The notes below the pieces were generated by a model, which was not told where the DNA came from, did not search any database, and saw nothing but the letters and a program-made list of their open reading frames with translations. This document shows, piece by piece, positions 1 through 64,000 of a stretch of DNA of 64,000 nt. The position numbers were made by a program, and so were the translations under genes. Within the stretch, counting starts at the first letter, position 1. Each line of letters starts with the position of its first letter. The stretch is from Naegleria gruberi. Its lineage: Eukaryota. The stretch is taken from assembly GCA_000004985.1 (NCBI GenBank), contig GG738876.1. The stretch is one strand, 5' to 3'.

Positions 1-121
1 ATTTTAATTTCAAGACTTGATATTTTTCTGCTTATATTCTATCTATTTATATAAATATTTATAATAATAAAAAACATTGTACATTTTTCACATTTTAAAA
101 ACAACAATTAAATGTTTTTTA

Positions 122-3100
122 TTAAGATGACAAATCAAAACAACCAATAACATTTGTTATTGAATTAAATATCATTACAATATTAATATTTGAATCTTGA
201 TTTGTAAAATTATTTGAAATTGTAATGTAAAAACATTGAACATGTTCAGATTTTGTTTTAATCATAAATTCACAATTTTTTTCAAAATGATTTTGAATAC
301 AATCAATAAAATTTAAAATCCATTTTTGTTGTGAATTTGTTGTAATTTTAGATAAAAATTCTAATAAATTATTTAATTCTAAATTAATAAATTCAATTGA
401 ATAATCTGCTAATGCAGAAATTGTTTGTTGATTTTTTAAATATTTTTGTCTAAAATAATCCAAAATATCATTTCTAATTATAGTAATATTAGCTTGTTTA
501 AATAAAGTATCTAATAAATTAATAAAAATTAAATTCATTTGAATTGAATTTAAATTTTTAGAAGAAATTGAATGAATTAAATCCAAATGATTTCCATTTT
601 TAGTATCAAAAATAAAAAATTTAAAAAAACTTGGTTGAGTCCAACATTTTGTAATAAATCTCCAACTTAGATTTGAATTATTTAAAATATTTTCAATTTT
701 ATCTAATTGTAATAATAAACTATTATTAATATTTTGTTTTGTAAAATAATAAAAACAAACAAGTTGCCAAATTTTTTCACATTTTACAAATTTTTTTAAA
801 ATGACAGTTGACACTTGACATAGAGAATTAATACTTCTCATTGAAAAAGCTCTATAACTTAGTATATGTATCCAAATATTCATATCTAAATTTTCAATAG
901 TTGAAATTAATTTTTGTTCATTTCCATAATTGGAAATTAAATAAATATTTAAATTTGCTCCTTTTTCTTCTAAATGTGAAATTAAATCTTTACATGAATT
1001 TAAAATTTTACCATAAATAATATGTAATAAATGTAATGGTGTAATTCCATTTCTATTTTCATGATTTACAAAATTAATTAATTTTTCATTTCCTTCAAAA
1101 CAATTTTCAAATTTTTCAATAATTAATTTCAAAATTGGTAAATTACAAATTCTAATAGAATCGAATAAAACATGTTCATTTCTTTCATATAATTTCATTG
1201 AATTAAATGTATATCCTCTAAATACTTGATCTTTCCAATGTTGAATTGAATATTCTTGTTTTTCTATAATTGTACATAAATTTTCATGAAAGGAAATAAA
1301 TTTTTCAATTTCTTTTAAATTTAATTCTTTTTTTTGTTGATATTTTAATTCTTTCATTTCATAATTTAAATTAATTAATTCATCTTTTATATTTTCATCA
1401 TTATTTAAATTATTTCCAAATATATCATTATTTTTAATTATATAAAAATTATTTAAAAAATTAATAAAAAAAACATTAAATGAATTTTGTGTAATTGGTT
1501 CATTTTGTAAAGTTAATTGTGAATAAATACTTCCATCAATTTTAGAAAATAAATGTGAAATTAAATTACATTGTTTTACAATTGTTGATTCTTTCCAATT
1601 TAATTTTTCATAATTAGAAGATGTATAAACTAGGTAATTTAATTTACAATATTCTATTTTTTTAATTAATATTTTATATTCTTTTAATGATTTTATATTT
1701 AAATTATTATTAGAATTATTAAAATTAGAATTTAAATTATTATTAGAATTATTAAAATTATTTAATTTGTTATCTTTTTTATAAATATAGTAATTTAATA
1801 AAATAGGTCTAATTAATTTACAAAATAAAGCAAAAGGATAATATTGTGTAAATTTAAAAAAAGGAAATTGATCAAATATCCAATTCATAATATCATCATG
1901 ATAATTAACTTTAATTGTATTTAAATTATTATTTTTTAATTTAATATATTTTAAAAATCTTTTAACATGTAATTTTGTTATCCTTAAAAGGAAAGGTATA
2001 ATTTTAGAAGGTGATAAACATGATCTATATTGAGCTAACATATCAATTGTACTACGATTAAATGATTTTTCATTGACAAATGAATATTTATATAAATGGA
2101 CTCCACTTCTCCTTATTTGGAATTTAAATAATTCATTTGAATTTAAATTTTTTAATTCTCTTATACAATTATTTAATAATAATAATATCATATTACATTT
2201 TTGTACATATTTTTCAATCATTTGATAATCAATTTGATTTAATAAATTATTTCGACTATTTCCATTATTAGAAGTTACTATATCTAGTCTATTAAATTGA
2301 TTTGGAAATATATCTAAATGTACATCTAAATCACTACAATTACTTTTAAATAAACTACTTCCACTACTATTACCACCACTATTACCATTACCATTACTAT
2401 TATTACCACTACTATTACTACTATTATTACTATTACGATTATTGGATGATGAATTAGATGATGAATTGGAATTACTATAATGGGATGATCCAATTCTATT
2501 AGTATTATTAGTATTATTAGTATTAGTATTATTATTATAGGAAGAGGATGCTGATACTGGTGATGGATCAAATAGTGGATATTCACTACTACTTGTACTC
2601 GTTAATTTCATTGATTGTTTCCATGTATTAGAAGTATTATTATTATTATTATTGGATGATGAATTAGATGATGAATTTCTATTATTATTATTATTATTGG
2701 ATGAAGAAGAATTGGATGAAAATCTATTAGCAAATGATGATGAAGGTTTGAATGATGGAATTGATGATTGATTAGAAGATGAAGATGATGGATTGAATAA
2801 CATTGTAAAATTATCTAATAAATGTACACTGAATGGTGAAGTTTCACTAAATATAAATCCATTCAAGTTTAATGTAAATATTATAATCATTTCTTGTTGT
2901 TGTTGTTGTTGATCATTGGAAGATGTATTGGATTGAAGTGATGAGTGTTTTGATTTCTTAGAAGACTTGTTGTTAGAATTATTAGTGGTGGGTATTTTGA
3001 TAGCTGCATTTGAACCTATTTGTTGTTGAAGTGTACTATTAGATGATGTTATTATAATATTATTATTATTATTATTATTCGAATTGTTATTATTAGAAAG

Positions 3101-3391
3101 TTGATGATAAATATCATATTGATTGATCACTCTTTCCATTAATAATTCACCACTACTTCCTGTACTTGATGAAGATGATGAAGATAATTGATCTGTCATC
3201 ACAACAATATTCCGATTATAATATTCACTACTATTTACTATTGAATAGGTTAATATTGGATCAATTCCATAAAACATATATCTATCTAATATATTTACTA
3301 TATACTTTTGAAATTGTTTAATATAGGAAGATATCATTGTGTGATCATCATCAAGAAATCTGAAAGTTGACATTTTTTTTATATTATTCAT
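122..3391 (-). CDS. Hypothetical Asn/Ser-rich protein (1089 aa), single exon within window
   Basis: Uninterrupted 3270-nt ORF with ATG at 3391 (plus-strand cat at 3389-3391). Long N/S homopolymer tracts and one ankyrin-like motif (NGITPLHLL). No confident family assignment. Confidence 0.5.
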   Translation of the reverse strand: MNNIKKMSTFRFLDDDHTMISSYIKQFQKYIVNILDRYMFYGIDPILTYSIVNSSEYYNRNIVVMTDQLSSSSSSSTGSSGELLMERVINQYDIYHQLSNNNNSNNNNNNNIIITSSNSTLQQQIGSNAAIKIPTTNNSNNKSSKKSKHSSLQSNTSSNDQQQQQQEMIIIFTLNLNGFIFSETSPFSVHLLDNFTMLFNPSSSSSNQSSIPSFKPSSSFANRFSSNSSSSNNNNNNRNSSSNSSSNNNNNNTSNTWKQSMKLTSTSSSEYPLFDPSPVSASSSYNNNTNTNNTNNTNRIGSSHYSNSNSSSNSSSNNRNSNNSSNSSGNNSNGNGNSGGNSSGSSLFKSNCSDLDVHLDIFPNQFNRLDIVTSNNGNSRNNLLNQIDYQMIEKYVQKCNMILLLLNNCIRELKNLNSNELFKFQIRRSGVHLYKYSFVNEKSFNRSTIDMLAQYRSCLSPSKIIPFLLRITKLHVKRFLKYIKLKNNNLNTIKVNYHDDIMNWIFDQFPFFKFTQYYPFALFCKLIRPILLNYYIYKKDNKLNNFNNSNNNLNSNFNNSNNNLNIKSLKEYKILIKKIEYCKLNYLVYTSSNYEKLNWKESTIVKQCNLISHLFSKIDGSIYSQLTLQNEPITQNSFNVFFINFLNNFYIIKNNDIFGNNLNNDENIKDELINLNYEMKELKYQQKKELNLKEIEKFISFHENLCTIIEKQEYSIQHWKDQVFRGYTFNSMKLYERNEHVLFDSIRICNLPILKLIIEKFENCFEGNEKLINFVNHENRNGITPLHLLHIIYGKILNSCKDLISHLEEKGANLNIYLISNYGNEQKLISTIENLDMNIWIHILSYRAFSMRSINSLCQVSTVILKKFVKCEKIWQLVCFYYFTKQNINNSLLLQLDKIENILNNSNLSWRFITKCWTQPSFFKFFIFDTKNGNHLDLIHSISSKNLNSIQMNLIFINLLDTLFKQANITIIRNDILDYFRQKYLKNQQTISALADYSIEFINLELNNLLEFLSKITTNSQQKWILNFIDCIQNHFEKNCEFMIKTKSEHVQCFYITISNNFTNQDSNINIVMIFNSITNVIGCFDLSS
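1701..1762. repeat. Tandem duplication of about 30 nt (aaattattattagaattattaaaatta) inside the CDS, encoding an N/S/L-rich repeat
   Basis: Two adjacent near-identical units read directly in the sequence. Confidence 0.6.
2438..2677. repeat. 30-bp exact direct repeat attattggatgatgaattagatgatgaatt at 2438-2467 and 2648-2677 inside the gene-1 CDS
   Basis: Identical strings 210 bp apart. The surrounding sequence is an att/act trinucleotide microsatellite encoding poly-Asn/Ser. Confidence 0.7.
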
Positions 3392-3557
3392 TTTAATTGG
3401 TAATTGACATGACTTGCATTAAGAAATATGGCCTTGATTATGATCTTTTAATTTACACATATAATATTTACATAAATAGTCTTGTTACATTGAAATTAAC
3501 ACTAAGTTTAACAATCTTTCAATTGAGTTCTTTGAATGTTTTAAAACTCAGTAAATA

Positions 3558-6231
3558 ATGGGAGGTCAAAGACATTTGTTTTGGCGCCAAAATTATTTAC
3601 GAAGAGAAAGTTTAAAAAAAATGGAAACACCACCAACAAATCATACTCACGTTGTTATACCACCCTTAATGGTATCAAATGCTACATCAAGTCATAATAT
3701 ATCGGCCTCTCATACTAGTAGTCATCAACATGTTATGGGAAATAATTCAATGATTATCGGAGGTAGTGATGAATATTTAAATGCTTCTATCAATTCTTTG
3801 GATAATTATGGCTACGGATCTTTAGAGAAAATGGCAGCAACACTTACAGAACCATCAAATAGTACGTGTCAGTTTTTAATAATTATTGGAATTGTTTCAA
3901 GTTTTTGGTATGGGATTAATTGAGAAAAAGAAAAAAACAAATCCTCTACATGAAGTTAGAATGAGGGAAAAGCAAATGTTGGACAATCAAAGAAAAAAAT
4001 TATCATCAACTATAGATAGAAATTTGGAAAGAAAAAGATTATCATCAGCCTATACGAATTCGAGAAAGCAGGAGAAGGACTCAAGTGTCAACTTGGGTAA
4101 TTCCATCTCTTTATTAAAATCGCCCAGAGAAATTCAATTATCCCTCAATCCAACTACTCAACTCAAAGAAGACCAAGAAGAGGAGACTGAGTTTGATACA
4201 ACATTTTCAAGAAAATTCCACTATGTACATATTCAAGATGAAGATGTTACTGTAACAAAAGCTTTCAGTAGAGTATCAACAGCCGCCAAAAATCAAAGAA
4301 GAATTAGTACACTTTCAGAATCTTATTTTATTCCTTCGCTTGTAGAATTGTGTGCTAACGAAATTGCTAAAAACTTTGAAAAACGTCCAACATTTGAAAA
4401 AATTCCAACTGAGCTAAGGCAGCTAATTTCAAAAAAGCTCTCTGTCAATATTCCTCTTCAAATATCAGTACCTCTAATCGATGATGATGACTATTGGAAA
4501 AAATGTTGCTTTATGAGATGGTCTATTGGACAACTCGGAACATACTGTACAAAACAAGGAGTGGAGTTATTTCATGAAGAAAACCCAGCAAGAGTTGAAG
4601 ATATCATGATAAAAGGAAGTTTCAAAAGTAGAGTTCAACAAAGATATAAGAAATCAAAAGGAAGTAAGCTGAATCCTGAAGAAGAGAAAAAAGAAGCATC
4701 CAAAACTTGGAAACAACTTTATCTAGAAATTAACTTTGATGAGTTTTTAGAAACACTCCAACCTCAAAAAACCATTCTGCAAGAACTTAAAACTATTTTT
4801 TATCAACCAAAGCCAGAAGAAAAGACTACTTTAAAGAATTCAGAACTTACTACATTGAGAACGCTTCATGAAATCAAGCGAAAAATCAATGAAGAAAAGG
4901 CGCTGAAAGACGAAGTTGCTCTTCTTATGGCTCAAACAGACCCTCAAAAGAAGAAGGGAAAGAAAACAGAGGAAACAGTGATAGATATTCCAGATCCAAA
5001 CTTATCAGTAATTAAAGCATCAGACAGTGACGAGCCATCCAATTGTGAAATATTCCAAAAGTGCCTTCATTCAAATCAAATGAGACCAAATGTGAACTAT
5101 TACCTGTTACACTGCAAAACCTTATCAAAGGAAGAATATGAACAATATCCAATTGAAAAATTTAGAGACAAATTGACAGAACTGTTTGACGGATTGCAAA
5201 GTCAAGGTACTAGTAGATTAAGCAAGATCACTAATGATGACGATATTTTTACATTCTATGAAAGTGCAATCCAAAAAAGAGAACAAAAGATGCATATGAA
5301 TCAAGATTTAAAAATGCAGTATTGGTTATTAAACAAGAAGGAAATGTTGGAAGAATCAGATGCAGATATTCAACAAATGTTCGAGTTTATAAGGAAGAAA
5401 AACCAAGAGCATTTAACAGAGTTATGTAACATGTCAAAAGGTTATGTCAAGGATATTAATATCAGAGGTATTAAGGAGCATATTGATATCCAGGAAATAT
5501 TTGAAATTTTACCTTTCCTTGATACTGTAAGAATCGAATACTCTGCAAGAAATGTTGGTATGACATTCGACACGTCTTTATTGGGAATTAAGAAACGAGA
5601 TTGTCAAATGCTGGCAAAAATACTTTCTGATAGCTCAAAAGCCAAGTTTTTAACTACTTTAGTTTTATCTGAAAACCTTATTGATGACGAGCAAACAAAA
5701 ATTATAACAAGTGGACTTTACCTGAACACGAGAATAACTTCTATTGATTTGTCTCACAATAGGATTAGTGTAGAAGGGTGTAAATCAATTGCAGCCATGT
5801 TAAAGGCAAACAAAACTCTCAAAATTCTTCATATTTCAGACAATGATATCCAAACAGATGGTGCTCTCTATATTGGATCTAGTTTGAAATTCAATTCATC
5901 TTTGAAAGAATTGAATTTAAGCTTGAACAAAATTGGTGATGCTGGAGCTTTGTCAGTAATTACAAACTCTAAAAATTTACAAAAATTGAACTTGGCCAAC
6001 AATGTTATTACAGAGCAAACAGGAAATCAATTAATAAGAAAAATGGAGGAATACAAAGAATCGAATGTTCAAAACAGTTTCTTACCAAAACGATTGGACA
6101 TCTCTGGTAACTTTATTAACATTGATTGTTGTAAAATATTGGAAGACCTATGCTTTGACACTCATTACATTGAACACTTGGATGTACGTCTAAATCAGGA
6201 TATTAAGAAGGAGAGAATTTCTTTAGAATAA
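3558..6231 (+). CDS. Leucine-rich-repeat (RNI-type LRR) protein. Main exon is 3902-6231 (in-frame ATG at 3910). A tentative 5' exon 3558-3861 is joined by a 40-nt intron (3862-3901)
   Basis: C-terminal third shows RNI-like LRRs (LSENLIDDEQTKII..LDLSHNRISVEGCKSIAAML..LHISDNDIQTDGA..LNLSLNKIGDAGA..LNLANNVITEQTG). The track ORF 3886 starts on TTG. The upstream ORF (3558, true ATG) ends in phase 1 at a GTACGT donor at 3862, and an AG at 3900-3901 restores the frame. A 40-nt intron is within the range seen elsewhere here (39-41 nt). Confidence 0.6.
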
Positions 6232-6275
6232 AGACAACAAACCCGCCAAAACTTAAAACAAAACTACAAAAAAAA

Positions 6276-8228
6276 ATGACGTTAGTTCTGAAAGCATCAA
6301 ACAAGTTGGAAATTAATGATGGTATTTGTGTTCAACAGTCGGAGTCATATAGTGATTTAAATCATGTTGTTATCGACAGTATTCCATCATTATTAGGGTT
6401 TTATGAAAAAAAGAAACAAGAAATCAATAAAACCTTAAAGAAGATAAAACAATCAAATAATAGTTGTTATTCAAGACAACACACTGATGATAGTAAGAAA
6501 CAAGCTACAGACAACAAGGCTGGGGATCAAAAACAACAACCCACCTCAAACAATCCTAACAATAATCAAAATCCTCCTACTCAAACTCCAAATAATACTA
6601 ATACACCAGGAGGAGGAAATAACCAACCTCCTCCTAATAACAACCCACCTCCTAACAATAATCCACCACCTCCTAATAACAATCCACCCCCAAACAATAA
6701 TGCAAAAAAACCTGAAGATCAAAAATTTTCAAAGAAACTTGCCAAGTTTACATCTCAATTTAAAGTGAACCCAGAAGGAAAATTCAAAACGTATTGGGAT
6801 CTATTTGTTCTGTTAATCATATTCTACAATTGGGGAACAGTTGCTTACAGATGTGCTTTTTACAAGTCTGATTATTTTTGGATTGGTATTGATTTAGTAA
6901 TGGATTTCATTCTGTGGATTGATATATTGTTGAGGTTTAGAATTACATACTTGGAATTTGGCCTCCCAGTTACAGATTCAAAACGTATTGCAAAGATATA
7001 TGCCAAAAGTTGGGGTTTCTGGATAGATGTATTTGCAAATTTACCCTTTGAGTTTATTGGTTATGGAGCAACACCAAGGTACTGGTCGTTCTATAGGATC
7101 AATAGATATGCCAGAGTTTATAGGTATAATGACTATTTCCAAACATTTGAAGAAGGATTTCCAATTATTCACCCAGCCATTATGAAATTGATTAAGTATA
7201 TTATGTTGTTCGTTGTTTCTCATTGGATTGTTGCAATGTTTTATCAATGGGTTCTTGAAACTGAAGTCACACCATTTTCAGGTTTCTTTCTTGGAGATAT
7301 GTCTCAATCAGAAGCTCAAAAAATCCTACGAGCAATCTATTGGTCAATTGGTCAAATGAACGGATACGCCAATACGAATCCAGATAGTGACTTGGAGACA
7401 TGGTGTATGTTACTTATTACAATTATTGGTTTAGCACTTTACGTTGCTATCGTCGGTACAGTCGGTTCTATCTTGGGTGATTTGAATGCTCAAAAAGAAG
7501 AATTTGAGAATTTCCTTGATGGTATCAAAGCCTTTATGAATTACAGAAAATTGACTCAAGATTTGCAAGCAAAAGTTATTGAATACTACACTTATCTTTG
7601 GAAAACAAGAAAAACCTTAGATGAAGACAAAATGTTAGCAGAACTTCCAGAACATTTGAAGATTGAAGTATCTCTATTTTTAAATAAGGATATTATCCAA
7701 AAGATTCCATTCTTCCAACATTTAGAAGAACAGTTTATCAATTCTCTAGTATTGAAATTGAAACCAAAAGTTACTTTACCAAATTCCTTAATTGTAAGAA
7801 AGGGAGATATTGGAAGAGAAATGTTTTTCATCAACAGAGGTTCTGTTGAAGTTATTGGTGAAGCGAATAAGGAGGGTGTGATTCCTGTTTTTGCTACATT
7901 ATCAGAAGGTTCTTTCTTTGGAGAAATGGCAATCATTAACAATTCCAAGAGAGGAGCATCAATTAGAGCTAAAGGTTATTGCGATCTTTCAGTTTTGACT
8001 AAGGAAGACTTTAAACTTATCATGGAAACCTTCCCAGAAACTGTGAGAGAACAAATTAACAATGAAGTTAAGAAGAGAACTGCTCCTCCACCACCACCTT
8101 CTTCTAATCCACCACCACCTCAACAACAACAACAACCTCCTCAAAGTAGAGCTAATTCCTCATTGACCCTTCCACAACCATCAAGTACAAACAGCAGTAG
8201 ACCATCATCTTCTACTTCAAGAAAATAA
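6276..8228 (+). CDS. Cyclic-nucleotide-gated/voltage-gated-like cation channel with a C-terminal cNMP-binding domain (650 aa)
   Basis: ATG at 6276. Hydrophobic S1-S6-like segments and a pore-like GQMNGYANTNP. Canonical cNMP-binding motif FFGEMAIINNSKRGASIRAKGYCDLSVL. Pro/Asn-rich N-terminus and a poly-Q/P C-terminus. Confidence 0.8.
   Translation: MTLVLKASNKLEINDGICVQQSESYSDLNHVVIDSIPSLLGFYEKKKQEINKTLKKIKQSNNSCYSRQHTDDSKKQATDNKAGDQKQQPTSNNPNNNQNPPTQTPNNTNTPGGGNNQPPPNNNPPPNNNPPPPNNNPPPNNNAKKPEDQKFSKKLAKFTSQFKVNPEGKFKTYWDLFVLLIIFYNWGTVAYRCAFYKSDYFWIGIDLVMDFILWIDILLRFRITYLEFGLPVTDSKRIAKIYAKSWGFWIDVFANLPFEFIGYGATPRYWSFYRINRYARVYRYNDYFQTFEEGFPIIHPAIMKLIKYIMLFVVSHWIVAMFYQWVLETEVTPFSGFFLGDMSQSEAQKILRAIYWSIGQMNGYANTNPDSDLETWCMLLITIIGLALYVAIVGTVGSILGDLNAQKEEFENFLDGIKAFMNYRKLTQDLQAKVIEYYTYLWKTRKTLDEDKMLAELPEHLKIEVSLFLNKDIIQKIPFFQHLEEQFINSLVLKLKPKVTLPNSLIVRKGDIGREMFFINRGSVEVIGEANKEGVIPVFATLSEGSFFGEMAIINNSKRGASIRAKGYCDLSVLTKEDFKLIMETFPETVREQINNEVKKRTAPPPPPSSNPPPPQQQQQPPQSRANSSLTLPQPSSTNSSRPSSSTSRK
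6621..6703. repeat. Imperfect tandem repeat of 24-27 nt encoding (NNNPPP)n in the channel N-terminus
   Basis: Repeated units cctcctaataacaacccacct, cctaacaataatccaccacct and cctaataacaatccaccccca. Confidence 0.6.
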
Positions 8229-8310
8229 AGGTTTCTTTTTTAAAGTCAAACATCACTTTTCCTTGACGAGGTCACATCATTAAAGTAGCCGTTCAATACT
8301 CAAAATAAAA

Positions 8311-9595
8311 ATGCATGATGATGATTATGATGAGGATAAAAAGAGCAAGGAACCACTATCAATATTAGGATTTAATTTATCATATTGTGATGGATATATA
8401 CAATTTATATTACTTGCATCATTTATAATATTCTGTTTTATGATGTCGGGTGTAACACAAGAATATATTTTCACTCAATACAAAGGCTTTGATTTCGGAT
8501 TTTTTGCAACATTAATACAATTTATTGTCTATGCAGGTTTTGGTTATTTTGGTTATAGGAAAACAAAAACCTCTTCCTCCTCAGCTCATTCCGATGCTTT
8601 ATTACGAGTGAATAGTACTTTAAATTTTGAAGATGAAATTAAATTCATTTCGCCTTCAACTTTATTACCAATTAGTAGTAGTGGTAGTAGTAATAATAAT
8701 ACAAATAACAATAATTATACAATGAGCCAAAATACTACTCATCAATACAAGAGTACATTTAATAGTAATTATAGCAATAATACATTTAATAATTTTAATA
8801 CAAATATCAGTAATAATCATACCTATAATAACAATTATAGTACTCAATCAACTCAATCATCATCAACATTGAAAAATTATTTAATAACAATCTTTAATTT
8901 ATTACATTTTGATAACAAACTACCAATTAAATATTATTTTATATTAGGATCATGTATGGTAATTGGTATGGGGTTAGGAAATCAATCATTAGCCTATTTA
9001 AATTATCCAACTAAAGTTTTATTTAAAAGTTCAAAACTTTTAATTACAATGTTTGTGGGTGTTTTACTTTTAAGGAAAAGATACAAAACTTTGGATTATT
9101 TAGCGAGTATTTTCTTACTTTTAGGATTATTTTCACTTGTTGGAGCAAATCAACATCATTCTATTAATAGTGTTAAATTTGAATATTTTGGAGTTTTCCT
9201 TATTTCACTTTCTTTAATTTTTGATTCAATTTCATCAAATTACAAGAGAAAGTACTAGAGAAATNNNNNNNNNNNNNNNNNNNNNNNNNNNNNNNNNNNN
9301 NNNNNNNNNNNNNNACAGTTTTATTAGTTATATTGGATCGTACTATACAAGTAAAATGATAAAACAATATGGTATTCTTGTTGCATTAACAACAACTTCA
9401 TGTAGAAAAATTTTAAGTATAATTCTGAGCCATTTCATATTTCCAAAACCATTTAATTTATTTCATGTCATTTCAATCATGTTGGTATTTGCAGGTGTTT
9501 TTATCAGAGTTTATTGTAAACAAAAGAAAGTAATTGATAAAACACTTTTAAATATTTGGTTCATTTTGAAACAACAAAGATATCAACAAGAATAA
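8311..9595 (+). CDS. UAA/SLC35B-family nucleotide-sugar transporter, interrupted by an assembly gap
   Basis: N-terminal part matches the SLC35B pattern (GNQSLAYLNYPTKVLFKSSKLLITMFVGVLLLRKRYKTLDYLASIFLLLGL). The part after the gap (ALTTTSCRKILSIILSHFIFPKPFNLFHVISIMLVFAGVFI) matches the conserved C-terminal TM region of the same family. The two ORFs (8311-9258 and 9318-9595) are in different frames across the N run. There is a poly-N/S insertion in a loop. Confidence 0.65.
9265..9314. other. Assembly gap (50 N) inside the transporter gene
   Basis: Literal run of n characters. Confidence 1.
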
Positions 9596-10304
9596 ACTTT
9601 CTCTTTGAAAATGAAATTAAAATTACCAATACAGTAAATTGTATTTCCAGATCTTTCCCTTAATTGCATTTCTCTTTATGGTTGTATTCTAAACTCATAA
9701 TTTATTTGGTAACACTACAAAAGAGCACTCAAAGAACGTCAAGAACTATTGTTTGCTTGTCCGCACCCAACAAGTCATAATAAATGAAATTCCACCATGT
9801 ATAAATTCCTCAACAAGTGAACGTTTGAATAATAATATTAACAAACAATGGATCCTTAATTATTTTAGTGCTGTTGATGAACATCAGATTATTCCACACT
9901 TGAAGGTCCTCGCTCAGGGCTGAGCAGCAAACTGCGCACCACACAACAAAGCATTTTTTCATAAATCTCAACGGTTAAATAAATTCTGCATTCGTAATTA
10001 GATTACATTTCTTCAATTTGACACCAAAACAAAATGTTTGAGCGAGACAGTGAACATAACGTTATACAAACTCGTTAGAAGAACACAAAAAAGGATCGGC
10101 CGAATAGAATAGTATGTTTATTACCCAATAATTCTCGCCAATCACGCAGTACAAAAAGACAAAAATGGGATCGTCCCACAAACAAAATCAACAATAAAAA
10201 AAAGGTTAAACTTACTACTGAAAGAATATAGAGATCCACAAAGGATTCGAAAAGTCAACACACAACGCCTTCCTCTCATTGACCCTGAAAAAAGCATTGC
10301 ATTA

Positions 10305-12847
10305 ATGGATGCCTTCACTTGTGCATCTACGGATCAAAATAATCCATCTGTTGGTGGTGGTGTGGAAGCAATTGCTGATTCACCAATTCAAGTTACCACC
10401 AACTTACTCAACGATAATAAGAAAACAACAAAAAACAGTGCAGCCTTGATGCTCTCAAACCAACCGATACCACAATTACATGCATCCACTACTATCACCA
10501 ACACCACTTCTGATATGAACATCAAGATGAGAAGACATGAACAAACTGATGTATCAGCCTCACCTGAAGATGATGAAGATGATGAAAGTCATCACGAATA
10601 TGGGTCTTCGCTCTTTGAAATGAAGCCAGCATCAGGTGTTAAGCCAATTCATAATAATATTAATACTAATAACATTGATTATCAACAACAAGAACCTAGT
10701 ATGCGTCCTCTTTCCGATGGGGGTTCACTTAATCACATGCAAGATGATGACAATAATACACATGCAACAATGATGAACATCAACGACATCCCATCTAATG
10801 CAACATCCACATCAGCATTAATACCATCCATTACATTTACACATGATAGTGGTAATAATAACGATACATCATCAATGTCTAATGCGAGTAGTGTAAATCA
10901 TCAAAATACCACATCTAATTCATCAAACAATAATAACATGTTTGTAACACATGCATCAACATCAGGTAAAATAACATCATCAAAAGGGGGAAAATCCATT
11001 AAATTTCAAATGGAAAATCCATCTGATCCAAATTATAAAAGTGTAACTCAGAAATCAAATTATAAGGATATATCACTTGAGGACATGAGCAAGTATTTTC
11101 AGTAAGTATTAATTATACTCTTAATAATTAACTCAATAAGCCTTCCTCAAACACAGGTATGTTTATTAATGGATTTGAAGTTCTAATATTTGGAATATAT
11201 AATTACATGTTGAATTGTTTTGGAATAATTATTACATTATTTAGGCAGCTGAATTGTTAGGAGTTAGTTTAAGTGAGTATTGCTATTAATATTGTTCAAT
11301 AATTAATCAATAATTATTAAGGTACTTTAAAAAGGAGGTTTTATTCATTTGGAATAGGAAGATGGCCAAGTTATGAAAATAATGGTGTGTCCACTGTATT
11401 ATTATCATCTCTATCCAATCAATCCAATCCAAATCTCAATAATATGAGTGGTGGTGGTATGCCTACTCAAAATAATATGTTAAATATTGTATCACCTGGT
11501 AATGGAACAAGTGCATCCACTCATGTACCTTCTAATGCAATATCGACAAATAATGTTTCACATCCAAATACATTGCATGTTCTTACATCTGCATCATCTA
11601 ACATGTCTTCAAATGTACCTAAACATGTTTCTCCAGATGAGCATCATTATTCCACCCCATTGTTGCAACCTCAAACAACACAACCCCAACTACCTTCTTC
11701 AATAATACATACTCCATCCAAATCGAGTTCAACCTCTTCGTCATCTTATCCATCAATGAATCCTACAATGAATCCTGCTAAGGTATCAACAACTCCAAAC
11801 ACTAGAGTATTTACCCATGAACATCAATATGTCAGACATTCACCTTCAACTCCACCAAATGAACGCCCACAAAGCTCTAACATGTATGAAGAACATGATG
11901 AATCTATTATAAATCATTATCAACAAAAGACACAAACACCACAGGAAGTTCACATTCATCACCACCATTATCACATTTATCAACAACCTTATAATGAATA
12001 CATTTATCCTCCATCCTCAAGCAGTAGGTATTCACATCATCCACCACCTCCACCAATATCATCCTCAATGCCGTATCACCATGTTATGGATGGTACTCGA
12101 AGACCATATCCACCACCTCCACCATCATCACATTCATATCAACACTCTAGAAGCAATAGCTACCATTACTATCCTCCAAGCTCACCAACTTCTCCAAACA
12201 GAGAACGAAACGCACAACATGCCTCCAATCAAACTGTAGTGCAAGGTTCACAGCCACTAGAAAGGCCAAAAAACCAACCAATTCCTATAGCTTCGAATAT
12301 GCAAATAAGGAAGTCATCCTTATTAGATCCCGGTCCACCAGAAACAACCAGACAAAAATCTCCTTCTGAAACCTCTGAAACCTCTCACGAAGACTTTAAT
12401 AGAAGATTAATTTCAAAGTCTTATTTATATCATCCCTATCAAAAACAAACAGGAAATGTTAATTATTATAGACCTATCTCTCCAGAACCACAACCAGTGA
12501 ATGTTTATTCTTCAAGACATGAACCTCCTCCTCCTTCACCATCCACAGCAACACCACAACTACCACAACATCATCATCATTATTCCTCATTTTCTGGTGG
12601 AAATGGTGGATATCCAAGTGGGGAAGGAAAATATTATCATCCAGGTCCAACACATCAAAGTGACCATCAATATGAACCTCTTCCTCCTCCTCATGTTTAT
12701 TCATCATCTTCTACACACCAACCTCCTCCTCATTACTATACTCCACGACATTCTTCAAATTCACCAAATTGGGAAGATAACTCATTAAGGAAGGAAAATA
12801 ACATTGGAAATAATACTAGTGCAAGACAATATCATAATACTCGTTAA
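10305..12847 (+). CDS. Low-complexity His/Pro/Ser/Asn-rich protein. Exon 1 is 10305-11101. A tentative 260-nt intron (11102-11361) joins exon 2, 11362-12847. The two ORFs could instead be separate genes
   Basis: ORF1 has a true ATG and its stop TAA lies within a GTAAGT (donor at 11102, phase 2). AG at 11360-11361 (or 11369-11370) restores the frame of the 1.46-kb downstream ORF, whose track 'M' is a GTG. Both parts share S/T/N/H/P composition with poly-His and PPPP tracts. Confidence 0.45.
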
Positions 12848-13867
12848 TAATACCAGAAATTTAATGATGTACTGAGGCTTAAATGTTCGACATAGTGCCA
12901 ATACCCTTTTGGTAGATAAATTAAATCACCAGGTTGTAAAACAAATTCGCATAATAATTTTGCATTGTTGAAGAGTGGAAAATCTTCAACTTGATTCAAT
13001 TCTTGAATTTTGGAAACACTAAATTCTTTAGAATTTCTTTTAAAATTGCTACTTACTGCGCATATTTACTTTCCATTCCAAATGGATAAAAGTTAACTCC
13101 CTTTTCAAATTGGATTATATTTGACGATAAATATATTTTAAACATATTTTAAATATATATAGTTTAACATGTGAACTTACTTCTTGTGGTTCATATAATT
13201 TCCATAACTTTTCACCATAAATTTGAATGAATAAATTATCTACAAGTGGTCTATCATAATGTAATGTTGTTCTTGTTCTTGTTGTTCCTAAAAAGAATGA
13301 ATTAGCTCCCAAAATTGAATAAGGTGAAGAATTAAATAAATTTGGAATTGTGAAATCATTACTCAATCCAAGCAAATCTCTTGTTGGAACTTGTTGTAAA
13401 TATAACCAATGAGAATTAACACATTTTCTTGTTTCTTCTTGAATTTTTAAATGATCAATCACTTGATCAAATTTCATTTTCTTTAATTTTCATCATTAAA
13501 TAATTTTAGCACTCAATTTAATTACCTTTTCATAATTGGGTGGATGTGATAATCCATTCTCTCTCAATTCACTAACAAATACATCAAGATTATTAAATCT
13601 ATTCTTCCAATAATTTAACATTTCCAATTCTCGTTCTTTCATTTCCTTTACCATTTCTTCTTGATTTGATGAAGAAATTCCCAATTGCCATTCTTCTTTT
13701 ACCTTTTTCCATTCCGAATCTTCACTTCCAAAGAGTGAAATATAATTTTTAATAATTACTGGTTTTCTAAATTTAATGTATTGATTATAAAATTCCTCCG
13801 ATGTTGGAATTTGATCTTTTCCATTAAATTCTAGTACTGTAACAGATCCTTCCAAGATTTTGACCAT
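12844..13867 (-). CDS. JmjC-domain protein, JMJD7-like. Four exons: 13867-13526, 13480-13181, 13096-13057 (40-nt microexon) and 13001-12844
   Basis: Motifs align to JMJD7: FYNQYIKFRKPVIIKN, ANSFFLGTTRTRTTLHYDRPLVDNLFIQIYGEKLWKLY, FIHLEW, and LQPGDLIYLPKGYWHYVEHLSLSTSLNFW. Donors are GTAATT, GTAAGT and GTAAGT. Introns are 45, 84 and 55 nt. ATG at 13867 (the track start at 13918 is a GTG). The stop overlaps the stop of the convergent gene. Confidence 0.7.
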
Positions 13868-14396
13868 TTTTTTTAAGAGTTGTTTTATTGTAAAGAGTTT
13901 AAAGTTACTTATTTTCACCAGAAATGGAAATTAAGTTGACTAGAACGAATAGTTGTCATCTTTACAAAAAGTAAATTTCAAATAGTAAACACGTTGTAAT
14001 TCAATTTAGCCATCATACTCATTGAAATTCATTATCCACAATTGATTTCAAATGTGTTTCACTAGTCCGCAATTTAAATTCCAATCTCTTTCATAATAAT
14101 ACTTGCATTCATTAATATCATCATTGGAGTGCATTATTCAATCAAAATAGAATAAACAATAAGAATCTTCAATTAATAATGAAAATTTTATTATTGAGAA
14201 TTCAAATGTTTTTCAAGGAGATAAAATTTTATCAACGTTTTTAATGAGAAATTACAAGAGAAATCAACAAACGGAAGAATACAAAAAAAAACAACTTATA
14301 ACCCAATAATATTGTTATCCAATTTATTAATTGGTAGTTTTCATTCTGATTGAATATAATAATAATTTGAAACATCATTTCGAATATTAAAAAAAT

Positions 14397-15197
14397 ATGA
14401 AACATCAGTGTTGCAATCCTTCTTCCGATGCTCATCCAAATCATCATCACGATGATAATGGAGAACATAATTTGATTCTGGAAACAAATGGTAAAAATCA
14501 TTTTGAAGTTCCACTCATTGAAAAGGATAAAGTTTCCTCACTTTCGAATGAAGAAAAGAAAAAGATATTCGAAAATTGTGTAAAGAATATGATAACATTA
14601 ATGGGTGAAGATTATGAAAGAGAGGGTTTAGTAAAAACACCATCAAGAGTATTTCACAGTTTTGAATCATTATGTGAAGGTTATAATGTTAAAGATCCAA
14701 AAGAAATTTTAGGAAAAGCCTTATTTAGGTAATTTTTTTATTTAATAATTTTACAATAATTTTAAAAATAATTTTTTAATATATATAATTAAAATAGTTC
14801 AGATAATTCACAAATGGTAGTTATTAGAGATATTGAAACATATAGTTTATGTGAACATCATTTATTACCAGTTATAGGAAAATGTCATGTTGCATATATT
14901 CCAAATGGTAAAGTTGTTGGACTTTCAAAAATTCCACGACTTGTCGATGTCTATGCTAGAAGATTACAAATTCAAGAAGAATTAACTGAACAAATAGCTC
15001 AAGCAATTGTTGAGACAATTCAACCTGAAGGAGTTGGTGTGGTTATTGAAGCTAGACATTTATGTATGGAAATGAGAGGTGTTAAAACTACTCAGTCAAC
15101 TACAATTACTTCTTCTTTAAAAGGACAATTTTTAAAAAAGGAAACTAGAAAGGAATTTTTTGATATTATTAATAGAAATGCTTCAAATAGATTGTAA
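14397..15197 (+). CDS. GTP cyclohydrolase I. Exons 14397-14728 and 14798-15197, with a 69-nt intron
   Basis: [57 protein letters not shown] and [18 protein letters not shown] are hallmark GCH1 motifs. Donor AG|GTAATT at 14729 and acceptor AATAG| at 14797 keep the frame. Confidence 0.85.
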
Positions 15198-16252
15198 ATA
15201 ATTTTTAACAATGAGAGAGTTATAAATATATTAAAATTTATAACATTTTAAGAGATAATTTTATAAATGGTAGAATTGATGTTAATATCCAGATTCTGTT
15301 GGCGAATTGTTTGATTGTATTGTCTATTCTAATTGTTATTGAAATCATATTCTTACGAATGATAGAGTTAATCTGTGAATTGACTTGAGATAAACAATTT
15401 AAGAAAGTTGGCATGATAAAAAAAAACATTGAGCTTTCGCTTATGTGTAAGTTGAATATTTAAACAATCTGCCAATACTCAAACCATCTCTATCAATGAC
15501 AGTAGGCGATAGCTTACTTAATAATTGCACATGAAAAAAAGAGTGACAATAACTTCTTTGAACATTTTTAATGAATTGTTTATCATTACAGTGAAATTGT
15601 ATGAGTTCTGGGAATAATTATTGGAATAATTGAGGTATAATGGAGGAATAGGAAGGTAAATTTACCTCATTCCCCATAGAGGCATGATTTCTATATTGTT
15701 TAGATTGTTGAGGTCATCAAAAAGCAAGGCTCAATGTTATCTTCAGCCATGAATTTAAACTTTAATTTGAATTATCTAAATATAATGAAGAGAATGGTTC
15801 ACTTTCACGGTAGTTTAAAGATTCTTAAGCTGCATTGAGAGATTCACTATAATTATAATCCAGAATGTGCTTGATGTAGATTGGAGTATGGTATATGACC
15901 ATTTAAAAAAGGGAAATGAAGAACCAAATATCCTTGATTCGGTGGGTAGAATCCAACTCTTTTCTTATTGAGATAAATGCGAATCCAAATATTAAACCAT
16001 CAACTTGTTATTAAACACCATTTTCACAAGTCCAACAAATTCACCTAATAAGGAAAGATATGATGACACTTGTTTGGCAATTCAGTCGCCCACTCATTTC
16101 AGTAGACCTAAATGTAACTTTTCTCGCTAGTTGTCATCTTTTGTTTATGGAAGAGTTGCCCTACACCAACCATCATCATCATACTGAGTGTCATTGTCTT
16201 TCGAATTAACTGTTTATTTGCTCAATCATGAAAAAAACACCAAAACAACACA

Positions 16253-16798
16253 ATGAGTAAACCGCATGCTGATTGTTTTCTGTTGGATTGTACTTCTTCT
16301 CCTACTAGTTTATTAGATCCACCACTTTTAAAGTTGGACATTGTTGATTTTTATTATTGTTATCTCCATTTACAAAATCAACAATCTTTCTCTAACAACT
16401 GTTTGAACCGTGTTAGCTTGTCTGGTCGGATTTCAAATGAGTTTAGTTCATCATCAATATTAGGTGATGGTTGCTTTAATACATGTGTCAATGAACAAGC
16501 ATGTCAAACAGCAAACAATCTCAATGTTTCATCTTCACAAAACGAAAAACTACTTCAAAACAGTAGAGTTTGTACAAACTCTAAAAAGCAACAGAAATAT
16601 TCGTCATCAAACCACAGCAGTGCATGTTTGAAAAAACCAAAAAAACAATTTACCAATCACAGTCTTTACATTGAACAACATTCAAAGAGAAGAAGTTTAT
16701 ACATTAGAAAGAATTCCAATAATCATAATAATCCAATTCAAAATTCCATGCAAATGAATTTTCCAGTATTAACCTTTCACACATTTGTATTAGAATAA
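16253..16798 (+). CDS. Hypothetical 181-aa Cys/Ser-rich protein
   Basis: ATG-initiated ORF with no recognisable motif. Convergent with Spt6, 76 bp between stops. Confidence 0.3.
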   Translation: MSKPHADCFLLDCTSSPTSLLDPPLLKLDIVDFYYCYLHLQNQQSFSNNCLNRVSLSGRISNEFSSSSILGDGCFNTCVNEQACQTANNLNVSSSQNEKLLQNSRVCTNSKKQQKYSSSNHSSACLKKPKKQFTNHSLYIEQHSKRRSLYIRKNSNNHNNPIQNSMQMNFPVLTFHTFVLE

Positions 16799-16874
16799 AG
16801 AGTACATGCTACAAGACATTGTTTCCATAAAACTATCAACCCTAGTATTAATTACAAATAATAAATTATATAGT

Positions 16875-19800
16875 TTATTCCCATTGTCCACCTTGGTGAC
16901 TTGGTTGAACTCGGTTAGATGCATCAGATTGACATAATTTCTTGAATGCATTAATTAACTTTACAGTATCTTTGAATTGTCTTCCAGCAAAGTAATAACC
17001 ATCAGGTGTAACGGTGAATGATTTTTCTTGGAGTGTATGTCTTCCAGGAAGATAGAAGAAATAGAACCTTGCTGCTTTGGAAGTACTCATGACAATCTTA
17101 TATGGGATAACACTTGGATTCTTTTTCTTTTCTTCTCTCAAATGAACCTTCAATTCATCTCTGTTACCATTAAAATACTTGCTACTGGACATTAATTGAT
17201 TTGAATATTCCATTAAACTTTCAACACAATAAAAGATAACTTCATCCAAGTCACTAAATATCTTTCCATTAACTTTAAGGGTACTACCAAGTGAATTGAT
17301 ATCCTTTCCTTTCTTTTCTTCTTCAATATCATAGTTGATATAAAGATTAGTGCTAAATTTAAATGTGATAGCTAAATGGTCATATCCCTTACTACTTGGT
17401 CGAATGACTAATTCACCAGGACCCTTATCAGCTAAGAAGGCAACAGCTTGAGAATAATCAAAGTCTTTAAATTGTGGATGGTCAATTTGTCTGTGGAATC
17501 TCTTCTTTGAAGGGGCTGATTTACGGTGTTGATCCATAATAGATTCTGCCTTTGGTGCATAGATATCTTCTTTTGGAGGTACAAGATGTACTTTGAATTG
17601 CTTGTATTCAACTCTTTCAATTTCAAAGTATCTTTCTTCTCCTTCCCTTAGAGAGACATTTCGGTTATACAATGCAATAACACCATAAAGACCATTATCT
17701 AATTTACAAAATATGATTCTTTCGCCAACGGTTACAACTGTAGCAAACACTTGTTGACCAGGTGCCAAAGACTTTTTAGTTTCATGAGTCACAAGTTCGA
17801 ATACCTTCTCGTCATCATTGTTGATACTCTTGAATTCATATCTAGGGTCTTTGAATGGATATTTAAGTTCTTCCTTGATATCCTTCAAAGTAATATGAGT
17901 CTTACCATAATTTCTCTTTTCGAGTTCGTCAGCATAGGCATCCAAATCTAATTCGTCCAATGCTTGAGGCTTTTTGAAGATTTTGTGAATCTTTTCAGTC
18001 TTTAAATTTTCAGTTTCCAGACCATCTTCAGCCATTTTCTTAGCAAGAGGATAAGACAATAAGTGAACTCTGGTAGCATCGATAACCTTGAAAGCTCTGG
18101 CCATAGAGTCTCTGGCAGCAATAGTTGGTGGTCTTCTTACAATCAAGAAACCAATACTGTTCAAAGCAACATTTCGTTGTTCGTTCAGGATATTGTTAAT
18201 AGATTCTCTGTCAGAGACGCTATCTTCTTGTTTGATCTTATTAATTAAGAGTTCTGCCTTTCTTGGACCCAAACCACTGAGGAATCTCAAAGTTGGTTGT
18301 AATTGAGGGAACAAGACAATTCTATTAATTTCTACACCAACACGGTTAACAACTCTAACAAGAGACTTTTCAAGTGACTTTACAAGTTGTTCTTTTGGAA
18401 CCATATCTTGAAGCTCATGGAACTTGTAACAAAGGAGTTCTTCGTTATTAAAAAGTCCACAAATTTCTGTCAATGGATCTCTCAATCTTCTACCAACAGA
18501 AATAGCTCTTCTAACTACGTTATTTTCTTGTGGATATTCATTTGTAGCTCTTGATGAATTTTCATAGATTCTTGCAATATCATCAGGAACGATTTCATAG
18601 TTAATGTTGAAGATTGTACCTCCTTGTTTTGTACGTTCAAAGGCTTCTTTCATTTTCTTGAAAATCAAACCTCCACATGCAGCCAAAGCAACAACAGATG
18701 GTTGATGAGATGCGATCATATCATTTACACTCTTGACCATAGAGTCGATCAGTTGCCTGTCAGAATCGCTAGTATTACCAGTTGTGTGAGGATGGCCAAT
18801 TGGCCAAACTTTCTTATCAATCATAGTACCATTTTCATCAAGCATAACCCAAGTTGTCTTTTCGCCTTCTTCACCACCAGGAACACAACTGAGGATTTTG
18901 TATTTGGTTGGTCTTGGCTTTTCATCTTCAAAGAATTCGTCATAATCAAACTTAGCTCTTGGGTTATTACCATAAGGACTCTCTTCAAACAACATCTTTG
19001 TTAAATTGGATTCACACAAATCAGAAACAAAGTCTGCAGCCTTATTTCTAAGAATAGTTTTTACAGAATGTTGAATAGTTTTGTTCAAAATACCCTTTGC
19101 TTCTTCAATAATCTTAATTCTTTGTTCATTCCATAAAGTTGCAATTTGAGAGTGCTTTTGGCTCAAATAAAGCACATCTGCTTTTAACAACCCATCAAAG
19201 TGTCTATCTTCTAAGAATAAAGATACCTTGATAAGACCTAGATTTTCGTACTTCAATAATTTAAGGAAGCTTTCCTTATTGTCATGAGCATATCTGACGT
19301 GAGCAGCCCATTCATCTCTGAACTTGGTAAACATGGTTCTACCATCTTCTAAGAGAGAAATAATATCCGAGCCTTCAACAGATTTACCCTTCTTGGTCAA
19401 TTTCACTTTGATAGTAGAATTATTTTCAAAGCAACGACGAACTAGCTGTCTGATCTTAGGTTCATGAGCAATTTGGAATGCACAAATATGTCTTGCACCC
19501 CCCAAAACACTTTCAATACTTTCAAAAGTTCTAGTTTTAAAAACTTCAGCAGCAGAAGCAGGATCAAGTGCATGATCTTGGGTTTCAACAATTTGGAAAG
19601 TACTTTCTAAATTTTCAGCATATTGATATGATGAAAGAGACATTTGTGATGCTAAAATTGCCAAACCCTCTTTCTTAGCCATAGTATATAAATCTCTCTT
19701 AGTAGGTCTCTTTAGGGTAGTAAGTTGATTTTCTGATTCTTCATTGAGAACAGTAGTAAAATGAAGATGATAGTCGTTAATCTCATCCAAAGTTTCACTT

Positions 19801-20923
19801 CCTTCAAAATATGCCAAATATTCGGTAGGTATGACTGACTTTGCATTATCATACAAGAGCTTGAGTTTACTCTTCTTTGATTGAAGAATACACCACTTCT
19901 CGTCCCATTCAAATATTTTCCATAAATCTCTATCATTTCCAAAACTATCCTTATATAAAATATGTTCAAAGTCCTCTTTCTTATATTGTGCAATATATGG
20001 AATATCATATCTTAGTTGCAAAATAAATCTTAAGACCTTAATAATAGTTTCAACAAATAAATTTTTAAGAGAATTATATCTATCTCCTTCTAATCCAGAA
20101 TATTTGTCAATACTAAGTTCGGCTTCAGATTGAAAAACTTGAGTATAAATCCAACAAGCTTCATTATATAATTCTTCTTGTTCAATTTGTCTAATTCCTT
20201 GTCTTAATAAAATTCTTTCAGGGACATCTTCATTTCTAATTCTTTCGTCTTCATCAGTCAAGAACTTTTCGACTAGCAAATCAGGACCATAAATATCCTT
20301 CAAAGTAACTTTTCTTTCATAATCATCTTCTTCAGGATACATATCATCATACATGTCATCCTCATCTCCCGAACCGAAGATATCTACATCATCATCGTCT
20401 CTATCAATAAAATCGGATTCATCTCCATCATCATCATCATCAAAATGTTCAGGTTCCTTTGATGGTTCTTTTACTTGTTCTACTTGTCTCTATTTTTTTG
20501 TCAATCCAAATTACTAGTACTATTCTACTTACACGAAGATCATCAACTTCTTTTGATAAAAGATCTCCTTTTTTAAGTCTTTTAAACTTTCTTTTCTTTT
20601 TAGAAGGATTAGCTTTTCTCTTTAATGTTTGTTCTCCTTGATCAAAAGGATCAATATATGGTGGAGGTACATTATCATCTTCCTCATCATCATCTACGAT
20701 AAAACCATCCTTTTCAAATTTATCAAGATCTTCATTTTCTTCCTCTTCCTCACTATCTTCATCATCATCTCGGGTTGGTTGTTCAGCAACTTCCTCATCA
20801 TCCAACTCGGCTTCCTCTTCAATGTAATCTTTTCATTGTAAACAACAAAAATAACAACCAATCATCATTATCCGCTAATTATACACTCCTCTTCATCAAA
20901 TAATACTTACCCTTGCTGCTCAT
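16875..20923 (-). CDS. SPT6: Transcription elongation factor Spt6. Exons 20923-20911 (13 nt), 20828-20533 and 20456-16875
   Basis: Acidic N-terminus with GFIVDDDEEDD as in yeast Spt6. S1 and tandem-SH2-like C-terminus (FHRQIDHPQF..ELVIRPSSKGYDHLAITFK). Neither long ORF has an in-frame ATG. A micro-exon ATGAGCAGCAAGG followed by GTAAGT (phase 1) joins through an 82-nt intron, and a second 76-nt intron (CGT|GTAAGT ... CAAAG|) links the acidic exon to the main ORF. Confidence 0.85.
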
Positions 20924-21215
20924 GATGACTCTTGTTGTTGATGTATTTTTTTTTAAATTTTTTAAATTGCAAGTTTTTTCTCTTCTAACAATAAACCTTC
21001 AAGCAAGCTTGGATTAGTGCAGCGAAAATGTTGCAATTTTATTAAAGAGAAGTATGCAAACCAAAAAGTAATATTCTTCAAATGTACCACCGATAGTAAC
21101 GTATTCTTGTTGTGTATATTGCTACTTGATCCGAAACAATATGAGGATCAAATGGCAATAAATTTCTAAAGAAATACAACAAATTCTTGTTGTGTATTAA
21201 ATTTGATGTTCAGAA

Positions 21216-22161
21216 TTATTTCAAATTAATGAGAGGAATGTCAATTTCACCATCTGCTGTTGTAATATGAACCATTGGAGCCTTTCTAACAACTAAACCT
21301 AAATATTTCAGATACCATGTAATTATTTGTGTTAAATAGAAATTAAAATCCACAATATGTCCTGAAATTTCATTATATTTAAAGTCCTTAATATTATCCA
21401 GTAATCCATTCATCAAACATTCAGTTGCTCTTTCTTTAATTTCATCTGCTGTCAAATCAAGTAAATATGCAGATGCTCTATACAATGAAAGTGTCACATC
21501 CTTCTCTGAAACTCCAACAACTAAATCCAAAGTAATTTGAATTTCAACACCATCTTTTGAATAAACTTTAAATTTGTCAAATTTCAAATTAATTGGTTCC
21601 TCAGTGATGTATCCAACTTCTTGCCAAGGATAAATGAATCTACCAACTGGAAATGGTTGATTATCAGGTATTGTATATAAAGTTCTAATGATATCATTGT
21701 CTCCTTGTTTCGGACCTTCTTGTTTTCTATAAATTACTAAAACTTTTCCATGTTGTGAACTTTTAACTCTTCTCAAAAAGTAAAACTTGTATAATGAAAA
21801 TCCCACAGCACATCCAGCAAGTGCAGGAAGAACCATTTCTAAAATTGATAATTGTGTGTCACAATCATTTGATTAGAAAAAACCTACTCGAATAATCAAA
21901 ATTTAAATCTCTCATCATTATTGAAAAGGTTGATTGTTTCTTTTGTTCTAAACATTGATTAGGATCCAAAGGATTTTCATTGTCATCCAAATTGGCTTCT
22001 AAACATTTTCTTCTGTAGAGGAAAAAACTCTTTCCAGGAATGTTTTCAAATTCCGATTTAACTTTATAAACAATTGGTGCTGCTGCTCCCACTGCTACAA
22101 AAGAACAAAAGAAAAAGAACCTTCTAAACTCTGGTGTTTTGAACAATTCTCCAACATTCAT
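21216..22161 (-). CDS. Membrane protein with a weak SPFH/band-7 (flotillin/prohibitin-like) resemblance. Exons 22161-21888 and 21838-21216, with a 49-nt intron
   Basis: ATG at 22161, N-terminal hydrophobic segment, then GTAGGT donor (phase 1) and TTTAG acceptor joining in frame to the 206-aa ORF. The family call is tentative. Confidence 0.5.
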
Positions 22162-22363
22162 TTTTTTAATTACTTTCTTTTTTTTTAAAATTGTTAATTA
22201 ATATTAATGGATATTTAGTATGATGAAGGCTAATTGTGGAAAAATTAATGATAACAAGCTTGATGTTTAAAAGAGCTTCATGGTTGACTTGAAGCAAAGT
22301 AAAAATGGTTCAATTAATAGAACATTCAGAACCTTAAAAGATAACAAGACCAATTATCCTTAT

Positions 22364-23821
22364 TTATTCATCAGTATGTTCACAGAAGTGGTCTAATACT
22401 TCAGAAATATTCTCTGGAGGATAACCATCCTCAATTGTGATTCCAGTTTTATCCTTGTCCATTTCATAAAGAGAATAAACAGCCCATTTTGGCTGGGTAA
22501 CAATAAAGTCCAACATGTCAGAAGCAAATTCGTGTGGATTTTTGGAAGTTTTAAAACTCTCAACAAAAGTTTCAAAACTGTCTTGAACAATATTTGAATC
22601 GACACTTCCTTCTGTCATTTCGAATGTTAAAGCCACTTCACCGTTGATCATCATTTCCAATTCTACATATGTTCCAGTATAGCTTGGCCCAACAATTGAG
22701 GTTACAGAGAAAGGGACAATCTCTCCATTGTCCTTTCTTTTCAATATGCAATCAATATATTGTCTAGAATAGGAGCTGTACTCATCATAGTACAAATGAT
22801 TGATATTGTGTTTAACAAGTGACACAAATTCAAACAAGTCGAGTTCTTCTTCTTCCTTTTCGGTTGTTTGTTCATCATCATCTATTGCTTCTTCTTTATC
22901 TTCTTTTTTGCATTTCACACTACATAAATTTTCAGTAATTGAAACCAATGCATGAATGGATTGGAAAGAATGTTCATTATTTACATCAACTACTTCACTT
23001 ATAAATTTGTCAATGATAGACTCGTGAACCCTTTCAAATCTAGTTGGAGAGAATGAAAATGAATCATACCAAGAATCTTCCTTATGAATTTCCTTTTCAT
23101 TCATGGAAAGTCTAAACAATGAGTTCAGTAATTCAATGCCATTCATCTCTTTACAAATTTCAGCATTTTGAGTAAATTCATTCAACGTCTCTAGATCTGT
23201 AATGCTACTTCCATTGTAAACCCTTGTGTTATCAATAGAAACATCCACAGAACCAACCTCTTCAAAACCTCTTCCATGAATAGTTTCCAATTCTGTAAGT
23301 ATCAAACGAATCTTCTCACCAGAATTAACCTTCTTCACAGCAACTTCCGTATAGGTAAATCCTCCTCCATAAAATTCGTCATGGTATGAATAAACAACTT
23401 GAATCAATCCATTCTTACAATATCCCAACAAGTGTTGAGGCAATTTTGAATAATCAATGAGATCATAATCATGTAGCCATACATATTGGTGAAGCAATCC
23501 ACACATTCTATAATGTAAAGTAATCAAGGAAATGTTTGGATTTTCATGTGTGAATTTCTTGAGTTGTAACACACAATGCAAAGGAACAAGCTTTTCATTT
23601 CTGACAAATGTCATGACATTGGAACACGTTCCATAGAGTGCCAATTGTGATGATAAATCATTGTTCAGGAATGTGAAAATTGTGTGAAGTGGCAAAGCAT
23701 CTAATGTGGAAAGTGATGGTGATAATGGAGAGAGATGTCTCTTCTTGTTTGCTTGCTCTTCTTCGTTACTACTCGATATCTGCTGTTCAGGAGAGGAAAT
23801 TTCGGAGGCAGATCTCTTCAT
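22364..23821 (-). CDS. Hypothetical 485-aa protein with an F-box-like N-terminal segment
   Basis: ATG at 23821. LSTLDALPLHTIFTFLNNDL resembles an F-box. No other motif recognised. Confidence 0.5.
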   Translation of the reverse strand: MKRSASEISSPEQQISSSNEEEQANKKRHLSPLSPSLSTLDALPLHTIFTFLNNDLSSQLALYGTCSNVMTFVRNEKLVPLHCVLQLKKFTHENPNISLITLHYRMCGLLHQYVWLHDYDLIDYSKLPQHLLGYCKNGLIQVVYSYHDEFYGGGFTYTEVAVKKVNSGEKIRLILTELETIHGRGFEEVGSVDVSIDNTRVYNGSSITDLETLNEFTQNAEICKEMNGIELLNSLFRLSMNEKEIHKEDSWYDSFSFSPTRFERVHESIIDKFISEVVDVNNEHSFQSIHALVSITENLCSVKCKKEDKEEAIDDDEQTTEKEEEELDLFEFVSLVKHNINHLYYDEYSSYSRQYIDCILKRKDNGEIVPFSVTSIVGPSYTGTYVELEMMINGEVALTFEMTEGSVDSNIVQDSFETFVESFKTSKNPHEFASDMLDFIVTQPKWAVYSLYEMDKDKTGITIEDGYPPENISEVLDHFCEHTDE

Positions 23822-24080
23822 CTTGTTACTATTTTTTTTTAACAGATGAGTTCAGTAGTGTGAGATTAGTTGACCGAAATAGTATGAATCATTTGAGGAT
23901 GAACACATATTGAACAGAATCAAAAGTTGGTTCCTAAAATGATTTCACCATATGTTATTGAAACAAAACTTCCACAAGATTTGAAGTTGATTCGAAGAAG
24001 AAAATAAGAAGGAGTTATTATAATTTCAATGACATTTTAATTAAAAAAGTCAAATTAATTGGATTATCTATTTACACAAA

Positions 24081-24554
24081 TTATTGTTTTTTTGCAGAAG
24101 GGAAGAAGAGAGTTCTTGCAACACTCTCCATTGATGACGATTTTTGTGATGTTGTTGTTGTTGTGGTATTATTATTTGATGATTCGGAAATGGTTTCAAT
24201 TTGTTTTGATTTTTGTTGTTGAGGTGAGAGTGGAGTTGGTCTTGTTCTGAATTGAATCTTATCTTTAGCAATTCCAACAATCATGTATTCGGTTTGATTT
24301 GTTTGTGGATTGATGACCTTCTTGCAAATTAAAAGTGGTTTCTTCATTGATAGTTTTTTACCTTCACACTTTTGTCTTTCAATGACCAGTGTACATCTAT
24401 CACTATTTGGTTGAGATGAATTCCATGTTAATGATCCAAGAGTAATAGAATCAAGAGGTTTATCCTTCTCGGGACGTGTTTCTAGAGACCCTTGAATATC
24501 CATCAGATTAAAACATTTCAAGTCATTTGATTTTCTTAACGGTATTTTATACAT
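24081..24554 (-). CDS. Hypothetical about 157-aa protein
   Basis: True ATG at 24554 (the track M at 24566 is a TTG). Basic and S/T-rich. No confident family. Confidence 0.45.
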   Translation of the reverse strand: MYKIPLRKSNDLKCFNLMDIQGSLETRPEKDKPLDSITLGSLTWNSSQPNSDRCTLVIERQKCEGKKLSMKKPLLICKKVINPQTNQTEYMIVGIAKDKIQFRTRPTPLSPQQQKSKQIETISESSNNNTTTTTTSQKSSSMESVARTLFFPSAKKQ

Positions 24555-24769
24555 TTTTTGGCGCAATGTTTTTAATTCACATTGAGTTGAACAAAACCTA
24601 ACGAAAGAAGGAATGTGGATTAATAAATTGTAAATCGAATATTAATAATTTTAATTCATACAAGAGATTATACAATACTATTTACAATCGATGAAAGATG
24701 TCATCAAATAATTTACTATTATCGATATTTATCAAAAAATTAAATTAACTAAATTCAAAATTATTTAAT

Positions 24770-25470
<701 letters not shown>

Positions 25471-26298
25471 TCAGTAAAATGTTAATGTACAATTTTTTCG
25501 TTGGTCAAACCGATAGCAGCTTGTTGCGATTTTTTAAATTGCGAAAAAAAAATTGTAATGAAAATGAGTTGGCACCCTGCAGTCATTGGCTTGTCCTACG
25601 CAACGGCGCCAAAATAAATAAAGTTGCTTTGCCTTTTAAACTGTCATAAAAGCCAACAGGTTCCGAGATATTAAAAATAAATTTAATGACGAGTCAACTT
25701 GATTCTATTGGACGATACACGCACGAATGAGTTGGCAGAGAACTCCATGTTCTTTCATTATCTGTTTACCATGTGCTCAATAATATTGAGTTGTTATCTA
25801 CTTGTTATCCATACTGGATTACGGTGGTGTAATCTAGATAAATAGCAGAGTGATGAGAACTATGATCAGCCATGTGGTATTTACCGTTACAAACAACTTC
25901 ATTCATAATAGGGAATGTGATCGTTGGAGATTTCCAATTAGAACCTTAATACTATTATGATATTTGAATATTTATGAAATTTATTTATAACCTAATTGAT
26001 GTATTGGTATTTTACAAAATTCTTTAATTTTAATACATGAGATGTTTCAATAGCTCTTTTATTTCTAAAATAATTATAATAATCATTCAATACCATTGAC
26101 CTTAATATTATTTAAATTAATTTATATATTGTAATTGCAATTACAATCATTCTTTAAAACAACCTATTAATAATAGTAGAAAGGAGAGATACTAGGCAAA
26201 ATCCTTTTTAAAAATTTACCCTCCAAAATACTAACTGAAACAAATGAACGTTACATGAGAGTAAATTTTAAATTTACAGAAAATCAATCATATAAAAA

Positions 26299-27612
26299 AT
26301 GGATGATGGTTCAAGCATAGACCAGTACAGGGCAAGCGTTACACCTAGCCCTAATCAAGTGACGACTGTGATGATGTCTCATCGACCTTCCTCATCAGTA
26401 GATAAGGCGGGAGTTAGTAATGATCCACAATCAAATTATAAAAAAGCTCTTCATCTGGATCCTTTTCTTCCCTCAGGAGCCTTCTTTGAGGAAAGGTATT
26501 TAGGATTGCCACCAGCAAGAGATGATGATAATATAGTTACGAGAGCAAGAACCGATCCTAAAATTCATTATGATGACTCGAATGTATTGGTTAAACATAA
26601 GAAATATATTAAACAACTCCAACAACAACAGGAGGCTAAAAGACATGAAAAGATTGAAAGTGAGCTTAATTCAGAGAGAAAGAAAACTTCATTCTCTGAA
26701 ACACAAGCAAAAATTAGACAGGCATTGATGAGCGAACTTGATATGCCAAAAGAAAAGGTTGAAGAATTAATGGAAGGAAAAACAAAACAACTGGATCAAA
26801 TACTTGTAGAACAAAAGAAGAAGGAAAAGGTTTGTTTCTTTTCAAATAATTTAGAATTAAATTTTGTTTCAGAAAAAGAAAGTGGAAAAACCTGAATGGG
26901 CAATGACAACAGATGAACTTGAGAAGAAGGAGGAAAAGGAGATTCAAGATGTATTGGACTTTGTAAATGATCTTGATTTTGAAGAATGTATGTTTCAATG
27001 ATTGTAAATATTATTTACATTTTTAATCAAGTTATTAACGATTTTGAGATTAAGGAAGCTCTATCTGTCATTCAGGATAGAGTTACAGAGATGAAGAAGG
27101 ATAAGGATGTCAATGTACAAACTTCAAGTAGTAGCCAACAAGACACTATTACCAAGCAACCAAGTCCTCCCCAAAGCATTAAGGGTGATGATGATGCTGT
27201 ATCTGTTGTATCTGTTACTTCTAGTGTAAGGTCTGAGTCAAGAAAGAAAAAGCTTCTTGAATTATCTTCATCGATTGATCATGATAAAGATTGGAATTCC
27301 TCAACTAAGCTTGATGAAACTAACCGAACTAAAACATTAACAATCACCACAGATTCAGACGTAATGAATAACATGTCCAAAATCCACTCTAAGACTTCAA
27401 TAGGTCAAGTAATTTTGAAGGTAACCCCAACATACAGCTTGCCCATCGTAACTCATTCAGATAAGCATCAATCAATCCCAACCGTTCATCATGTAGGTGA
27501 AATTGTTTCAAGTGATGATAGAGGTAATACTGAAAGAGTTATTGTAAAATTGAGAAAAGACAAAAATAATGTACAAAATCTTCCATATATGTATAGATGT
27601 CCTTCAATATAA
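26299..27612 (+). CDS. Hypothetical charged/coiled protein. Exons 26299-26829, 26873-26987 and 27032-27612
   Basis: Two tiny introns of 43 and 44 nt (GTTTGT...CAG and GTATGT...CAAG) restore frame between three ORF segments. No family recognised. Confidence 0.6.
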
Positions 27613-27621
27613 ATATTTAAT

Positions 27622-30600
27622 TTATTTGTTTAATGAATCGACTTCGACCCATTCATTTTTGTCTTCTTCAATTACTTGATTATTAAGTCTATAATTGTCT
27701 TCCTTTGTTAATTCAATTAAATCCAATTGAACAAGTCTGTTAATTTCATAGTCATCACATACATTTGCATTGTTGCTGGTAGCCATAAATAATTGTTCTT
27801 GTCTTCTTTTTGAAGAAAGTTCTGAAGCAAAGCTTTTAGCAGATTTCAAATCAGATTTCAAGATTTCATAATTAATTGGTTTTCTAATAGCGTTAGAAGT
27901 ATTATTCGAATCATCAGTCATTTGTTCTATGTTATTATTATTGTCTAAAAATTGATCCAAGTATGGTGAAAAGAATACTTGAACATCTATTATTTTGAGT
28001 CTTGTGGTATAGTCGCTCAAAAAGATCCATTTGTAAATTTGGAACTCTTCTGGTAGTTTAACAGTAGCAACATCCAAGAATTTCATAGCATCCATAATAA
28101 CAGTTGAATCTTCATCATCAACAATCTTGTCGCTAAATACTCTCATAATTTCAGTAATAATCATTGGCCACCATTTTCTTAAATTATCTGTCGAAATTCT
28201 AGTAATTAAAACACGATAGAATAACAAAACGCTTGTAATAAGAGCATTATTACTTTGAGGAGAACCAGAAACCTTCAATGATTCAACAATTTTTTCTACA
28301 ATGGCTGGTACAAAATTATTGTAATCATTAATATTACCAACATATAACATGAAAGCAATTCTCTTCAATAATCTAGCTCTAGAAAATACTTCTGTACTAC
28401 TTGATGTTAAAATACTTGAAGTTGATGCAAATCGAGTCAATAAATCTTGAACAAGTGATGTATCAGTAATTTCCATATTTTTGAAAATTTTAAACCAATA
28501 CTTGAATGTACTAGCTCCACAATAGAAGAAACAATTATCTGCAATTGTATCAAATATTTCTTTTTTGAGAGGTCTCATATTTAAAATTGCTGTACTGAAA
28601 GTAGAAATTAATTTAACAGCTTGTTTAACTCTTCTTAAATTTGTTGTTTCTCTATTCTTAATAATTAAAAATAGTGGATAAATAATGGCAATAATTAATG
28701 GCTGTCCTAAATCTTTTTCTCCATACAAATAAGTTATTATATCATTTAAAGTGGATGATAAAAGTCTTAAAAAGTTAAAAGATGGATCACTGTGATCGTG
28801 TAAGGATTTTCTAAAGATGGAATCTTTTACATTATCTAAATTCTGTAAATTATTAGTTGACGAGATTTTCTTGATTTCCTTGATGATTTCATTACGTTTT
28901 TCATTGATATCCTTATTTGTTAGAGTAAAGCAACATTCTATCAACTTTTGAGTATTATCTTTCAATGTAGATTTCAATTTTTTATCATTTTGTAGATATG
29001 ATCCCCAACTAGATAAAAATTGATGTACAACTCTTAATAATAATGATAATGTTAATAGATCAGAGTTCTTATCAGATGTTAGTGAAGAGATCAGAGTTAC
29101 AAGCTTGTTTGCTATTTGAGAATAAATTTCACTCTTAATACACTTTTTCAAGTAAAAGAAGAGAAGGTGAAGAGAGTAATTGTCCTTCATCTTTTTCATA
29201 GCAATCTCTTCTTGAGGGTTGTCATGGGATAATATCAAATCAATAAGACTTGTAACTACAATATCAGGTGTTGTGTTATCGCAATTATTTAAAATATCAA
29301 TAAGATGACTATCCAAAGAATGTTCATCAGAATAAATTGAAATGTTTGAATCGGTATGAGTCTTTGACCACAACACAAGTATAGAAGCAATTAATTGTAA
29401 TGGGAATCTAACAATTAATGGATCAATAAATTGAAGAATACTTTTTTCAATAGATAATTTAGAATGAAGAGAGCCTGATTGAGAAATAGAATGAATTTTT
29501 GTAGTTTGCTTATTGGTTGTTTCTTTTGGTATACCACTAGAAATTCTTAAAGCTTGCCATGTTATGGCCATGGACTCTATAATGTTTGGAAGTTCAGAAA
29601 GCATGTATTTTCTTGCTTCATAGTCAGGAGAAATAAAACCAGAGTTATGATCATCTTGTGTAAAGACATCCTTCATAAAATCTGTGAATGCCTTGAATGG
29701 CATTACAATACCTGATGGTGTCTCCTCATTTGGTTTTGGTTCTTCAATTTCTCTTAAAACACAATAACTTGAAACTTCCCTCAACCCTCCAATAAGAGTT
29801 CGAATAGCTTGTCCTCTAAAGCTATCTATACCCAAGGATGAATATTCACGAATAATGTCACAAATGAGTGGAACCAACATGTTTACAAATTTTGGTAATT
29901 GATTATGGAAATGAGGAAGGAATGAAGAAATACTATCTATCCAATAACTTAATAATGAATAAGAATGGAAAGAATCAGAAAGTTCAACTCTACTTGAATG
30001 TCTAACTCCTTCAATAAGTGTTATGAGAAAGTTTGGCGAGTTGAGTAAACTACTTATTGGTAGAGACTCCTTTGAGGTATCATTGTTTGATTTTGTAGGA
30101 CTAGCCGTGATTGGAAACAGATTTTGGAGAGGTTTCATTGGAGTATTGGAGTCTAATTGTTCAATAATTGTCTTGAGTATTTCAAGTAATTCAACTTGGA
30201 ATACAGTATCATTATCATCAATAGCAATCTTTAAATGATATAAAATACATTCACACAAAGATTTGCTCAATTCTGTTGCTTTTGAGGATTGTCTTCCATA
30301 GATTAGAATATCTTTCAATAGAGAAGCTGCACTTGTTCTAATACATTCCTCAAGTGAAATATCACTTGAAGAGGTTGTCGTTCCATTATTCTTATTAATA
30401 TAAATTCCACATTCCATCATCTTGATACAAATAACTGAAATGATAGAAAAGTAATCCCTATCTTGTAGATTCACTAATTTGGATGGTAAATTTTCTTCAT
30501 TTAAATAATATGGTCTATTTACAATAAATTTGTCATAAATGTTTAAAACTTCCTCACTGGCAATCATTCTTCCAGTTTTTTCAACAAATAATTGAGGAGA

Positions 30601-33369
30601 AACATTTAAAATATTTCTCAATAATGATAATACATATTTACATCTACTTTCATCGAATAGAGTCTTTCTCTCTTGTAAAGTGTCATTTGTTTCTTGGAAA
30701 CGATCCAAAGGACTAGATTCTGACCAACAATCTGAAGTAGTTGAATCTGACGACTTTACTCTATTATGTCTAGAGAAAAGACTTCTCATGGATTGTTTAT
30801 CCAACAATGTTAAAAGAAGTGGATCCAAAATTCTGTTAATATTTGAAAATGATGACAGTAACCATGAGCGGCCAACTAACCTCATAGAGGCTTGATCACT
30901 TGAAATTAAATCAAGCATTAAATAAAATCCATCTTCAAATATTCTTTGTCTAATATTTAAATCGTCTGTCAATCTCCAACAAAGAGCAAATCTTCTATTT
31001 CCCTCGAGTTTTGATTCAATAGTATTACTGAGTAAAGAATCTGAAACAACAGCATTACATATTGTTCTATTTAAATTATAAATATCCACTAGTAATTTTG
31101 TAACTTCATGATGAACTTGTGAATAGGAAGGTGTTAACATATCCCACAATCTGGAAGTTATTAGTTTTAAATAGTTGACATCCTTAATGATTGCACGTTG
31201 TTGATGAGAGTCTACCCCTGAATCATTAGATAATAATTTTAAGAATGACTCAATAGCAGCCAGTGAAATGTTGTAGTCCTCTAAAAAACAACAAGAATAA
31301 ATAGATTTTATACCTAGAGGTATTTCTACTGATTTTGGCGGTATATTTTCTACTAACTTAATAAATGACCTTCTCTTTTTGAATGACGTGTAAAGTAAAT
31401 CGCATGCAATTACATAAATTGTACATAAAATAGATGTATCTTCTAAATTAAATTTGTTTGAAATTATATAAGTATTCACAATATTGGTAAATAATTGTTC
31501 ACATTCAACATGAATTTGATTAATATAATTCAACATTAAACTTTCACTTGGAAGATTTTCTTCCATCTTTTCAATTAAAAATAAGAGAATGGAAATATTT
31601 CTCTCAATAGAAGTATAATCCTTATAAAAAACTTTGTCAACTTTCAAATTGAACAAGTTTAAAAATACTGAACAAATTTTAAACAAGTATTCACTTGGAA
31701 TTTGGTCCTTTTTCAAAGTGAAAATAACTTCCAAAGTGCCCTTTACAAGAGTATAATTTTCCAATTCCTGAGCTTCATTCTCGTTTGCCTCTTCAAATAG
31801 TTGATTGATTCTTTCCCATAACAAGGGAAATGAACAAGTAGATGAAATAAAATTAATAGTTTCTTTTCTAAATGATTCCTTTTCACTATTTAAAACATGA
31901 ATTAATTCCAATAATATTAAAGAAATTAACTTTTCCTTCATGGAGATATTTTCTCCAATCTTTTCTAATATCAAATAAATAACATCAAATATCTTCTTAT
32001 TGGAAGGTTGAGATGAAGATTTTTGTAAAATTAAATTAAAAGAACGAGATACAATTTGAATAGAATGCTTAGAAAAGAAATCCAAATCAATATCACTTGA
32101 TCCAAAAATCCAAGAAAATATTCTTCTATTGATAGAGACATCTCCCTTTTCAATTAATAATAATGCAATACTACAAATACTTGTCAATTGTTCCATTGTA
32201 AAAATAGTTGACGATTCCTCTACAACTTTATCCAACGTAATAAATGATGAAAGAATTTCTAAAGATGCCCGTTGTGCCATGACATTATTATCATTTAAAC
32301 TTGTTATAATTGCTTGTGATACAATTTCAATAGATTCTCCAAATATTGGTGAATGAGCATTAAGAGTTTGTTCATTTTCTATTTTTGCCAATTATCGAAC
32401 TGTTGAGAATATAAAAAATCTACTCACTTTTTAAACAATAAATTATATAATTAAGTCCTGAAACTCTAAAAAATGGTGTCGAAAGTATGCCTTTCCAAAG
32501 AGATTTGAAAAATAGTTCCTGATCACTAATATTTCTCAATGTGTTCATGATTTTCAGTGTCTATAATGTTAAGCACTTATAGTATTCGAAATGAAAACCT
32601 ACTCGTTTGTAAATATCACTTCCTTCCTCTTCCAATGCCGATAATAGTACAAGAATTAAACCAGACAAGCATGGTAAAAGAGATTTTCCTAAAGGCAAAT
32701 AATAAGTCTCGATTAAATCTAAAATTACAGGCTTTGTGTTTTGTCAATTATTTAAAAAATTAAATTAAATTCCATACCTTGATTTGAGAAGAAGCACTTG
32801 GAAAGAGTGTAAAAATTCCAGAACTATACAAGTGAATATCTCTTGCCAAACGTTTTCCCTGAATAGAATATAAATTTCCATATGATACTTGCTCCAAAAT
32901 TCAATACACTTACAGTAATTAATTTTAAAATTTCCTCATATGTTTCCAATGTTTTCAAATGAACTCCTCCAGGTAGAGCAGGATTTAAACATTGAGCCAA
33001 TCTTTTACAAACTGTAATTTTTTCAGGAAGAATGTGAAGTTGAGCGTTCTTGGTCAAGACTTTTTTCATCTTTTGAAGACACTTGATCAAATCAGCCCAT
33101 TCCCTAGTATTATCAAATGATTTTAATACGGAAATGATATCCTCTCGATAGGATTTAAATTTACTATTTTTCATAATTTGTTCGTCTTGAATATCGGGAT
33201 GTTCCTCCTCCGAATTGATGAGTGGTGAGAGTGTAATTTGTTGTGTGCTTTCAATTCTAGGCATGTTTGGAGATGATGTTGTTGATGATGATAATGTCGA
33301 TTTTGATTCAGTAGAATTGTCGGCTACCAAATCCCCAAAGCCAAGATTTTGAGAGAGGCTTTTAAACAT
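27622..33369 (-). CDS. DOP1: Dopey/DOP1-family protein. Exons 33369-32914, 32858-32778, 32731-32603, 32518-32428 and 32378-27622
   Basis: N-terminal exon REWADLIKCLQKMKKVLTKNAQLHILPEKITVCKRLAQCLNPALPGGVHLKTLETYE matches the Dopey N domain. Small exons encode GKRLARDIHLYSSGIF, PVILDLIETYYLPLGK..LEEEGSDIYKR and ELFFKSLWKGILS. The large exon contains LNRRIFSWIFG. Introns are 55, 46, 84 and 49 nt, all phase-consistent. Confidence 0.85.
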
Positions 33370-33721
33370 TTTTTAAATAGTTAATTAGTTGAATGGACAT
33401 GTTGGTCACAATGTGTTACGGCCCTGCTTGATTCAATGTATAGCAGTTTTTACTCTACGTGTATTCCTTCGACGTGTCAATTGAGTAAATAACATGTACT
33501 GAGTAATTTGAATGCCTCTGACGGTTTGTTGCTTGAAATTTTGCTGCAGTGTTTCCAAATGATGACAAAAATATTCATTGTAAAAATACTGGTCACCCAA
33601 ATTTTTTAAAATTGTTTCCGAAAAAAAATAACACAAGTGAGTATTGCTACTATCATGCTTTTTTTTTAACCTCTTTGTTTTTCAACAACAATAACTTATT
33701 GTTCCCTTCAATATAAGAAGA
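33370..33721. promoter_or_regulatory. Shared 5' intergenic region (bidirectional promoter, inferred) between divergent DOP1 and RPS18
   Basis: 352-bp interval flanked by two divergent start codons. No motif-level evidence. Confidence 0.3.
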
Positions 33722-34192
33722 ATGAGCTTGGTTGTCGTTCAAGAAGAAAACTTCAAGGAATTGTTGCGTTTGTTCAACACTAACATTGAAGGTAGAAGAT
33801 CCGCACTCTATGCCTTGACCTCTGTTAAGGGTATTGGTAGACGTTTCGCTGGTATTGTCTTGAAGAAGGCTGAAATCGAACTTACCAAGAGATCTGGTGA
33901 ATTGAGCGAAGAACAAATCAACAAGATTCAAGATATCATTCTTGCTCCAGAAAAGTACAAGATTCCATCTTGGTTCTTGAACAGAAGAAGAGACTGGAAG
34001 AGTGGTGCCACTGAACACTTGGTTGCCAACGCTGTCGATATGTACTTGAGAGAAGATTTGGAAAGACTTAAGAAGATCAAGTCTGAAAGAGGTTTGAGAC
34101 ACATGTGGGGTCTTAGAGTCAGAGGTCAACACACCAAGACTACTGGTAGAAGAGGTAAGACTGTTGGTGTCAGCCATAAGAAACGTGGATAG
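33722..34192 (+). CDS. RPS18: 40S ribosomal protein S18 (uS13), single exon
   Basis: [48 protein letters not shown] and near full-length identity pattern to eukaryotic uS13. Codon usage is GC3-richer than neighbours, consistent with high expression. The overlapping minus-strand ORF 33653-34210 is antisense noise. Confidence 0.9.
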
Positions 34193-34303
34193 GTCCCCTA
34201 ATTTAAACACAAATAAAAAAACATTATTTCATAAATTTTAACATTTTTTTAAAATTATTTATGAAATTTATGTTGTTTTAATTCCAAAAATGTCAATAAA
34301 CTA
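34178..34303 (+). repeat. Cassette copy A: last 12 nt of RPS18 CDS, stop codon and the 3'UTR containing aatgtcaataaacta
   Basis: aagaaacgtggataggtcccctaatttaaacacaaataaaaaaaca...aatgtcaataaacta. This is the prototype for copies B-D. Confidence 0.8.
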
Positions 34304-34343
34304 TTGGTATTTGGTTTCTTAAAATTGGCACTGTACGAGCTGT

Positions 34344-34410
34344 AAGAAACGTGGAAAGGTCCCCTAATTTAAACACAAATAAAAAAACACAAATAAAAAA
34401 ACATTTTTAA
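34344..34410 (+). repeat. Cassette copy B (truncated): aagaaacgtggaaaggtcccctaatttaaacacaaataaaaaaacacaaataaaaaaaca
   Basis: Includes 12 nt matching the RPS18 C-terminal codons, with TAG mutated to AAG. Lacks the aataaacta end. Confidence 0.8.
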
Positions 34411-34420
34411 ATTTACTAGT

Positions 34421-34601
34421 TCTACGGTACTCAATTTGCCAATGTAATAATTTACTGAAAAGTGGATAGGTCCCCTAATTAAAACACTAAAAAGCAATTT
34501 CATAAATTTGAACATTTTTAAATTCCATTAATGTCAATAAACTATAGTGGTGTAAGGCATTAGTTTCTGAACCAATCCATTGGCGAATTGAGTACCGTAG
34601 A
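34421..34601. repeat. 24-bp inverted repeat (tctacggtactcaatttgccaatg at 34421-34444 and cattggcgaattgagtaccgtaga at 34578-34601, 23 of 24 complementary) flanking cassette copy C
   Basis: The reverse complement of the right arm equals the left arm except for one position. The 133-bp spacer contains copy C. The geometry is MITE-like or hairpin-like. Confidence 0.7.
34459..34546 (+). repeat. Cassette copy C: aaaagtggataggtcccctaattaaaacactaaaaagcaatttcataaatttgaaca...ttaatgtcaataaactatag
   Basis: Direct reading. Retains gtggatag and gtcccctaatt and the aataaacta end. Confidence 0.8.
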
Positions 34602-34764
34602 AAGAGTTTCAAACGAGTCATTTCTAGGTTTTCACAACATGATGGCTTTTCAAAATGGACCATCCATCTTTAATTTCCAACTGTTAATCCAAAGCGATCT
34701 GATTTACTGTTTTGGTTGGCCAACAATAAAAGCCTTCTACATGATTCAAAGAGCATTGAGAATG

Positions 34765-34788
34765 AATTGGAATTTTATAACGTTGCAA
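34765..34788 (+). repeat. 24-bp direct repeat aattggaattttataacgttgcaa (copy 1)
   Basis: Identical to 37632-37655. Together they bracket the orphan ORF and cassette copy D. Confidence 0.8.
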
Positions 34789-35359
34789 CGAGAATAGTTG
34801 GTTACTCAATACACCCCCACGGTCAAAATAGCCCTAGTGTTTGAACAGTATTACCGTAGTTCCTCTGGTTTATGAGACCGTCTCAACAACCTCTTACAAA
34901 ATGTCATAGAGACAGAATATCGGAACTACAACTTTTCGCTATTTTGAAATTTAATGGGTAATGGGGTGTATTGGAAAACAAACAAATATTGGATACTACC
35001 AAATTTAAACAATGGACAAACGAACAAGTTTGCTCCTTGTTTTGCATATCAGCTTCTTTTGTACTGTCGACAGCTTTGAAAACTTGCCCTTGTTGTCGGG
35101 TGCAAATGATCTTCTTTTACAATATTTTACATTGTTGTTTACCTTGTCGTGCACGACAACCTAAAATAAATTTTAAAAAAAAATGCTCAAAAACTATGAA
35201 TTATCAGTCTAATCAACAACTATGAATTATCATTCTACTCTTCAACTTTCGGACCATTTCAGAATAATGTATTTTTAAAGACTTTTTCAGCATTTCGGAA
35301 AGACTATAAATACTGAAGGGAGGGTTTCGAATTGTCTTTAAAAATTATTCAAATATTCA

Positions 35360-37519
35360 ATGCCTAAACAACCTTGTTCATCACAAAGGAATGGTAAAAC
35401 TAGCCTTGAAACGGATCAAATTCTCTTGGAATATTATTTAATTCATGGAAATTATTTGAATATCAATCAAAGTAATGCCGACTATCATTTTACTAACTCT
35501 CAATCGAAACAGAGATGGAGAAGAATGAAGGAATGTTTTACAAATAGAGTCATTCAATCCAATCCTTCTACCAATACAACACTGCACAAAATTTCTCTCC
35601 TTTATCCTAATCTGAAAAAGACCATTCTCTTTTCAATTACTTTAAATGATGAGGAGAAAATTATTGAATCAACTCGAAAAGAAATTGCTATCAATCCACC
35701 ACCCATTCAACAAACTCCATATAATAGAAAGGGTGTCTCTACCTTTGAAATTCATCCCGACTCTGAAACTATCAAACAATATTTCCAAAACTTGTTACAT
35801 AATCAAACTCATGTCAAGAAGGTTTCACTCAAAGAAATCAATGCAATTTGGGCTGAAATTGGTTTTGCTCATTACAAGAGTAAAAACACTACAAATAGTG
35901 AACCTGTCATTGCTGCTCAACTTTGTTCATTGAATGGAAAATCGTATGAGAGTGTCAAACAATCGTTCAAAGTTCATAGCAAACTCTATCACAAGAAGGA
36001 AAAGTGTTCTCAGTGTATGGGATTTGCTTGCTTTAATTATTCCATTCTTTGTAAAGGATGTACCTATTTGAAATTAATTGATCATGATCCAGTTATTTGG
36101 ATTCAAAAAACAGCTAATCCCAAAAAAATAGAATGGACCTTTACACTTTCCAACTGTAATAATTTGAATTATACTAGTCTTTTTAATTTGAAATACCCAG
36201 TTGATGATATTCAAAGTAACGACCTGTCAATTCAAAGTGATAAACAAGATGAAATGTCAATTCAAAGTGATGAAAACGGCTGTGACAATTATGAGGAAGA
36301 TGAAATGATGGATGAAACTAATGTAACTCAATCAAAAGAAAGTAATCAATCCATTCAAGAACGAATTCAAACATTTTACACTTCCTGTCATGATTATTGT
36401 AATATTTTTCAAGAAGAATTTAATGGTTTTCAAGAGTGGAAACCAAAATTTCAAAATTATGAACCACCCCATACTGCTCATCAATTAATGAATCAAGCTA
36501 TGGTCAGAAATCGAAACTTGTTGAAACTATTACCTCTTGAGGAGAATTACAATTTTATTTGGATTCAAAATGGTTCTGAAAAGAAACAATATTCTCAATG
36601 GATTGAATTGATTGAGAAGAATTTCAAATTGAAAACTCTTGATAATTTTAATGCAACAGATCCAATTATTTATGTCATGATATTTATTTTCAAAAAGGAT
36701 TATCAAATGGAACCAATGATTCAAATTGGTGAAAGTGAAAATTATCAAAAGAGAATGAATGGTTACAAATATGACAGTTCAGATCGATTGATCAATAGAG
36801 CCTTTAGTAAGGCCACATTAATTTTTAGTTGTCCTCTAGAGATTCAAGCTGATACACCCATACGTAAATTGAAAGAAACCTTTTATATTTGTCAATTGTT
36901 GGAACAAGCATTTCATCCTCTCAATAGCAATTTTAGTGATCCTGATAGTGTCAATCGCTTACATTCCATTTTTGATGGTAAAATTAATTTCTCAACATTG
37001 GATAGATTGAATTATTCAAGTTTTAACACTTCTCTCAAACTTTTACATCTTGATTCTGATGCTAATAATACCATTCATATTGAGAAGGGAAATTATGTGA
37101 TTGAAAGTAATAATCAAGTAGTATTGAGAAAACCATTTATATTCATGTTGGAAAGAGAGAAATTCAAACACTACTTTCCTCATGCTCCTCAAAAATTGTT
37201 GAATGCCTTTAACATTGCCTCAATCAAGTATCAAGGATTGAATAATTTATTGTATGACAATGATGAGTTGTACAAGGAGGAATACTTGCCAAAATGTTTT
37301 GGAATAATGAATAGAATTGTTCATCCCAAAGGTTTTGGCAAGTATTTGCGCTTTGATTTTCCAAGTGCATGTCTTGAATATGAAAATGGTTTTTATCCCA
37401 TTTCCTTCCTCTCTATTCGATGCAATTATGAACAAGTCATTAGAAAGGTCATTATGAAAAATACAATCATGAAGGATTGTATCTGCATTAACGATGTGGA
37501 AGATGATAATTTCATCTAA
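35360..37519 (+). CDS. Orphan 719-aa protein. N-terminal Myb/SANT-like stretch (ILLEYYLIHGNY...SKQRWRRMKECF), a Cys cluster (CSQCMGFACFNYSILCKGCTYLKL) and an internal 30-nt tandem repeat (SIQSD x2)
   Basis: ATG-initiated uninterrupted 2160-nt ORF. No RT, integrase or DDE motifs seen. The 3' end is immediately followed by cassette copy D. Confidence 0.55.
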   Translation: MPKQPCSSQRNGKTSLETDQILLEYYLIHGNYLNINQSNADYHFTNSQSKQRWRRMKECFTNRVIQSNPSTNTTLHKISLLYPNLKKTILFSITLNDEEKIIESTRKEIAINPPPIQQTPYNRKGVSTFEIHPDSETIKQYFQNLLHNQTHVKKVSLKEINAIWAEIGFAHYKSKNTTNSEPVIAAQLCSLNGKSYESVKQSFKVHSKLYHKKEKCSQCMGFACFNYSILCKGCTYLKLIDHDPVIWIQKTANPKKIEWTFTLSNCNNLNYTSLFNLKYPVDDIQSNDLSIQSDKQDEMSIQSDENGCDNYEEDEMMDETNVTQSKESNQSIQERIQTFYTSCHDYCNIFQEEFNGFQEWKPKFQNYEPPHTAHQLMNQAMVRNRNLLKLLPLEENYNFIWIQNGSEKKQYSQWIELIEKNFKLKTLDNFNATDPIIYVMIFIFKKDYQMEPMIQIGESENYQKRMNGYKYDSSDRLINRAFSKATLIFSCPLEIQADTPIRKLKETFYICQLLEQAFHPLNSNFSDPDSVNRLHSIFDGKINFSTLDRLNYSSFNTSLKLLHLDSDANNTIHIEKGNYVIESNNQVVLRKPFIFMLEREKFKHYFPHAPQKLLNAFNIASIKYQGLNNLLYDNDELYKEEYLPKCFGIMNRIVHPKGFGKYLRFDFPSACLEYENGFYPISFLSIRCNYEQVIRKVIMKNTIMKDCICINDVEDDNFI

Positions 37520-37525
37520 TATATG

Positions 37526-37628
37526 TGAGTCCCCTAATTAAAACACGAATAAAAAAGCAATTTCATAAATTTTACCATTTTTTATTTTTTTAATTTTTAT
37601 TTAATTCCATAAATGTCAATAAACTACA
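37526..37628 (+). repeat. Cassette copy D, directly after the orphan ORF stop: tgagtcccctaattaaaacacgaataaaaaagcaatttcataaatttta...taaatgtcaataaactacag
   Basis: Same gtcccctaatt...aatgtcaataaacta architecture as the RPS18 3'UTR. Followed by the second copy of the 24-bp direct repeat. Confidence 0.8.
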
Positions 37629-37631
37629 GAT

Positions 37632-37655
37632 AATTGGAATTTTATAACGTTGCAA
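37632..37655 (+). repeat. 24-bp direct repeat aattggaattttataacgttgcaa (copy 2)
   Basis: Exact match to 34765-34788. Confidence 0.8.
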
Positions 37656-38642
37656 TCAATATTGAAAAATCTCCTTCTCAACTTTCATTTTTTGTAAAAT
37701 AACACCTTTCAGAATGTATCATGGTGTGCAAGTCTTTATTTTCATCTAATATTTATGATATTATTTTTAATTCCATTTTTAACAGAGAGGATAAACCCAA
37801 TAATCCATACGATTTAAATAAAAAAACCATATTTAAAAATCAAATAATCATTTCGAATTGCTGCCGGCACAAATGGTGACAAAAATTGCTGGAAGCCACT
37901 GTATTCCCATCGAGATTGCTAACAAAATTTGTAGGAGCCATCTACTCAAGTCAATTTTCAATACCCTGTTTCAACAAACAGTCATTATTCTTTTCAGATT
38001 GGAGCAAGTCATTGATTTTTAAATATCTTGTTTTGCTATGAATTGTTGACTGTTATTGTGATTGCTGACTGTGAGGATTAATATGAACAATACGAATTGC
38101 TAAATTCTAATAATCCAATTAAGGGAAATGGGATAGATTGAATGGTAAGTTCCATTAACATGTCTCAATTCACCACGTATTGTCTCAATCATTTATTGTC
38201 TTATTACATTAACTAAAAAACTACTCCTCATCAGAGCTTGGCTTACAGAGAAATACTTTTTATCAATTAATTTTAATCCAGTAAGTGTTGAACTAATCTC
38301 TCCAGATATTAAATTCCATTTAACTATTTTATTGTGTTTCCATTTTTTGAAATTGTTTCTAGAGATGATTCCATTGGGAGAGAAAGTAAGGAGTGTTTGG
38401 ATTTGTGATTGTTAATGCCTTTTTCATTAAGGTTAAAAGTGTTGGTTCATTTTCTTAATTTTATTTAAAAAAATGAAACAATCCGAATGCATGTCTTTAT
38501 CAAGAAACGATGAACACTTTTTCCAAAGGAATTTGAAGCAATTCGTAAATTTTTGAGTGAAAATCAGTCAACATATTTATCTGGTTTTTATGAGCTGGAA
38601 ATTAGTATCGAAAAATCTCAGTATTTCTTTAAATGAAAAACA

Positions 38643-38860
38643 ATGAAAAAAAGTGATTATCGTAAGATAGCCAATTTGAAGTTAAGAGCTGGGTAAGAGC
38701 TGCCGATGAATTGAGAGAATGTGTCAATAATTTTCCAAGCTCCAATAACATTAATAATAGAGAGGATTTCTTCAAGTATCGATTAAATTGGTTAATGTCA
38801 ATTGGTAATGACAATTTATATTTTGATTGTAGTGTTGAACTTGGCGAAAATATTAAATAA
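38643..38860 (+). CDS. Tentative small spliced gene (about 55 aa: MKKSDYRKIANLKLRAG|SNNINNREDFFKYRLNWLMSIGNDNLYFDCSVELGENIK). Exons 38643-38692 and 38740-38860
   Basis: ATG, then GG|GTAAGA donor and CCAAG| acceptor (47-nt intron) keep the frame to a TAA at 38858-38860. It lies in an otherwise empty 1.5-kb interval. Purely structural inference with no homology. Confidence 0.2.
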
Positions 38861-39163
38861 AATTAATACTGATATTTATATACGCAATGGTTATTCAAGG
38901 ATATATAATGTTTGCAAATTCCAATGATATGGATGATGCATTTAATTGTGAAGAATTTCACAAAACAATAATATTAACGATACTGACATCAATATTTTTA
39001 AGGCAACAGTCTTTTCATTTTTTTAATTCGATCGAATTTATCGATCTTTGAAAAGATTTATTTCAATTCTATTGATTGCATTGACGTTAACAGAGATAAT
39101 CTGGCAAAGTTGATTAATTTTAATTATTTTATTTTCAATTTTAACAATTTTTCAAAACTTAAT

Positions 39164-41076
39164 TTACCATCCGTAAAGTCCCTTACCAACACGAACCTTT
39201 TCTAAATAATCTTCAAAATCCTTCTTCAAATAAATAGGCATAACACCACGCATAGCAGCATCTCTATCAACAGATCTAAGTTGATCAACACACTTGAAGA
39301 AAGCAGGAATGACGTTCAAAATATTTCTACTACCATAGAGTCTGACAGAACAGTATTTAAGACCCAAATAAGCACACAACTTTCTTAAAATTGGATTGGC
39401 AGTTGGTTGTTCCTTAGTACTAGGGTGAATTCTGACTTTACAAGCACCAAACTTGGCTTCGAGCATATGAGAACGTGGAATGCAAGCAGAAGGATCAATA
39501 CTTCTAATATTCTTATAAGCAGCCTTTCTTGCCTTTGATTGAGCAACTGCTGGACTGGCAGCTGTACCAAAACCAACACCACACAATCCACTGTAACTTC
39601 CTACCAAGTACAAACAATTGTATGATTCAACTCTACCACCAGTGGTCATTTTACAATTTCTTGAAAGCTTGAGAACCTTTTCTTCGAATGAAACATCTGT
39701 AATAGCATCCTTTTGACCGTGATAAATTTCTGGATCTTCAACATCATCAGCAAGTGGGTGAGTAATTGCTGGTTCACCTTCATATTCATAAAGTGATTCA
39801 TCCCAATCAGCATCAAGATCAACATCTCCAAAGTAACCCTTTTCAACACCAACACTAGCATTATAAATTGGATTAACACTAACATTAGTCTTGGATGACT
39901 TTCCCTCTATGATTGATTCTAAATTTTGGATTTGTTGTCCAAGTTGTGTTTCATCAAATTGATATAAATAGAAAGGAGCTGATGTTTCATCTCTTTCTTG
40001 TCTTAACAGCTTAGTGTTCAATGATTTAATCATATCGGATTGATCAACCTTTGAAACTTTGAATCTCTTTCCTTGCAATTTACCTAAATTTTCAACATCT
40101 TGAGAAACACGTTCAAATGACTTTGGAACTTGAATTCTTTCAGGATCAGCTTCATTCTTTTCTTCAATTAATTCATGGAATCTAGAGTAATCTTTTCTAA
40201 CTCTTAAAGCTTCTTGTAATTCATTAATTGGTATGTTTTCATCGACATCCTCAATATCTATAGTATCAATTTCATTTGACCCAACTTCTTCTTCATCTTC
40301 AATTTCTTCCATTTGTTCATTTTCATTATCCTCGTCTTGATCTCTTCTTGAGATGTTATCTTCATCAACCATTTCATCTAAGTCATCCAAATCGGCTTGA
40401 GTCTTTAATTTACTCAAATCATATAAACTTTTAACTTTGAATCTGTTATATTCAGTTTCGGCAGGTTGAGAAAAAGTACCAGGGAACATTCCAAAGTTAG
40501 TATATTTAGCCCAAATTCTTTCCTTTTGTACAGCTCTTGGTAATTGAAGGTTAACGTTGGCTTGTAAGAGACTCAAACTAATAAAGGCTTCCTTGATTTT
40601 TCTTACAAGTTTTGTTTCCTTCTTTTCGGTAGCGAGCCAATAAACAACTTTATGTCTCTTTTCCTTACGCAAATTCTTGAGGTAGAAGACAAGAGTTTCA
40701 AACATTTCTTCAGTGAATTTAGTACCTTGTTGTTTTGCTTCTATAATATTGATAAACTAGTTATAAAATTATTATTGTTGTTGTTTAACATTATTTTGAG
40801 AGCGATAATATTACATACGTCTTTATCATTATCTGTTGTTGGGAAATTTAATTCTTCGGCAGGAATTTCTCTATTTCTTTCTTTTTCTTCCATTTGTTTA
40901 AGTTCGCTATCACTAATTCTTTCAAAAGAATTTTTAATGATTTTACTTGATGAAAAGCATCGGCTTTGAATATATGAAGGAGAGTTGTGAATTGAAGAAA
41001 AACAAAGAGGTGATTGCTTGGTGGCCAACTTCTTAGTTGAAGAAGGGAGCTGGCGCAAAAGTTTAATGTTTCTCAT
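39164..41076 (-). CDS. MRPS5: Mitochondrial ribosomal protein S5 (uS5m) with a long acidic N-terminal extension. Exons 41076-40819 and 40756-39164, with a 62-nt intron
   Basis: C-terminal uS5 signature: GGRVESYNCLYLVGSYSGLCGVGFGTAASPAVAQSKARKAAYKN..GACKVRIHPS..LGLKYCSVRLYGSRNILNVIPAFFKCVDQL. Exon 1 looks like a mitochondrial presequence (MRNIKLLRQLPSSTKKLATKQSP..). Donor GAC|GTATGT and acceptor AACTAG|TTT. Confidence 0.75.
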
Positions 41077-41199
41077 TTTTTAGGGCAGTCAAAAAATTTA
41101 CAACAATAAAAAAACATCCTATTCAATTTAAAATAAAATTTAATTTTAAATTAAAAAATACAAACAACAATAACACAATTTTAAAGATTGGTAACCGAA

Positions 41200-41796
41200 A
41201 TGTATAACGGAATTGGTTTAACAACACCTCGTGGAAGTGGTACTAATGGATATGTTCAAACAAATTATAGTTCTGTCAAAAATAAGAAACCAAATAATAA
41301 TTATCAACAAAAGGAAAGGAAAGATTTATTAAAAATTAAATCTCCAAATGTTGATCTTTTAATTCATGAGGAAAAGAAGAAGGTTGAAATTGAATTGTAT
41401 AAATTAAAATCTGAGTTGACAAAACAAGGTAAATTAACTCCAGAAGAAATTGATCAACAAATTTCTGATAAAAGAAAGGAAAGAATGAAACTTATTGAAA
41501 ACAAATACAATAACATTAACAACAAGGGAGATTCAAAAACAGAGGAAAACAATGAAAGAAATGAAAAGTTCAAAAAAGCTCTTTCATTAGATAAAGAATT
41601 TGAAAAGAAGGGAATTAAATCAAATGAAGACGCAGAACTTGTAGCATTTGATTCCAAGTTAAATGAAATGCTAAAAAGAAAGGAAAAACCAGCATCTCTC
41701 GAAAAGAAACAAAGAAAAAAGAAGAGGAGACATGATCGTAATTCCTCATCAGATTCATCTTCAGAAAGTGCATCTTCATCAGATAGTGATGAGTAA
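41200..41796 (+). CDS. CWC21: CWC21/SRRM2-type splicing factor (cwf21 domain)
   Basis: N-terminus MYNGIGLTTPRGSGTNGYVQ is the cwf21 signature. True ATG at 41200 (the track start at 41188 is a TTG). K/E/R/S-rich tail. Confidence 0.75.
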   Translation: MYNGIGLTTPRGSGTNGYVQTNYSSVKNKKPNNNYQQKERKDLLKIKSPNVDLLIHEEKKKVEIELYKLKSELTKQGKLTPEEIDQQISDKRKERMKLIENKYNNINNKGDSKTEENNERNEKFKKALSLDKEFEKKGIKSNEDAELVAFDSKLNEMLKRKEKPASLEKKQRKKKRRHDRNSSSDSSSESASSSDSDE

Positions 41797-42034
41797 TAAG
41801 CTCATTTTTTTATTGTCTCTACTAATATCTGAAGTGTCGAGATTTGTATCCCCGCACTTTGCTTGGATGAAAAAAGATCCTCTCTCTTCTCAGCCAAACA
41901 CTGACAATTTGAAGTAAAAATCAGGTACCTTTTCAGAAACTTGAAAAGCAGTTTGAATAAAAATAAAGAGAAAAGGAGACGCAACCTTTGTGTTTTACTA
42001 GTTCGCTTTTTGCTCTACTTCACAACAATCAAAC

Positions 42035-44218
42035 ATGGAACAACGACAAGACTACGTTGCCGAAGAACAAGAAGAGGACATGTTTTTCAATGCTGGAAGA
42101 GTTGCCAACTATGCTGAACAATATGCACCTTCCCAAAGATTGAAAGATAATCTTCTTGGAAAGTCTTCCTCCAATAATCAGGACGATATTAATCTTCAAA
42201 AGCAATTGAATAAGCAACAACAACAACAACAACAACCAATACAGCAACCAATACAACAGCAACAACAACAACAATATCAACAACCACCAATTGCTGCCAT
42301 CACTACTCCAATAAGAACCATGAATAATAGCAATAATACAAATATTGTTAGTAATAATAGTAATACCGTACCAACCCCTTTGATGATGAGCAGCAATAGT
42401 AATTCAACCACTAGAAATGTACCATTATCAACACCAATGAATAGTTATAATAATAATAATAGCAGCATTCCTTCAACAGAATCTAGATTGCCTACACTTC
42501 CATCAATTCCTTCAACAATTTTAAATAGCTCATCTACTCTAAGTAATAGTGCCACATCTTCCTCCATAGAAAAAACTCTTCCAATCCTTTCTAGTCCTGG
42601 TGTAGTAGGTGTAGTGAGTTCAGATCAGAAAAGAAAGATTTCATTGCAGTATTTGGCAGAAATATCCAACTTTTCAAGAAAAGACGTTCAAGGTTTGTTA
42701 TTCTATACTTGAATTTATGATTGATTTACTTTTATAGATGCTATGGTCAGTAAGATTGATAGTGAGTCAGGAGAAATCTATGGTAACATACCAGAGATTA
42801 TTGTTGGTATGAAATACTCATCCAGAATGGACTTGTTGGATGCAAAGATTCACACAGACCTCCAGTCAGATATTTGTACAAATGGGAATTATATCAAACC
42901 AGTCCCTGCTCTCATAATTTATGATACACAAGAGAGACATGAGGATAGAGGAACTGTTGTACTTTACTCTATTCCATTCAATGGTGTTCACTCAGACCTT
43001 TATACAGCTCCATCTATTAAGGGTACACCTTGTGAGGCTCTCGCTCAAAATTCTATCTACAAGATTCCTGTTAGAGTTATTAGAGGTAGTTATGAATCAT
43101 CGGTTGATGATGGAAAGAAGTTTAGAAATGGACATTGTCCAACACAAGGATACAGATATGATGGTATTTACTTTGTTGGCGAATACTTTTATGAACCAGG
43201 TGCAACCTCCTTTGTATTCAAGTTGATCAGAATATATGGGCAACCTGAATTACCACATGCTCCCAACTTGGCTGAACCTCCTGTTAGAAACAATTCCTCT
43301 AATAACCAAATACCTCCTTCATTCTCAAATCCGCAACAACAAGGACCACCATCTAATATGCCAAACATGCCAAACGATAGAAAGATATTTGGAATACCTT
43401 CTTTCGTTACACAAAGAATACTATCAGGAAGTAACCAAGACTACCTAGCTCAGAGTACAAGAAACTCACACAACATGCCATTCATACCATCCCTTCCTCA
43501 AAACTACTCACATTCCAATAATTATAATAGCCAAGCAAATAATCCTCAAAACCCTCATTCACTTCCAGCCATGCCTTCAATGCCAAACATGAACTATAAT
43601 AGAAATAACTTCCCAAATAACAATAACATGAATAATAATAACTACAACGAACCACCTCCTCAAAACAATAGACCTATTATGAGAAATACTGGTCAGTCAA
43701 GCTCACAATCATTTGGTTCTCCATCATTCCCTAATAATGGTAATAATAACAATAGCAGTAGCAATAATAATAATGATGGACTTAATCTGACTCATACCTC
43801 TGTAAGACAAATGATTAATAACCTCAAATTCCAAAACAGTAACTTTGGTGGCCGTATTCAGTCATATTCGTATAATATTTCAGAGTTAGCTTCTAAGGTA
43901 GAAGATGTACAAAAATCAATGCCAGCCCTTGGTAGACAATTAACTTCGAGAAATAAGACTTTCACATGGAAGTTGGGACAAGAGAAAGAACAGGAAGAAT
44001 ATGACAGAACTAAATACTTTGTCTATGACGATGATGAGGATGTAAGTGAAGAGGAAGAATTAGAAATTGAAAGACCTTCAAGATCTAAAAAGAAAAAGAC
44101 ACATCATACAAGCAGTGGCAGTAGTGGTACAATGAGTAGTAGTGGGAATAATAGTGTGAGAACAACCCCCAATGATTCGAATTCGACAAACTCAAACAAT
44201 AAACAACAGCAACACTAA
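42035..44218 (+). CDS. SRA-YDG domain protein. Exons 42035-42692 and 42738-44218, with a 45-nt intron
   Basis: GNIPEIIVGMKYSSRMDLLDAKIH...VRVIRGSYES...GYRYDGIYFVGEYFYEPGATSFVFKLIR is the SRA (SET- and RING-associated) YDG fold. Poly-Q/N flanks. Donor CAA G|GTTTGT and acceptor TTTATAG|. Confidence 0.8.
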
Positions 44219-44241
44219 TTATTGTTGATATTAAAAGAAAA

Positions 44242-45917
44242 ATGCAAAACAATAAGAAGGAACAATCAGCCGAAAACTCTGACGATTTTCAACTCGTTTC
44301 CAAGAAAAAGACAAGTGGAAGACCACATAAAACCAATAAGAGATTAACAAACAACAAACACCATCACGATGTTAAACATCAAAAGAGTGAAAAATCATCA
44401 TCAGCAGCAACAATTGGAAAACAATCAATTACTTCCACTACCACTCCCACTGCACAACAACATTCGGAATCATCAACATTACCTGTTATTATTAAACAAA
44501 ATCAAGTATCATCCACTCCTGCTGCCACTCCAACAAATGTAGTTTCCTCCTATTCAGCAGCAGTAATTTTGAATAAGAACACAACAATTACACCATCTTC
44601 AAACTTTTATTCCATTCCTCATGATCATGACAATAATTTGAGAAATAATCATCAATCAAAGAATAAGAAGGATTCCACTTCTCTTAAAAACAAACCCAAT
44701 GAAAAGAGTAATAGAAAACAACAATCAAATAAGAAAATTGAAAAGAAACAACCCCAAATGGTTGTTCGTAAAGTTAAACCAATTCCTCAATTCTTTATTA
44801 TTAGAAAACCAATGAATCAAGGAGAATTTCACTATGAAAATTCATCTTTAAAACCAATAATTCCAAAGGAACCTCAAGATGAAATGGGAAGATCATTCTA
44901 TAATTCATTAAAGAGTTTTATTGAAGATAGGAATGCCCATGTTTATGACTTTCCAAATACTTTAAATTTAAATCAAAGAAAGAAAGTTCATAATTTAGCA
45001 GAGGAATTTAAATTGGATCACTTTTCAAGAGGATCAAATCCTTTCCGTTATATTTGTGTTTCTAAACGTGATATGAAAATTAAAGATGAATTCCAGGTAT
45101 GTTTTAAATAGGTTAAATAGATAGATGAAGGAATTTATTGCAGTATTTTGGATATATTGGATTGTTTGGACACTCAATTGATGAATTTGTTAGAAAATTC
45201 ACACTTAATCCTGAATTATCATCCAATCAACCACTTTTACAAAAGAGAATTAAACGTGATGGACCAATTCATCATATTACCATAATGACACGTCCAGAAA
45301 TTAATACAGCTATCAAAAATATGGATGCTAAGGAATTGGATCACTTATTTACCAATGATCAAAAGCAAAAGATGAAAAATGGAACAGAAGAGGAAAAAAT
45401 TGAAATTTTAATGAATATCATTTCAAGAGTTGTTGTAAATGACTATCAAACATTAGGATTGGGTAAAATTACTGAAAAATTATCTCATTTTGAAGGAAAG
45501 AAGACAGATGATGTGAACGAAGCTTACTTTGTAATTGTTGATTGGCCTAGTGCACAGAAATTGAGAGGAGTTTTGGGATTGGAACCTTATAGTTTCCACA
45601 TTACTGTTGCTTATAAATACGGAGATATTCATGGAGTGACTAAAGATATGTCAACTCAAATTTCATCACAATCATTTGAGATTACCAACGAATTTTTACA
45701 AAAGAAGGAAAATGATATGGAAAATCTCTTAAGGTTTATTGGAGTTGATACTAGATATGCTCGTTCACTGATAAATCTTGGTTGGTTCAATACTGAATCA
45801 ATTGCAAATATTGAAAAGATGGATTTGAGTGATGTTGGAATGACAGAAGAGGATCAAAATAAGATTTTATCATTTGTTCAAGATTTTGCAAATAATTACA
45901 AAAATTATAAAAAGTAA
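44242..45917 (+). CDS. R3H domain plus 2H-phosphoesterase fusion protein. Exons 44242-45096 and 45144-45917, with a 47-nt intron
   Basis: Exon 1 ends with an R3H-like segment (NQRKKVHNLAEEFKLDHFSRGSNPFRYICVSKRD). Exon 2 carries two H-x-T-x motifs (IHHITIMT and FHITVAYKYG), diagnostic of the 2H/LigT-like phosphoesterase fold. Donor CAG|GTATGT and acceptor TTGCAG|. Confidence 0.7.
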
Positions 45918-46007
45918 TCAAGATCATGATTAAGATTTCAAAAGTATTTATTGAACCAACACCAAGTTAAATAATAAATTATTTTAATGTTTTAAATTTT
46001 AAAAAAA

Positions 46008-46397
46008 ATGGACAAATACTTGAACAGTAAGTAGAAAAAGGTGTGATTGTTTTTTAAATTCCTACCACTATAATCATCGGATCTTTAAAGATACTGTTGC
46101 TGTTGTAACTTGTGATGGTAGATATATTATGGGAGTATTGGAAGGATATGATCAACATACAAATTTGATTATAAAAGATTGCACAGAAAATAAGTATGAT
46201 CCTGAACAAGGAGTTATTCAAGAAAGTTTAGGACTTCAAATTCTAAGAGGAAATAACATGTATGTAAAATAATTATTGAATTTACAATGTTAATATTTAA
46301 TAATAGTGTTTTTATTTCCGAAATTGATGACAAATTATTCGAGAATATGAAAATTAATAGGAAATTGGCAGTTCCACTCAAGAAATGTTCAAAATAA
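46008..46397 (+). CDS. LSM8: LSm8 (U6 snRNA-associated Sm-like). Exons 46008-46026, 46091-46259 and 46307-46397
   Basis: Spliced product MDKYLNNTVAVVTCDGRYIMGVLEGYDQHTNLIIKDCTENKYDPEQGVIQESLGLQILRGNNIVFISEIDDKLF aligns to LSm8. Introns are 64 and 47 nt. The 19-nt first exon ends at GTAAGT. Confidence 0.75.
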
Positions 46398-46519
46398 TTA
46401 CTTAATTGAAAATAGGACATATGATGACAACTAGAACAACAAACTCTTTTTCAATTGGTTTTGATGTATTTGGTGAAGAACTTAGAACAGAAAGAAGAAA
46501 GTTAATTTTCGTTTATGAT

Positions 46520-48465
46520 TTATAAATTTTGAATCCAATCTTTATTACTAGTATCAAACGAAACTATATTCTTCTTAAATGAAGTGGGTGATGATGATTT
46601 AGGTTTGTTGGTTGTTGGAGAAATATTTCCACCGAGTGAAAATGTGAAATTTGTTGATTTTTCTGGTGTTGATACAGATTCTGTGCTTGCACTCTCCCTA
46701 GATGATTTGTAATAATTGGTAAAGCTATCTAATTTTGATGCTTGTTCTGGTTGTACAGATAACGTTCTATCACTTGAGGAATAATCTGTATTATAAGTAC
46801 CAGAGCTAATGTTTAGCCCTGAGCTTAAACCACTATATCCTAGACTTTCAGTGTATCCTTGAGTTATAGATCTACTTTGCTTTGACATTAGAGTATCAAT
46901 CGTAAATTGGTTTTGCTCTATCTTTTTGTGGGCCTCTTTCAAATCAGTATCTTTTTCTTCAAGTTTTTTCTGGATTGATCGCAAATTGGCTTCATATTCT
47001 TGAAGTGCTAAATTTCTCTTTTCTACAGTTTTGGCTAATTGTTGTTTTTCCATTTCCTTCTTCTTGAGTGCGTGTTGGAAACTTTGCATTTTAAGCTTTC
47101 TTTCTTGTTCTTTTTCTTGGTTGTGACTTTCTCTTTGGGCATACTTTTTGATGATGGCATGACACTTCTCAACATCATCTGATTTCTCTTTAACTTCTCT
47201 TTCCAAGTATTCCAATTTTGATTTAAGCTCTGCAATTATTTCTGACTTTGAGAGCTCTTGCTGTTCTTTCTCTTTCAAGTGATCTCCAAGTGTTTTGAGA
47301 GACATTCCTTTTTCTTTCATTAATTCTTCATTTAGTGTGACCCTTGTCTCCAATTCTCTAATCTTCTTTTCATTTTCAAATCGAAGTGAATCCAACTCTC
47401 TATTTTGATCTCTGAGTTTGGTAATTTCATCAAGGTAAGATTTTTTCTCATTTTCAAGCTGAGAGGATCGGCTAGTTATTTGCCTTAAATCATTCTCAAG
47501 TCTGAATTTTTGAGAAATTAATTCATTGTTCTGTGTTCGGTATTCTTCTAATTTTTGGCTTAGTGTTTTGGTTTCAATATCTTTTCTTTCTTCTGTCTCC
47601 TTTTTCTCTGTTTCGAGCTTCGTTTGAAATGAACGAATTTCTTCCATGTGCTTTTCTTTCATTCTTGTAATTTCTTCTTTTAATTTATAGGTGGATGTTG
47701 TTATCTCCTTCTCTTTACTCATTAATAAAGCATTTCTTTCTTCCTTTAGCTCATCCACAACATTTTCCAATTGTTCGATTTTGTGTCTGTAATCCGAATC
47801 AGAATTCTCGAATTTTTGTGTGCTCTCCAATGCTATTTGCTTCCAATATTTAAGTTGATTGGCAAGGTATTCTTTTTTTTGTTCATTAGAGCCTTCAACT
47901 AATTCCAAATGGAATTTCGAGCTTTCACTGAAGGGATCAGAATTAATTATTTCCAAGACCGCTTTTCCTTTTCCTTGATGAATACTTAATTTAATAAACC
48001 AACTATGAAAGCATTAGGAAATTATATTTTGTAGTATACATACTCTTGATTATTGTCAGAATGAGATCCACGACACATTTCAAACATATTTTCGAGGTGA
48101 CTTGTAAATTGGGAAAAGTCTGTCTTAATTCTTTGTGAGGTTTTCATATTTCTATACGCACTCTCATCTATTTGAGCTGTAAAAAGGAAGTAAAGATCGG
48201 AATCATCGGTTAATGTAAATATAAGACTAGAATAATTTGCTGGTTGTTGTTTTTTCATTGATGAAAGGGTTGAAGAAGAGGCTGGAAGGACTGTTGTTGG
48301 AAGGCAAGACGAGTTGCAAGAGATTGTTATTTTAATTGTAAATAACTTTCCCTCGTTGTATGTTTCACCGATCTGGTTACTGTTGCTGCATACTGAAGGG
48401 TCCTTGAATACATAGACAGGAAGGACAGACTCATAGAGAGGTCTAACTTCTGTTGGTTTTTGCAT
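46520..48465 (-). CDS. SAS6: SAS-6 centriolar cartwheel protein. Exons 48465-48044 and 48002-46520, with a 41-nt intron
   Basis: N-terminal PISA-type motif (SLIFTLTDDSDLYFLFTAQIDESAYRNMKTSQRIKTDFSQFTSHLENMFEMC) and a linker (AVLEIINSDPFSESSKFHLEL) match SAS-6, followed by about 400 aa of coiled coil. True ATG at 48463-48465 (the track start is a GTG). Donor GA|GTATGT and acceptor TCATAG|. Confidence 0.85.
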
Positions 48466-48537
48466 TTTTTTTTGCGTTAATTTTGTAGTCCTTCCCGCCA
48501 CCAGATGTTTTGTACAAAGTTTTGGAGGGAAATTTAT

Positions 48538-51500
48538 TTACATGATATCATCGTCCGACAATTCCAAAAGTTTCGATATTTCATCTTTCAAATCTTTAAC
48601 AGAGGATTTTCTTTGGGGAACCTTTGATGTAGTTGTGGTTGACTTCTTAGGTGAAGATTCTGGTGAGGCAAATGAAATCTTCTTCTTTGGCTTTTCCTTG
48701 ACTAGTGGCTTTTCTGATTCTTCATCATCAGAGCTTGACAGCAATCCAAGTTCTTCATCATCTGTACCCTCACTTTCGTATTGGTGGGCTGAAGAAGATC
48801 CAGAAACTGACTTTTTCTTAGCATTTGATTTTCTAACATCTACTTCATCAATGTCAGGAATAAGTGGACTTAATGGTGTTGGTGGATCTTGCATTGTTGG
48901 AATTGGAGATGCGTCAATCATCATGGATGAGCTAGGATCAATATTACTTGTGTTGCTTTTCTTTTTTGGTGTTGAAAATAGAGATTTCTCTTCTCCAATT
49001 TCGATCAAATTTACCTTGAGCTCTGAAGGGTTAGTATTTTTGGTTCTTTCAAACCTCTTAGTACCTTCTGGTGTTGTTGATTCTTGAATTTCTTTTTCAT
49101 CCAATTCATCTAAGAAGAGTTCTAAATCAACTTCCTTCTCAGCAAGTTGATTATTGATTTCCTCCTCTATTGCCTCATCATCAATTACTTCTGGATTTTC
49201 ATCATTCTTTTCTGTTTGTTCTATAATTGCAAGGAATTTCTCTAAATTCTTGATGGATGGTTTGTGGTCGATCTTTTTGATTGCTTTCTCAAGAAGGAGT
49301 TTAATCTTTCTTAAATGTCTCTTGTTAGAGTCAAAGATTTTGAGCGAAGAAAGTTGTTTACAATAGTATTCGCTCTCCTTTGCTTGTGGATTGATAAGAA
49401 TTTCAAAAAGTATGTTAAGTGCTAAATTTTCATGTAAAAGTAGTGTGTCTGGTTTGGTGATTAATTGCTGACTTTCTATCAACTTGTCTGGGTTAGTGAG
49501 TTCAGCAAGATAAGATAACAGCTGGGCAACATTAACCTGGCTTAGATATGAATTCTTCTTAGAGTGAACAACTCTTCTCAAGGAATCCATAACTATTGAT
49601 CCGACCAATTTCATATTCTTGGCAAGGCTATAGGAATAGGCAGGGAGGAAAACAGTAAGACATTGTCTTAATCTATTATCTTTTGATGTTACATTACTGA
49701 ATAGGAGGAGAATCATATCAGATAGAACTTCCTTTGAGTACTCTTCGTCTAACTTACTAGAAAGAAGAAGTTTGGCAAAGCCTTCCACAGTAGTAGCTCT
49801 AATTTGTCTTTCGACATTCGAGAAAATATTCTTTACCTTATCCATCTTTCCTTTCATCTCTGTTTTGCTGAAAATTTTTGGTGCTGAGTGAATGAGAAGT
49901 ATATCAAAAATGGCCTCTAAAATAGCATTGATGCATGAGGTATCAGTTTCAACTGAAAGCATGTTAAATAATTTGTCTATATGTTCTTTTGCAATATCAA
50001 TTCCTAATGCACAGAATTGTCCCAATACTGTTATGGACATCATTCGTAGATATGGATATGTATGAGAAAGGGTTTGTAACACAAGATCGTCAAGCAAATA
50101 AATAAATTGGGATATATCAATTGGATAGTCAGATTGCAGTATGAACTGAGAGGTTATATGAAGAGCTCTAAGCCACATACATATCTCTTCAATATCATTA
50201 GGAAGGTCTTCTTCTTTTAGAATACATAATTCATCTTGTAATTTTTCTTGTTCAGATTTAAGTTCTTGTATTTCATCTCTTTTCTTTTTTGCCTCCAAGT
50301 ATTCCTCTTTTTTAGCAAGTTGATCCTTTTCTTTAGTCAATATTGTTATTTTTGAGAAAATTTCTTGTTTTCTTTCCTCTAGGGATCGAATTTTTTCCTT
50401 CTTTTCAATTTCTCTTCTTTGCCTCTCCTCTCTGCTTTGTTCAGACGAAATACCAGAAGCAACAGTTCTAACCAAGTCAATCTTTGTAAGTACAGTTGTT
50501 TGGAAATCTTCTTGATTAGGGAGAATACTCTTGAGTGCTTCAATGATTTCCTTTACATGAGTCTCAGGTGCTTGGAATACAGATAAAAGCTCGCTCAAAA
50601 GTGAATGAATGTTGGTTCGTCCAACCTCATCACTATAATCTAGATATTTAGAAAGCATTAACAATTGTTTCACAATGAAATCCTCACTACTCTTAATATA
50701 ATTAATAATCAGATGCACAAAATCAGTTATTGAGCTTGGTAAGATCTCTTCAATGGATTGTTTTTGATTAATTAAATATTCACATTTACATCTCCAAAAT
50801 AAAGCCATCTCAGGTGTTAACTTTGTACTGTCTACATGGTCTCCATTTAAAACCAATTTGTCTGATTTGTCTTTTTTTGTTAATATAAGTTTGATTATCT
50901 TTTCACAAGTCTCCTCATATTCCGTAACATCGAGTAAATTTAAAAACTTTTCAATATTGTTGTCATTTTCTTGAAACCATTTCTCAATTAAAAACTTTTC
51001 AACTTGTTCTCTTACAGAAGTATTTCTTTCCTTCAAACCAAAAGAAATAATACTTTCTCTTTGTTGAATACTAAAGTTCTTAATCTTGACTGCAGAGAAA
51101 ATCTTCTCATACGCAGCAGCTCTAACATCCTCTTTTACATCCTTAATTTTTTCTAAAACTGAAGAAAGAGTTTGTTTCAAAAGATAGATTCTTTTTACAG
51201 CCTCCTTTCTTACATCTTTGTTAGTGTCTGTTTTCATCAATCTGATAAACTCATTTGTTATTTCAGGCTCCGTAATTGGTTCTTGAAACTTGTATAATAC
51301 AAGTATTGCCAAAAGTCTAATGCCAGGAACCTTATCACGTAATCTACCCACATATTTTTCCTTGAGTTCATTAATAAAGTCAACATCAACATCATCCTCT
51401 GGTGTGATCTTGTCCATAATTTCGGCAATTATTTGGGCAGTTCTCATTCTAATAGTTTTATCTGTTGCATTGGCGTAACCCAATAAACTGTACATGAGAT

Positions 51501-51882
51501 CAACATCAAAATTTTCTGTTGAATCACGAAGTTTCTTGTTAGTATATTCACAAAACTTTCCGATAAATTTAATTATCAGTTCAACAGGCTTCTCGTTTTT
51601 AGAAACTAATAATACAGGATGTAATACTTCAAAAAACTTTTGGAGAAATGCCGAATAGTTTTCTTCATGTAATTTCGCCAGAACTTCTATACATTTATCA
51701 TGTGAAGCATGTGATTTTTGAGCCTTGTTGAATTGTTTTGCGATCGCCACAAAAGTTGGATCTTTATCTGTTGTCTTTTTCTTCTTTTTTGCTGGCTCGG
51801 AAGAAGACGATGTTGACTTCTTTTTAACAGTCGAAGAAGATGAAGTTTCTTTCTTCTTTTCCTTCTTGTCTTTAGCAGGCAT
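48538..51882 (-). CDS. NCAPG: Condensin complex subunit 3 (CAP-G/NCAPG-like) HEAT-repeat protein, single exon
   Basis: SVREQVEKFLIEKWFQENDNNIEKFLNLLDV and TPEMALFWRCKCEYLINQKQSIEEILPSS align to conserved CAP-G blocks. HEAT-like repeats with DVRKEAVKRI. True ATG at 51882 (the track start is a TTG). K-rich N-terminus and acidic C-terminus. Confidence 0.75.
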   Translation of the reverse strand: MPAKDKKEKKKETSSSSTVKKKSTSSSSEPAKKKKKTTDKDPTFVAIAKQFNKAQKSHASHDKCIEVLAKLHEENYSAFLQKFFEVLHPVLLVSKNEKPVELIIKFIGKFCEYTNKKLRDSTENFDVDLMYSLLGYANATDKTIRMRTAQIIAEIMDKITPEDDVDVDFINELKEKYVGRLRDKVPGIRLLAILVLYKFQEPITEPEITNEFIRLMKTDTNKDVRKEAVKRIYLLKQTLSSVLEKIKDVKEDVRAAAYEKIFSAVKIKNFSIQQRESIISFGLKERNTSVREQVEKFLIEKWFQENDNNIEKFLNLLDVTEYEETCEKIIKLILTKKDKSDKLVLNGDHVDSTKLTPEMALFWRCKCEYLINQKQSIEEILPSSITDFVHLIINYIKSSEDFIVKQLLMLSKYLDYSDEVGRTNIHSLLSELLSVFQAPETHVKEIIEALKSILPNQEDFQTTVLTKIDLVRTVASGISSEQSREERQRREIEKKEKIRSLEERKQEIFSKITILTKEKDQLAKKEEYLEAKKKRDEIQELKSEQEKLQDELCILKEEDLPNDIEEICMWLRALHITSQFILQSDYPIDISQFIYLLDDLVLQTLSHTYPYLRMMSITVLGQFCALGIDIAKEHIDKLFNMLSVETDTSCINAILEAIFDILLIHSAPKIFSKTEMKGKMDKVKNIFSNVERQIRATTVEGFAKLLLSSKLDEEYSKEVLSDMILLLFSNVTSKDNRLRQCLTVFLPAYSYSLAKNMKLVGSIVMDSLRRVVHSKKNSYLSQVNVAQLLSYLAELTNPDKLIESQQLITKPDTLLLHENLALNILFEILINPQAKESEYYCKQLSSLKIFDSNKRHLRKIKLLLEKAIKKIDHKPSIKNLEKFLAIIEQTEKNDENPEVIDDEAIEEEINNQLAEKEVDLELFLDELDEKEIQESTTPEGTKRFERTKNTNPSELKVNLIEIGEEKSLFSTPKKKSNTSNIDPSSSMMIDASPIPTMQDPPTPLSPLIPDIDEVDVRKSNAKKKSVSGSSSAHQYESEGTDDEELGLLSSSDDEESEKPLVKEKPKKKISFASPESSPKKSTTTTSKVPQRKSSVKDLKDEISKLLELSDDDIM

Positions 51883-52232
51883 TTTTTCTTTAATTAACAA
51901 ACATAAATTTATGATTTTCTGGCGGCATTTTTGCTTGATGCAAAAGGCGGGAAAGACCTCTCTTCAATCCCTCCTTTTTACAACTACTATTTTGTGTTTT
52001 AGGCAAAAAAACTACAACTACATTGATCTGCTCTGCTGGTTGTTATTGAAGGTTCTCATAAATCGTATCGTATGAATCAATAGCCTTTTGGGCTCCTAAT
52101 AGATTGCTGCAGAATTTTCTAAGTGATCATACAAACCTAAGGAACCTCTAATTCCAACTTAACCTTATTTATTATTTGTACAAATCTTGTTGTTGTATTA
52201 TATCTTCCCTTTTAATTTATAACTTAGTAATT

Positions 52233-53171
52233 ATGCTCTTTGAACACAGATATATTTCCCCATCTTCGGTGGATGTAATGATGAAAAATCAACTCTATCA
52301 AATTCATAATGCTCGTGGAGGCATTCAAACCTCAACGGAATCATGTTTCAACCAACAACCCGACCATATACACTATATTCAAAATCAATATGGACAGATG
52401 AACATCTCTTCTCATTCCTATGATCATCACTATTCTGAGAATATACCTCAACAACATAATTATTATTACAACAACCATGAGGATATAAATCAACAATTAA
52501 AAACAAACTACCAAAACATTAGAAACGCGAATACAGCCAATGGATTTATTAGCATTTCTGAATTTGCTCCTCTTAATGAAAATCAACCGCCCTTAAAACA
52601 AACTAACCTTAATCAACCAAAGCAATCTAAACCTCCACCTTCAACAACTTCCAAATTATCAGACCCTCCAAAAAGCAATTTAGAACAATACTTTAGCACA
52701 ACTGACTTTAATGATATCGTCGTCCAACAATCTACCAACCAACAACAAACTAATGATAATCAAGCATCTTATAATGGAAAGGACAGATACAAGACAGAGT
52801 TATGTCGATCATGGGAGGAAACTGGATATTGTAGATATGGAGATAAATGCCAGTTTGCTCATGGTAGACATGAATTAAGGTTGGTGACAAGACATCACAA
52901 AGTAAGTTGTAATTGAATGTTTTTTTGTAACCTTAAATAGTACAAAAGTGAGCTTTGCAATAATTACCATTACGAAGGAACTTGTATGTATGGTATAAGA
53001 TGTTGTTTTATCCATTCCATTGATAGATGTGTGATTGGAAGAGCTCTTAGTCAAAATATCGATATGGTTCCAATTCACCAAACTTCACGATTACCAGTTT
53101 TTCAAGATTTAAAACCAACACCCCAACTTACCTCTGCATTCTTGTTTACAAATGAAGCTGTAAATCAGTAA
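52233..53171 (+). CDS. TIS11/tristetraprolin-family tandem CCCH zinc-finger protein. Exons 52233-52901 and 52941-53171, with a 39-nt intron
   Basis: [31 protein letters not shown] in exon 1 and [25 protein letters not shown] in exon 2 are the two C-x8-C-x5-C-x3-H fingers. Donor AAA|GTAAGT and acceptor AAATAG|. True ATG at 52233. Confidence 0.8.
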
Positions 53172-53349
53172 GCAATATCCCCACAATTGATCTAACTTAA
53201 TTTATTGGAATTTTGTAATCTATATAGATTTCCTAATTTATGGAGAATGAAAAATCATTTCTCATCCTATTTATTTATTCCCTCATCATCAAAATACAAT
53301 ATAAATACTCATCAATCTAATAAATAAAATAATTATTTATACTATTGAA

Positions 53350-53727
53350 TTATTTCTTTGTGAAAGCAACTTCCTTTGATCCGTCATCATAGTGATATTC
53401 GAAAACAGCACCAACATCATCATTACCAGTTTGTTTTTCATTGAAATATAAATGTTTAAGTCTAGAATCAACAAATGGATAGGCATTGGCAGCATCAACA
53501 TTGAAGGCCTTGTATCCGAAGTAAGTAACCAAAGGGAGGAAAGGAGCTAAAATTATTCATCACATCAATTAAAATTCCAAATATTATTTTCCAATAAACC
53601 TACCAGCAATAAAGTAAGCAAGTGAGTAGAAGGCACTTGGTTCAGACTTTTCAAATCCTCTCCATCCGTTATCATAATAAGTCAAATCACGGAAGATGCC
53701 GAGCTTGGATACGAATTTATGTCTCAT
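53350..53727 (-). CDS. Small (about 106 aa) membrane protein of unknown family, possibly a mitochondrial respiratory-complex accessory subunit. Exons 53727-53604 and 53546-53350
   Basis: ATG at 53727. One hydrophobic segment (FYSLAYFIAGAPFLPLVTYFGY). GTAGGT donor (phase 1), 57-nt intron, TTTTAG acceptor. No confident homologue. Confidence 0.45.
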
Positions 53728-53931
53728 TTTTGTATTTTTTATTTAAAATTTCCAATAGTATTTTTTAATTAAACAATTCGATTAATTATTGTGATTCACA
53801 AACGATTTCATGCAACAATCAGGGCAAGAAGAGAATGTTCTTTAACATCATCAACAAAGATTCAAGATGAATTAAAATTCAATATCGGAATGGTTTTTAT
53901 GCAATTTCAAATTTTTACTTGCCGTTAAAAA

Positions 53932-54366
53932 ATGAGACTCCTTGTTCATAACATGATGTGTTGTTTAAAGTGTGACACATTCCCACTTAAAATTGAAGCA
54001 ACCGAAGTTGAAAATGAAGAACAAGAAGACAATAAGGAATTTATTTTAAATATGTTGCAAAGAGTTGATTATGAAGCATTAAAAGGTGCCGCAAAGGATG
54101 TATGTATTTTGAAAAAAAGAAAAATTAATTAATTCCGATTATGTTTTGATTAGCTTTCTATTGAAGGTTTACCTGATATTTTACCAGAAAATGTTGGAGA
54201 AAATGAAGCTGCTATGAAATCATTGCATAAACTTCTTTTGGAATTGCAAGTTAAGAATGGAGATTTGGTTTGTACTAATCCACAATGTGGAAGAAGATAT
54301 CCAATCAAGGATAGAATACCGAACATGGTTTTGAGAGATGATGAAGTTATGGAACTGAAAAAGTAA
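53932..54366 (+). CDS. TRM112: Trm112 (methyltransferase activator subunit). Exons 53932-54099 and 54154-54366, with a 54-nt intron
   Basis: MRLLVHNMMCCLKCDTFPLKIEATEV...LVCTNPQCGRRYPIKDRIPNMVL matches Trm112 including the zinc-knuckle-like C...C..C..C pattern. Donor GAT|GTATGT and acceptor GATTAG|. Confidence 0.8.
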
Positions 54367-54395
54367 ATAAATTGGAAAATAATTATTTATCTAGC

Positions 54396-56109
54396 TCAAT
54401 ATTTTCTTCTTCTGAAATCATTCAAATCATCATATTTTGGTTTCTCAAAGTGTACAAAGTCATGTATTGGTGTTTCATCTCCAAGCACCTTACCAACTTT
54501 TTTATCATTGAATCTCATGTAATGATAATTCATAGTTCTAACAAAGAATTTAAGAGTATCACCATGGTAGGTCACTGAATAGGAAACAGCTGGCTCTAAA
54601 AATTGCTTGAAACTTTGATTTTGAACCCAAGATAATGATGGCATGCTTTTTTCAACTGCTGGTGTGGCAGTAAAAGATGGTCCAATAGTGTTTTGGAAGC
54701 ATTTTACAAAGATATTGTAAATATCACCAAAGTAAAAGTTTGCTACATCTGTATAACATCTTCTACCTATTGCAGCTAAAAAGTATATGCAAATTTTACG
54801 CTTTCTAAAAGTATGGTCCAATACTAAACTACTAAATGTTCCATTGTAAAAGAGCTCATTAATTATTCTCAAATCAACAAAGGATGAAAAACATTTGACA
54901 AGCAAGAAGAATTTAAAATCAAGTGATGCAGACCTGAGGTGTCTTGCATATTTTCTCACAATATTCAATCCTAGATCAGGAAAACATGTTGTTCTTAACA
55001 ACATGTGAATTGGAGAGTTATTTGGAATAAAACCTTGAACGGTTATTGGAATCAAACAATAATTTCTACATACAGTCGGTTAGGATAGGGGTTTCTACTT
55101 TGTAAGCAATTGATTCCTCAATGAAAAATTCTAACAATTTGCCATATATTTTTTCAATGTTTTTCATATCAGGTATTTTTTTTGAAAGTTTGTAAACTCC
55201 AGTAGTAATTTGAGAAAATACTGAGGATTTGGAAGTGTGATATTTTCCGTTTGAGTAATACTTGAATTGAAACTTGAAATTTTTGAACATGGCCTCTCTT
55301 CTTAATTCTGGTTCTAAGCTTTTAAACCCTTCATAAATGTCTGTAAGATATTGTTCAAATTCTTGATTTGTTAGAGGAGTGCCACGATACCTTCTGTTAT
55401 TTGACGGAATTTTGGAAACTCTTACTGCCATATGCTTGGTAGAACTCTTGAGGGATGAGTATGAACTCTGGACGTGATATCCATTCCAAATCTGTTTCCA
55501 TTTTGGGTGTTTTTTCCTTTGCTTTTCAACTTGTTTTTCCATATCGAGAATAAAATCATTTGTTGTTTTCTCTAATTGTGCATTTTCTTTTTCACTAATC
55601 AATTTTAATCTCTCTATATCATCTAGTGTTGTGTCATGATTACCGAGGTCTGGAATAAAGACTGTATTTGATGAGAAGGAGCGAGTGATAGCCTTTTTAA
55701 TTCTTTCATATAGAGATGGATCTTCTTTGAACCAACGTGAAAACAAATACTTTGCTCTAATAGTGCAGTGTTTGAGATTTTCTCTCATTTGTTTAGAAGA
55801 TAAACCTGCAGGGCTATTATTGTTTCTAGCAATAGCAGGAAGTCCAGTTCTTCTATTGTTGTGTCGATAATAATATCTCTCTGACATTTCCTTTCTATTC
55901 TCAATTGATTCAAGAGCATTGTCCAAATCTGATCTCATTTTAACTTCACATAAATATCTGTAAATAGAATTATGATCATCTTCCGTTTCCAACAATCGTA
56001 AGGCAAGATTTTGACTAATAGAAAGGGAATATTTTTTCACTTCACTGATACTCAAATATCCAAATATATGTATCCAACAATCATTAGGCAAGTCATCGAA
56101 AATGTTCAT
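54396..56109 (-). CDS. F-box protein (about 560 aa). Exons 56109-55074 and 55033-54396, with a 40-nt intron
   Basis: N-terminus MNIFDDLPNDCWIHIFGYLSISEVKKYSLSISQNLALRL is an F-box. Donor GAC T|GTATGT (phase 1) and acceptor TTCAAG| join the two ORFs in frame. Confidence 0.65.
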
Positions 56110-56245
56110 GATTAGTCGGCTCCCAGATGTGTCCTGTTATTTTTTTTATGTTATTTTTGGATTCCGATTTTTTTAATGAACTTGCAAATTCGGCACCGGG
56201 ATTGGTTTTAATTACAATGAATTTTATTTGCATGAAAAACATAAA

Positions 56246-57363
56246 TTAATGGTTGACTGTATTTTGGGAAGAGTCGTTGCGTGTGGGTTGAATTTTAGAG
56301 AGGTTTTTGAGGAAGGAAAGAACATCAGAGGGATCTTTGAGTGAATATTTGGCGAATGTTGTGGAAAGTATTTCTGTGGAATTTGGTTGTGAGATGATTT
56401 GAACATCTTGCATGTTGGTATTTTCAGTTGTACCTATTTGTGGCCTTTCTTCACTTTGAGGGGAGACAAGGATGCCAACACCAAGAGAATTATCCAACAA
56501 GTACTTGAAACCATCCTCATCAGTCTTGTCATCTCCAACAAAGATGGCAAACACTTTATCTGGAGATGTTAAATTCCAATATTCCAATAGTTTCATAATT
56601 GCCTTTCCTTTGTGCCAATCAAGATTGATTCTTATCTCAAAAACCTTCTTTCCGTGAGTGACTTTTACCATTCCTTTTTGCTCGTTCGCAATACTCTGAA
56701 TAATTTCTTCAATCTTTGAAACCATTAATTCTGATTCGATTAGTCTGTAATGAACAGAAAGGGAAAATATGTTATTTTCCAATATGCAACCTTTGATTTT
56801 TCCTAATTCTTGACTGAGTTTTTCAAACATTTGATTGAGAATTGGTACAAAATTATTAGCAACTTGAAAGGTAATATATTGTTTACCTCCTAATGAAGTG
56901 TCAGTTTCCAACGTCCATTCAATATTTTCCTTAACTGCTTTAGATACCTTTTGTTCGGTTCCTCCACTTGTTATTGTGAGAGGTTCGTCACTTTTAATTG
57001 GACCTGAAATATCAAAACCATGAGAACCAGCATAGAATAAATCTGGAATGTCAACTCGTGATTTAACATCCTTTTTAGTTCTACCTGAGACAATAGCAAT
57101 TTTTAAATCTTCTGATAAACATTTAATTGCCTGTCTGGCATCATTTGAGAGAATTGCTTGATCAGGCCTTTCTGTTGCGAATACTCTGAATCAATAAATC
57201 AATAGAATTGCATAATAAACATACCAACAATTGGAGTCAAAGTGCCGTCATAATCCAAGAAGAGTACAAGTGTTTTTATGGTTTGAATGTTTCCAAGAAA
57301 AGATAGAAATGCGTTCGAGTTAGCACTGGGAATGACGGCCTTCTTTAAAACATTTTGAATCAT
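56246..57363 (-). CDS. Trehalose-6-phosphate phosphatase (HAD family), stand-alone. Exons 57363-57225 and 57171-56246, with a 53-nt intron
   Basis: HAD motif I LFLDYDGTLTPIV in exon 1. Exon 2 has IAIVSGRTKKDV, YAGSHGFDI and IFVGDDKTDEDGF, the TPP signature. Donor GTT G|GTATGT and acceptor CAACAG|. Confidence 0.85.
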
Positions 57364-57472
57364 TTTTTAGCAATTTAATATTAAAACAACAAAACCCAAA
57401 TTATTAATTAATCAAAATTCCAATTATGGAAAATGGTTTACTCATGATAACAAAAGTGAAGAATTACTTGTT

Positions 57473-58315
57473 TTAAAAAACAAATTTTAAGGAACAAGGC
57501 ACATCTGGAGCCTTTCTAACATTTGATGTTTTGTGAAGGGTAATTCTCTTAGTTAAAGTCTTTTCAGGTGTTGACAACTTTACCTTACTTTCATTAATTA
57601 ATCGTGTTGGGATTGCAGTTTGTCGCACAGTAGTGGTATTCTCGAATGTGAGTCTCTTTGAGACAGTTGTTAAATCTTCATCAGCTTCTTCCTTGACAAG
57701 AGATAGATTTTGCATTGGTGAAATCATCTTTCGTTTAAAGAGTTGCTTAGTTTTTTGGGATTGGGGAGTTTTTGGAATTGTTTTTGTTGATTGTTCGTAA
57801 TTACAGTTAAAGGAAGAATTGGATTGGGTAGAAAGGATAGAGGTAGTATTAATTACAATGGAGGAGCTTAGGTTGGTTAAAGTTATAGGATGGTGCACTG
57901 GATTTTCCTTGTTAGCCTCAGTATTTGCTGTCAAGTTGTTTAAATCAATTGTCTTGATATGTTGAGGACTTGATTTGTCAGGTTGCAAAGCAATTCTTTC
58001 GGAATGACTGAAGGTACTATCACTTATGGATTGAATTTGATCCGAATTTAGAGACAACCTATTCATAGACTCAGAGAGTGAAGTCTTTGGTGTTGGCTGC
58101 TGACTTTGTTTCATTCTTTCAAGTTGTTCTCGTCTCTCACGTTCCATTTTGTTCAAAATATGAAGCTTTTTAGGCTTTCTATTAAATGTTCCAGGAGAAT
58201 TTCTGTATTGTGTATTATTGTTGGATGTACATTTGTTTGGTGAAGATGATGTACCTAAACTCTCGGTCTGTGTTGATTGTTGAGTAAGTTCATCATTTAT
58301 GCTTGTACATACCAT
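57473..58315 (-). CDS. Hypothetical Ser/Thr/Asn-rich 280-aa protein
   Basis: ATG at 58315. No motif recognised. Confidence 0.45.
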   Translation of the reverse strand: MVCTSINDELTQQSTQTESLGTSSSPNKCTSNNNTQYRNSPGTFNRKPKKLHILNKMERERREQLERMKQSQQPTPKTSLSESMNRLSLNSDQIQSISDSTFSHSERIALQPDKSSPQHIKTIDLNNLTANTEANKENPVHHPITLTNLSSSIVINTTSILSTQSNSSFNCNYEQSTKTIPKTPQSQKTKQLFKRKMISPMQNLSLVKEEADEDLTTVSKRLTFENTTTVRQTAIPTRLINESKVKLSTPEKTLTKRITLHKTSNVRKAPDVPCSLKFVF

Positions 58316-58720
58316 TCTACTCGCGGCAAGGGTATTGTTGTCAAGAACTTTTTTCTTGGATTGTTTAATAAATTGTTATCAAAAAGTGGCGGCAAATTTA
58401 AAAGTTACAACATTAAACATCATTAACGTTAATATTTTTGAATTAGCGGGAAATGAGATTTATAACGAAGGATTGTCTGTTAACGACATTAATTTACAAT
58501 TGTCAAAGAGTACATTAAAGAATGTCAACCGAATAGACCATCACTCAATGGTCATGGTTTGACAAACTATTCTACCGAAACTTCACAAGAAATCACTCTT
58601 TGATAAATTAATTCTTTTCCACTTTGGAATTATGCTATTTTGGCTGTTGTCTCTTTATTTTGAATCACAACACGCGCCAAATTTATTTACGGCACAACTG
58701 ATTTTAAAATATTAAAAAAA

Positions 58721-60319
58721 ATGAAGTCAAGTGGTAGAAGAGTAGGAGTGACTGTAGATCAAGAGTATGAATCATTTACATCGGAAGAGGAAGAGGAAAT
58801 AGAGGAAAATCCTTTTAAAATTCCAACTGATGAACAAATATTTGAGAGTAAGGAAAAATTAAAATCGATAAATACAGGTTCCGGGTTAACCTTCAAATCA
58901 CCAAGAAAAACAAAAATGTCAAGGAGAGACCCTGTTTTACCTCTTATTAGAGATAAAAAGTCAAAGAGTGCTCCTTCTGGTGATCAACCTGTTGATGTAA
59001 ATAGCTCGTATAAAAAGAAGGAAAATGTTTCAGATTTTATTGAAAAGAAAAAACAAATGTTTCTCTTGCAGATGAGTATTGATACTAAAAAGTTTGAAAT
59101 TAAGAAATTAGAAAAGAAAGCTCAAAAGAGAGATCAAAAACTGTTCCAAATGGAACAGGAACTAAAACAACAGACACAAGCTTTTGACGATTTTCTTGCC
59201 CTTAACGATATTAGAGCAGTGGAAGCTATCAAAAAAGCTGAAGAAGAAACGAAAGCAAAACAATCTAAACAAAACGAGATTAAGAAATTGAATGCGAGAA
59301 TTGCTGCAATCACATCAGAAATTTCAAAACTTGATTACCAGTTAGACAATTGCAGAAGATATAAAGACTTTTTGGATTCACTCACACCAAAGGAAGAATT
59401 GGCAAAGATGAATGACAAGAAGAAAAAGACATCCAAATCAAGACCAGGATCAAGAGCAAGCTCAGGAAGATCAGGAACTTCGACCAGTGAAAAAGAGGAA
59501 AGAGAAACAAAGATGACACCAATTGCCTCTCTGGATTCTAAAGAAGAGGAGCAGACAGAAAACAATGAAGAAGTTATTGATATGTATTTTAAAAAGCCAG
59601 AGCAACTTCTTAATATTTATTCAGAATTGGAAGAAAGTAATTTAATTTTAATCCAAAACACTGAAGACATTCAAGAGCAACTTGAAGATGTCCAAAAAAT
59701 GTACAAAGAAACAAAGAAGAAAATGTAAGTTTTTAATTATAATAAGTAATTCTTAACGATTATCAGGAGTATGGAAGCTGAGAATTTGCAAGCTCAAATT
59801 GATGTACTTAATGAACAACTTGAAATAGAACAAGATAGATTGAAAACCATTTCAGATAGACACTCTTCAAATATCGATCAGGATGGAGAAGAGAGATTAA
59901 AGATGTTAACTGAAAAGATTAAAGAAATATATCTTCAATCTGGTGTGGAAACTGAATCAGACCAAAATGCAGATATTATGGAAAATATTGACCCACTCTT
60001 CATGTTATCCAAAATTGAAAATAAGCTTGAAAGTTTATTAACAGTACTTGATGAATACGATGACGATTTTGTTGCCAAGTACGAAAAGCAAAGAGAGAAA
60101 GAACGTAGAAAGCAGCAAAGAGAGGAGACCAACAAAATTAAATCTCAAAAAGAGAAGAAGAATAAGTCTGTTGTGCAGCAAACAGCACCTAGAAAGAGAG
60201 CAGGTAAACCTCTTGTGTTTAGGTCGGCTCCACCAAATACAGACACAAAGAAATCAAAGAGCGAGGAAACAAAACAAAACGAAGAGAAGGATGAGTTTAA
60301 GGAATTGTTTGGTCTATAA
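58721..60319 (+). CDS. Coiled-coil protein (about 520 aa). Exons 58721-59724 and 59767-60319, with a 42-nt intron
   Basis: AT|GTAAGT donor (phase 2) and ATTATCAG| acceptor restore the frame. Heptad-rich K/E sequence. No family call. Confidence 0.6.
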
Positions 60320-60445
60320 ACATTTCATTTTCAATTGCATCCCAGTAATTAGAAACAACGATACCCAAATTGTTAGAATCTAATTTAAAGAATCCGAATG
60401 TTCAGTTCAACAGTTCGGTTGTCAACAATCCCATTAAACAAAAAA

Positions 60446-62613
60446 ATGTCAGGTTTGCCGGTCTATCAAGTACGCCTGGATATAATAATTTTATTATTAG
60501 TTTGTCTTGTTGGTTGTTGCTTTGCTCATCAACCAACTTTCCATATGTTTACTCAAAGTCAACATGTTGAAAATCAACCAAATCATCATCACAAATGTAT
60601 TCACGACTCTCTCTACGATAATGAATTAAAACGATTTGATGGAGATCGTTCAAAATCACCACTTTTCATTGGTTTAGATAACCCAATACCTCTACAAACT
60701 ACTCATCGTCTTGTTAGGAAAATGGGTGCCAATGGAAAACGTTCTATTGAAAAGGTGTTTGATGTCTTTTCATCCATTAGAATAATTCTCGATACAACTT
60801 ACTTGTCAAGTGATGTAGAGAGTAGATCATGTTATTCAACTGGTGCAACCTATAAGAGAGGAAATCCATCTTCTACAAGTGTAGTTTGTGATGGTTCTTC
60901 AGTAACAACTAATTGCTAGTAAGTAATAGGTCAATTATTTGTTTGGAAATTGAACTGTTGGAATGAATTTTTGGTTCATGAAATAATTTAGTGGAACATG
61001 TAAAAGTGCAGACGTAATTACATCTACCAAATCATCTCGTGTGCTAAATCTTGTTCAACAAGTCAAGGCAAAGATTGCATCTCAGATTAGTACTAGACCA
61101 TTAGCTTCATTCACTGTTTCAAAACTTGCCATTAATTGTGGTGCAGAGGGAGGTGTTCCATGGACTAGTAATGTAATTGCTCCAAATACATTGACAAACG
61201 TTGATTTATATATTTATGTCACGATGAGGTATGTTTCTGAATAATTTCAATAATAATGATGATATTAATTATTGATATAGACCTGCTGATACTGGAGTTG
61301 CTGCTTGGGCTACTGCTTGCAGTACAGAATCAACATATGGAAGACCTGTTGCTGGTCAATTGAATATTAATCCATCAATTTTGGACACCTATCCAAGTGA
61401 TGACACTGTTCTTCTTTCAACAATTGAACATGAAACAACTCACATTTTGGGATTTAGTTCATCATTTTATGGACAATATCGTGATGATAATGGTTTTTTA
61501 ATGTCATCATCTGCAGTTGTTGCCTCAAAGACCAAAACTGAAAATGGAGCCTCTGTAACAAGACAATACTTTATTCATTCAAAGATGACTAACATGTATA
61601 AGAATTTAACTGGATGCTCAAGTGTTGATGGAGTACCAATTGAGGAATATGGAAGCTCTGGATCTGCAGGTAGTCATTTTGATGCAAGAGTTTTTGTAAA
61701 TGAATTGATGGCTCCTTCTTTGGATGGTTGTGGAACTTTTGGTAGAAGTTGTGTAACTACAACTGCTACTTTGGCCTTATTAGAAACTACTGGTTGGTAC
61801 AAATCAAGTGTTGCCAATCCAATAATTCCTGCCTACGGTAGAAATATGGGATGTAATTTTGCTAATCAGAGATGTTCTACTTGGGATACTGACAAGTTGG
61901 GTTATTTCTGTACTGATACCACTCAAAAGAAGTTCTCTTGTGTTTACCATATGCGTGATAAGGGTATTTGTGATATGGCCACTTACACTTCTGCATTGCC
62001 TGCTCAATATCAATATTTTACAAATTCCAAACAAGGTGGTAGAGTTTCATGGTTCGATTATTGTCCAATTCAACGTCGTTATATGAATTGTGCTGACAAA
62101 ACAATGCCAAAGAGATCTTCAGAAGTTTTCAATACCAATAGTGCCTGTTTTGTAGGTAATTTAGAATTGACTGGTTTTAGTGGAACTATGGAAAGTGAGG
62201 ATTCGGCCAGTAGATGTCTCGTGTATAGTTGTGATAGAACCAATAAGGTACTCAAAATTAGACTTCACACCACCTCCAATTACATTACTTGTCCTTCAGA
62301 TCAATCCAATCAAGTATTCACAGCTCCAACTGGATTCAAGGGATCTGTTACATGTCCAAAGAATGGTTATACCATTTTGTGTGATTCCTATGAAATTACT
62401 CCATCCACTGATGATGGTACAGGTAAAACTGCAATCTCATCTGATGAAGCTGGAAATGAAAGCTCAGATGGTACTTCATCTGGTAAGGTTTGCTTCTTAG
62501 GAATCTGTTGGGGAAGCAGTGCACAAATTGTTCAATTTTCCACCTCAAACATTTTCCTTCTCATTGCTACATTTGTTTTGTTGAATGCATTAATGAACAT
62601 GGTTACACAATAA
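60446..62613 (+). CDS. Leishmanolysin-like (GP63, peptidase M8) zinc metalloprotease. Exons 60446(60398)-60918, 60992-61228 and 61281-62613
   Basis: Signal peptide after ATG 60446. HKCIHD near the N-terminus. DLYIYVTMRPADTGVAAWATAC across the exon 2/3 junction. Catalytic HETTHILGFS (HExxH). Cys-rich C-terminus and C-terminal hydrophobic tail. Introns are 73 and 52 nt (TA|GTAAGT...TTTAG| and AG|GTATGT...ATATAG|). Confidence 0.85.
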
Positions 62614-62681
62614 AATTGTCTCAATATTATTATTTAAAACTAATATTATTATTGCTTGGTGATCTTTAGAGATCTTGAGAC

Positions 62682-63672
62682 TTATTTCAATTTTGGGAAC
62701 AACTTGAGAGTATTCAGGAGTGTTTTTGAAATTACTTCCTCCAAACTACATTTCTTAATTTTTGAAATCATTTGTGCGGAAAGTGGAATATTAGAAGGGT
62801 CATTCCTTGAATTTTTGATGGCCAATTCAAAAACTTCTTCACTTTCAAAATCTTCTCTTTTTGGAAGATTTGGAACAAGGGCTGGTGAATCACTACCAGA
62901 GTATTTCAATACAATATATTAAACATATTCGAAACTTACGTTTCCAATAAAATTCTATCCATAGGTACAACATTAATTAAATCCTGTAATTGTTTTGAAC
63001 GAATGACATTCGATGGAATTGAAAAGAAGTAACCATGTTGAAGACCTTCCCTGACAACCTTTGCACTTCCATCAAAACAATGCATCAAGACATTGGTAGC
63101 TCCCTTTTCTGCCAATAACTGAATGGTAGGTCTTCCAGCACTTCTTGAATGCACATTTAATGGTAGACCTGTCTGCTTACTCAATTCTACAAATTGTTCC
63201 AAAGCTTTTCGTTGTAAATTTTTAACTTGATCAATATTTTCAAGTTGTGGATTCGTTTCCTTAATATTCTTCAAAACTCCAGGTGTAAAATCAAGTCCCA
63301 CTATTTTCAATATTTCCTATATTCCTATATTGTAAATTAAATCTAGTACTAACCCTCTCCAATACAACAAATAAATTCCTGATTTTCCAAAATTAATTCC
63401 GAAATTCTTGATATTTGCTCTTCACTCTGAACACAACACGGATGAAGTCCAATGCCAGCTGCTAATTGCTTTGGGTACTTTTTACATAGATTTAAAATTC
63501 GTTTGGCAGTCTCCTCTTCCTCACTCACAAGAATTATCTTGTGTACGGAGGCTTGTGATGATTTTTGCAAAATTTGTTCCAATTCAGAAAAGTCTGAATG
63601 ACCATTTGGAAAGAACTTATCATCATAGAGGTGTGTATGTACATCGATCATCATTGATTCAACTTTCTCCAT
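62682..63672 (-). CDS. TATD: TatD-family metal-dependent nuclease. Exons 63672-63354, 63300-62940 and 62892-62682
   Basis: IDVHTHLYD, CIGE|VGLDF across intron 1 (GTTAGT donor, 53 nt), NVHSRSA, and LLET|DSPALVP across intron 2 (GTAAGT, 47 nt) reproduce the TatD motif order. Confidence 0.85.
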
Positions 63673-63743
63673 TTTTTTAAAATAATATACAAATATATTT
63701 AAAATCTCAACATGAATTTTTAAAAGAGAGTGAAATTGTTTAT

Positions 63744-64000
63744 TTACATTATGGAACAGCCCTTATTATTTCTCTCTTCATGATTTGAGGAATTGGATGA
63801 TGAATTGGATGATGAGGAAGAAGAAGAATTGGCATGATTCTTTGAAGAGTACTGATAATCTCCAAGTGAATCCATGATGATTTTTCTCAATTCCTTTTCT
63901 TCTGTGGTTGAAAGTAGTGGTTTGGTTGGTGCTTTTTGTTGGGTATGTCTGCCATTTCTGAGGAGGTGATAGTAGAGTGGTGGATGTGGATAACTTGGTT
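63744..64000 (-). CDS. 3' end of an unidentified gene continuing beyond the window (partial)
   Basis: Open minus-strand frame from the window edge to TAA at 63744-63746 (...LGDYQYSSKNHANSSSSSSSNSSSNSSNHEERNNKGCSIM*). Serine tract typical of local genes. Confidence 0.4.
   Translation of the reverse strand, partial: PSYPHPPLYYHLLRNGRHTQQKAPTKPLLSTTEEKELRKIIMDSLGDYQYSSKNHANSSSSSSSNSSSNSSNHEERNNKGCSIM

Follow-up and report, generated by a model that had tools for sequence, protein, structure and literature searches.

Two protein-coding genes of Naegleria gruberi, an RWP-RK transcription factor gene on the plus strand and a putative JmjC/Cupin_8 hydroxylase gene on the minus strand, meet tail to tail on a single TTAA (Table 1). 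We consider it most likely that this is a junction of two genuine genes with zero spacer, and that it arose neutrally, through genome compaction. The sequence at 12840-12851 is ctcgTTAAtaat. The plus-strand open reading frame (ORF; 11387-12847) ends with CGT TAA and is followed by a second in-frame TAA, and the minus-strand ORF (12844-12999) has TAT TAT TAA as its terminal codons. The sequence and the ORFs thus bear out the convergent stops on one TTAA, at 12844-12847, that a first-pass annotation of this DNA had proposed. The 2-nt overlap which it assigned to the coding sequences (CDSs) is that of the two stop codons (12845-12846), as the CDSs themselves, stops included, overlap by 4 nt (12844-12847).

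The 3' ends of the two genes therefore face each other on opposite strands, with overlapping CDS ends, and both partners are protein-coding. Without a spacer between them, either gene can only have a 3'UTR that is antisense to the last coding exon of its partner, and the earlier claim that each 3'UTR lies wholly antisense to the other gene's coding sequence is supported by geometry. The 3'UTR of the RWP-RK gene would be antisense to JmjC exon 4 (13018-12844) for its first 175 nt, and that of the JmjC gene to RWP-RK exon 4 for about 1.5 kb.

Table 1. Features at the two convergent junctions of the 64-kb window (the whole stretch of DNA analysed)
Feature	Position	Strand	Remarks
RWP-RK exon 1	10305..11101	+	Transcription factor, spliced model; ATG to donor CA/GTAAGT
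RWP-RK exon 2	11141..11156	+	16-nt microexon; completes H, encodes LPQTQ
RWP-RK exon 3	11245..11272	+	AAELLGVSL; model, orthologue and Pfam match
RWP-RK exon 4	11322..12847	+	Domain end GIGRWPSY, long His/Pro/Ser-rich low-complexity tail, NTR-TAA-TAA
AUUAAC	12843..12848	-	Overlaps JmjC stop; differs by one mismatch from AUUAAA, which N. lovaniensis has in this position
Shared TTAA	12844..12847	.	+ stop TAA 12845-12847; - stop TAA, complement of 12846-12844
AAUAAU	12846..12851	+	Candidate 3'-end signal only; one mismatch to N. gruberi hexamer; overlaps RWP-RK double stop
AUUAAA	12920-12925	+	Next candidate signal of RWP-RK gene
JmjC exon 4 (last)	12844..13018	-	Ends SLNFWYY-TAA
JmjC exon 3	13057..13100	-	GVNFYPFGMESKYA and first 2 nt of a split His codon, completed by exon 4
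JmjC exon 2	13181..13480	-	HxD iron-binding motif (LHYD)
JmjC exon 1	13526..13867	-	JmjC/Cupin_8 hydroxylase; ATG at 13867
Second junction	27610..27624	.	+ TAA 27610-27612, 9-nt spacer ATATTTAAT, DOP1 TAA as complement of 27624-27622

Spacing and conservation of convergent genes

In N. fowleri and N. lovaniensis, the RWP-RK/JmjC pair lies within an eight-gene collinear block. The spacer at the orthologous junction is 9 nt long in N. fowleri and 16 nt long in N. lovaniensis; the exact overlap of the stops is thus not conserved in these two species, whose spacers are unrelated in sequence. The adjacency of the two genes has been kept since the split between N. gruberi and N. fowleri, an observation which, taken alone, also fits selection for linkage.

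Short spacers are found at other convergent gene pairs as well. The window and five related contigs provide 16 convergent junctions (six of them taken from automated annotation of uncharacterised contigs), with spacers of -4, 1, 3, 9, 9, 11, 11, 16, 29, 34, 45, 49, 76, 91, 497, and 1848 nt (median of about 22 nt). For example, a JmjC-family gene is separated from a RUN-domain gene by 3 nt. A second pair in the window, for which stops 9 bp apart had been reported, is confirmed at the ORF level (27610-27612, and TTA at 27622-27624), its minus-strand gene being DOP1 (Pfam DOP1_C, 6.8e-26; Dopey_N, 1.2e-11). As the median spacer of about 22 nt is shorter than the published median 3'UTR of N. gruberi (39 nt, PMC11529991), convergent transcripts in the Naegleria lineage should, as a rule, overlap in antisense; that such junctions are common genome-wide is an estimate drawn from only 16 of them. 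Our literature search turned up no paper that explicitly describes overlapping CDSs of convergent genes in Naegleria.

The shared TTAA is itself no more than chance would provide, as this tetranucleotide occurs 718 times in the 64-kb window, each copy closing one frame per strand, and as two other -4 junctions are found there between open frames, 50 codons or longer, that are spurious. When the TTAA junction was searched for a bidirectional terminator-like structure, no hairpin, inverted repeat, or other shared element was detected, and RNA folds at this site were no better than those of shuffled sequences (z = -0.5 and +0.9). The corresponding z-scores at the second junction were -0.4 and -2.0.

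Polyadenylation signals were assessed by the rules in PMC11529991. According to that study, AAUAAA seems to define N. gruberi 3' ends well, and this hexamer is overlapped by 11-13% of stop codons. AATAAA lies on or abuts the stop at 10 of the 36 long-ORF ends of the window. A stop which doubles as part of a poly(A) signal is seen in DOP1 (AAUAAA, 27626 to 27621, minus strand) and in both N. lovaniensis orthologues of the TTAA pair (AUUAAA), and UAUAAA (27608-27613, plus strand) overlaps the other stop of the second pair. At the TTAA junction, neither AAUAAA nor AUUAAA lies on a stop, where only AAUAAU (plus strand) and AUUAAC (minus strand) occur, and neither hexamer is found within 70 nt downstream of the RWP-RK or JmjC stop. 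The first canonical AAUAAA for the JmjC gene starts at 12701, within the RWP-RK CDS, and is preceded by UGUA 14 nt before; as it lies 142 nt downstream of the stop, the JmjC 3'UTR could be long. Completion of the stop codons by polyadenylation, as in Blastocystis, was considered and is unnecessary, both genes having a complete genomic TAA.

These data bear on a first alternative to neutral compaction, in which the arrangement was selected for regulation, convergent transcription or an mRNA duplex making RWP-RK and JmjC expression mutually exclusive or coupled, as in yeast cis-natural antisense pairs. The two genes are indeed adjacent, with spacers of at most 16 nt, in three Naegleria species, and given published 3'UTR lengths (PMC11529991), expression of both must, by geometry, produce overlapping transcripts; moreover, yeast convergent genes with short spacers are described as forming mRNA duplexes and interfering with each other (PMC3900390, PMC6993858). 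However, the exact overlap is not conserved between species, the collinear block explains why the genes are adjacent, unrelated gene pairs (including the JmjC-family/RUN-domain pair) are equally tight, and the junction has no common structure or motif. We thus regard such regulation as unlikely, and as far as can be read from the DNA, nothing appears to support a dedicated coupling mechanism at this site, be it coupled termination or regulation. Highly improbable, in our opinion, is the more specific proposal that the persistent tight pairing (at most 16 nt) of RWP-RK and JMJD5-like genes across Naegleria, with a spacer collapsed to TTAA in N. gruberi, reveals a selected convergent-transcription switch. 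Under this proposal, either gene, when expressed, would repress its partner by polymerase collision or mRNA duplex formation, for instance during differentiation, and the mechanism would include the loss of canonical poly(A) hexamers from the two stops.

Support for the two gene models

A second alternative is that one of the stops is not real, as a result of a missed 3' intron or an alternative last exon, in either the JmjC gene or the RWP-RK tail, or of the decay of one gene into a pseudogene in N. gruberi. Both models were built in this analysis from homology and splice consensus, and the collection of 5.8 billion proteins that we searched contains the N. gruberi product of neither gene, so that no independent model is available (other N. 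gruberi proteins are present in it, and NAEGRDRAFT_80179 is identical to an ORF of the window). The lack of a canonical AAUAAA near either stop might also be taken to favor an artefact. Evidence from the two genes points the other way.

On the plus strand, the first-pass annotation had described a His/Pro-rich gene ending at the TTAA. Its end was correctly placed, but this segment is the tail of an RWP-RK transcription factor whose gene has four exons, and lies in the last of them. The RWP-RK domain (PF02042, 6.6e-15) covers residues 255-297 of the spliced model and includes GIGRWPSY, and hence the RWP motif, which places the gene among the RWP-RK transcription factors; the match spans exon junctions, and the N. 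lovaniensis orthologue also has PF02042. Upstream, exon 1 matches this orthologue in tblastn, as IKFQ(M/I)ENPSDPNYKS(V/I)TQKSNYK, and inclusion of the microexon restores KYFHLPQTQAAELLGVSL, which forms one continuous HSP in N. lovaniensis. When the full protein was used as query for homologues, low complexity swamped the results and only the N. lovaniensis orthologue was returned.

The low-complexity tail itself has a strong coding signal. Its GC content by codon position is 0.53/0.51/0.10, and the last 130 codons stay open in only 3 of 20000 mononucleotide and 42 of 20000 dinucleotide shuffles, which supports a CDS reaching the stop at 12847. Tail length varies between species. Counted from the shared SY(L/R)YHPYQ motif, the N. 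gruberi protein has about 130 further residues, compared with about 45 for N. lovaniensis and about 39 for N. fowleri; even between the latter two, the position of the stop differs by 6 codons.

On the minus strand, the predicted protein matches Cupin_8 (PF13621, 7e-34) and PF08007 (5e-13), and is 62-68% identical to its orthologues. Its metal-binding HxD...H motif is intact, LHYD being the same in all aligned sequences and YWHYV providing the downstream His, a signature which suggests a JmjC/Cupin_8 2-oxoglutarate oxygenase. All splice sites are intact in the model, in which a 38-nt intron (13056-13019, GTAAGT...TTTAG) yields KYAH/VSKIQ, as in homologues. A 20-nt intron was also tried and was rejected, because it adds six residues relative to homologues in the alignment, while the 38-nt intron restores KYAH/VSKIQ.

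The C-terminus of this protein, NFWYY followed by the stop, also appears to be real. NFW[YF][YF] directly followed by the stop is the C-terminus of all five full-length homologues, and human JMJD5 chains end one residue past the aligned FWW. The alternative by which the overlap would disappear, namely splicing from a GTATTA donor after TGG to a further exon, is not supported, as homologues keep the terminal WYY. The gene had been called JMJD7-like, a label that we do not retain: in a search of PDB, the protein is closer to JMJD5/KDM8 (E of about 1e-15) than to FIH (about 2e-11), TYW5 (about 3e-6), or JMJD7 (about 5e-6, with an alignment covering only the last 45 residues).

Finally, annotations of N. 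lovaniensis and N. fowleri put both gene ends at equivalent positions. With a conserved JmjC terminus, an intact metal-binding motif and splice sites, and an improbably long open frame in the RWP-RK tail, a gene-model artefact is quite unlikely. Scarcely credible is an assembly or sequencing error, such as a small deletion removing a real spacer of about 10-20 nt, as both frames run cleanly into the junction, the JmjC terminal residues are conserved, and there are no local repeats or other hints of collapse, although the scaffold is a draft with a 50-N gap 3.5 kb away and sister-species spacers measure 9 and 16 nt.

A probable by-product of genome compaction

Under neutral compaction, the junction may be explained as follows. 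The JmjC C-terminus is fixed, and the TTAA within its terminal TAT-TAA, being palindromic, reads as a stop on either strand. The complement of the two Tyr codons and the stop reads TAA-TAA in the RWP-RK frame, so the RWP-RK tail, drifting in length between species, would have run in N. gruberi to a TAA that it could not avoid. The two transcription units would then overlap in antisense by some tens of nucleotides, as would, probably, the two mature mRNAs. The same overlap would be expected at most convergent neighbours, the stops of which are typically 0-50 nt apart, in a lineage where short 3'UTRs go along with many poly(A) signals overlapping stop codons.

The geometry is identical to that of prokaryotic 4-nt convergent overlaps on [TC]TA[AG], in which one tetranucleotide is a stop on both strands. 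Bacterial transcripts are terminated by hairpins or Rho; unlike prokaryotic overlaps, the one described here involves capped, polyadenylated, monocistronic eukaryotic mRNAs, so that UTR-over-CDS antisense is forced. The same neutral model applies to both: genes that extend at random in the 3' direction until the next in-frame stop is reached account for the length distribution of prokaryotic convergent overlaps (Kingsford 2007, as cited in PMC3887535).

Among eukaryotes, 645 convergent cis-natural antisense pairs with overlapping 3' ends are reported in Saccharomyces cerevisiae (PMC3900390; PMC6993858). Like them, the N. gruberi genes have facing 3' ends on opposite strands and transcripts that are necessarily partly complementary, a short spacer being the key parameter. 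As these reports present them, yeast pairs usually overlap in their UTRs and keep separate CDSs, whereas in N. gruberi 4 nt are shared by the CDSs themselves and the UTR of either gene covers a coding exon of its partner. Duplex formation and interference were shown experimentally in yeast, while the N. gruberi pair is known here from sequence.

N. gruberi is free-living and has a genome of about 41 Mb. Overlapping transcription is known from the compacted genomes of microsporidia (Encephalitozoon cuniculi, Antonospora locustae) and nucleomorphs (Williams et al. 2005, PMC1182411; Corradi et al. 2008; both cited in PMC2803860), where, as cited there, shrunken intergenic regions push 3'-end signals into neighbours and transcripts extend into or across adjacent genes of either strand, which is read as a by-product of compaction. 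N. gruberi, however, is not a reduced parasite, and its 3' ends seem to be well defined by AAUAAA (PMC11529991) rather than being those of run-on transcripts. Its own dual-use stop/poly(A) signals (PMC11529991) follow the same compaction logic in the same organism, as in DOP1, where the stop lies inside AAUAAA; in contrast, neither stop of the TTAA junction lies inside a canonical hexamer, the two found there having one mismatch each.

The TTAA junction thus looks like an expected outcome of compaction and not like a new mechanism. Its value is mostly for annotation, as genes at junctions of this kind may escape gene finders that forbid overlaps or expect room for UTRs. In addition, the locus provides a clean, testable example for a wider question that arises from the published 3'-end maps of N. 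gruberi, namely how cleavage sites are chosen when a whole 3'UTR covers the coding sequence of a neighbour, and it raises the question whether the double-stranded RNA that such overlap could produce is of any consequence.

Two genes ending on one TTAA

In the window, a plus-strand RWP-RK gene and a minus-strand JmjC gene meet tail to tail where positions 12840-12851 read ctcgTTAAtaat. The plus-strand open frame (11387-12847) terminates ...AAT ACT CGT TAA, its stop at 12845-12847 being directly followed by a second in-frame TAA, and the minus-strand open frame (12844-12999) terminates ...TGG TAT TAT TAA, with its stop on the complement of 12846-12844. Bases 12845-12846 are common to both stop codons, and the coding sequences, counted with their stops, have four bases in common (12844-12847), rather than the 2 nt given in the first-pass annotation, which had rightly seen the stops overlap on this TTAA. 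The second junction, between plus-strand gene 26299-27612 and DOP1 (minus strand), is as described there: TAA at 27610-27612, spacer ATATTTAAT, and TTA at 27622-27624. The observation is correct and both genes are real.

The JmjC gene encodes 286 residues matching Pfam Cupin_8 (7e-34) and JmjC_2 (5e-13). The best relatives come from N. lovaniensis and Willaertia magna (62% identity locally, 66-68% in the alignment), and the N. lovaniensis protein shares one 90% cluster with N. fowleri FDP41_001669. A 20-nt third intron was rejected as implausible, homologue alignment indicating that the 38-nt intron 13056-13019 is correct. Among solved structures, JMJD5/KDM8 matches best (E about 1e-15), followed by FIH (about 2e-11) and TYW5 (about 3e-6), while the JMJD7 match (about 5e-6) is limited to the last 45 residues; the initial "JMJD7-like" label is thus replaced by JMJD5-like Cupin_8 hydroxylase. 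All five full-length homologues terminate directly in NFW[YF][YF], and human JMJD5 chains stop one residue past the aligned FWW. Human JMJD5 and the N. gruberi protein alike terminate directly behind their last beta-strand motif (FWW and FWYY, respectively). Splicing from TGG/GTATTA to a further exon, considered initially, is not supported, because it would strip the residues with which every relative ends.

A His/Pro-rich ORF is indeed present on the plus strand, but the gene extends upstream: three introns join this ORF to another (10305-11105), yielding a 788-residue predicted protein with an RWP-RK domain (PF02042, 6.6e-15, residues 255-297). Its conserved blocks IKFQMENPSDPNYKSVTQKSNYK..., LPQTQAAELLGVSLS, and RFYSFGIGRWPSYENN have counterparts in the N. 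lovaniensis RWP-RK gene C9374_007365. A 39-nt and an 88-nt intron enclose a microexon of this gene, whereas LPQTQAAELLGVSLS is a single uninterrupted exon in N. lovaniensis, a comparison that indicates an intron gain or loss between the two species. The 130 codons past the last conserved motif are open in 3 of 20000 mononucleotide and 42 of 20000 dinucleotide shuffles, with strong codon periodicity (GC at positions 1/2/3 = 0.53/0.51/0.10), and the N. lovaniensis and N. fowleri annotations have the orthologue terminate in an equivalent low-complexity tail. Tail statistics and sister-species annotations support the predicted stop as the probable true gene end.

Features of the convergent junctions and their surroundings (window coordinates unless a contig is named; negative spacers are overlaps)
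Feature	Position	Strand	Remark
JmjC/Cupin_8 gene	13867-13526, 13480-13181, 13100-13057, 13018-12844	-	four exons; homology and splice model
RWP-RK microexon	11141-11156	+	16 nt; completes H, encodes LPQTQ, inside RWP-RK domain
AAUAAU	12846-12851	+	spans RWP-RK double stop
AUUAAA	12920	+	further RWP-RK candidate signal
AUUAAC	across JmjC stop	-	AUUAAA in N. lovaniensis
First AAUAAA for JmjC	from 12701	-	142 nt downstream; UGUA precedes
AATAAA-at-stop examples	6226-6232, 8223-8229, 16793-16799, 16874-16880, 27621-27626, 54364-54371
Eight-gene block	3886-20354		LRR / Ion_trans-cNMP channel / UAA transporter / RWP-RK / JmjC / GTP cyclohydrolase I / one variable gene / SPT6
N. gruberi junction	12844-12847		-4
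N. lovaniensis junction			...TAT TAT TAA, 16-nt spacer attaatttcagtcttt, TTA
N. fowleri junction			...TAT TAC TAG, 9-nt spacer taaaacatg, TTA
Window spacers			-4, 9, 29 (Trm112-like / unknown), 76 nt (unknown / SPT6)
L001 (N. lovaniensis) spacers			16, 49 nt
L005 (N. fowleri) spacers			9, 91 nt
L002 (Willaertia) spacers			497, 1848 nt
L003 (uncharacterised eukaryote) spacers			11, 45 nt
L004 (uncharacterised eukaryote) spacers			1, 3, 11, 34 nt

Origin of the overlap

N. lovaniensis and N. fowleri carry the orthologous RWP-RK/JmjC pair, likewise convergent, inside an eight-gene block that the three species share. The block is collinear despite protein identity of only about 60-70%; its variable gene, placed between GCH1 and SPT6, encodes an ABC transporter in N. 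lovaniensis, but the genes at this place in N. fowleri and in the window (16253-16798) lack any Pfam domain. The overlap itself is not conserved, spacers being present in both sister species. As JmjC keeps its end in all three Naegleria, the RWP-RK end is the moving one: past the shared SY(L/R)YHPYQ motif, the N. gruberi tail runs for about 130 residues, against about 45 for N. lovaniensis and about 39 for N. fowleri, and even these last two species have stops six codons apart. In Willaertia a different gene neighbours JmjC, 497 nt off, and on L004 the gene for a protein of the same JmjC subfamily abuts an unrelated RUN-domain gene (3-nt spacer).

Compaction, with a drifting tail meeting an anchored end, is the most likely explanation of the junction. 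On one side lies a conserved JmjC end, on the other a freely drifting low-complexity RWP-RK tail, and under genome compaction the tail would have lengthened, or the spacer been lost, as far as the first stop that could not be avoided. Wherever TAA or TAG follows a terminal Tyr codon, the result is always a two-strand stop, [TC]TA[AG]; the pairs are TAT-TAA in N. gruberi and N. lovaniensis JmjC and TAC-TAG in N. fowleri. The complement of the JmjC Tyr-Tyr-stop end is TAA-TAA in the RWP-RK frame, and thus sets a hard limit on 3' extension of that ORF. This explanation carries over to eukaryotes the neutral "extend to the next stop" model of prokaryotic convergent overlaps (Kingsford 2007, cited in PMC3887535). 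The -4 geometry is also cheap to obtain: the window holds 718 TTAA copies, each closing one frame per strand, and spurious open frames of 50 codons or more meet there in two further -4 junctions.

A gene-model artefact at one or both gene ends, such as an overlooked 3' intron, is unlikely, as the support for the stop ends (homologues, tail statistics) and the sister-species comparison speak against it. Selected regulatory coupling, in which RWP-RK and JmjC would affect each other through transcriptional interference or mRNA duplexes, has a precedent in yeast (PMC3900390, PMC6993858), but no feature examined at the junction supports it and we consider it improbable. An assembly error is possible in principle, but there is no sign of one.

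3'-end signals and spacing of convergent genes

No canonical hexamer lies near the stop of either gene. The base needed for a JmjC AUUAAA now opens the last RWP-RK codon (CGT), so that the overlap may have cost JmjC a dual-use signal. At the window base composition, chance alone would place an AAUAAA within 142 nt in about one case in five (our estimate). Neither an inverted repeat nor an unusually stable fold was found at the TTAA junction. Elsewhere in the window, AATAAA lies on or abuts the stop at 10 of 36 long-ORF ends (typically gaaTAAa), including DOP1 and both members of the convergent 16798/16875 pair, which agrees with, and locally exceeds, the 11-13% of N. gruberi stop codons reported as embedded in AAUAAA ("dual use"; PMC11529991).

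We compared 16 convergent pairs with available gene ends in the window and five related contigs, those of L003 and L004 being automatic ORF-style calls on unidentified eukaryotic contigs. Spacers have a median of about 22 nt and are at most 49 nt in 12 pairs. Convergent stops on L004 (Logan ERR14790941) lie 3 nt and 1 nt apart (3872-3880 and 8290-8292); near-zero tail-to-tail spacing thus reaches beyond Naegleria. In N. gruberi direct RNA sequencing, the median 3'UTR is 39 nt, and 22 nt for dual-use-stop genes (PMC11529991). Where two UTRs of about 20-40 nt face each other across a spacer of about 20 nt, convergent transcripts should normally overlap in antisense. Such overlap is expected to be the norm in this lineage and no peculiarity of the RWP-RK/JmjC pair, for which we infer that both mRNAs reach into the last exon of the partner by tens of nucleotides. 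The earlier suggestion of antisense overlap is sound, but generic for Naegleria and relatives.

Annotation and significance

Window G+C is about 31%, and introns are short (GT...AG). The first 2 kb (1-2000) have 16% G+C and are crossed by a 1089-codon minus-strand ORF (122-3391) without a Pfam match. A 50-N assembly gap (9265-9314) immediately follows ORF 8311-9258, and probably interrupts a UAA transporter gene, because this ORF matches only part of the corresponding profile.

No N. gruberi protein for RWP-RK or JmjC (10305-13867) was found in a collection of 5.8 billion proteins, in which other N. gruberi proteins from the window are present: minus-strand ORF 55069-56109 is identical to NAEGRDRAFT_80179 / XP_002675765.1, and a second ORF shares a cluster with NAEGRDRAFT_69003. 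The reference annotation may lack both genes, possibly owing to the overlap of their coding sequences. Known categories cover the phenomenon (tail-to-tail cis-antisense pairs, overlapping transcription in compact eukaryotic genomes, and dual-use stop/poly(A) signals), while the RWP-RK/JmjC pair itself appears to be previously undescribed. The main practical value of the finding lies in annotation, and the pair is also well suited as a test locus for how 3' ends form over coding sequence.

Follow-up and report, generated by a model that had tools for sequence, protein, structure and literature searches.

Why does the 3' end of one ribosomal protein gene of Naegleria gruberi reappear directly behind that gene and, once more, behind an unrelated gene further downstream? 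The question arises from a window of 64 kb (the whole stretch of DNA analysed), in which an earlier note had described a block of about 125 bp, composed of the last RPS18 codons, the stop and the 3'UTR, as amplified four times. We consider a local duplication of the RPS18 3'-end block at the DNA level, with one unit (D) behind an orphan gene, to be the best explanation of this locus, at a probability of roughly two in three. The argument refers to the following features.

33722–34192, plus strand: RPS18 (uS13) coding sequence, intronless, 156 aa, TAG stop at 34190–34192; Pfam Ribosomal_S13, E=2.7e-47.
34172–34337, plus strand: unit A, with the final 21 nt of the RPS18 coding sequence, the stop, the 3'UTR and downstream DNA; AATAAA hexamers at 34212–34217 (proximal) and 34295–34300 (distal).
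34338–34456, plus strand: unit B; its 3' half is degenerate and contains the left arm of the inverted repeat.
34415–34444, strand not assigned: left arm, 30 nt, of an inverted repeat enclosing unit C (90% complementary; 25 nt at 96%, E=1.5e-5).
34457–34571, plus strand: unit C, with the final 13 nt of the RPS18 coding sequence, an intact TAG and the cassette with internal deletions; ATTAAA at 34478 (the proximal AATAAA is lost), distal AATAAA at 34536–34541.
34578–34607, strand not assigned: right arm of the inverted repeat enclosing unit C, recognized by complementarity and folding.
34765–34788, plus strand: the 24-mer AATTGGAATTTTATAACGTTGCAA, an exact extra copy of the final 24 nt of unit D.
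35360–37519, plus strand: orphan gene NAEGRDRAFT_68992 (XP_002675666.1, D2VJC8), 719 aa, TAA stop at 37517–37519.
37529–37655, plus strand: unit D, the cassette starting 9 nt past the orphan-gene stop and ending with the 24-mer at 37632–37655; AATAAA at 37548–37553 and 37618–37623.
39164–40705, minus strand: last exon of the gene for mitochondrial ribosomal protein S5 (mRPS5); Pfam Ribosomal_S5 and S5_C, in synteny with N. fowleri and Willaertia.

The four copies do occur where they had been described; alignments within the window and self-BLAST both recover them, and they can be read directly from the DNA. The first of them is RPS18's own 3' end; the family is real, but it consists of three extra copies and not of four. 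The block also recurs without the uniform length of about 125 bp assigned to it: counted as a tandem unit, A measures 166 nt, B probably ~119, C ~115 and D ~127 nt. The core GTCCCCTAATT has exactly four matches in the window, at 34193, 34359, 34470 and 37529, against a chance expectation of ~0.74, and none of the shuffles reached four. A second element, AATGTCAATAAACTA, has exactly three (at 34289, 34530 and 37612). Pairwise identities among the units lie between 78 and 98%, with BLAST E-values from 1e-22 to 1e-9; self-BLAST of the window gave 77% over 132 nt for A and D (E=2e-19), 83% over 77 nt for A and B (E=6e-13) and 81% over 86 nt for A and C (E=8e-11).

Copy B indeed carries the last RPS18 codons with a mutated stop (TAG to AAG). 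Unit C also contains GAAAAGTGGATAG, here with the stop intact, which the earlier description lacked. The cassette reported at 37526, at the 3' end of the orphan reading frame, is present too, but its homology starts only with GTCCCC at 37529, as the similarity upstream is not significant; an extension of the D homology into the RPS18 coding region was tried and rejected (P=0.018 with an ORF-derived null, 0.11 with a window-wide null). The position given as the end of the block, 37655, is the end of the exact 24-mer, which is itself repeated at 34765–34788 (two matches in the window versus 0 expected by chance). Two further candidates were dismissed, a fifth, degenerate copy at 37725–37790 (BLAST E=0.33) and a fourth tandem unit following C (P=0.10). 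Self-BLAST revealed no additional family members in the window, and scans of the region for tRNAs and against Rfam at a relaxed threshold found nothing.

The tandem copies might be suspected to be an artefact of assembly. Nothing specific speaks for this apart from the general possibility that short tandem arrays become misassembled. Misassembly typically yields identical copies, whereas the units found here differ by 2–22% and by several indels, and their junctions are unique. Moreover, the A-B-C array spans only ~400 nt, less than one Sanger read, and the N. gruberi genome project reportedly used Sanger reads each longer than this. An artefact is therefore extremely improbable.

Units A, B and C abut head to tail, with boundaries at 34172, 34338 and 34457, and D lies 3 kb downstream. 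All share one orientation and significant similarity, as is characteristic of local tandem or segmental duplication. The relationships among them are likewise read directly from the alignments. Over the 47 nt from 34343 to 34389, B is 98% identical to A (34177–34223), which could indicate a recent copy or gene conversion. The clear homology of B covers 77 nt, and its full extent of probably ~119 nt includes the degenerate 3' half; an internal 14-nt tandem repeat (34371–34403) duplicates the proximal AATAAA. Indels among the units are located in A/T runs. A and C are 90% identical over aligned columns, and C and D together range from 78 to 90% identity with A. The proposal of a recent segmental duplication consequently keeps its tandem or segmental, DNA-level part but loses the word recent, except for B. 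Between C and D identity reaches 89–93%, as opposed to 78–81% between A and D, and these two units have the derived states TAATTA, GCAATTTCAT, TTCCAT and ACTAnAG in common. Judged by these shared states, unit D is sister to C and not to A.

One block, GTCCCCTAATTnAAACAC, which follows the stop and precedes the proximal AAUAAA, is unchanged in all four copies, while the remainder has diverged by 10–22%. Such invariance could reflect selection, as might be expected if the cassette belonged to a family of dispersed repeats, or were an all-purpose terminator/poly(A) module, placed behind many unrelated genes, of which this locus would be a local cluster. Yet within 64 kb and ~35 genes the core is confined to this one locus. 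The 18-mer GTCCCCTAATTWAAACAC did give matches in other collections (17 metagenomic and one viral), all of them in unrelated sequences. Neither the window nor the metagenome and viral collections give support to a family-wide terminator module. The RPS18 coding nucleotides in B and C identify RPS18 itself as the source. Finally, in a close environmental relative whose RPS18 has 97% amino acid identity, the 3'UTR is unrelated. We regard a dispersed family or generic module as quite unlikely.

The position of the poly(A) signals helps to decide between a DNA and an RNA origin of the copies. Each full unit has two AATAAA hexamers, whose positions are observed directly: the proximal one lies 19 nt past the stop in A (RPS18) and 28 nt past the stop in D (orphan gene), and the corresponding distances of the distal hexamer are 102 nt (A) and 98 nt (D). 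At the orthologous RPS18 loci of N. fowleri and two environmental Naegleria, the proximal AATAAA is found 13–22 nt past the stop. N. gruberi transcripts are cleaved 15–20 nt after their poly(A) signal, AAUAAA, and their 3'UTRs have a median length of 39 nt (PMC11529991). From the proximal hexamer a 3'UTR of ~40–55 nt is predicted, consistent with these data, and for both RPS18 and the orphan gene the hexamer is placed so as to give a short 3'UTR. The true RPS18 3'UTR is probably only the first 40–45 nt of the cassette, a point absent from the earlier note. In addition to hexamer placement and predicted 3'UTR length, the U-rich stretch after the proximal hexamer resembles the poly(A) regions described for this species (PMC11529991); unlike these, A and D lack UGUA upstream of the hexamers, and up to five AATAAA plus one ATTAAA are crowded into the 350 nt behind RPS18.

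The homology among the units runs ~100 nt beyond the cleavage site predicted from the proximal AATAAA, through the distal AATAAA and ~25–35 nt farther. As this places part of each unit clearly beyond the point where the RPS18 transcript is probably cleaved, a copy of DNA rather than of RNA is indicated. Nevertheless, the common 3' part and the 5' boundaries of all units within 21 nt of the RPS18 stop resemble 5' truncation, and RPS18 mRNA is presumably abundant, so that 5'-truncated reverse transcripts or template switches, one of them joined to the orphan gene, come to mind. LINE-mediated retrocopies and 3' transductions likewise combine a common 3' end with variable 5' truncation, but they differ from the units seen here in having poly(A) tails and target-site duplications, in not being tandem and in not including DNA past the likely cleavage site. 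None of the copies has a poly(A) tail: no A-run follows, and the sequence past the distal AATAAA reads CTATTGG, CTATAGTGG and CTACAGATAATTGG. Direct repeats or target-site duplications flank neither B nor C nor D. The units stand head to tail beside their source gene, clustered within 3.5 kb instead of being dispersed, and their homology passes the distal AATAAA, far beyond the site predicted from the proximal one together with the 39-nt median UTR. The missing tails, the DNA past the likely cleavage site and the head-to-tail abutment together argue for local duplications at the DNA level and not for retrocopies; RNA-mediated capture or transduction, which had been considered as well, appears very unlikely.

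A comparison with related species shows where the duplicated block is situated. The RPS18 of N. gruberi is 88% identical to that of N. fowleri. The conserved convergent neighbour of RPS18 is mRPS5 (both mRPS5 proteins compared end in GKGLYGW), which bounds the far side of the spacer. From the RPS18 stop to the mRPS5 stop we directly observe 118 nt in N. fowleri (two assemblies, convergent genes) and 581 nt in Willaertia versus 4,971 nt in N. gruberi. Units B and C, the orphan gene and unit D therefore all lie inside a lineage-specific expansion. By this synteny, the duplicated block sits in an expansion of the spacer of ~5 kb, which the earlier note had overlooked. RPS18 3'UTRs could not be aligned across species, which leaves the order of events without a root. 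In the environmental relative, RPS18 is followed by a 46-aa ORF whose similarity to the orphan protein was not significant.

The orphan protein itself found no homologue but itself among 1.84 billion representative proteins, neither in a word-based search nor with full phmmer. Sequence searches against PHROGs and PDB gave nothing meaningful, a scan of viral contigs revealed no relative, and a literature search on the identifiers of the gene yielded no match. A T5orf172/GIY-YIG-like domain (PF10544), restricted to aa 438–479, was rejected (E=0.044, 14.7 bits versus a cut-off of 20), and a single-sequence AlphaFold model was unusable (pLDDT 30). The codon usage of the ORF is host-like, with r=0.88 in frame versus 0.55–0.59 out of frame, by which measure it is a real reading frame.

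The inverted repeat of 30 nt around unit C (34415–34444 and 34578–34607) suggests another vehicle, a foldback or MITE-like element that carried this unit and perhaps the whole family. The span of 193 nt is typical for a MITE, folding of 34405–34615 gives z=-7.2, and there is a terminal inverted repeat with 25 nt at 96%, albeit around unit C only. At its ends, however, no target-site duplication is visible in the sequence, the arms are unique within the 64 kb window and the interior consists only of the RPS18-derived unit. A neighbouring hairpin of 187 nt (34797–34983) is not homologous to that at 34415–34607. We judge a mobile element of this kind to be highly improbable.

Local duplication of the 3' end, whether through unequal exchange or through replication slippage and template switching, remains the reading that we prefer. 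Known cases of such tandem or segmental duplication likewise have head-to-tail units adjoining the source gene, lack poly(A) tails and show graded identities with indels in A/T runs, and they include non-transcribed flanking DNA, as the units here probably do; an inverted segment within the array is also frequent after replication-based rearrangements. The locus departs from them in that ~3 kb with a complete orphan gene separate D from the array, and D is placed right at the stop of that gene. In the scenario proposed, a block of ~120–165 nt would have been duplicated locally in the N. gruberi lineage, comprising the last RPS18 codons, the stop, a short 3'UTR with the proximal AAUAAA and a further ~80–120 nt downstream that contain another AAUAAA. 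This would have given rise to the A-B-C array directly behind RPS18 and to unit D 3 kb away. From the present arrangement we infer how the events followed one another and which kind of repair was involved; in the simplest history, either DNA with the orphan gene came between two units of the array, or an array unit was copied behind the orphan gene. Features for which a simple duplication model does not account in detail are the exact 24-mer at 34765, the inverted repeat around C and the 5' boundaries near the RPS18 stop.

As to function, we infer the usage of poly(A) sites from hexamer positions. In the reading that we prefer, unit D supplies the poly(A) signals of the orphan gene, as the cleavage and polyadenylation region of that gene with a predicted 3'UTR of ~50 nt. 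Units B and C would be relics without a function, or would serve as reserve poly(A) sites for transcripts that read through RPS18. That new or chimeric genes recruit pre-existing regulatory or 3'-end sequences is a general phenomenon. Like other such cases, here a lineage-specific gene ends in an old, neighbour-derived 3' region with canonical AAUAAA; unlike them, the sharing is limited to 3'UTR and terminator, includes no coding sequence, and its use is putative. A further-reaching proposal holds that the cassette is a selected, portable module for 3'-end formation, whose duplication from a highly expressed ribosomal-protein gene would provide RPS18 with a fail-safe, multi-signal terminator and the orphan gene, whether newly arrived or newly born, with a working 3' end, GTCCCCTAATTnAAACAC being a functional 3'UTR element. 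This is unlikely; if true, it would be a concrete, datable instance from a protist in which capturing a terminator helped a new gene to become established.

For annotation, the locus holds a warning. The protein collection searched had no exact entry for this RPS18, and the relic copies of stop plus UTR could mislead the mapping of 3' ends. Apart from the possible use of D, the locus is an ordinary local rearrangement. Roughly a third of the genes of N. gruberi are without homologues. If unit D is really used, a lineage-specific gene has gained a ready-made polyadenylation region when the 3' end of the gene next to it was duplicated locally, and the locus would be a clean example, if a small one, for research on how orphan genes become established.

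Within the window (G+C about 31%), GTCCCCTAATT has exactly four matches, at 34193, 34359, 34470 and 37529, a number never reached in the shuffled window. AATGTCAATAAACTA matches exactly at 34289, 34530 and 37612, and GTCCCCTAATTnAAACAC is identical in all four copies. BLAST within 33600-39300 aligns RPS18's own 3' end (unit A) with the copy behind an orphan gene about 3 kb downstream (unit D) at 78% identity over 122 nt (E=2e-22), and with the two intervening copies, B (98%, 47 nt, E=2e-17) and C (86%, 69 nt, E=9e-15); C and D share 89% over 54 nt and 93% over 27 nt. The four cassette copies described in the earlier note are therefore present, and the local duplication of the RPS18 3'-end/poly(A) region is genuine and statistically solid. 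By whole-window self-BLAST this family is the sole real dispersed repeat, the low-complexity region 1-3000 aside; scans of metagenomic and viral collections for an 18-mer of the cassette returned chance matches only. Positions 1-3400 are extremely A/T-rich (G+C 16-19%) and hold a minus-strand 1089-aa ORF (122-3391, GC3 0.08) with widespread low-identity self-similarity on both strands, which makes it a low-complexity repetitive gene or region.

Features of the locus, with unit boundaries from gapped local alignments
33722-34192, + strand: RPS18/uS13 (Pfam E=2.7e-47; 88% identity to N. fowleri RPS18)
34172-34337: unit A, final 21 coding nt, stop and a further 145 nt downstream
34338-34456: unit B, 5' part near-identical, TAG changed to AAG, 3' half degenerate
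34457 to ~34571: unit C, GTGGATAG kept, stop intact, internal deletions
34415-34444 / 34578-34607: arms of a 30-nt inverted repeat around unit C (fold z=-7.2)
35360-37519, + strand: orphan gene, 719-aa ORF, TAA at 37517-37519
36671-36796: sub-threshold T5orf172 match, aa 438-479 of the orphan protein
37529-37655: unit D, starting at GTCCCC, 9 nt past the orphan TAA
39164 (end of the gene), - strand: mitochondrial RPS5 (mRPS5), whose protein closes with ...GKGLYGW, like its N. fowleri counterpart

The exact RPS18 protein of the window is absent from the protein collection, its best match being environmental (97% identical); N. gruberi RPS18 may therefore be absent from, or differently modelled in, public annotation. 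An antisense 185-aa ORF (33653-34210) overlaps the gene. Upstream of it, at 33567-33589, lies a motif roughly 20 nt long, AAAAATATTCATTGTAAAA(A)TAC, which is kept in two environmental Naegleria contigs (L001, 135-156; L005, 1-19) despite their unalignable RPS18 3'UTRs and is a candidate promoter or 5' element.

The three copies behind RPS18 are arranged head-to-tail, and the 5' boundaries of all units lie at most 21 nt from the RPS18 stop. The mutated stop reported for copy B was found again as AAG, and this unit also carries a 14-nt internal tandem repeat (34371-34403). Several states that are derived relative to A and B are common to C and D; unit D is therefore sister to unit C and was not copied directly from the 3' end of RPS18 itself. 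Upstream of GTCCCC, similarity of unit D is not significant. Three close stops follow in the orphan frame at 37517-37537 (TAA, TGA two codons on, and a TAA inside CCCCTAA); the TGA has the same position relative to the cassette and the same frame as the RPS18 TAG, which may be due to chance (1 in 3) or mark the trace of an earlier stop.

Each full unit holds two AATAAA hexamers, 19 and 102 nt past the stop in unit A and 28 and 98 nt past it in unit D. A hexamer 13-22 nt after the RPS18 stop occurs in all four Naegleria-clade loci compared. [quoted passage not shown] Combined with this spacing, the proximal hexamers predict that the RPS18 3'UTR measures 40-45 nt and that of the orphan gene about 50 nt. 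The cassette would thus consist of a short predicted 3'UTR and, downstream of it, some 80-120 nt that contain a second signal, and unit D, judged by its position, is probably the poly(A) region of the orphan gene.

Among the origins proposed in the earlier note, DNA-level segmental duplication is favoured: the units extend beyond the predicted 3'UTR, no A-run follows the copies, and they lie head-to-tail beside their source. The same features argue against retroposition. The RPS18 3'-end block would first have been duplicated in tandem; a C/D-like unit would then have been placed beyond the roughly 3 kb carrying the orphan gene, either by insertion of orphan-gene DNA into the array or by copying of a unit behind that gene. 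Unit B may have been made later from A, or homogenised with it by gene conversion, given 98% identity over 47 nt.

The terminal 24 nt of unit D have a second exact copy at 34765-34788. The first 16 nt of this 24-mer match the flank of unit A at 11 of 16 positions, so that the native copy is the D-linked one. Template switching during replication or repair may have left behind both the isolated 24-mer at 34765-34788 and the inverted repeat around unit C, which have the look of its by-products. Nine nt past the 24-mer copy begins a nested imperfect palindrome of 187 nt (34797-34983) with three inverted-repeat pairs (RNA fold -53.5 kcal/mol, z=-3.84); it matches nothing in Rfam and is unrelated in sequence to the inverted repeat around C.

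In two N. fowleri assemblies the order is Dopey (-), RPS18 (+), mRPS5 (-), with 118 nt between the convergent RPS18 and mRPS5 stops; in Willaertia magna the order is unchanged and the stops are 581 nt apart. The window has introns, Dopey being split between 27622-32391 and 32824-33369. Its RPS18-mRPS5 spacer measures 4,971 nt, so a lineage-specific expansion houses units B, C and D together with the orphan gene and a stretch of some 1.5 kb that is free of ORFs (37656-39163). The cassette could not be aligned with RPS18 3'UTRs of N. fowleri, Willaertia or two environmental Naegleria contigs, and as such is specific to the N. gruberi lineage; one of these contigs has 90% nucleotide identity in the RPS18 coding sequence (protein 97%). 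Next to the mRPS5 stop, 33 nt (39129-39161) weakly resemble mid-unit A (34224-34257; ~28/33 positions, P=0.024 with dinucleotide shuffles). This is the top-scoring 120-nt window outside the cassettes, by a slim margin over other A/T-rich windows, and may be a relic of an ancestral shared spacer or chance in A/T-rich DNA.

The orphan ORF is 100% identical to the predicted N. gruberi protein NAEGRDRAFT_68992 (XP_002675666.1, UniProt D2VJC8). Its frame is real, since it is open for 719 codons in DNA of 31% G+C and its codon usage correlates with that of other window genes (in frame, r=0.88; in the other frames, 0.55-0.59). Neither homologues nor N. gruberi paralogues were found among 5.8 billion clustered proteins and 1.84 billion representatives, other Naegleria included, and PHROGs, PDB and viral contigs gave nothing. 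The sole family lead is a sub-threshold match to the start of the GIY-YIG-like domain T5orf172 (E=0.044; 14.7 bits, with the cut-off at 20); the predicted structure was unusable, its pLDDT being 30. The gene shows no sign of being a transposon: it lacks terminal repeats, other copies and a recognisable enzyme domain. About 125-170 nt upstream of its ATG stands a 26-nt tandem repeat (TCAACAACTATGAATTATCAGTCTAA, two copies, 92%, 35187-35237), followed by a TATAAATA-like sequence at ~35308; both may be promoter elements. Inside the gene, at 36216-36326, short direct repeats some 30 nt long encode ...SIQSD... twice, within an acidic low-complexity stretch.

Events of this kind are already known; the RPS18 locus is a new instance, set in a lineage-specific spacer expansion, in which an orphan gene, judged by the position of one cassette copy, has probably co-opted that copy as its 3' end.

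Follow-up and report, generated by a model that had tools for sequence, protein, structure and literature searches.

The question raised by this locus is whether an exact direct repeat on either side of an orphan gene marks the ends of a mobile unit. In a 64-kb stretch of the Naegleria gruberi nuclear genome (hereafter the window), the 24-mer AATTGGAATTTTATAACGTTGCAA occurs exactly, on the plus strand, at 34765–34788 (copy 1) and 37632–37655 (copy 2). The first-pass annotation had placed it exactly twice, at 34765 and 37632, and exact matching agrees. No further copy was found in the window with up to three mismatches allowed, and the 24-mer is not present in JGI metagenome contigs. Two matches arose in 0 of 100 dinucleotide-preserving shuffles. 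Neither the outer nor the inner flank of copy 1 is related to its counterpart at copy 2.

Between the two copies lies an ATG-initiated 719-aa open reading frame (ORF; 35360–37519, plus strand), the product of which matches, at 100% identity, NAEGRDRAFT_68992 (XP_002675666.1, D2VJC8), an N. gruberi protein annotated as a 'predicted protein'. An exhaustive phmmer/HMMER search of 1.84 billion protein representatives returned only the protein itself, which upholds the earlier description of the gene as an orphan. Apart from the protein itself, no homologue was detected by word-index search or among viral contigs, metagenome contigs and PDB sequences, and tblastn of residues 420–559 against phages gave no match. 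(Querying the word index with just the last 340 aa gave an empty result that missed even the protein itself, reflecting a limit of the index and no biological signal.) There is no paralogue in the protein databases and no second DNA copy in the window; exact look-ups among N. gruberi proteins yielded no record from another strain and no transcript, and a literature search found no mention of the locus. Codon usage in the ORF is host-like (GC3 of 0.27, synonymous codon score), with a frame-specific signal as in bona fide neighbours, and no ORF in the remaining five frames of 35360–37519 exceeds 95 aa. We conclude that this is a real, taxonomically restricted N. gruberi protein-coding gene that is single-copy within the 64-kb window.

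The gene stands between two conserved neighbours. To its left is the gene for RPS18 (uS13; 33722–34192, plus strand, 156-aa ORF), which is 90% identical to that of N. lovaniensis by tblastx and has orthologues carrying PF00416 (Ribosomal_S13) at the four compared loci; to its right is the gene for mitochondrial uS5 (39164–40705, minus strand, PF00333 and PF03719), with orthologues in N. lovaniensis, another Naegleria and Willaertia. In these three related taxa, RPS18 and uS5 are convergent neighbours with no gene between them, and their spacers measure 87 bp (N. lovaniensis), 196 bp (the other Naegleria) and 581 bp (Willaertia). The N. gruberi spacer (34193–39163) measures 4,971 bp, which places the ORF inside a lineage-specific insertion that is larger than the repeat-bracketed unit. 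Between 26.4 and 45.9 kb the window is collinear with N. lovaniensis, the RPS18–uS5 interval (34195–39167) being the sole break. Extra DNA reaches beyond the repeats on both sides: approximately 570 bp of it precedes copy 1 on the left, and 1.5 kb follows copy 2 on the right. The right-hand segment (37656–39163), which is ORF-free and N. gruberi-specific and completes the insertion, has no ORF longer than 61 aa, no Pfam match in six frames, no Rfam match and no counterpart by tblastx at the four compared relative loci. Rfam searches of the whole window (at gathering scores) and of 34150–39200 (by E-value), together with a tRNA scan, found nothing relevant.

These comparisons bear directly on the first-pass annotation, which had interpreted the bracketed segment as an insertion or duplication unit with direct terminal repeats and had proposed a search for its presence or absence in related species. 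The ORF is indeed missing between RPS18 and uS5 in the three taxa, and synteny places the gene in inserted DNA, but the 24-mers are not the limits of that DNA. The locus is a lineage-specific gene gain in a conserved syntenic block, with no recognisable mobile element. Like Naegleria orphan or accessory genes, it is confined to one species, lacks a detectable homologue and is surrounded by conserved synteny; it differs from them in that the insertion point is base-resolved between two essential convergent genes and in that the gene gained a duplicated copy of its neighbour's 3′ untranslated region (UTR).

Sequence from the end of RPS18 recurs within the interval, in four cassettes on the plus strand. 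Cassette A (34193–34323), the native RPS18 3′ UTR/spacer, directly follows the stop codon and has AATAAA at 34295; it served as the reference copy for the others, and the N. lovaniensis RPS18–uS5 spacer resembles A (p ~ 0.013) and D (p ~ 0.023). Cassette B (34343–34413) repeats in tandem, and in part, the 3′ end of the RPS18 coding sequence and the start of the UTR; in it, 47 nt are 98% identical to 34177–34223 at a spacing of 166 nt, with an exact 33-mer in common; it includes AAGAAACGTGGAAAG, the copied last RPS18 codons. Cassette C (34457–34548), which also copies the last RPS18 codons and UTR, forms the left flank of the ORF-bearing segment. Cassette D (37529–37646), a copy of the RPS18 3′ UTR with AATAAA at 37618, flanks the orphan gene on its 3′ side and begins 9 nt past the ORF stop codon. 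In nhmmer comparisons with A, E-values were 1.4e-10 for D (over 37523–37646), 1.5e-8 for C and 1.1e-7 for B. C and D are 91–92% identical to A (91% for D), and they match each other at 73 of 77 aligned bases (94.8%), with derived states in common and an exact 21-mer. Cassettes B–D are duplicated copies of the native RPS18 3′ UTR/spacer, C and D being sister copies on either side of the ORF segment. Cassette C is enclosed by a 30-nt inverted repeat (34415–34444 and 34578–34607), the arms of which are complementary at 27 of 30 positions (24/25 by blastn) and which has a single-stranded DNA fold z of −5.4. Other candidate similarities were rejected, namely uS5 3′ coding-end fragments in the tails of C and D (p = 0.08 and 0.67) and a fifth spacer copy adjoining uS5 (p ~ 0.08); an 11-mer common to the N. 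lovaniensis spacer was discounted as chance-level.

The 24-mer can be considered against this background. Copy 2 overlaps the tail of cassette D, and A–D homology extends approximately 15 nt into it; in an anchored comparison, copy 2 and the tail of A are identical at 13 of 21 positions (p ~ 0.002), and local alignment of just the tails, with no anchor, does not reach significance (p = 0.26). Copy 2 is probably a continuation of cassette D, itself a copy of the native RPS18 3′ UTR spacer, and this continuity argues against a junction made by a mobile unit with D at its end. Copy 1 begins 216 nt 3′ of the end of cassette C, and its left neighbour has no cassette similarity by nhmmer. All exact direct repeats of at least 18 nt in the window, an N-run and low-complexity runs aside, fall within 34191–37655: they are the 33-mer shared by A and B, the 24-mer, and the 21-mer shared by C and D. 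Because they cluster at one locus, the 24-mer is a member of a local duplication cluster and not an isolated pair. At the C–D identity, an unbroken match of 24/24 is consistent with an equal age (0.948^24 = 0.28), and at the observed cassette divergence exact 24-nt identity is expected by chance in 10–28% of same-age repeats. The idea that the 24-mer is necessarily younger than the cassette duplications was dropped; it was based on an ungapped identity of 78%, and gap-tolerant identities are 91–95%.

The first-pass annotation also listed the ORF and cassette D as the sole contents of the bracketed unit. Both are inside it, but so are 571 bp upstream of the ATG (34789–35359), which carry a 187-nt hairpin, a 26-bp tandem pair and TATAAATA. 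The hairpin (34797–34983) lies 8 nt inward of copy 1 and is closed by a 21-nt inverted repeat; it has an RNA fold z of −3.8 (0 of 200 shuffles equally stable) and no Rfam match. TATAAATA (35305–35312, plus strand), read from the sequence 55 nt upstream of the ATG, is a TATA-like element and a candidate core promoter.

Building on the repeat, the orphan status of the gene, the insertion defined by synteny and the cassette homology, each observed directly, we propose that the 24-mer belongs to local spacer duplications and is neither a transposon terminal repeat nor a target-site duplication. Approximately 4.8 kb of DNA would have entered the short gap that separates RPS18 from the convergent gene for mitochondrial uS5, at a time when N. 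gruberi had already split from the other sampled Naegleria lineages. Entry and later repair would have multiplied the native spacer, comprising the last RPS18 codons, the 3′ UTR and the poly(A) cassette, to give A, B, C and D, and cassette D would now provide the poly(A) signal of the orphan gene. Copy 2 of the repeat would be the tail of D, and copy 1 could be the corresponding tail of C, split from C by a 216-nt filler in which an inverted copy of nearby sequence is present; it counts against this assignment that it needs an additional 216-nt insertion. The bracket would then be a side effect of repairing a break, or of template switching, where the junction of two convergent genes is under constraint. 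Alternative end joining by polymerase-theta and replication template switching (MMBIR/FoSTeS) give rise to templated filler and local duplications. Consistent with this, short direct and inverted copies cluster here (the 47-nt patch in B, the inverted 30-mer and the 24-mer), and an inverted 30-mer around cassette C would be expected of templated filler; by contrast, the 24-mers are 2.9 kb apart, beyond typical polymerase-theta templating, and the mechanism is inferred from the pattern. We judge the chances of the account as a whole to be somewhat better than even.

What the protein might do bears on one of the rival explanations. Pfam profiles agree with the first-pass annotation that the ORF lacks transposase, reverse transcriptase (RT) and integrase motifs, and two features that it listed are present in the sequence: an internal SIQSD tandem repeat, formed by two 30-nt units (36216–36275), and a Cys cluster, which reads CSQCMGFACFNYSILCKGC in the translation (CxxC-x11-CxxC) and lies upstream of a stretch resembling T5orf172. 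A third feature, an N-terminal Myb/SANT-like stretch, did not survive the profile search that had been suggested for it: no Myb, SANT, MADF or HTH family matched in Pfam at E ≤ 10, whether with the whole protein or with residues 1–130 alone. The orphan protein resembles these families in a W-R-R-M stretch that follows a helical region, in residues 16–64 of a low-confidence model, but differs from them in having no profile match at any threshold tried; the full-length AlphaFold2 model, which covers the N-terminal region, has a pLDDT of 30 and is unusable. T5orf172 (PF10544) is a nuclease domain similar to GIY-YIG and is found in phages, in giant viruses and, as Mug113, in fungi. Its sub-threshold match to residues 437–485 (36668–36814, plus strand) scores 14.7 bits with the whole protein and 17.2 bits with the segment (E = 0.0073), against a gathering cut-off of 20, and spans only profile positions 3–34 of 101; the motif-level fit, read from the sequence, is IIYVM ... 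IQIGES ... KR. For residues 420–559, AlphaFold2 (pLDDT 36) gave a low-confidence beta-beta-alpha-alpha-beta-alpha order, and Foldseek found no match to this model in the PDB at E ≤ 0.001. Among the top five Foldseek matches, the highest target-normalised TM score was that of 1zg2 (E = 2.6), a member of UPF0213, which is a GIY-YIG family; taken together, these structural matches are not interpretable. The orphan protein therefore resembles T5orf172 in the fit of residues 437–485 to the N-terminal third of the profile and in a compatible secondary-structure order, but differs in scoring under the cut-off, in leaving the C-terminal two thirds unmatched and in having no significant sequence or fold relative. 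T5orf172 aside, Pfam (whole protein and six segments), PHROGs, NCBIfam and PADLOC yielded sub-threshold noise only. The T5orf172/GIY-YIG-like stretch and the CxxC-x11-CxxC cluster are weak hints that the protein may bind or cleave nucleic acids.

Several other explanations of the locus were weighed. If 34765–37655 (2.87 kb) were a discrete mobile or integrative unit, with the 24-mer as its target-site duplication or attachment site, this would account for an exact repeat with sharp edges and unrelated outer flanks, for a single ORF with its own upstream region and for a right inner end 8 nt past AATAAA. However, the last 103 bp of such a unit would share 91% identity with the RPS18 3′ UTR approximately 450 bp upstream of its supposed target, a homology that appears to run on into copy 2, and lineage-specific DNA reaches well past both repeats. 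A repeat search found no terminal inverted repeats linking sequence from 34789 with sequence up to 37631, and the unit is present only once in the window. Using Pfam, we found no transposase in the ORF, in six frames of 37656–39163 or in four of six frames of 34548–35359, and no tyrosine or serine recombinase family in the ORF or flanks. Retroelement duplications are accompanied by poly(A) tails or LTRs; here the unit end reads AATAAACTACAGAT directly followed by AATTGG, with no A-run, and the LTRs of at least 100 bp and the gag/pol of an LTR retrotransposon are missing (the repeat is 24 bp, its flanks are unrelated and there is no RT or integrase). To our knowledge, a 24-bp duplication exceeds those of known cut-and-paste transposases. 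As with transposon target-site duplications, an exact short direct repeat stands on either side of a gene-bearing insert, but here one of the two copies seems to derive from the native spacer, and we consider a mobile unit unlikely. We give a similarly low probability to the ORF being a selfish or virus-derived T5orf172/GIY-YIG nuclease, the cutting of which drove a homing-like insertion and the duplications. The PF10544 match, its motif-level fit, the strand/helix order, the TM score of 1zg2 and the upstream Cys cluster point in that direction, as does the listing of T5orf172 among the nuclease domains of restriction-modification endonucleases (PMC4738411). Against this stand the score under the Pfam cut-off with one third of the profile covered, the low pLDDT with no significant fold match, the lack of matches among phage, viral and other proteins, the host-like codon usage and a gene that is single-copy as far as seen. 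It is very unlikely that NAEGRDRAFT_68992 is the founding member of a class of selfish genes not yet described from eukaryotic nuclei, encoding a highly diverged nuclease of the GIY-YIG/T5orf172 type that has a zinc knuckle and cleaves DNA at the terminators of convergent genes, its own gene then being copied into the cut; if so, the long target-spacer duplications would keep the 3′ ends of both neighbours and give the invader a ready poly(A) signal.

Gene absence alone cannot polarise the event, and the gene might be ancestral to Naegleria and Willaertia and have been precisely lost from the spacer elsewhere. This would need at least two to three independent clean deletions leaving spacers of 87–581 bp, with no remnant in the spacers of relatives and no homologue elsewhere, and the flanking copies of native spacer are a signature of gain and not of loss elsewhere; we regard such a history as extremely improbable. 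The 24-mer could also be a functional cis-element (a protein-binding, termination or insulator sequence) selected on both sides of the gene, given its perfect identity, the AACGTT palindrome inside it and the position of copy 2 just past a poly(A) signal. Yet the rest of the 64 kb, a stretch with more than 30 genes, contains no other copy at up to three mismatches, nor do the JGI contigs, and exact identity of same-age repeats is expected by chance at the rate given above; we regard selection on the 24-mer as highly improbable. There is scarcely more than a slight chance that the ORF is a decaying relic or chance open frame and no functional gene: without homologues no selection test is possible, the structure prediction is of very low confidence and the locus has no literature mention, but 719 stop-free codons in DNA of 31% G+C are beyond chance (from base composition, we compute that approximately 8% of codons would be stops), none of the other frames stays open for more than 95 codons and the codon signal is that of bona fide neighbours.

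The locus reveals neither a new mobile element nor a new protein family of assignable function. It is instead a clean, base-resolved case of a protist gaining a large orphan gene, and the landing site is the 87–200-bp terminator spacer common to two essential convergent genes. On the account that we favour, duplication of the spacer is what allowed the two flanking genes to persist, and it left the new gene with a 3′ UTR copied from the gene next to it. The locus is therefore useful for the study of orphan-gene origin and 3′ UTR reuse in Naegleria.

RPS18 (uS13; 33722-34192, + strand) and the gene for mitochondrial ribosomal protein uS5 (39164-40705, − strand) flank the DNA that contains NAEGRDRAFT_68992, the 719-residue orphan gene. 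RPS18 is the immediate convergent neighbour of uS5 in all three relatives, with stop-to-stop distances of 87 bp in Naegleria lovaniensis, 196 bp in a second Naegleria and 581 bp in Willaertia magna; the distance in the N. gruberi window is 4,971 bp (34193-39163). Their uS5 orthologues are, respectively, 69%, 73% and 48% identical to that of N. gruberi. The second Naegleria is a Naegleria-like organism present in two public assemblies (ENA ERZ27315067 and Logan SRR636569), its uS5 scoring 73% against the 69% of N. lovaniensis. Translated comparison (tblastx) with the N. lovaniensis contig showed that the window is collinear from 26.4 to 45.9 kb with a single break, 34193-39163, and this inserted DNA had no tblastx counterpart in the relatives' loci. 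Given the RPS18–uS5 adjacency in the relatives and the absence of the inserted DNA there, comparative sequence evidence places the orphan gene in DNA that the N. gruberi lineage acquired. Loss in the other lineages, which would require several precise deletions, is highly improbable.

The gain exceeds the unit bracketed by the 24-bp direct repeat: approximately 570 bp of it precede repeat copy 1 and 1.5 kb follow copy 2. The first-pass annotation had proposed an insertion or duplication unit with 24-bp terminal repeats; synteny with three relatives bears out the inserted DNA, but not the 24-mer as its boundary, because the gain spans 34193-39163. The right-hand 1.5 kb (37656-39163) holds no ORF longer than 61 amino acids, no Pfam match in six frames and no Rfam match, and its surroundings are gene-dense.

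The ORF (35360-37519, + strand) looks like a real gene. Its translation is identical over its full length to a "predicted protein [Naegleria gruberi]" (XP_002675666.1, EFC42922.1, D2VJC8), which identifies the window as nuclear DNA of this species, and the locus was not mentioned in the literature searched. The other five frames are all closed within 95 codons; TATAAATA is found 55 nt before the ATG, and AATAAA follows 99 nt past the stop. In a window of around 32% G+C, the codon-position values are 0.37 (GC1), 0.29 (GC2) and 0.27 (GC3), and the in-frame synonymous-codon score, 0.19 versus 0.04 and 0.12 out of frame, falls inside the range of conserved neighbours. Elsewhere in the window, an ORF of 1,089 amino acids (122-3391, − strand; region G+C 16%) is a strong compositional outlier for the N. 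gruberi genome, with a GC3 of 0.08 against approximately 0.27 in all neighbouring genes; its protein has many Asn/Ser low-complexity runs and no Pfam family.

On sequence comparison, the NAEGRDRAFT_68992 protein is a true orphan. When 1.84 billion representatives were searched exhaustively with phmmer, the only hit was the protein itself. A word-indexed search of 5.8 billion clusters likewise returned nothing else, although this index missed the orphan when queried with its C-terminal 340 residues, so that its negatives alone do not amount to absence. No homologue was found in viral and metagenome contig scans confirmed by tblastn or in a PDB sequence search, and neither the window nor the relatives' syntenic loci contain a paralogue. 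The Cys cluster and the SIQSD tandem (two 30-nt units, 36216-36275) noted previously are both present, but a suggested Myb/SANT-like N terminus found no profile support: neither the whole protein nor residues 1-130 alone matched Myb, SANT, MADF or HTH families in Pfam at E ≤ 10. Searches of PHROGs, NCBIfam and PADLOC gave nothing meaningful. The only recurring domain hint was T5orf172 (PF10544), a GIY-YIG-like nuclease domain, at residues 437-485 (profile positions 3-34 of 101), scoring 14.7 bits with the whole protein and 17.2 bits with the segment, both below the cut-off of 20. AlphaFold2 run without an alignment gave unusable models (pLDDT 30 at full length, 36 for residues 420-559). The latter has a GIY-YIG-compatible beta-beta-alpha-alpha-beta-alpha order, and Foldseek returned no significant match to it; tblastn of the same residues against 50,697 phage records found none. 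With a sub-threshold profile score, unusable models and no significant Foldseek match, putative nuclease activity is a lead only, and we regard it as highly improbable that the orphan encodes a strongly diverged nuclease of the GIY-YIG type that drives its own insertion.

As the first-pass annotation reported, the 24-mer AATTGGAATTTTATAACGTTGCAA occurs exactly twice. Its copies, 34765-34788 and 37632-37655, share the + strand, and no third copy exists in the whole window at up to three mismatches. Of 100 dinucleotide-preserving shuffles, none produced two matches. Identity is confined to exactly 24 nt: the outer and inner flanks of the two copies are unrelated. In a k-mer census excluding low-complexity runs and the N-run (9265-9314, probably an assembly gap), all exact direct repeats of at least 18 nt in the window (a 33-mer, the 24-mer and a 21-mer) fell within 34191-37655, making the 24-mer one among several local duplications. 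The copies enclose the ATG-initiated ORF and cassette D, as described, together with a further 571 bp of non-coding DNA (34789-35359). A 187-nt hairpin (34797-34983) closed by a 21-nt inverted repeat starts 8 nt inside of repeat copy 1; its RNA fold has a z-score of −3.8 (equally stable shuffles, 0 of 200), its G+C of around 38% is above that of the surrounding spacer, and it has no Rfam match. A small structured RNA is one possibility, a foldback remnant another. Also upstream of the orphan gene, at 35187-35238 and 35125-35178, are a 26-bp tandem pair (88% identical) and an overlapping imperfect palindrome.

Four related cassettes lie within 34193-39163. Cassette A (34193-34323) begins at the first base after the RPS18 stop and contains an AATAAA; A and D both resemble the N. 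lovaniensis RPS18–uS5 spacer (p ~ 0.013 and 0.023, respectively). The cassette is thus native RPS18 3′UTR and spacer. Cassette B (34343-34413), 166 nt downstream of A, repeats part of it in tandem (98% over 47 nt) and brings with it a copy of the final codons of RPS18; cassette C (34457-34548) likewise starts with these codons. Cassette D (37529-37646) begins 9 nt after the orphan's TAA. Against A, nhmmer gives D an E value of 1.4e-10, C one of 1.5e-8 and B one of 1.1e-7; gap-tolerant identities are 92% (A–C), 91% (A–D) and 94.8% (C–D, 73/77). Derived states and an exact 21-mer common to C and D make them sister copies flanking the ORF-bearing segment. Within 37517-37528, an in-frame TGA two codons beyond the orphan's TAA occupies the same position relative to GTCCCC, the cassette start, as the TAG of RPS18; the orphan coding region therefore joins the duplicated 3′UTR almost exactly at the old stop-codon site. 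Around C lies a 30-nt inverted repeat (34415-34444 and 34578-34607; 27/30) whose single-stranded DNA fold has a z-score of −5.4, consistent with snap-back templated synthesis in repair.

Repeat copy 2 begins 2 nt beyond the end of C–D homology, and A–D homology extends approximately 15 nt into it. Aligned from the common AATAAACTA, A and D agree at 13 of the following 21 nt (p ~ 0.002), but the two tails by themselves show no significant similarity when the alignment is left unanchored (p = 0.26). Copy 2 is therefore probably native spacer contiguous with D. A mobile unit ending in D and making a 24-bp target duplication is hard to reconcile with this, because such a unit must end in a 3′UTR copy of the gene adjoining its target and needs homology that crosses the junction by coincidence. 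The unit has no terminal inverted repeats joining its inner ends, no poly(A) tract before copy 2, no LTR-length repeats around it and no second copy within the 64-kb window. As originally noted for the ORF, Pfam searches of the whole protein, segments and flanks detected no transposase, reverse transcriptase or integrase, nor any recombinase.

We favour a reading in which C with repeat copy 1, and D with copy 2, would be the two products of a single spacer duplication, approximately 125 nt in length, that brackets the ORF. An unchanged 24-nt run is expected in 10–28% of cases at 91–95% identity, so the 24-mer need not be younger than the C/D duplication. Either a long target duplication or insertion between tandem spacer copies could account for the paired spacers, and the left copy would later have been split by a 216-nt filler (34549-34764) carrying an inverted copy of adjacent sequence. 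Such direct and inverted patches are the pattern left by error-prone break repair or template switching, which we infer as the mechanism.

Methylome data for N. gruberi mark young repeats and foreign DNA (PMC12344493). According to a study of the Naegleria pangenome (PMC9928731), species-specific genes with unknown function number in the hundreds, so an orphan as such is unsurprising. The locus records a well-resolved but otherwise ordinary gain of a lineage-specific gene, with probable reuse of the duplicated 3′UTR of a neighbour.

Follow-up and report, generated by a model that had tools for sequence, protein, structure and literature searches.

Some described enzymes carry, besides their catalytic domain, a module that binds single-stranded nucleic acid. 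The R3H domain is such a binder and is an accessory module in Ighmbp2/Smubp-2 and PARN, where it accompanies a catalytic helicase or DEDD nuclease, while ASCC1 has a KH domain N-terminal to its 2H phosphoesterase domain. In Ighmbp2, the R3H domain raises the RNA affinity ~10-fold and stimulates the catalytic domain (PMC3505976). Among 2H enzymes, which may share merely ~10% identity, LigT has its catalytic residues where β2 and β6 begin, in a pseudo-twofold active site (PMC5283653). Opening of RNA 2',3'-cyclic phosphates to the 2'-phosphate by 2H enzymes is listed among the most widespread clean-up steps of RNA repair (PMC9503650) by the group that named the 'Swiss Army Knife' (SAK) proteins. 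The name 2H-SAK, after these RNA-repair proteins, is credited by later papers to Burroughs & Aravind, NAR 2016 (PMC7824862).

A gene within a 64,000-nucleotide stretch of Naegleria gruberi DNA (the window) joins an R3H domain to a 2H-SAK domain. Its product resembles Ighmbp2/Smubp-2 and PARN as a predicted enzyme with an accessory R3H domain; the catalytic partner, however, is a 2H phosphoesterase. With ASCC1 it shares the position of a single-stranded nucleic-acid-binding domain N-terminal to 2H, but this domain is R3H instead of KH, and its 2H domain falls in another clade (Pfam 2H-SAK, with no match of the AKAP7_NLS type).

Gene structure and domain content

The R3H-2H-SAK gene comprises two exons at 44242..45917 (+), as read from open reading frames and splice sites, and occupies exactly the span proposed in an earlier note on this DNA. 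It starts with the ATG at 44242, stops with the TAA at 45915-45917, and encodes a spliced product of 542 aa. Its features and neighbours, in window positions, are the following:

44242..45096 (+): exon 1 (aa 1-285), basic low-complexity N-terminus and R3H; open reading frame and splice donor from sequence
45097..45143 (+): intron of 47 nt, GT..AG, phase 0, precisely at the R3H/2H border
45144..45917 (+): exon 2 (aa 286-542 and stop), 2H-SAK and SAM domains
44242..44811 (+): N-terminal ~190 aa, rich in K/S/N/T/Q, pI 10.4, from composition
44902..45066 (+): R3H domain (aa 221-275) with R246-x3-H250, Pfam PF01424
45150..45632 (+): 2H-SAK phosphoesterase domain (aa 288-448), Pfam PF22547
45273..45281 (+): first H-x-T, H329-I-T331 in HHITIM (45270-45287), preceded by R323-D-G325
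45597..45605 (+): second H-x-T, H437-I-T439 in FHITVAY (45594-45614), from conservation
45624..45644 (+): family-specific D446-x-H448...K452 segment (DIHGVTK), from conservation
45711..45893 (+): acidic domain (pI about 5) with a sterile alpha motif (SAM) fold, aa ~475-535
39164-51900: neighbour order mitochondrial ribosomal S5 (-), small gene, SAD/SRA, R3H-2H-SAK, LSM, SAS-6-like (-), condensin Cnd3 (-)

The open reading frame of exon 1 terminates in ...GAATTCCAG (DEFQ) at 45096, and the intron, the only one in the gene, reads GTATGT...TTGCAG. The N. lovaniensis gene likewise has a single annotated GT..AG intron, of 64 nt, at the same codon boundary. In the alignment, the DEFQ/YFGYIGLFG junction is unbroken in the orthologs from N. 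lovaniensis, N. fowleri, Willaertia magna, and Acrasis kona. An artefact of the gene model, in which an adjacent R3H gene and a 2H gene were wrongly fused, could be suspected from the exact coincidence of the intron with the domain border, and from metagenome protein P0007 (on a 2.8-kb contig), which stops 3 residues past the boundary between exons 1 and 2. Such a fusion is nevertheless highly improbable: the orthologs read DEFQYFGYIGLFG uninterrupted, the frame is kept in phase 0 between GT and AG, the N. lovaniensis annotation splices at the identical point, and the end of P0007 looks like read-through of the gene caller into the intron. Moreover, exon 2 has no upstream ATG; its open reading frame opens only with the TTG at 45138, which lies within the intron. 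Gene order and strands are identical in N. lovaniensis (PYSW02000029.1:133287-145066), which places the window in a heterolobosean genome of the Naegleria lineage. The claim of the earlier note that the two exons form one gene is thus upheld by contiguous orthologs, the conserved intron position, and synteny, on which grounds the reading as two separate genes was rejected. The gene structure and domain content are almost certainly correct.

Exon 1 ends, as had been proposed, in an R3H domain. In a Pfam hmmscan, the spliced protein matches PF01424 at E 4e-9, its 36.8 bits lying above the curated threshold of 26.8, and R246 and H250 are invariant in an alignment of 8 orthologs. The nearest solved structure is the R3H domain of Smubp-2 (PDB ID: 1msz/2lrr; phmmer E 8.8e-5). 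The ~190 residues preceding this domain are probably disordered. Their extreme N-terminus (MQ..F.LV..KK..GR) is conserved among Naegleria orthologs, and RG/RGG repeats (RGRGRG stretches) occupy the position of the tail in the Willaertia and Acrasis orthologs.

A C-terminal SAM domain, absent from the description in the earlier note, constitutes a third module, and the five helices of the SAM fold are present in it. A purpose-built HMM of the segment, run on 159 proteins, finds SAM in 14, which are the Heterolobosea set plus a small number of metagenome proteins; no named protein scanned from Amoebozoa or red algae has a match. Its acidity argues against an RNA-binding SAM domain of the Smaug/Vts1 type. 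A six-frame scan of the window gave no further copy of R3H, 2H, or SAM.

The 2H-SAK domain and its relatives

The spliced protein matches PF22547, described in Pfam as 'Swiss Army Knife, 2H phosphoesterase domain', over the full model (positions 1-124 of 124; E 2.4e-27, 96.1 bits against a cutoff of 27), and the domain run alone scores 102.2 bits. The profile searches that had been suggested as a check are therefore significant for both R3H and 2H. The two HxT motifs noticed in exon 2 (HHIT, aa 328-331; FHIT, aa 436-439) also stand, as their residues are retained nearly throughout a set of 93 domains, composed of 92 from the nearest relatives and that of N. gruberi: H329 in 92, T331 in 91, and H437 and T439 in 92 each. 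D446 and K452 occur in 93/93 and H448 in 92/93; the columns of R323-D324-G325, G390 and G392 (GLG), W419, D446, H448, and K452 are conserved at 88-100%. At the sequence level, the profile scores and motif conservation are far beyond chance. The D446-x-H448...K452 segment is not known as a feature of classical 2H enzymes.

Such near-invariance of the HxT motifs and the polar residues across the 93 domains is to be expected of a functional active site. The same observation bears on a reading in which the protein is a non-catalytic scaffold binding RNA or nucleotides, with the 2H fold as the ligand module of an adaptor oligomerised by SAM. The 2H fold of AKAP7/AKAP18 is reported to bind 5'-AMP, three of the four modules in the N. 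gruberi protein are binding or interaction modules, and no member of the family has a demonstrated activity. Near-invariance of both His, both Thr, D446, H448, and K452 in divergent domains nevertheless makes a scaffold quite improbable.

An AlphaFold2 model, built from exon 2 alone, has a mean pLDDT of 91.8 and a pTM of 0.85. In this model, both HxT histidines begin predicted strands (exon-2 residues 44-49 and 152-157), each preceded by a β-α unit. The two predicted strand-initiating motifs resemble those of ThpR/LigT and the CPDase of tRNA ligase, and the same chemistry is presumed. In contrast to ThpR/LigT, a helical insert of ~50 residues separates the two halves of the modelled domain, and RDG, GLG, W419, D446-x-H448, and K452 are additional invariant residues. 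Comparison by sequence profile or by Foldseek gives no significant match between the two: E. coli LigT (PDB ID: 5ldi) is found at E 1.7 with TM 0.26-0.28, while hhalign against E. coli ThpR reaches probabilities of <=25%, always anchored on the helix and HxT. In the latter comparison, ThpR was represented by a single sequence or a 109-sequence alignment (Neff 1.8, with relatives at the Enterobacteriaceae level only), whole and in halves. A Willaertia core including R3H, modelled by AlphaFold from 6 sequences, has a pLDDT of 53 and offers no usable interdomain contacts.

Among predicted viral structures, the leading fold match (E 1.1e-7, target TM 0.66) is to a phage entry named 'Swiss Army Knife 2H phosphoesterase domain-containing protein', and multidomain proteins from Bodo saltans virus and Terrestrivirus are also among the best. 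A tblastn search of phage genomes with the domain found no match, and a family profile built from homolog cores found only chance-level matches among PDB sequences, and thus no solved structure. In Pfam searches with 24 family members, the only domains besides 2H-SAK matched by more than one were LigT_PEase (3/24, best E 0.025) and 2_5_RNA_ligase2 (2/24), at E ~0.03-0.05. Given that 2H enzymes can be as little as ~10% identical, such weak matches are consistent with 2H-SAK being a divergent 2H clade, as curated by Pfam; the N. gruberi domain belongs with it by the full-length match, the same conserved motifs, and a predicted fold shared with phage and giant-virus SAK proteins.

When 1.84 billion cluster representatives were searched with a profile of the conserved core, 969 clusters matched at E <= 1e-3, and the stricter limit of E <= 1e-10 was passed by 236. 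Pfam domains among the 150 nearest representatives, which include 6 orthologs used to build the profile, are 2H-SAK (146), R3H (75), Methyltransf_32 (17), RNA_ligase (3), and PTP-SAK (1), with an HMG box in 3; the ranking favours R3H-bearing proteins because the query contained R3H. The architectures fall into several kinds. R3H and 2H-SAK occur together with or without SAM, and they are combined in a single protein in N. lovaniensis, N. fowleri, Willaertia magna, and Acrasis kona. Proteins of ~600 aa (P0050, P0052, P0065, P0069, P0088, P0091, and P0122) bear an N-terminal Methyltransf_32 before R3H and 2H-SAK, a combination reminiscent of bacterial Pnkp-Hen1 and its 'heal and protect' logic; two Methyltransf_32 fusions have a named source, and both are from red algae (Hildenbrandia and Timspurckia). 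Finally, 2H-SAK is joined to RNA_ligase, or to RNA_ligase, PTP-SAK, and a P-loop kinase (P0077 and P0140, the latter of 1390 aa).

Over the conserved core, the Heterolobosea orthologs and two metagenome relatives are 40-65% identical to the N. gruberi protein (N. lovaniensis and N. fowleri ~65%, Willaertia 64%). Amoebozoan sources are Protostelium, Cavostelium, Balamuthia, Acanthamoeba castellanii, and Stenamoeba. The order of R3H followed by 2H-SAK is the same in the protist proteins C9374_007379, AKO1_008010, XP_004341160 (A. castellanii), and KAL6056177 (Balamuthia), whereas the red-algal proteins add Methyltransf_32, and SAM, detected in the Heterolobosea set, is not detected in the named Amoebozoa and red algae scanned. 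These protist proteins, among them C9374_007379 (N. lovaniensis) and AKO1_008010 (Acrasis kona), are labelled only 'R3H domain-containing' or 'hypothetical protein'. Such 'R3H domain-containing proteins', uncharacterised so far, are the orthologs of the N. gruberi protein in Naegleria and other amoebae.

The earlier note had regarded the arrangement of R3H and 2H as unfamiliar and proposed a query of domain architectures. The query contradicts that view: PF22547 is a curated family, the combination of R3H and 2H-SAK recurs in Heterolobosea, Amoebozoa, and red algae, and public ortholog entries already bear precomputed annotations of both domains. The arrangement is recurrent and auto-annotated, and is not novel to N. 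gruberi.

A putative RNA end-healing role

The function towards which the evidence leans, with moderate confidence, is that of an enzyme healing RNA 2',3'-cyclic-phosphate ends, tethered to RNA by the R3H domain and the basic tail. In such an enzyme, the two HxT motifs would form a metal-independent active site that opens the cyclic phosphate. Ends of this kind arise from metal-independent RNases, such as tRNA-splicing and stress endonucleases or ribotoxins, and ring opening is the 'healing' step preceding phosphate removal, ligation, or decay. R3H and the lysine-rich tail may keep single-stranded RNA close to the catalytic domain, while the acidic SAM domain might serve self-association or recruitment of a partner rather than RNA binding.

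The proposal draws on the conservation of H329, T331, H437, and T439, on the predicted location of each His at a strand start, on the conservation of the fusion in four heterolobosean orthologs, on the fusions of 2H-SAK to ligase, phosphatase, and kinase, and on the top fold matches, which are SAK proteins of phages and giant viruses. A role in RNA-end processing or repair, as suggested in the earlier note, is accordingly the best-supported function in view of motif conservation and fusions to repair enzymes; the substrate and product are putative. The set of 2H-SAK, RNA_ligase, PTP-SAK, and kinase is a complete heal-and-seal set, analogous to the toolkit of Trl1 or of T4 Pnkp plus Rnl. Unlike the multi-enzyme SAK proteins P0077 and P0140, which contain the ligase, the PTP-SAK phosphatase, and the kinase, the N. 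gruberi protein contains only R3H, SAM, and the tail beside 2H-SAK. With modules for binding and interaction only, the protein could perform the healing of RNA ends but not their sealing.

Two other enzymatic roles are unlikely. The 2H superfamily already includes an exoribonuclease, USB1 (PMC10493513), and the protein might similarly be a 3'-to-5' exoribonuclease or trimmer of a specific small RNA, leaving a cyclic or 3'-phosphate, with R3H selecting the RNA. Processing of a defined RNA would fit the attached RNA-binding domain and the tail, which is basic and possibly nuclear, as well as the conserved single-copy locus of housekeeping type in Naegleria. The fusion partners, however, follow the logic of repair, not of trimming, and Pfam yields no other 2H-family match at E <= 10 (the USB1 family being unchecked by name). 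Alternatively, the substrates could be small nucleotides instead of RNA ends: 2'-5' oligoadenylates, cyclic oligonucleotides, 2',3'-cNMPs, or ADP-ribose 1'',2''-cyclic phosphate. 2H enzymes hydrolyse ADP-ribose cyclic phosphate and cyclic nucleotides (PMC5283653), viral 2',5'-phosphodiesterases are cited in PMC9503650, and the model has a weak fold match to a phage protein named anti-CBASS Acb1. At E 0.36 this match is not significant, and the presence of R3H in half of the nearest relatives, the RGG-type tails, and the fusions to RNA ligase point to polynucleotide substrates.

With low probability, the active site might be enlarged by D446-x-H448...K452, W419, and the GLG loop and give a different or additional reaction at RNA ends; the terminal phosphate might, for instance, be removed completely, or the reaction might be end-specific trimming. 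The protein would then be a stand-alone, ligase-independent factor of RNA-end surveillance in free-living amoebae and red algae, and the methyltransferase of the latter might be coupled to it for end protection. If, instead, the preferred assignment as a healing enzyme is correct, the protein would be a compact RNA-tethered enzyme for cyclic ends produced by stress, splicing, and toxin RNases, in the lineage to which the pathogen Naegleria fowleri also belongs.

In the full-text literature searched, no experimental or biochemical work on any 2H-SAK member was found; the founding SAK paper is computational. Because neither a biochemical study nor a PDB structure was found, a single assay could be easy and informative, and one assignment of activity, for a small soluble protein, could extend to several hundred database clusters. 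The result is chiefly a correct annotation; it opens no long-standing question, as the arrangement is already catalogued.

Genomic neighbourhood

The neighbours are unrelated housekeeping genes and provide no hint of a pathway, as expected for a eukaryote. Neither the N. gruberi protein nor its neighbours include an RNA ligase, kinase, or phosphatase, unlike other family members; because the gene is eukaryotic, the lack of linkage to repair genes is weak evidence.

The SAD/SRA gene upstream ends with its stop at 44218, only 23 nt before the ATG of R3H-2H-SAK on the same strand; in N. lovaniensis, the corresponding gap is 30 nt (positions 4970-5001 of the extracted locus). As 23 nt leave almost no room for untranslated regions or a promoter, the two transcripts may overlap or be co-transcribed. 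This one SAD/SRA gene probably has two exons, the open reading frames 42035-42712 and 42743-44218 (+), and its counterpart in N. lovaniensis is a single product of 711 aa. The C-terminal half consists of a long low-complexity region rich in N/Q/S/P.

The open reading frame 39164-40705 (-) encodes the N- and C-terminal domains of Ribosomal_S5. Its N-terminal 230 residues match PLA2_B (lysophospholipase) weakly, at E 6e-5 and below the curated cutoff; this may be due to chance or to a merged open reading frame. At 46520-47956 (-), a coiled-coil open reading frame of 478 aa has no Pfam match, and a SAS-6_N protein of 653 aa is found at this place in N. lovaniensis. The SAS-6 N-terminal head probably lies on a separate upstream exon, possibly 48022-48501. 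The window is AT-rich, with short introns, and the GC content of positions 1-2000 is 15.9%, against about 30% for the rest.
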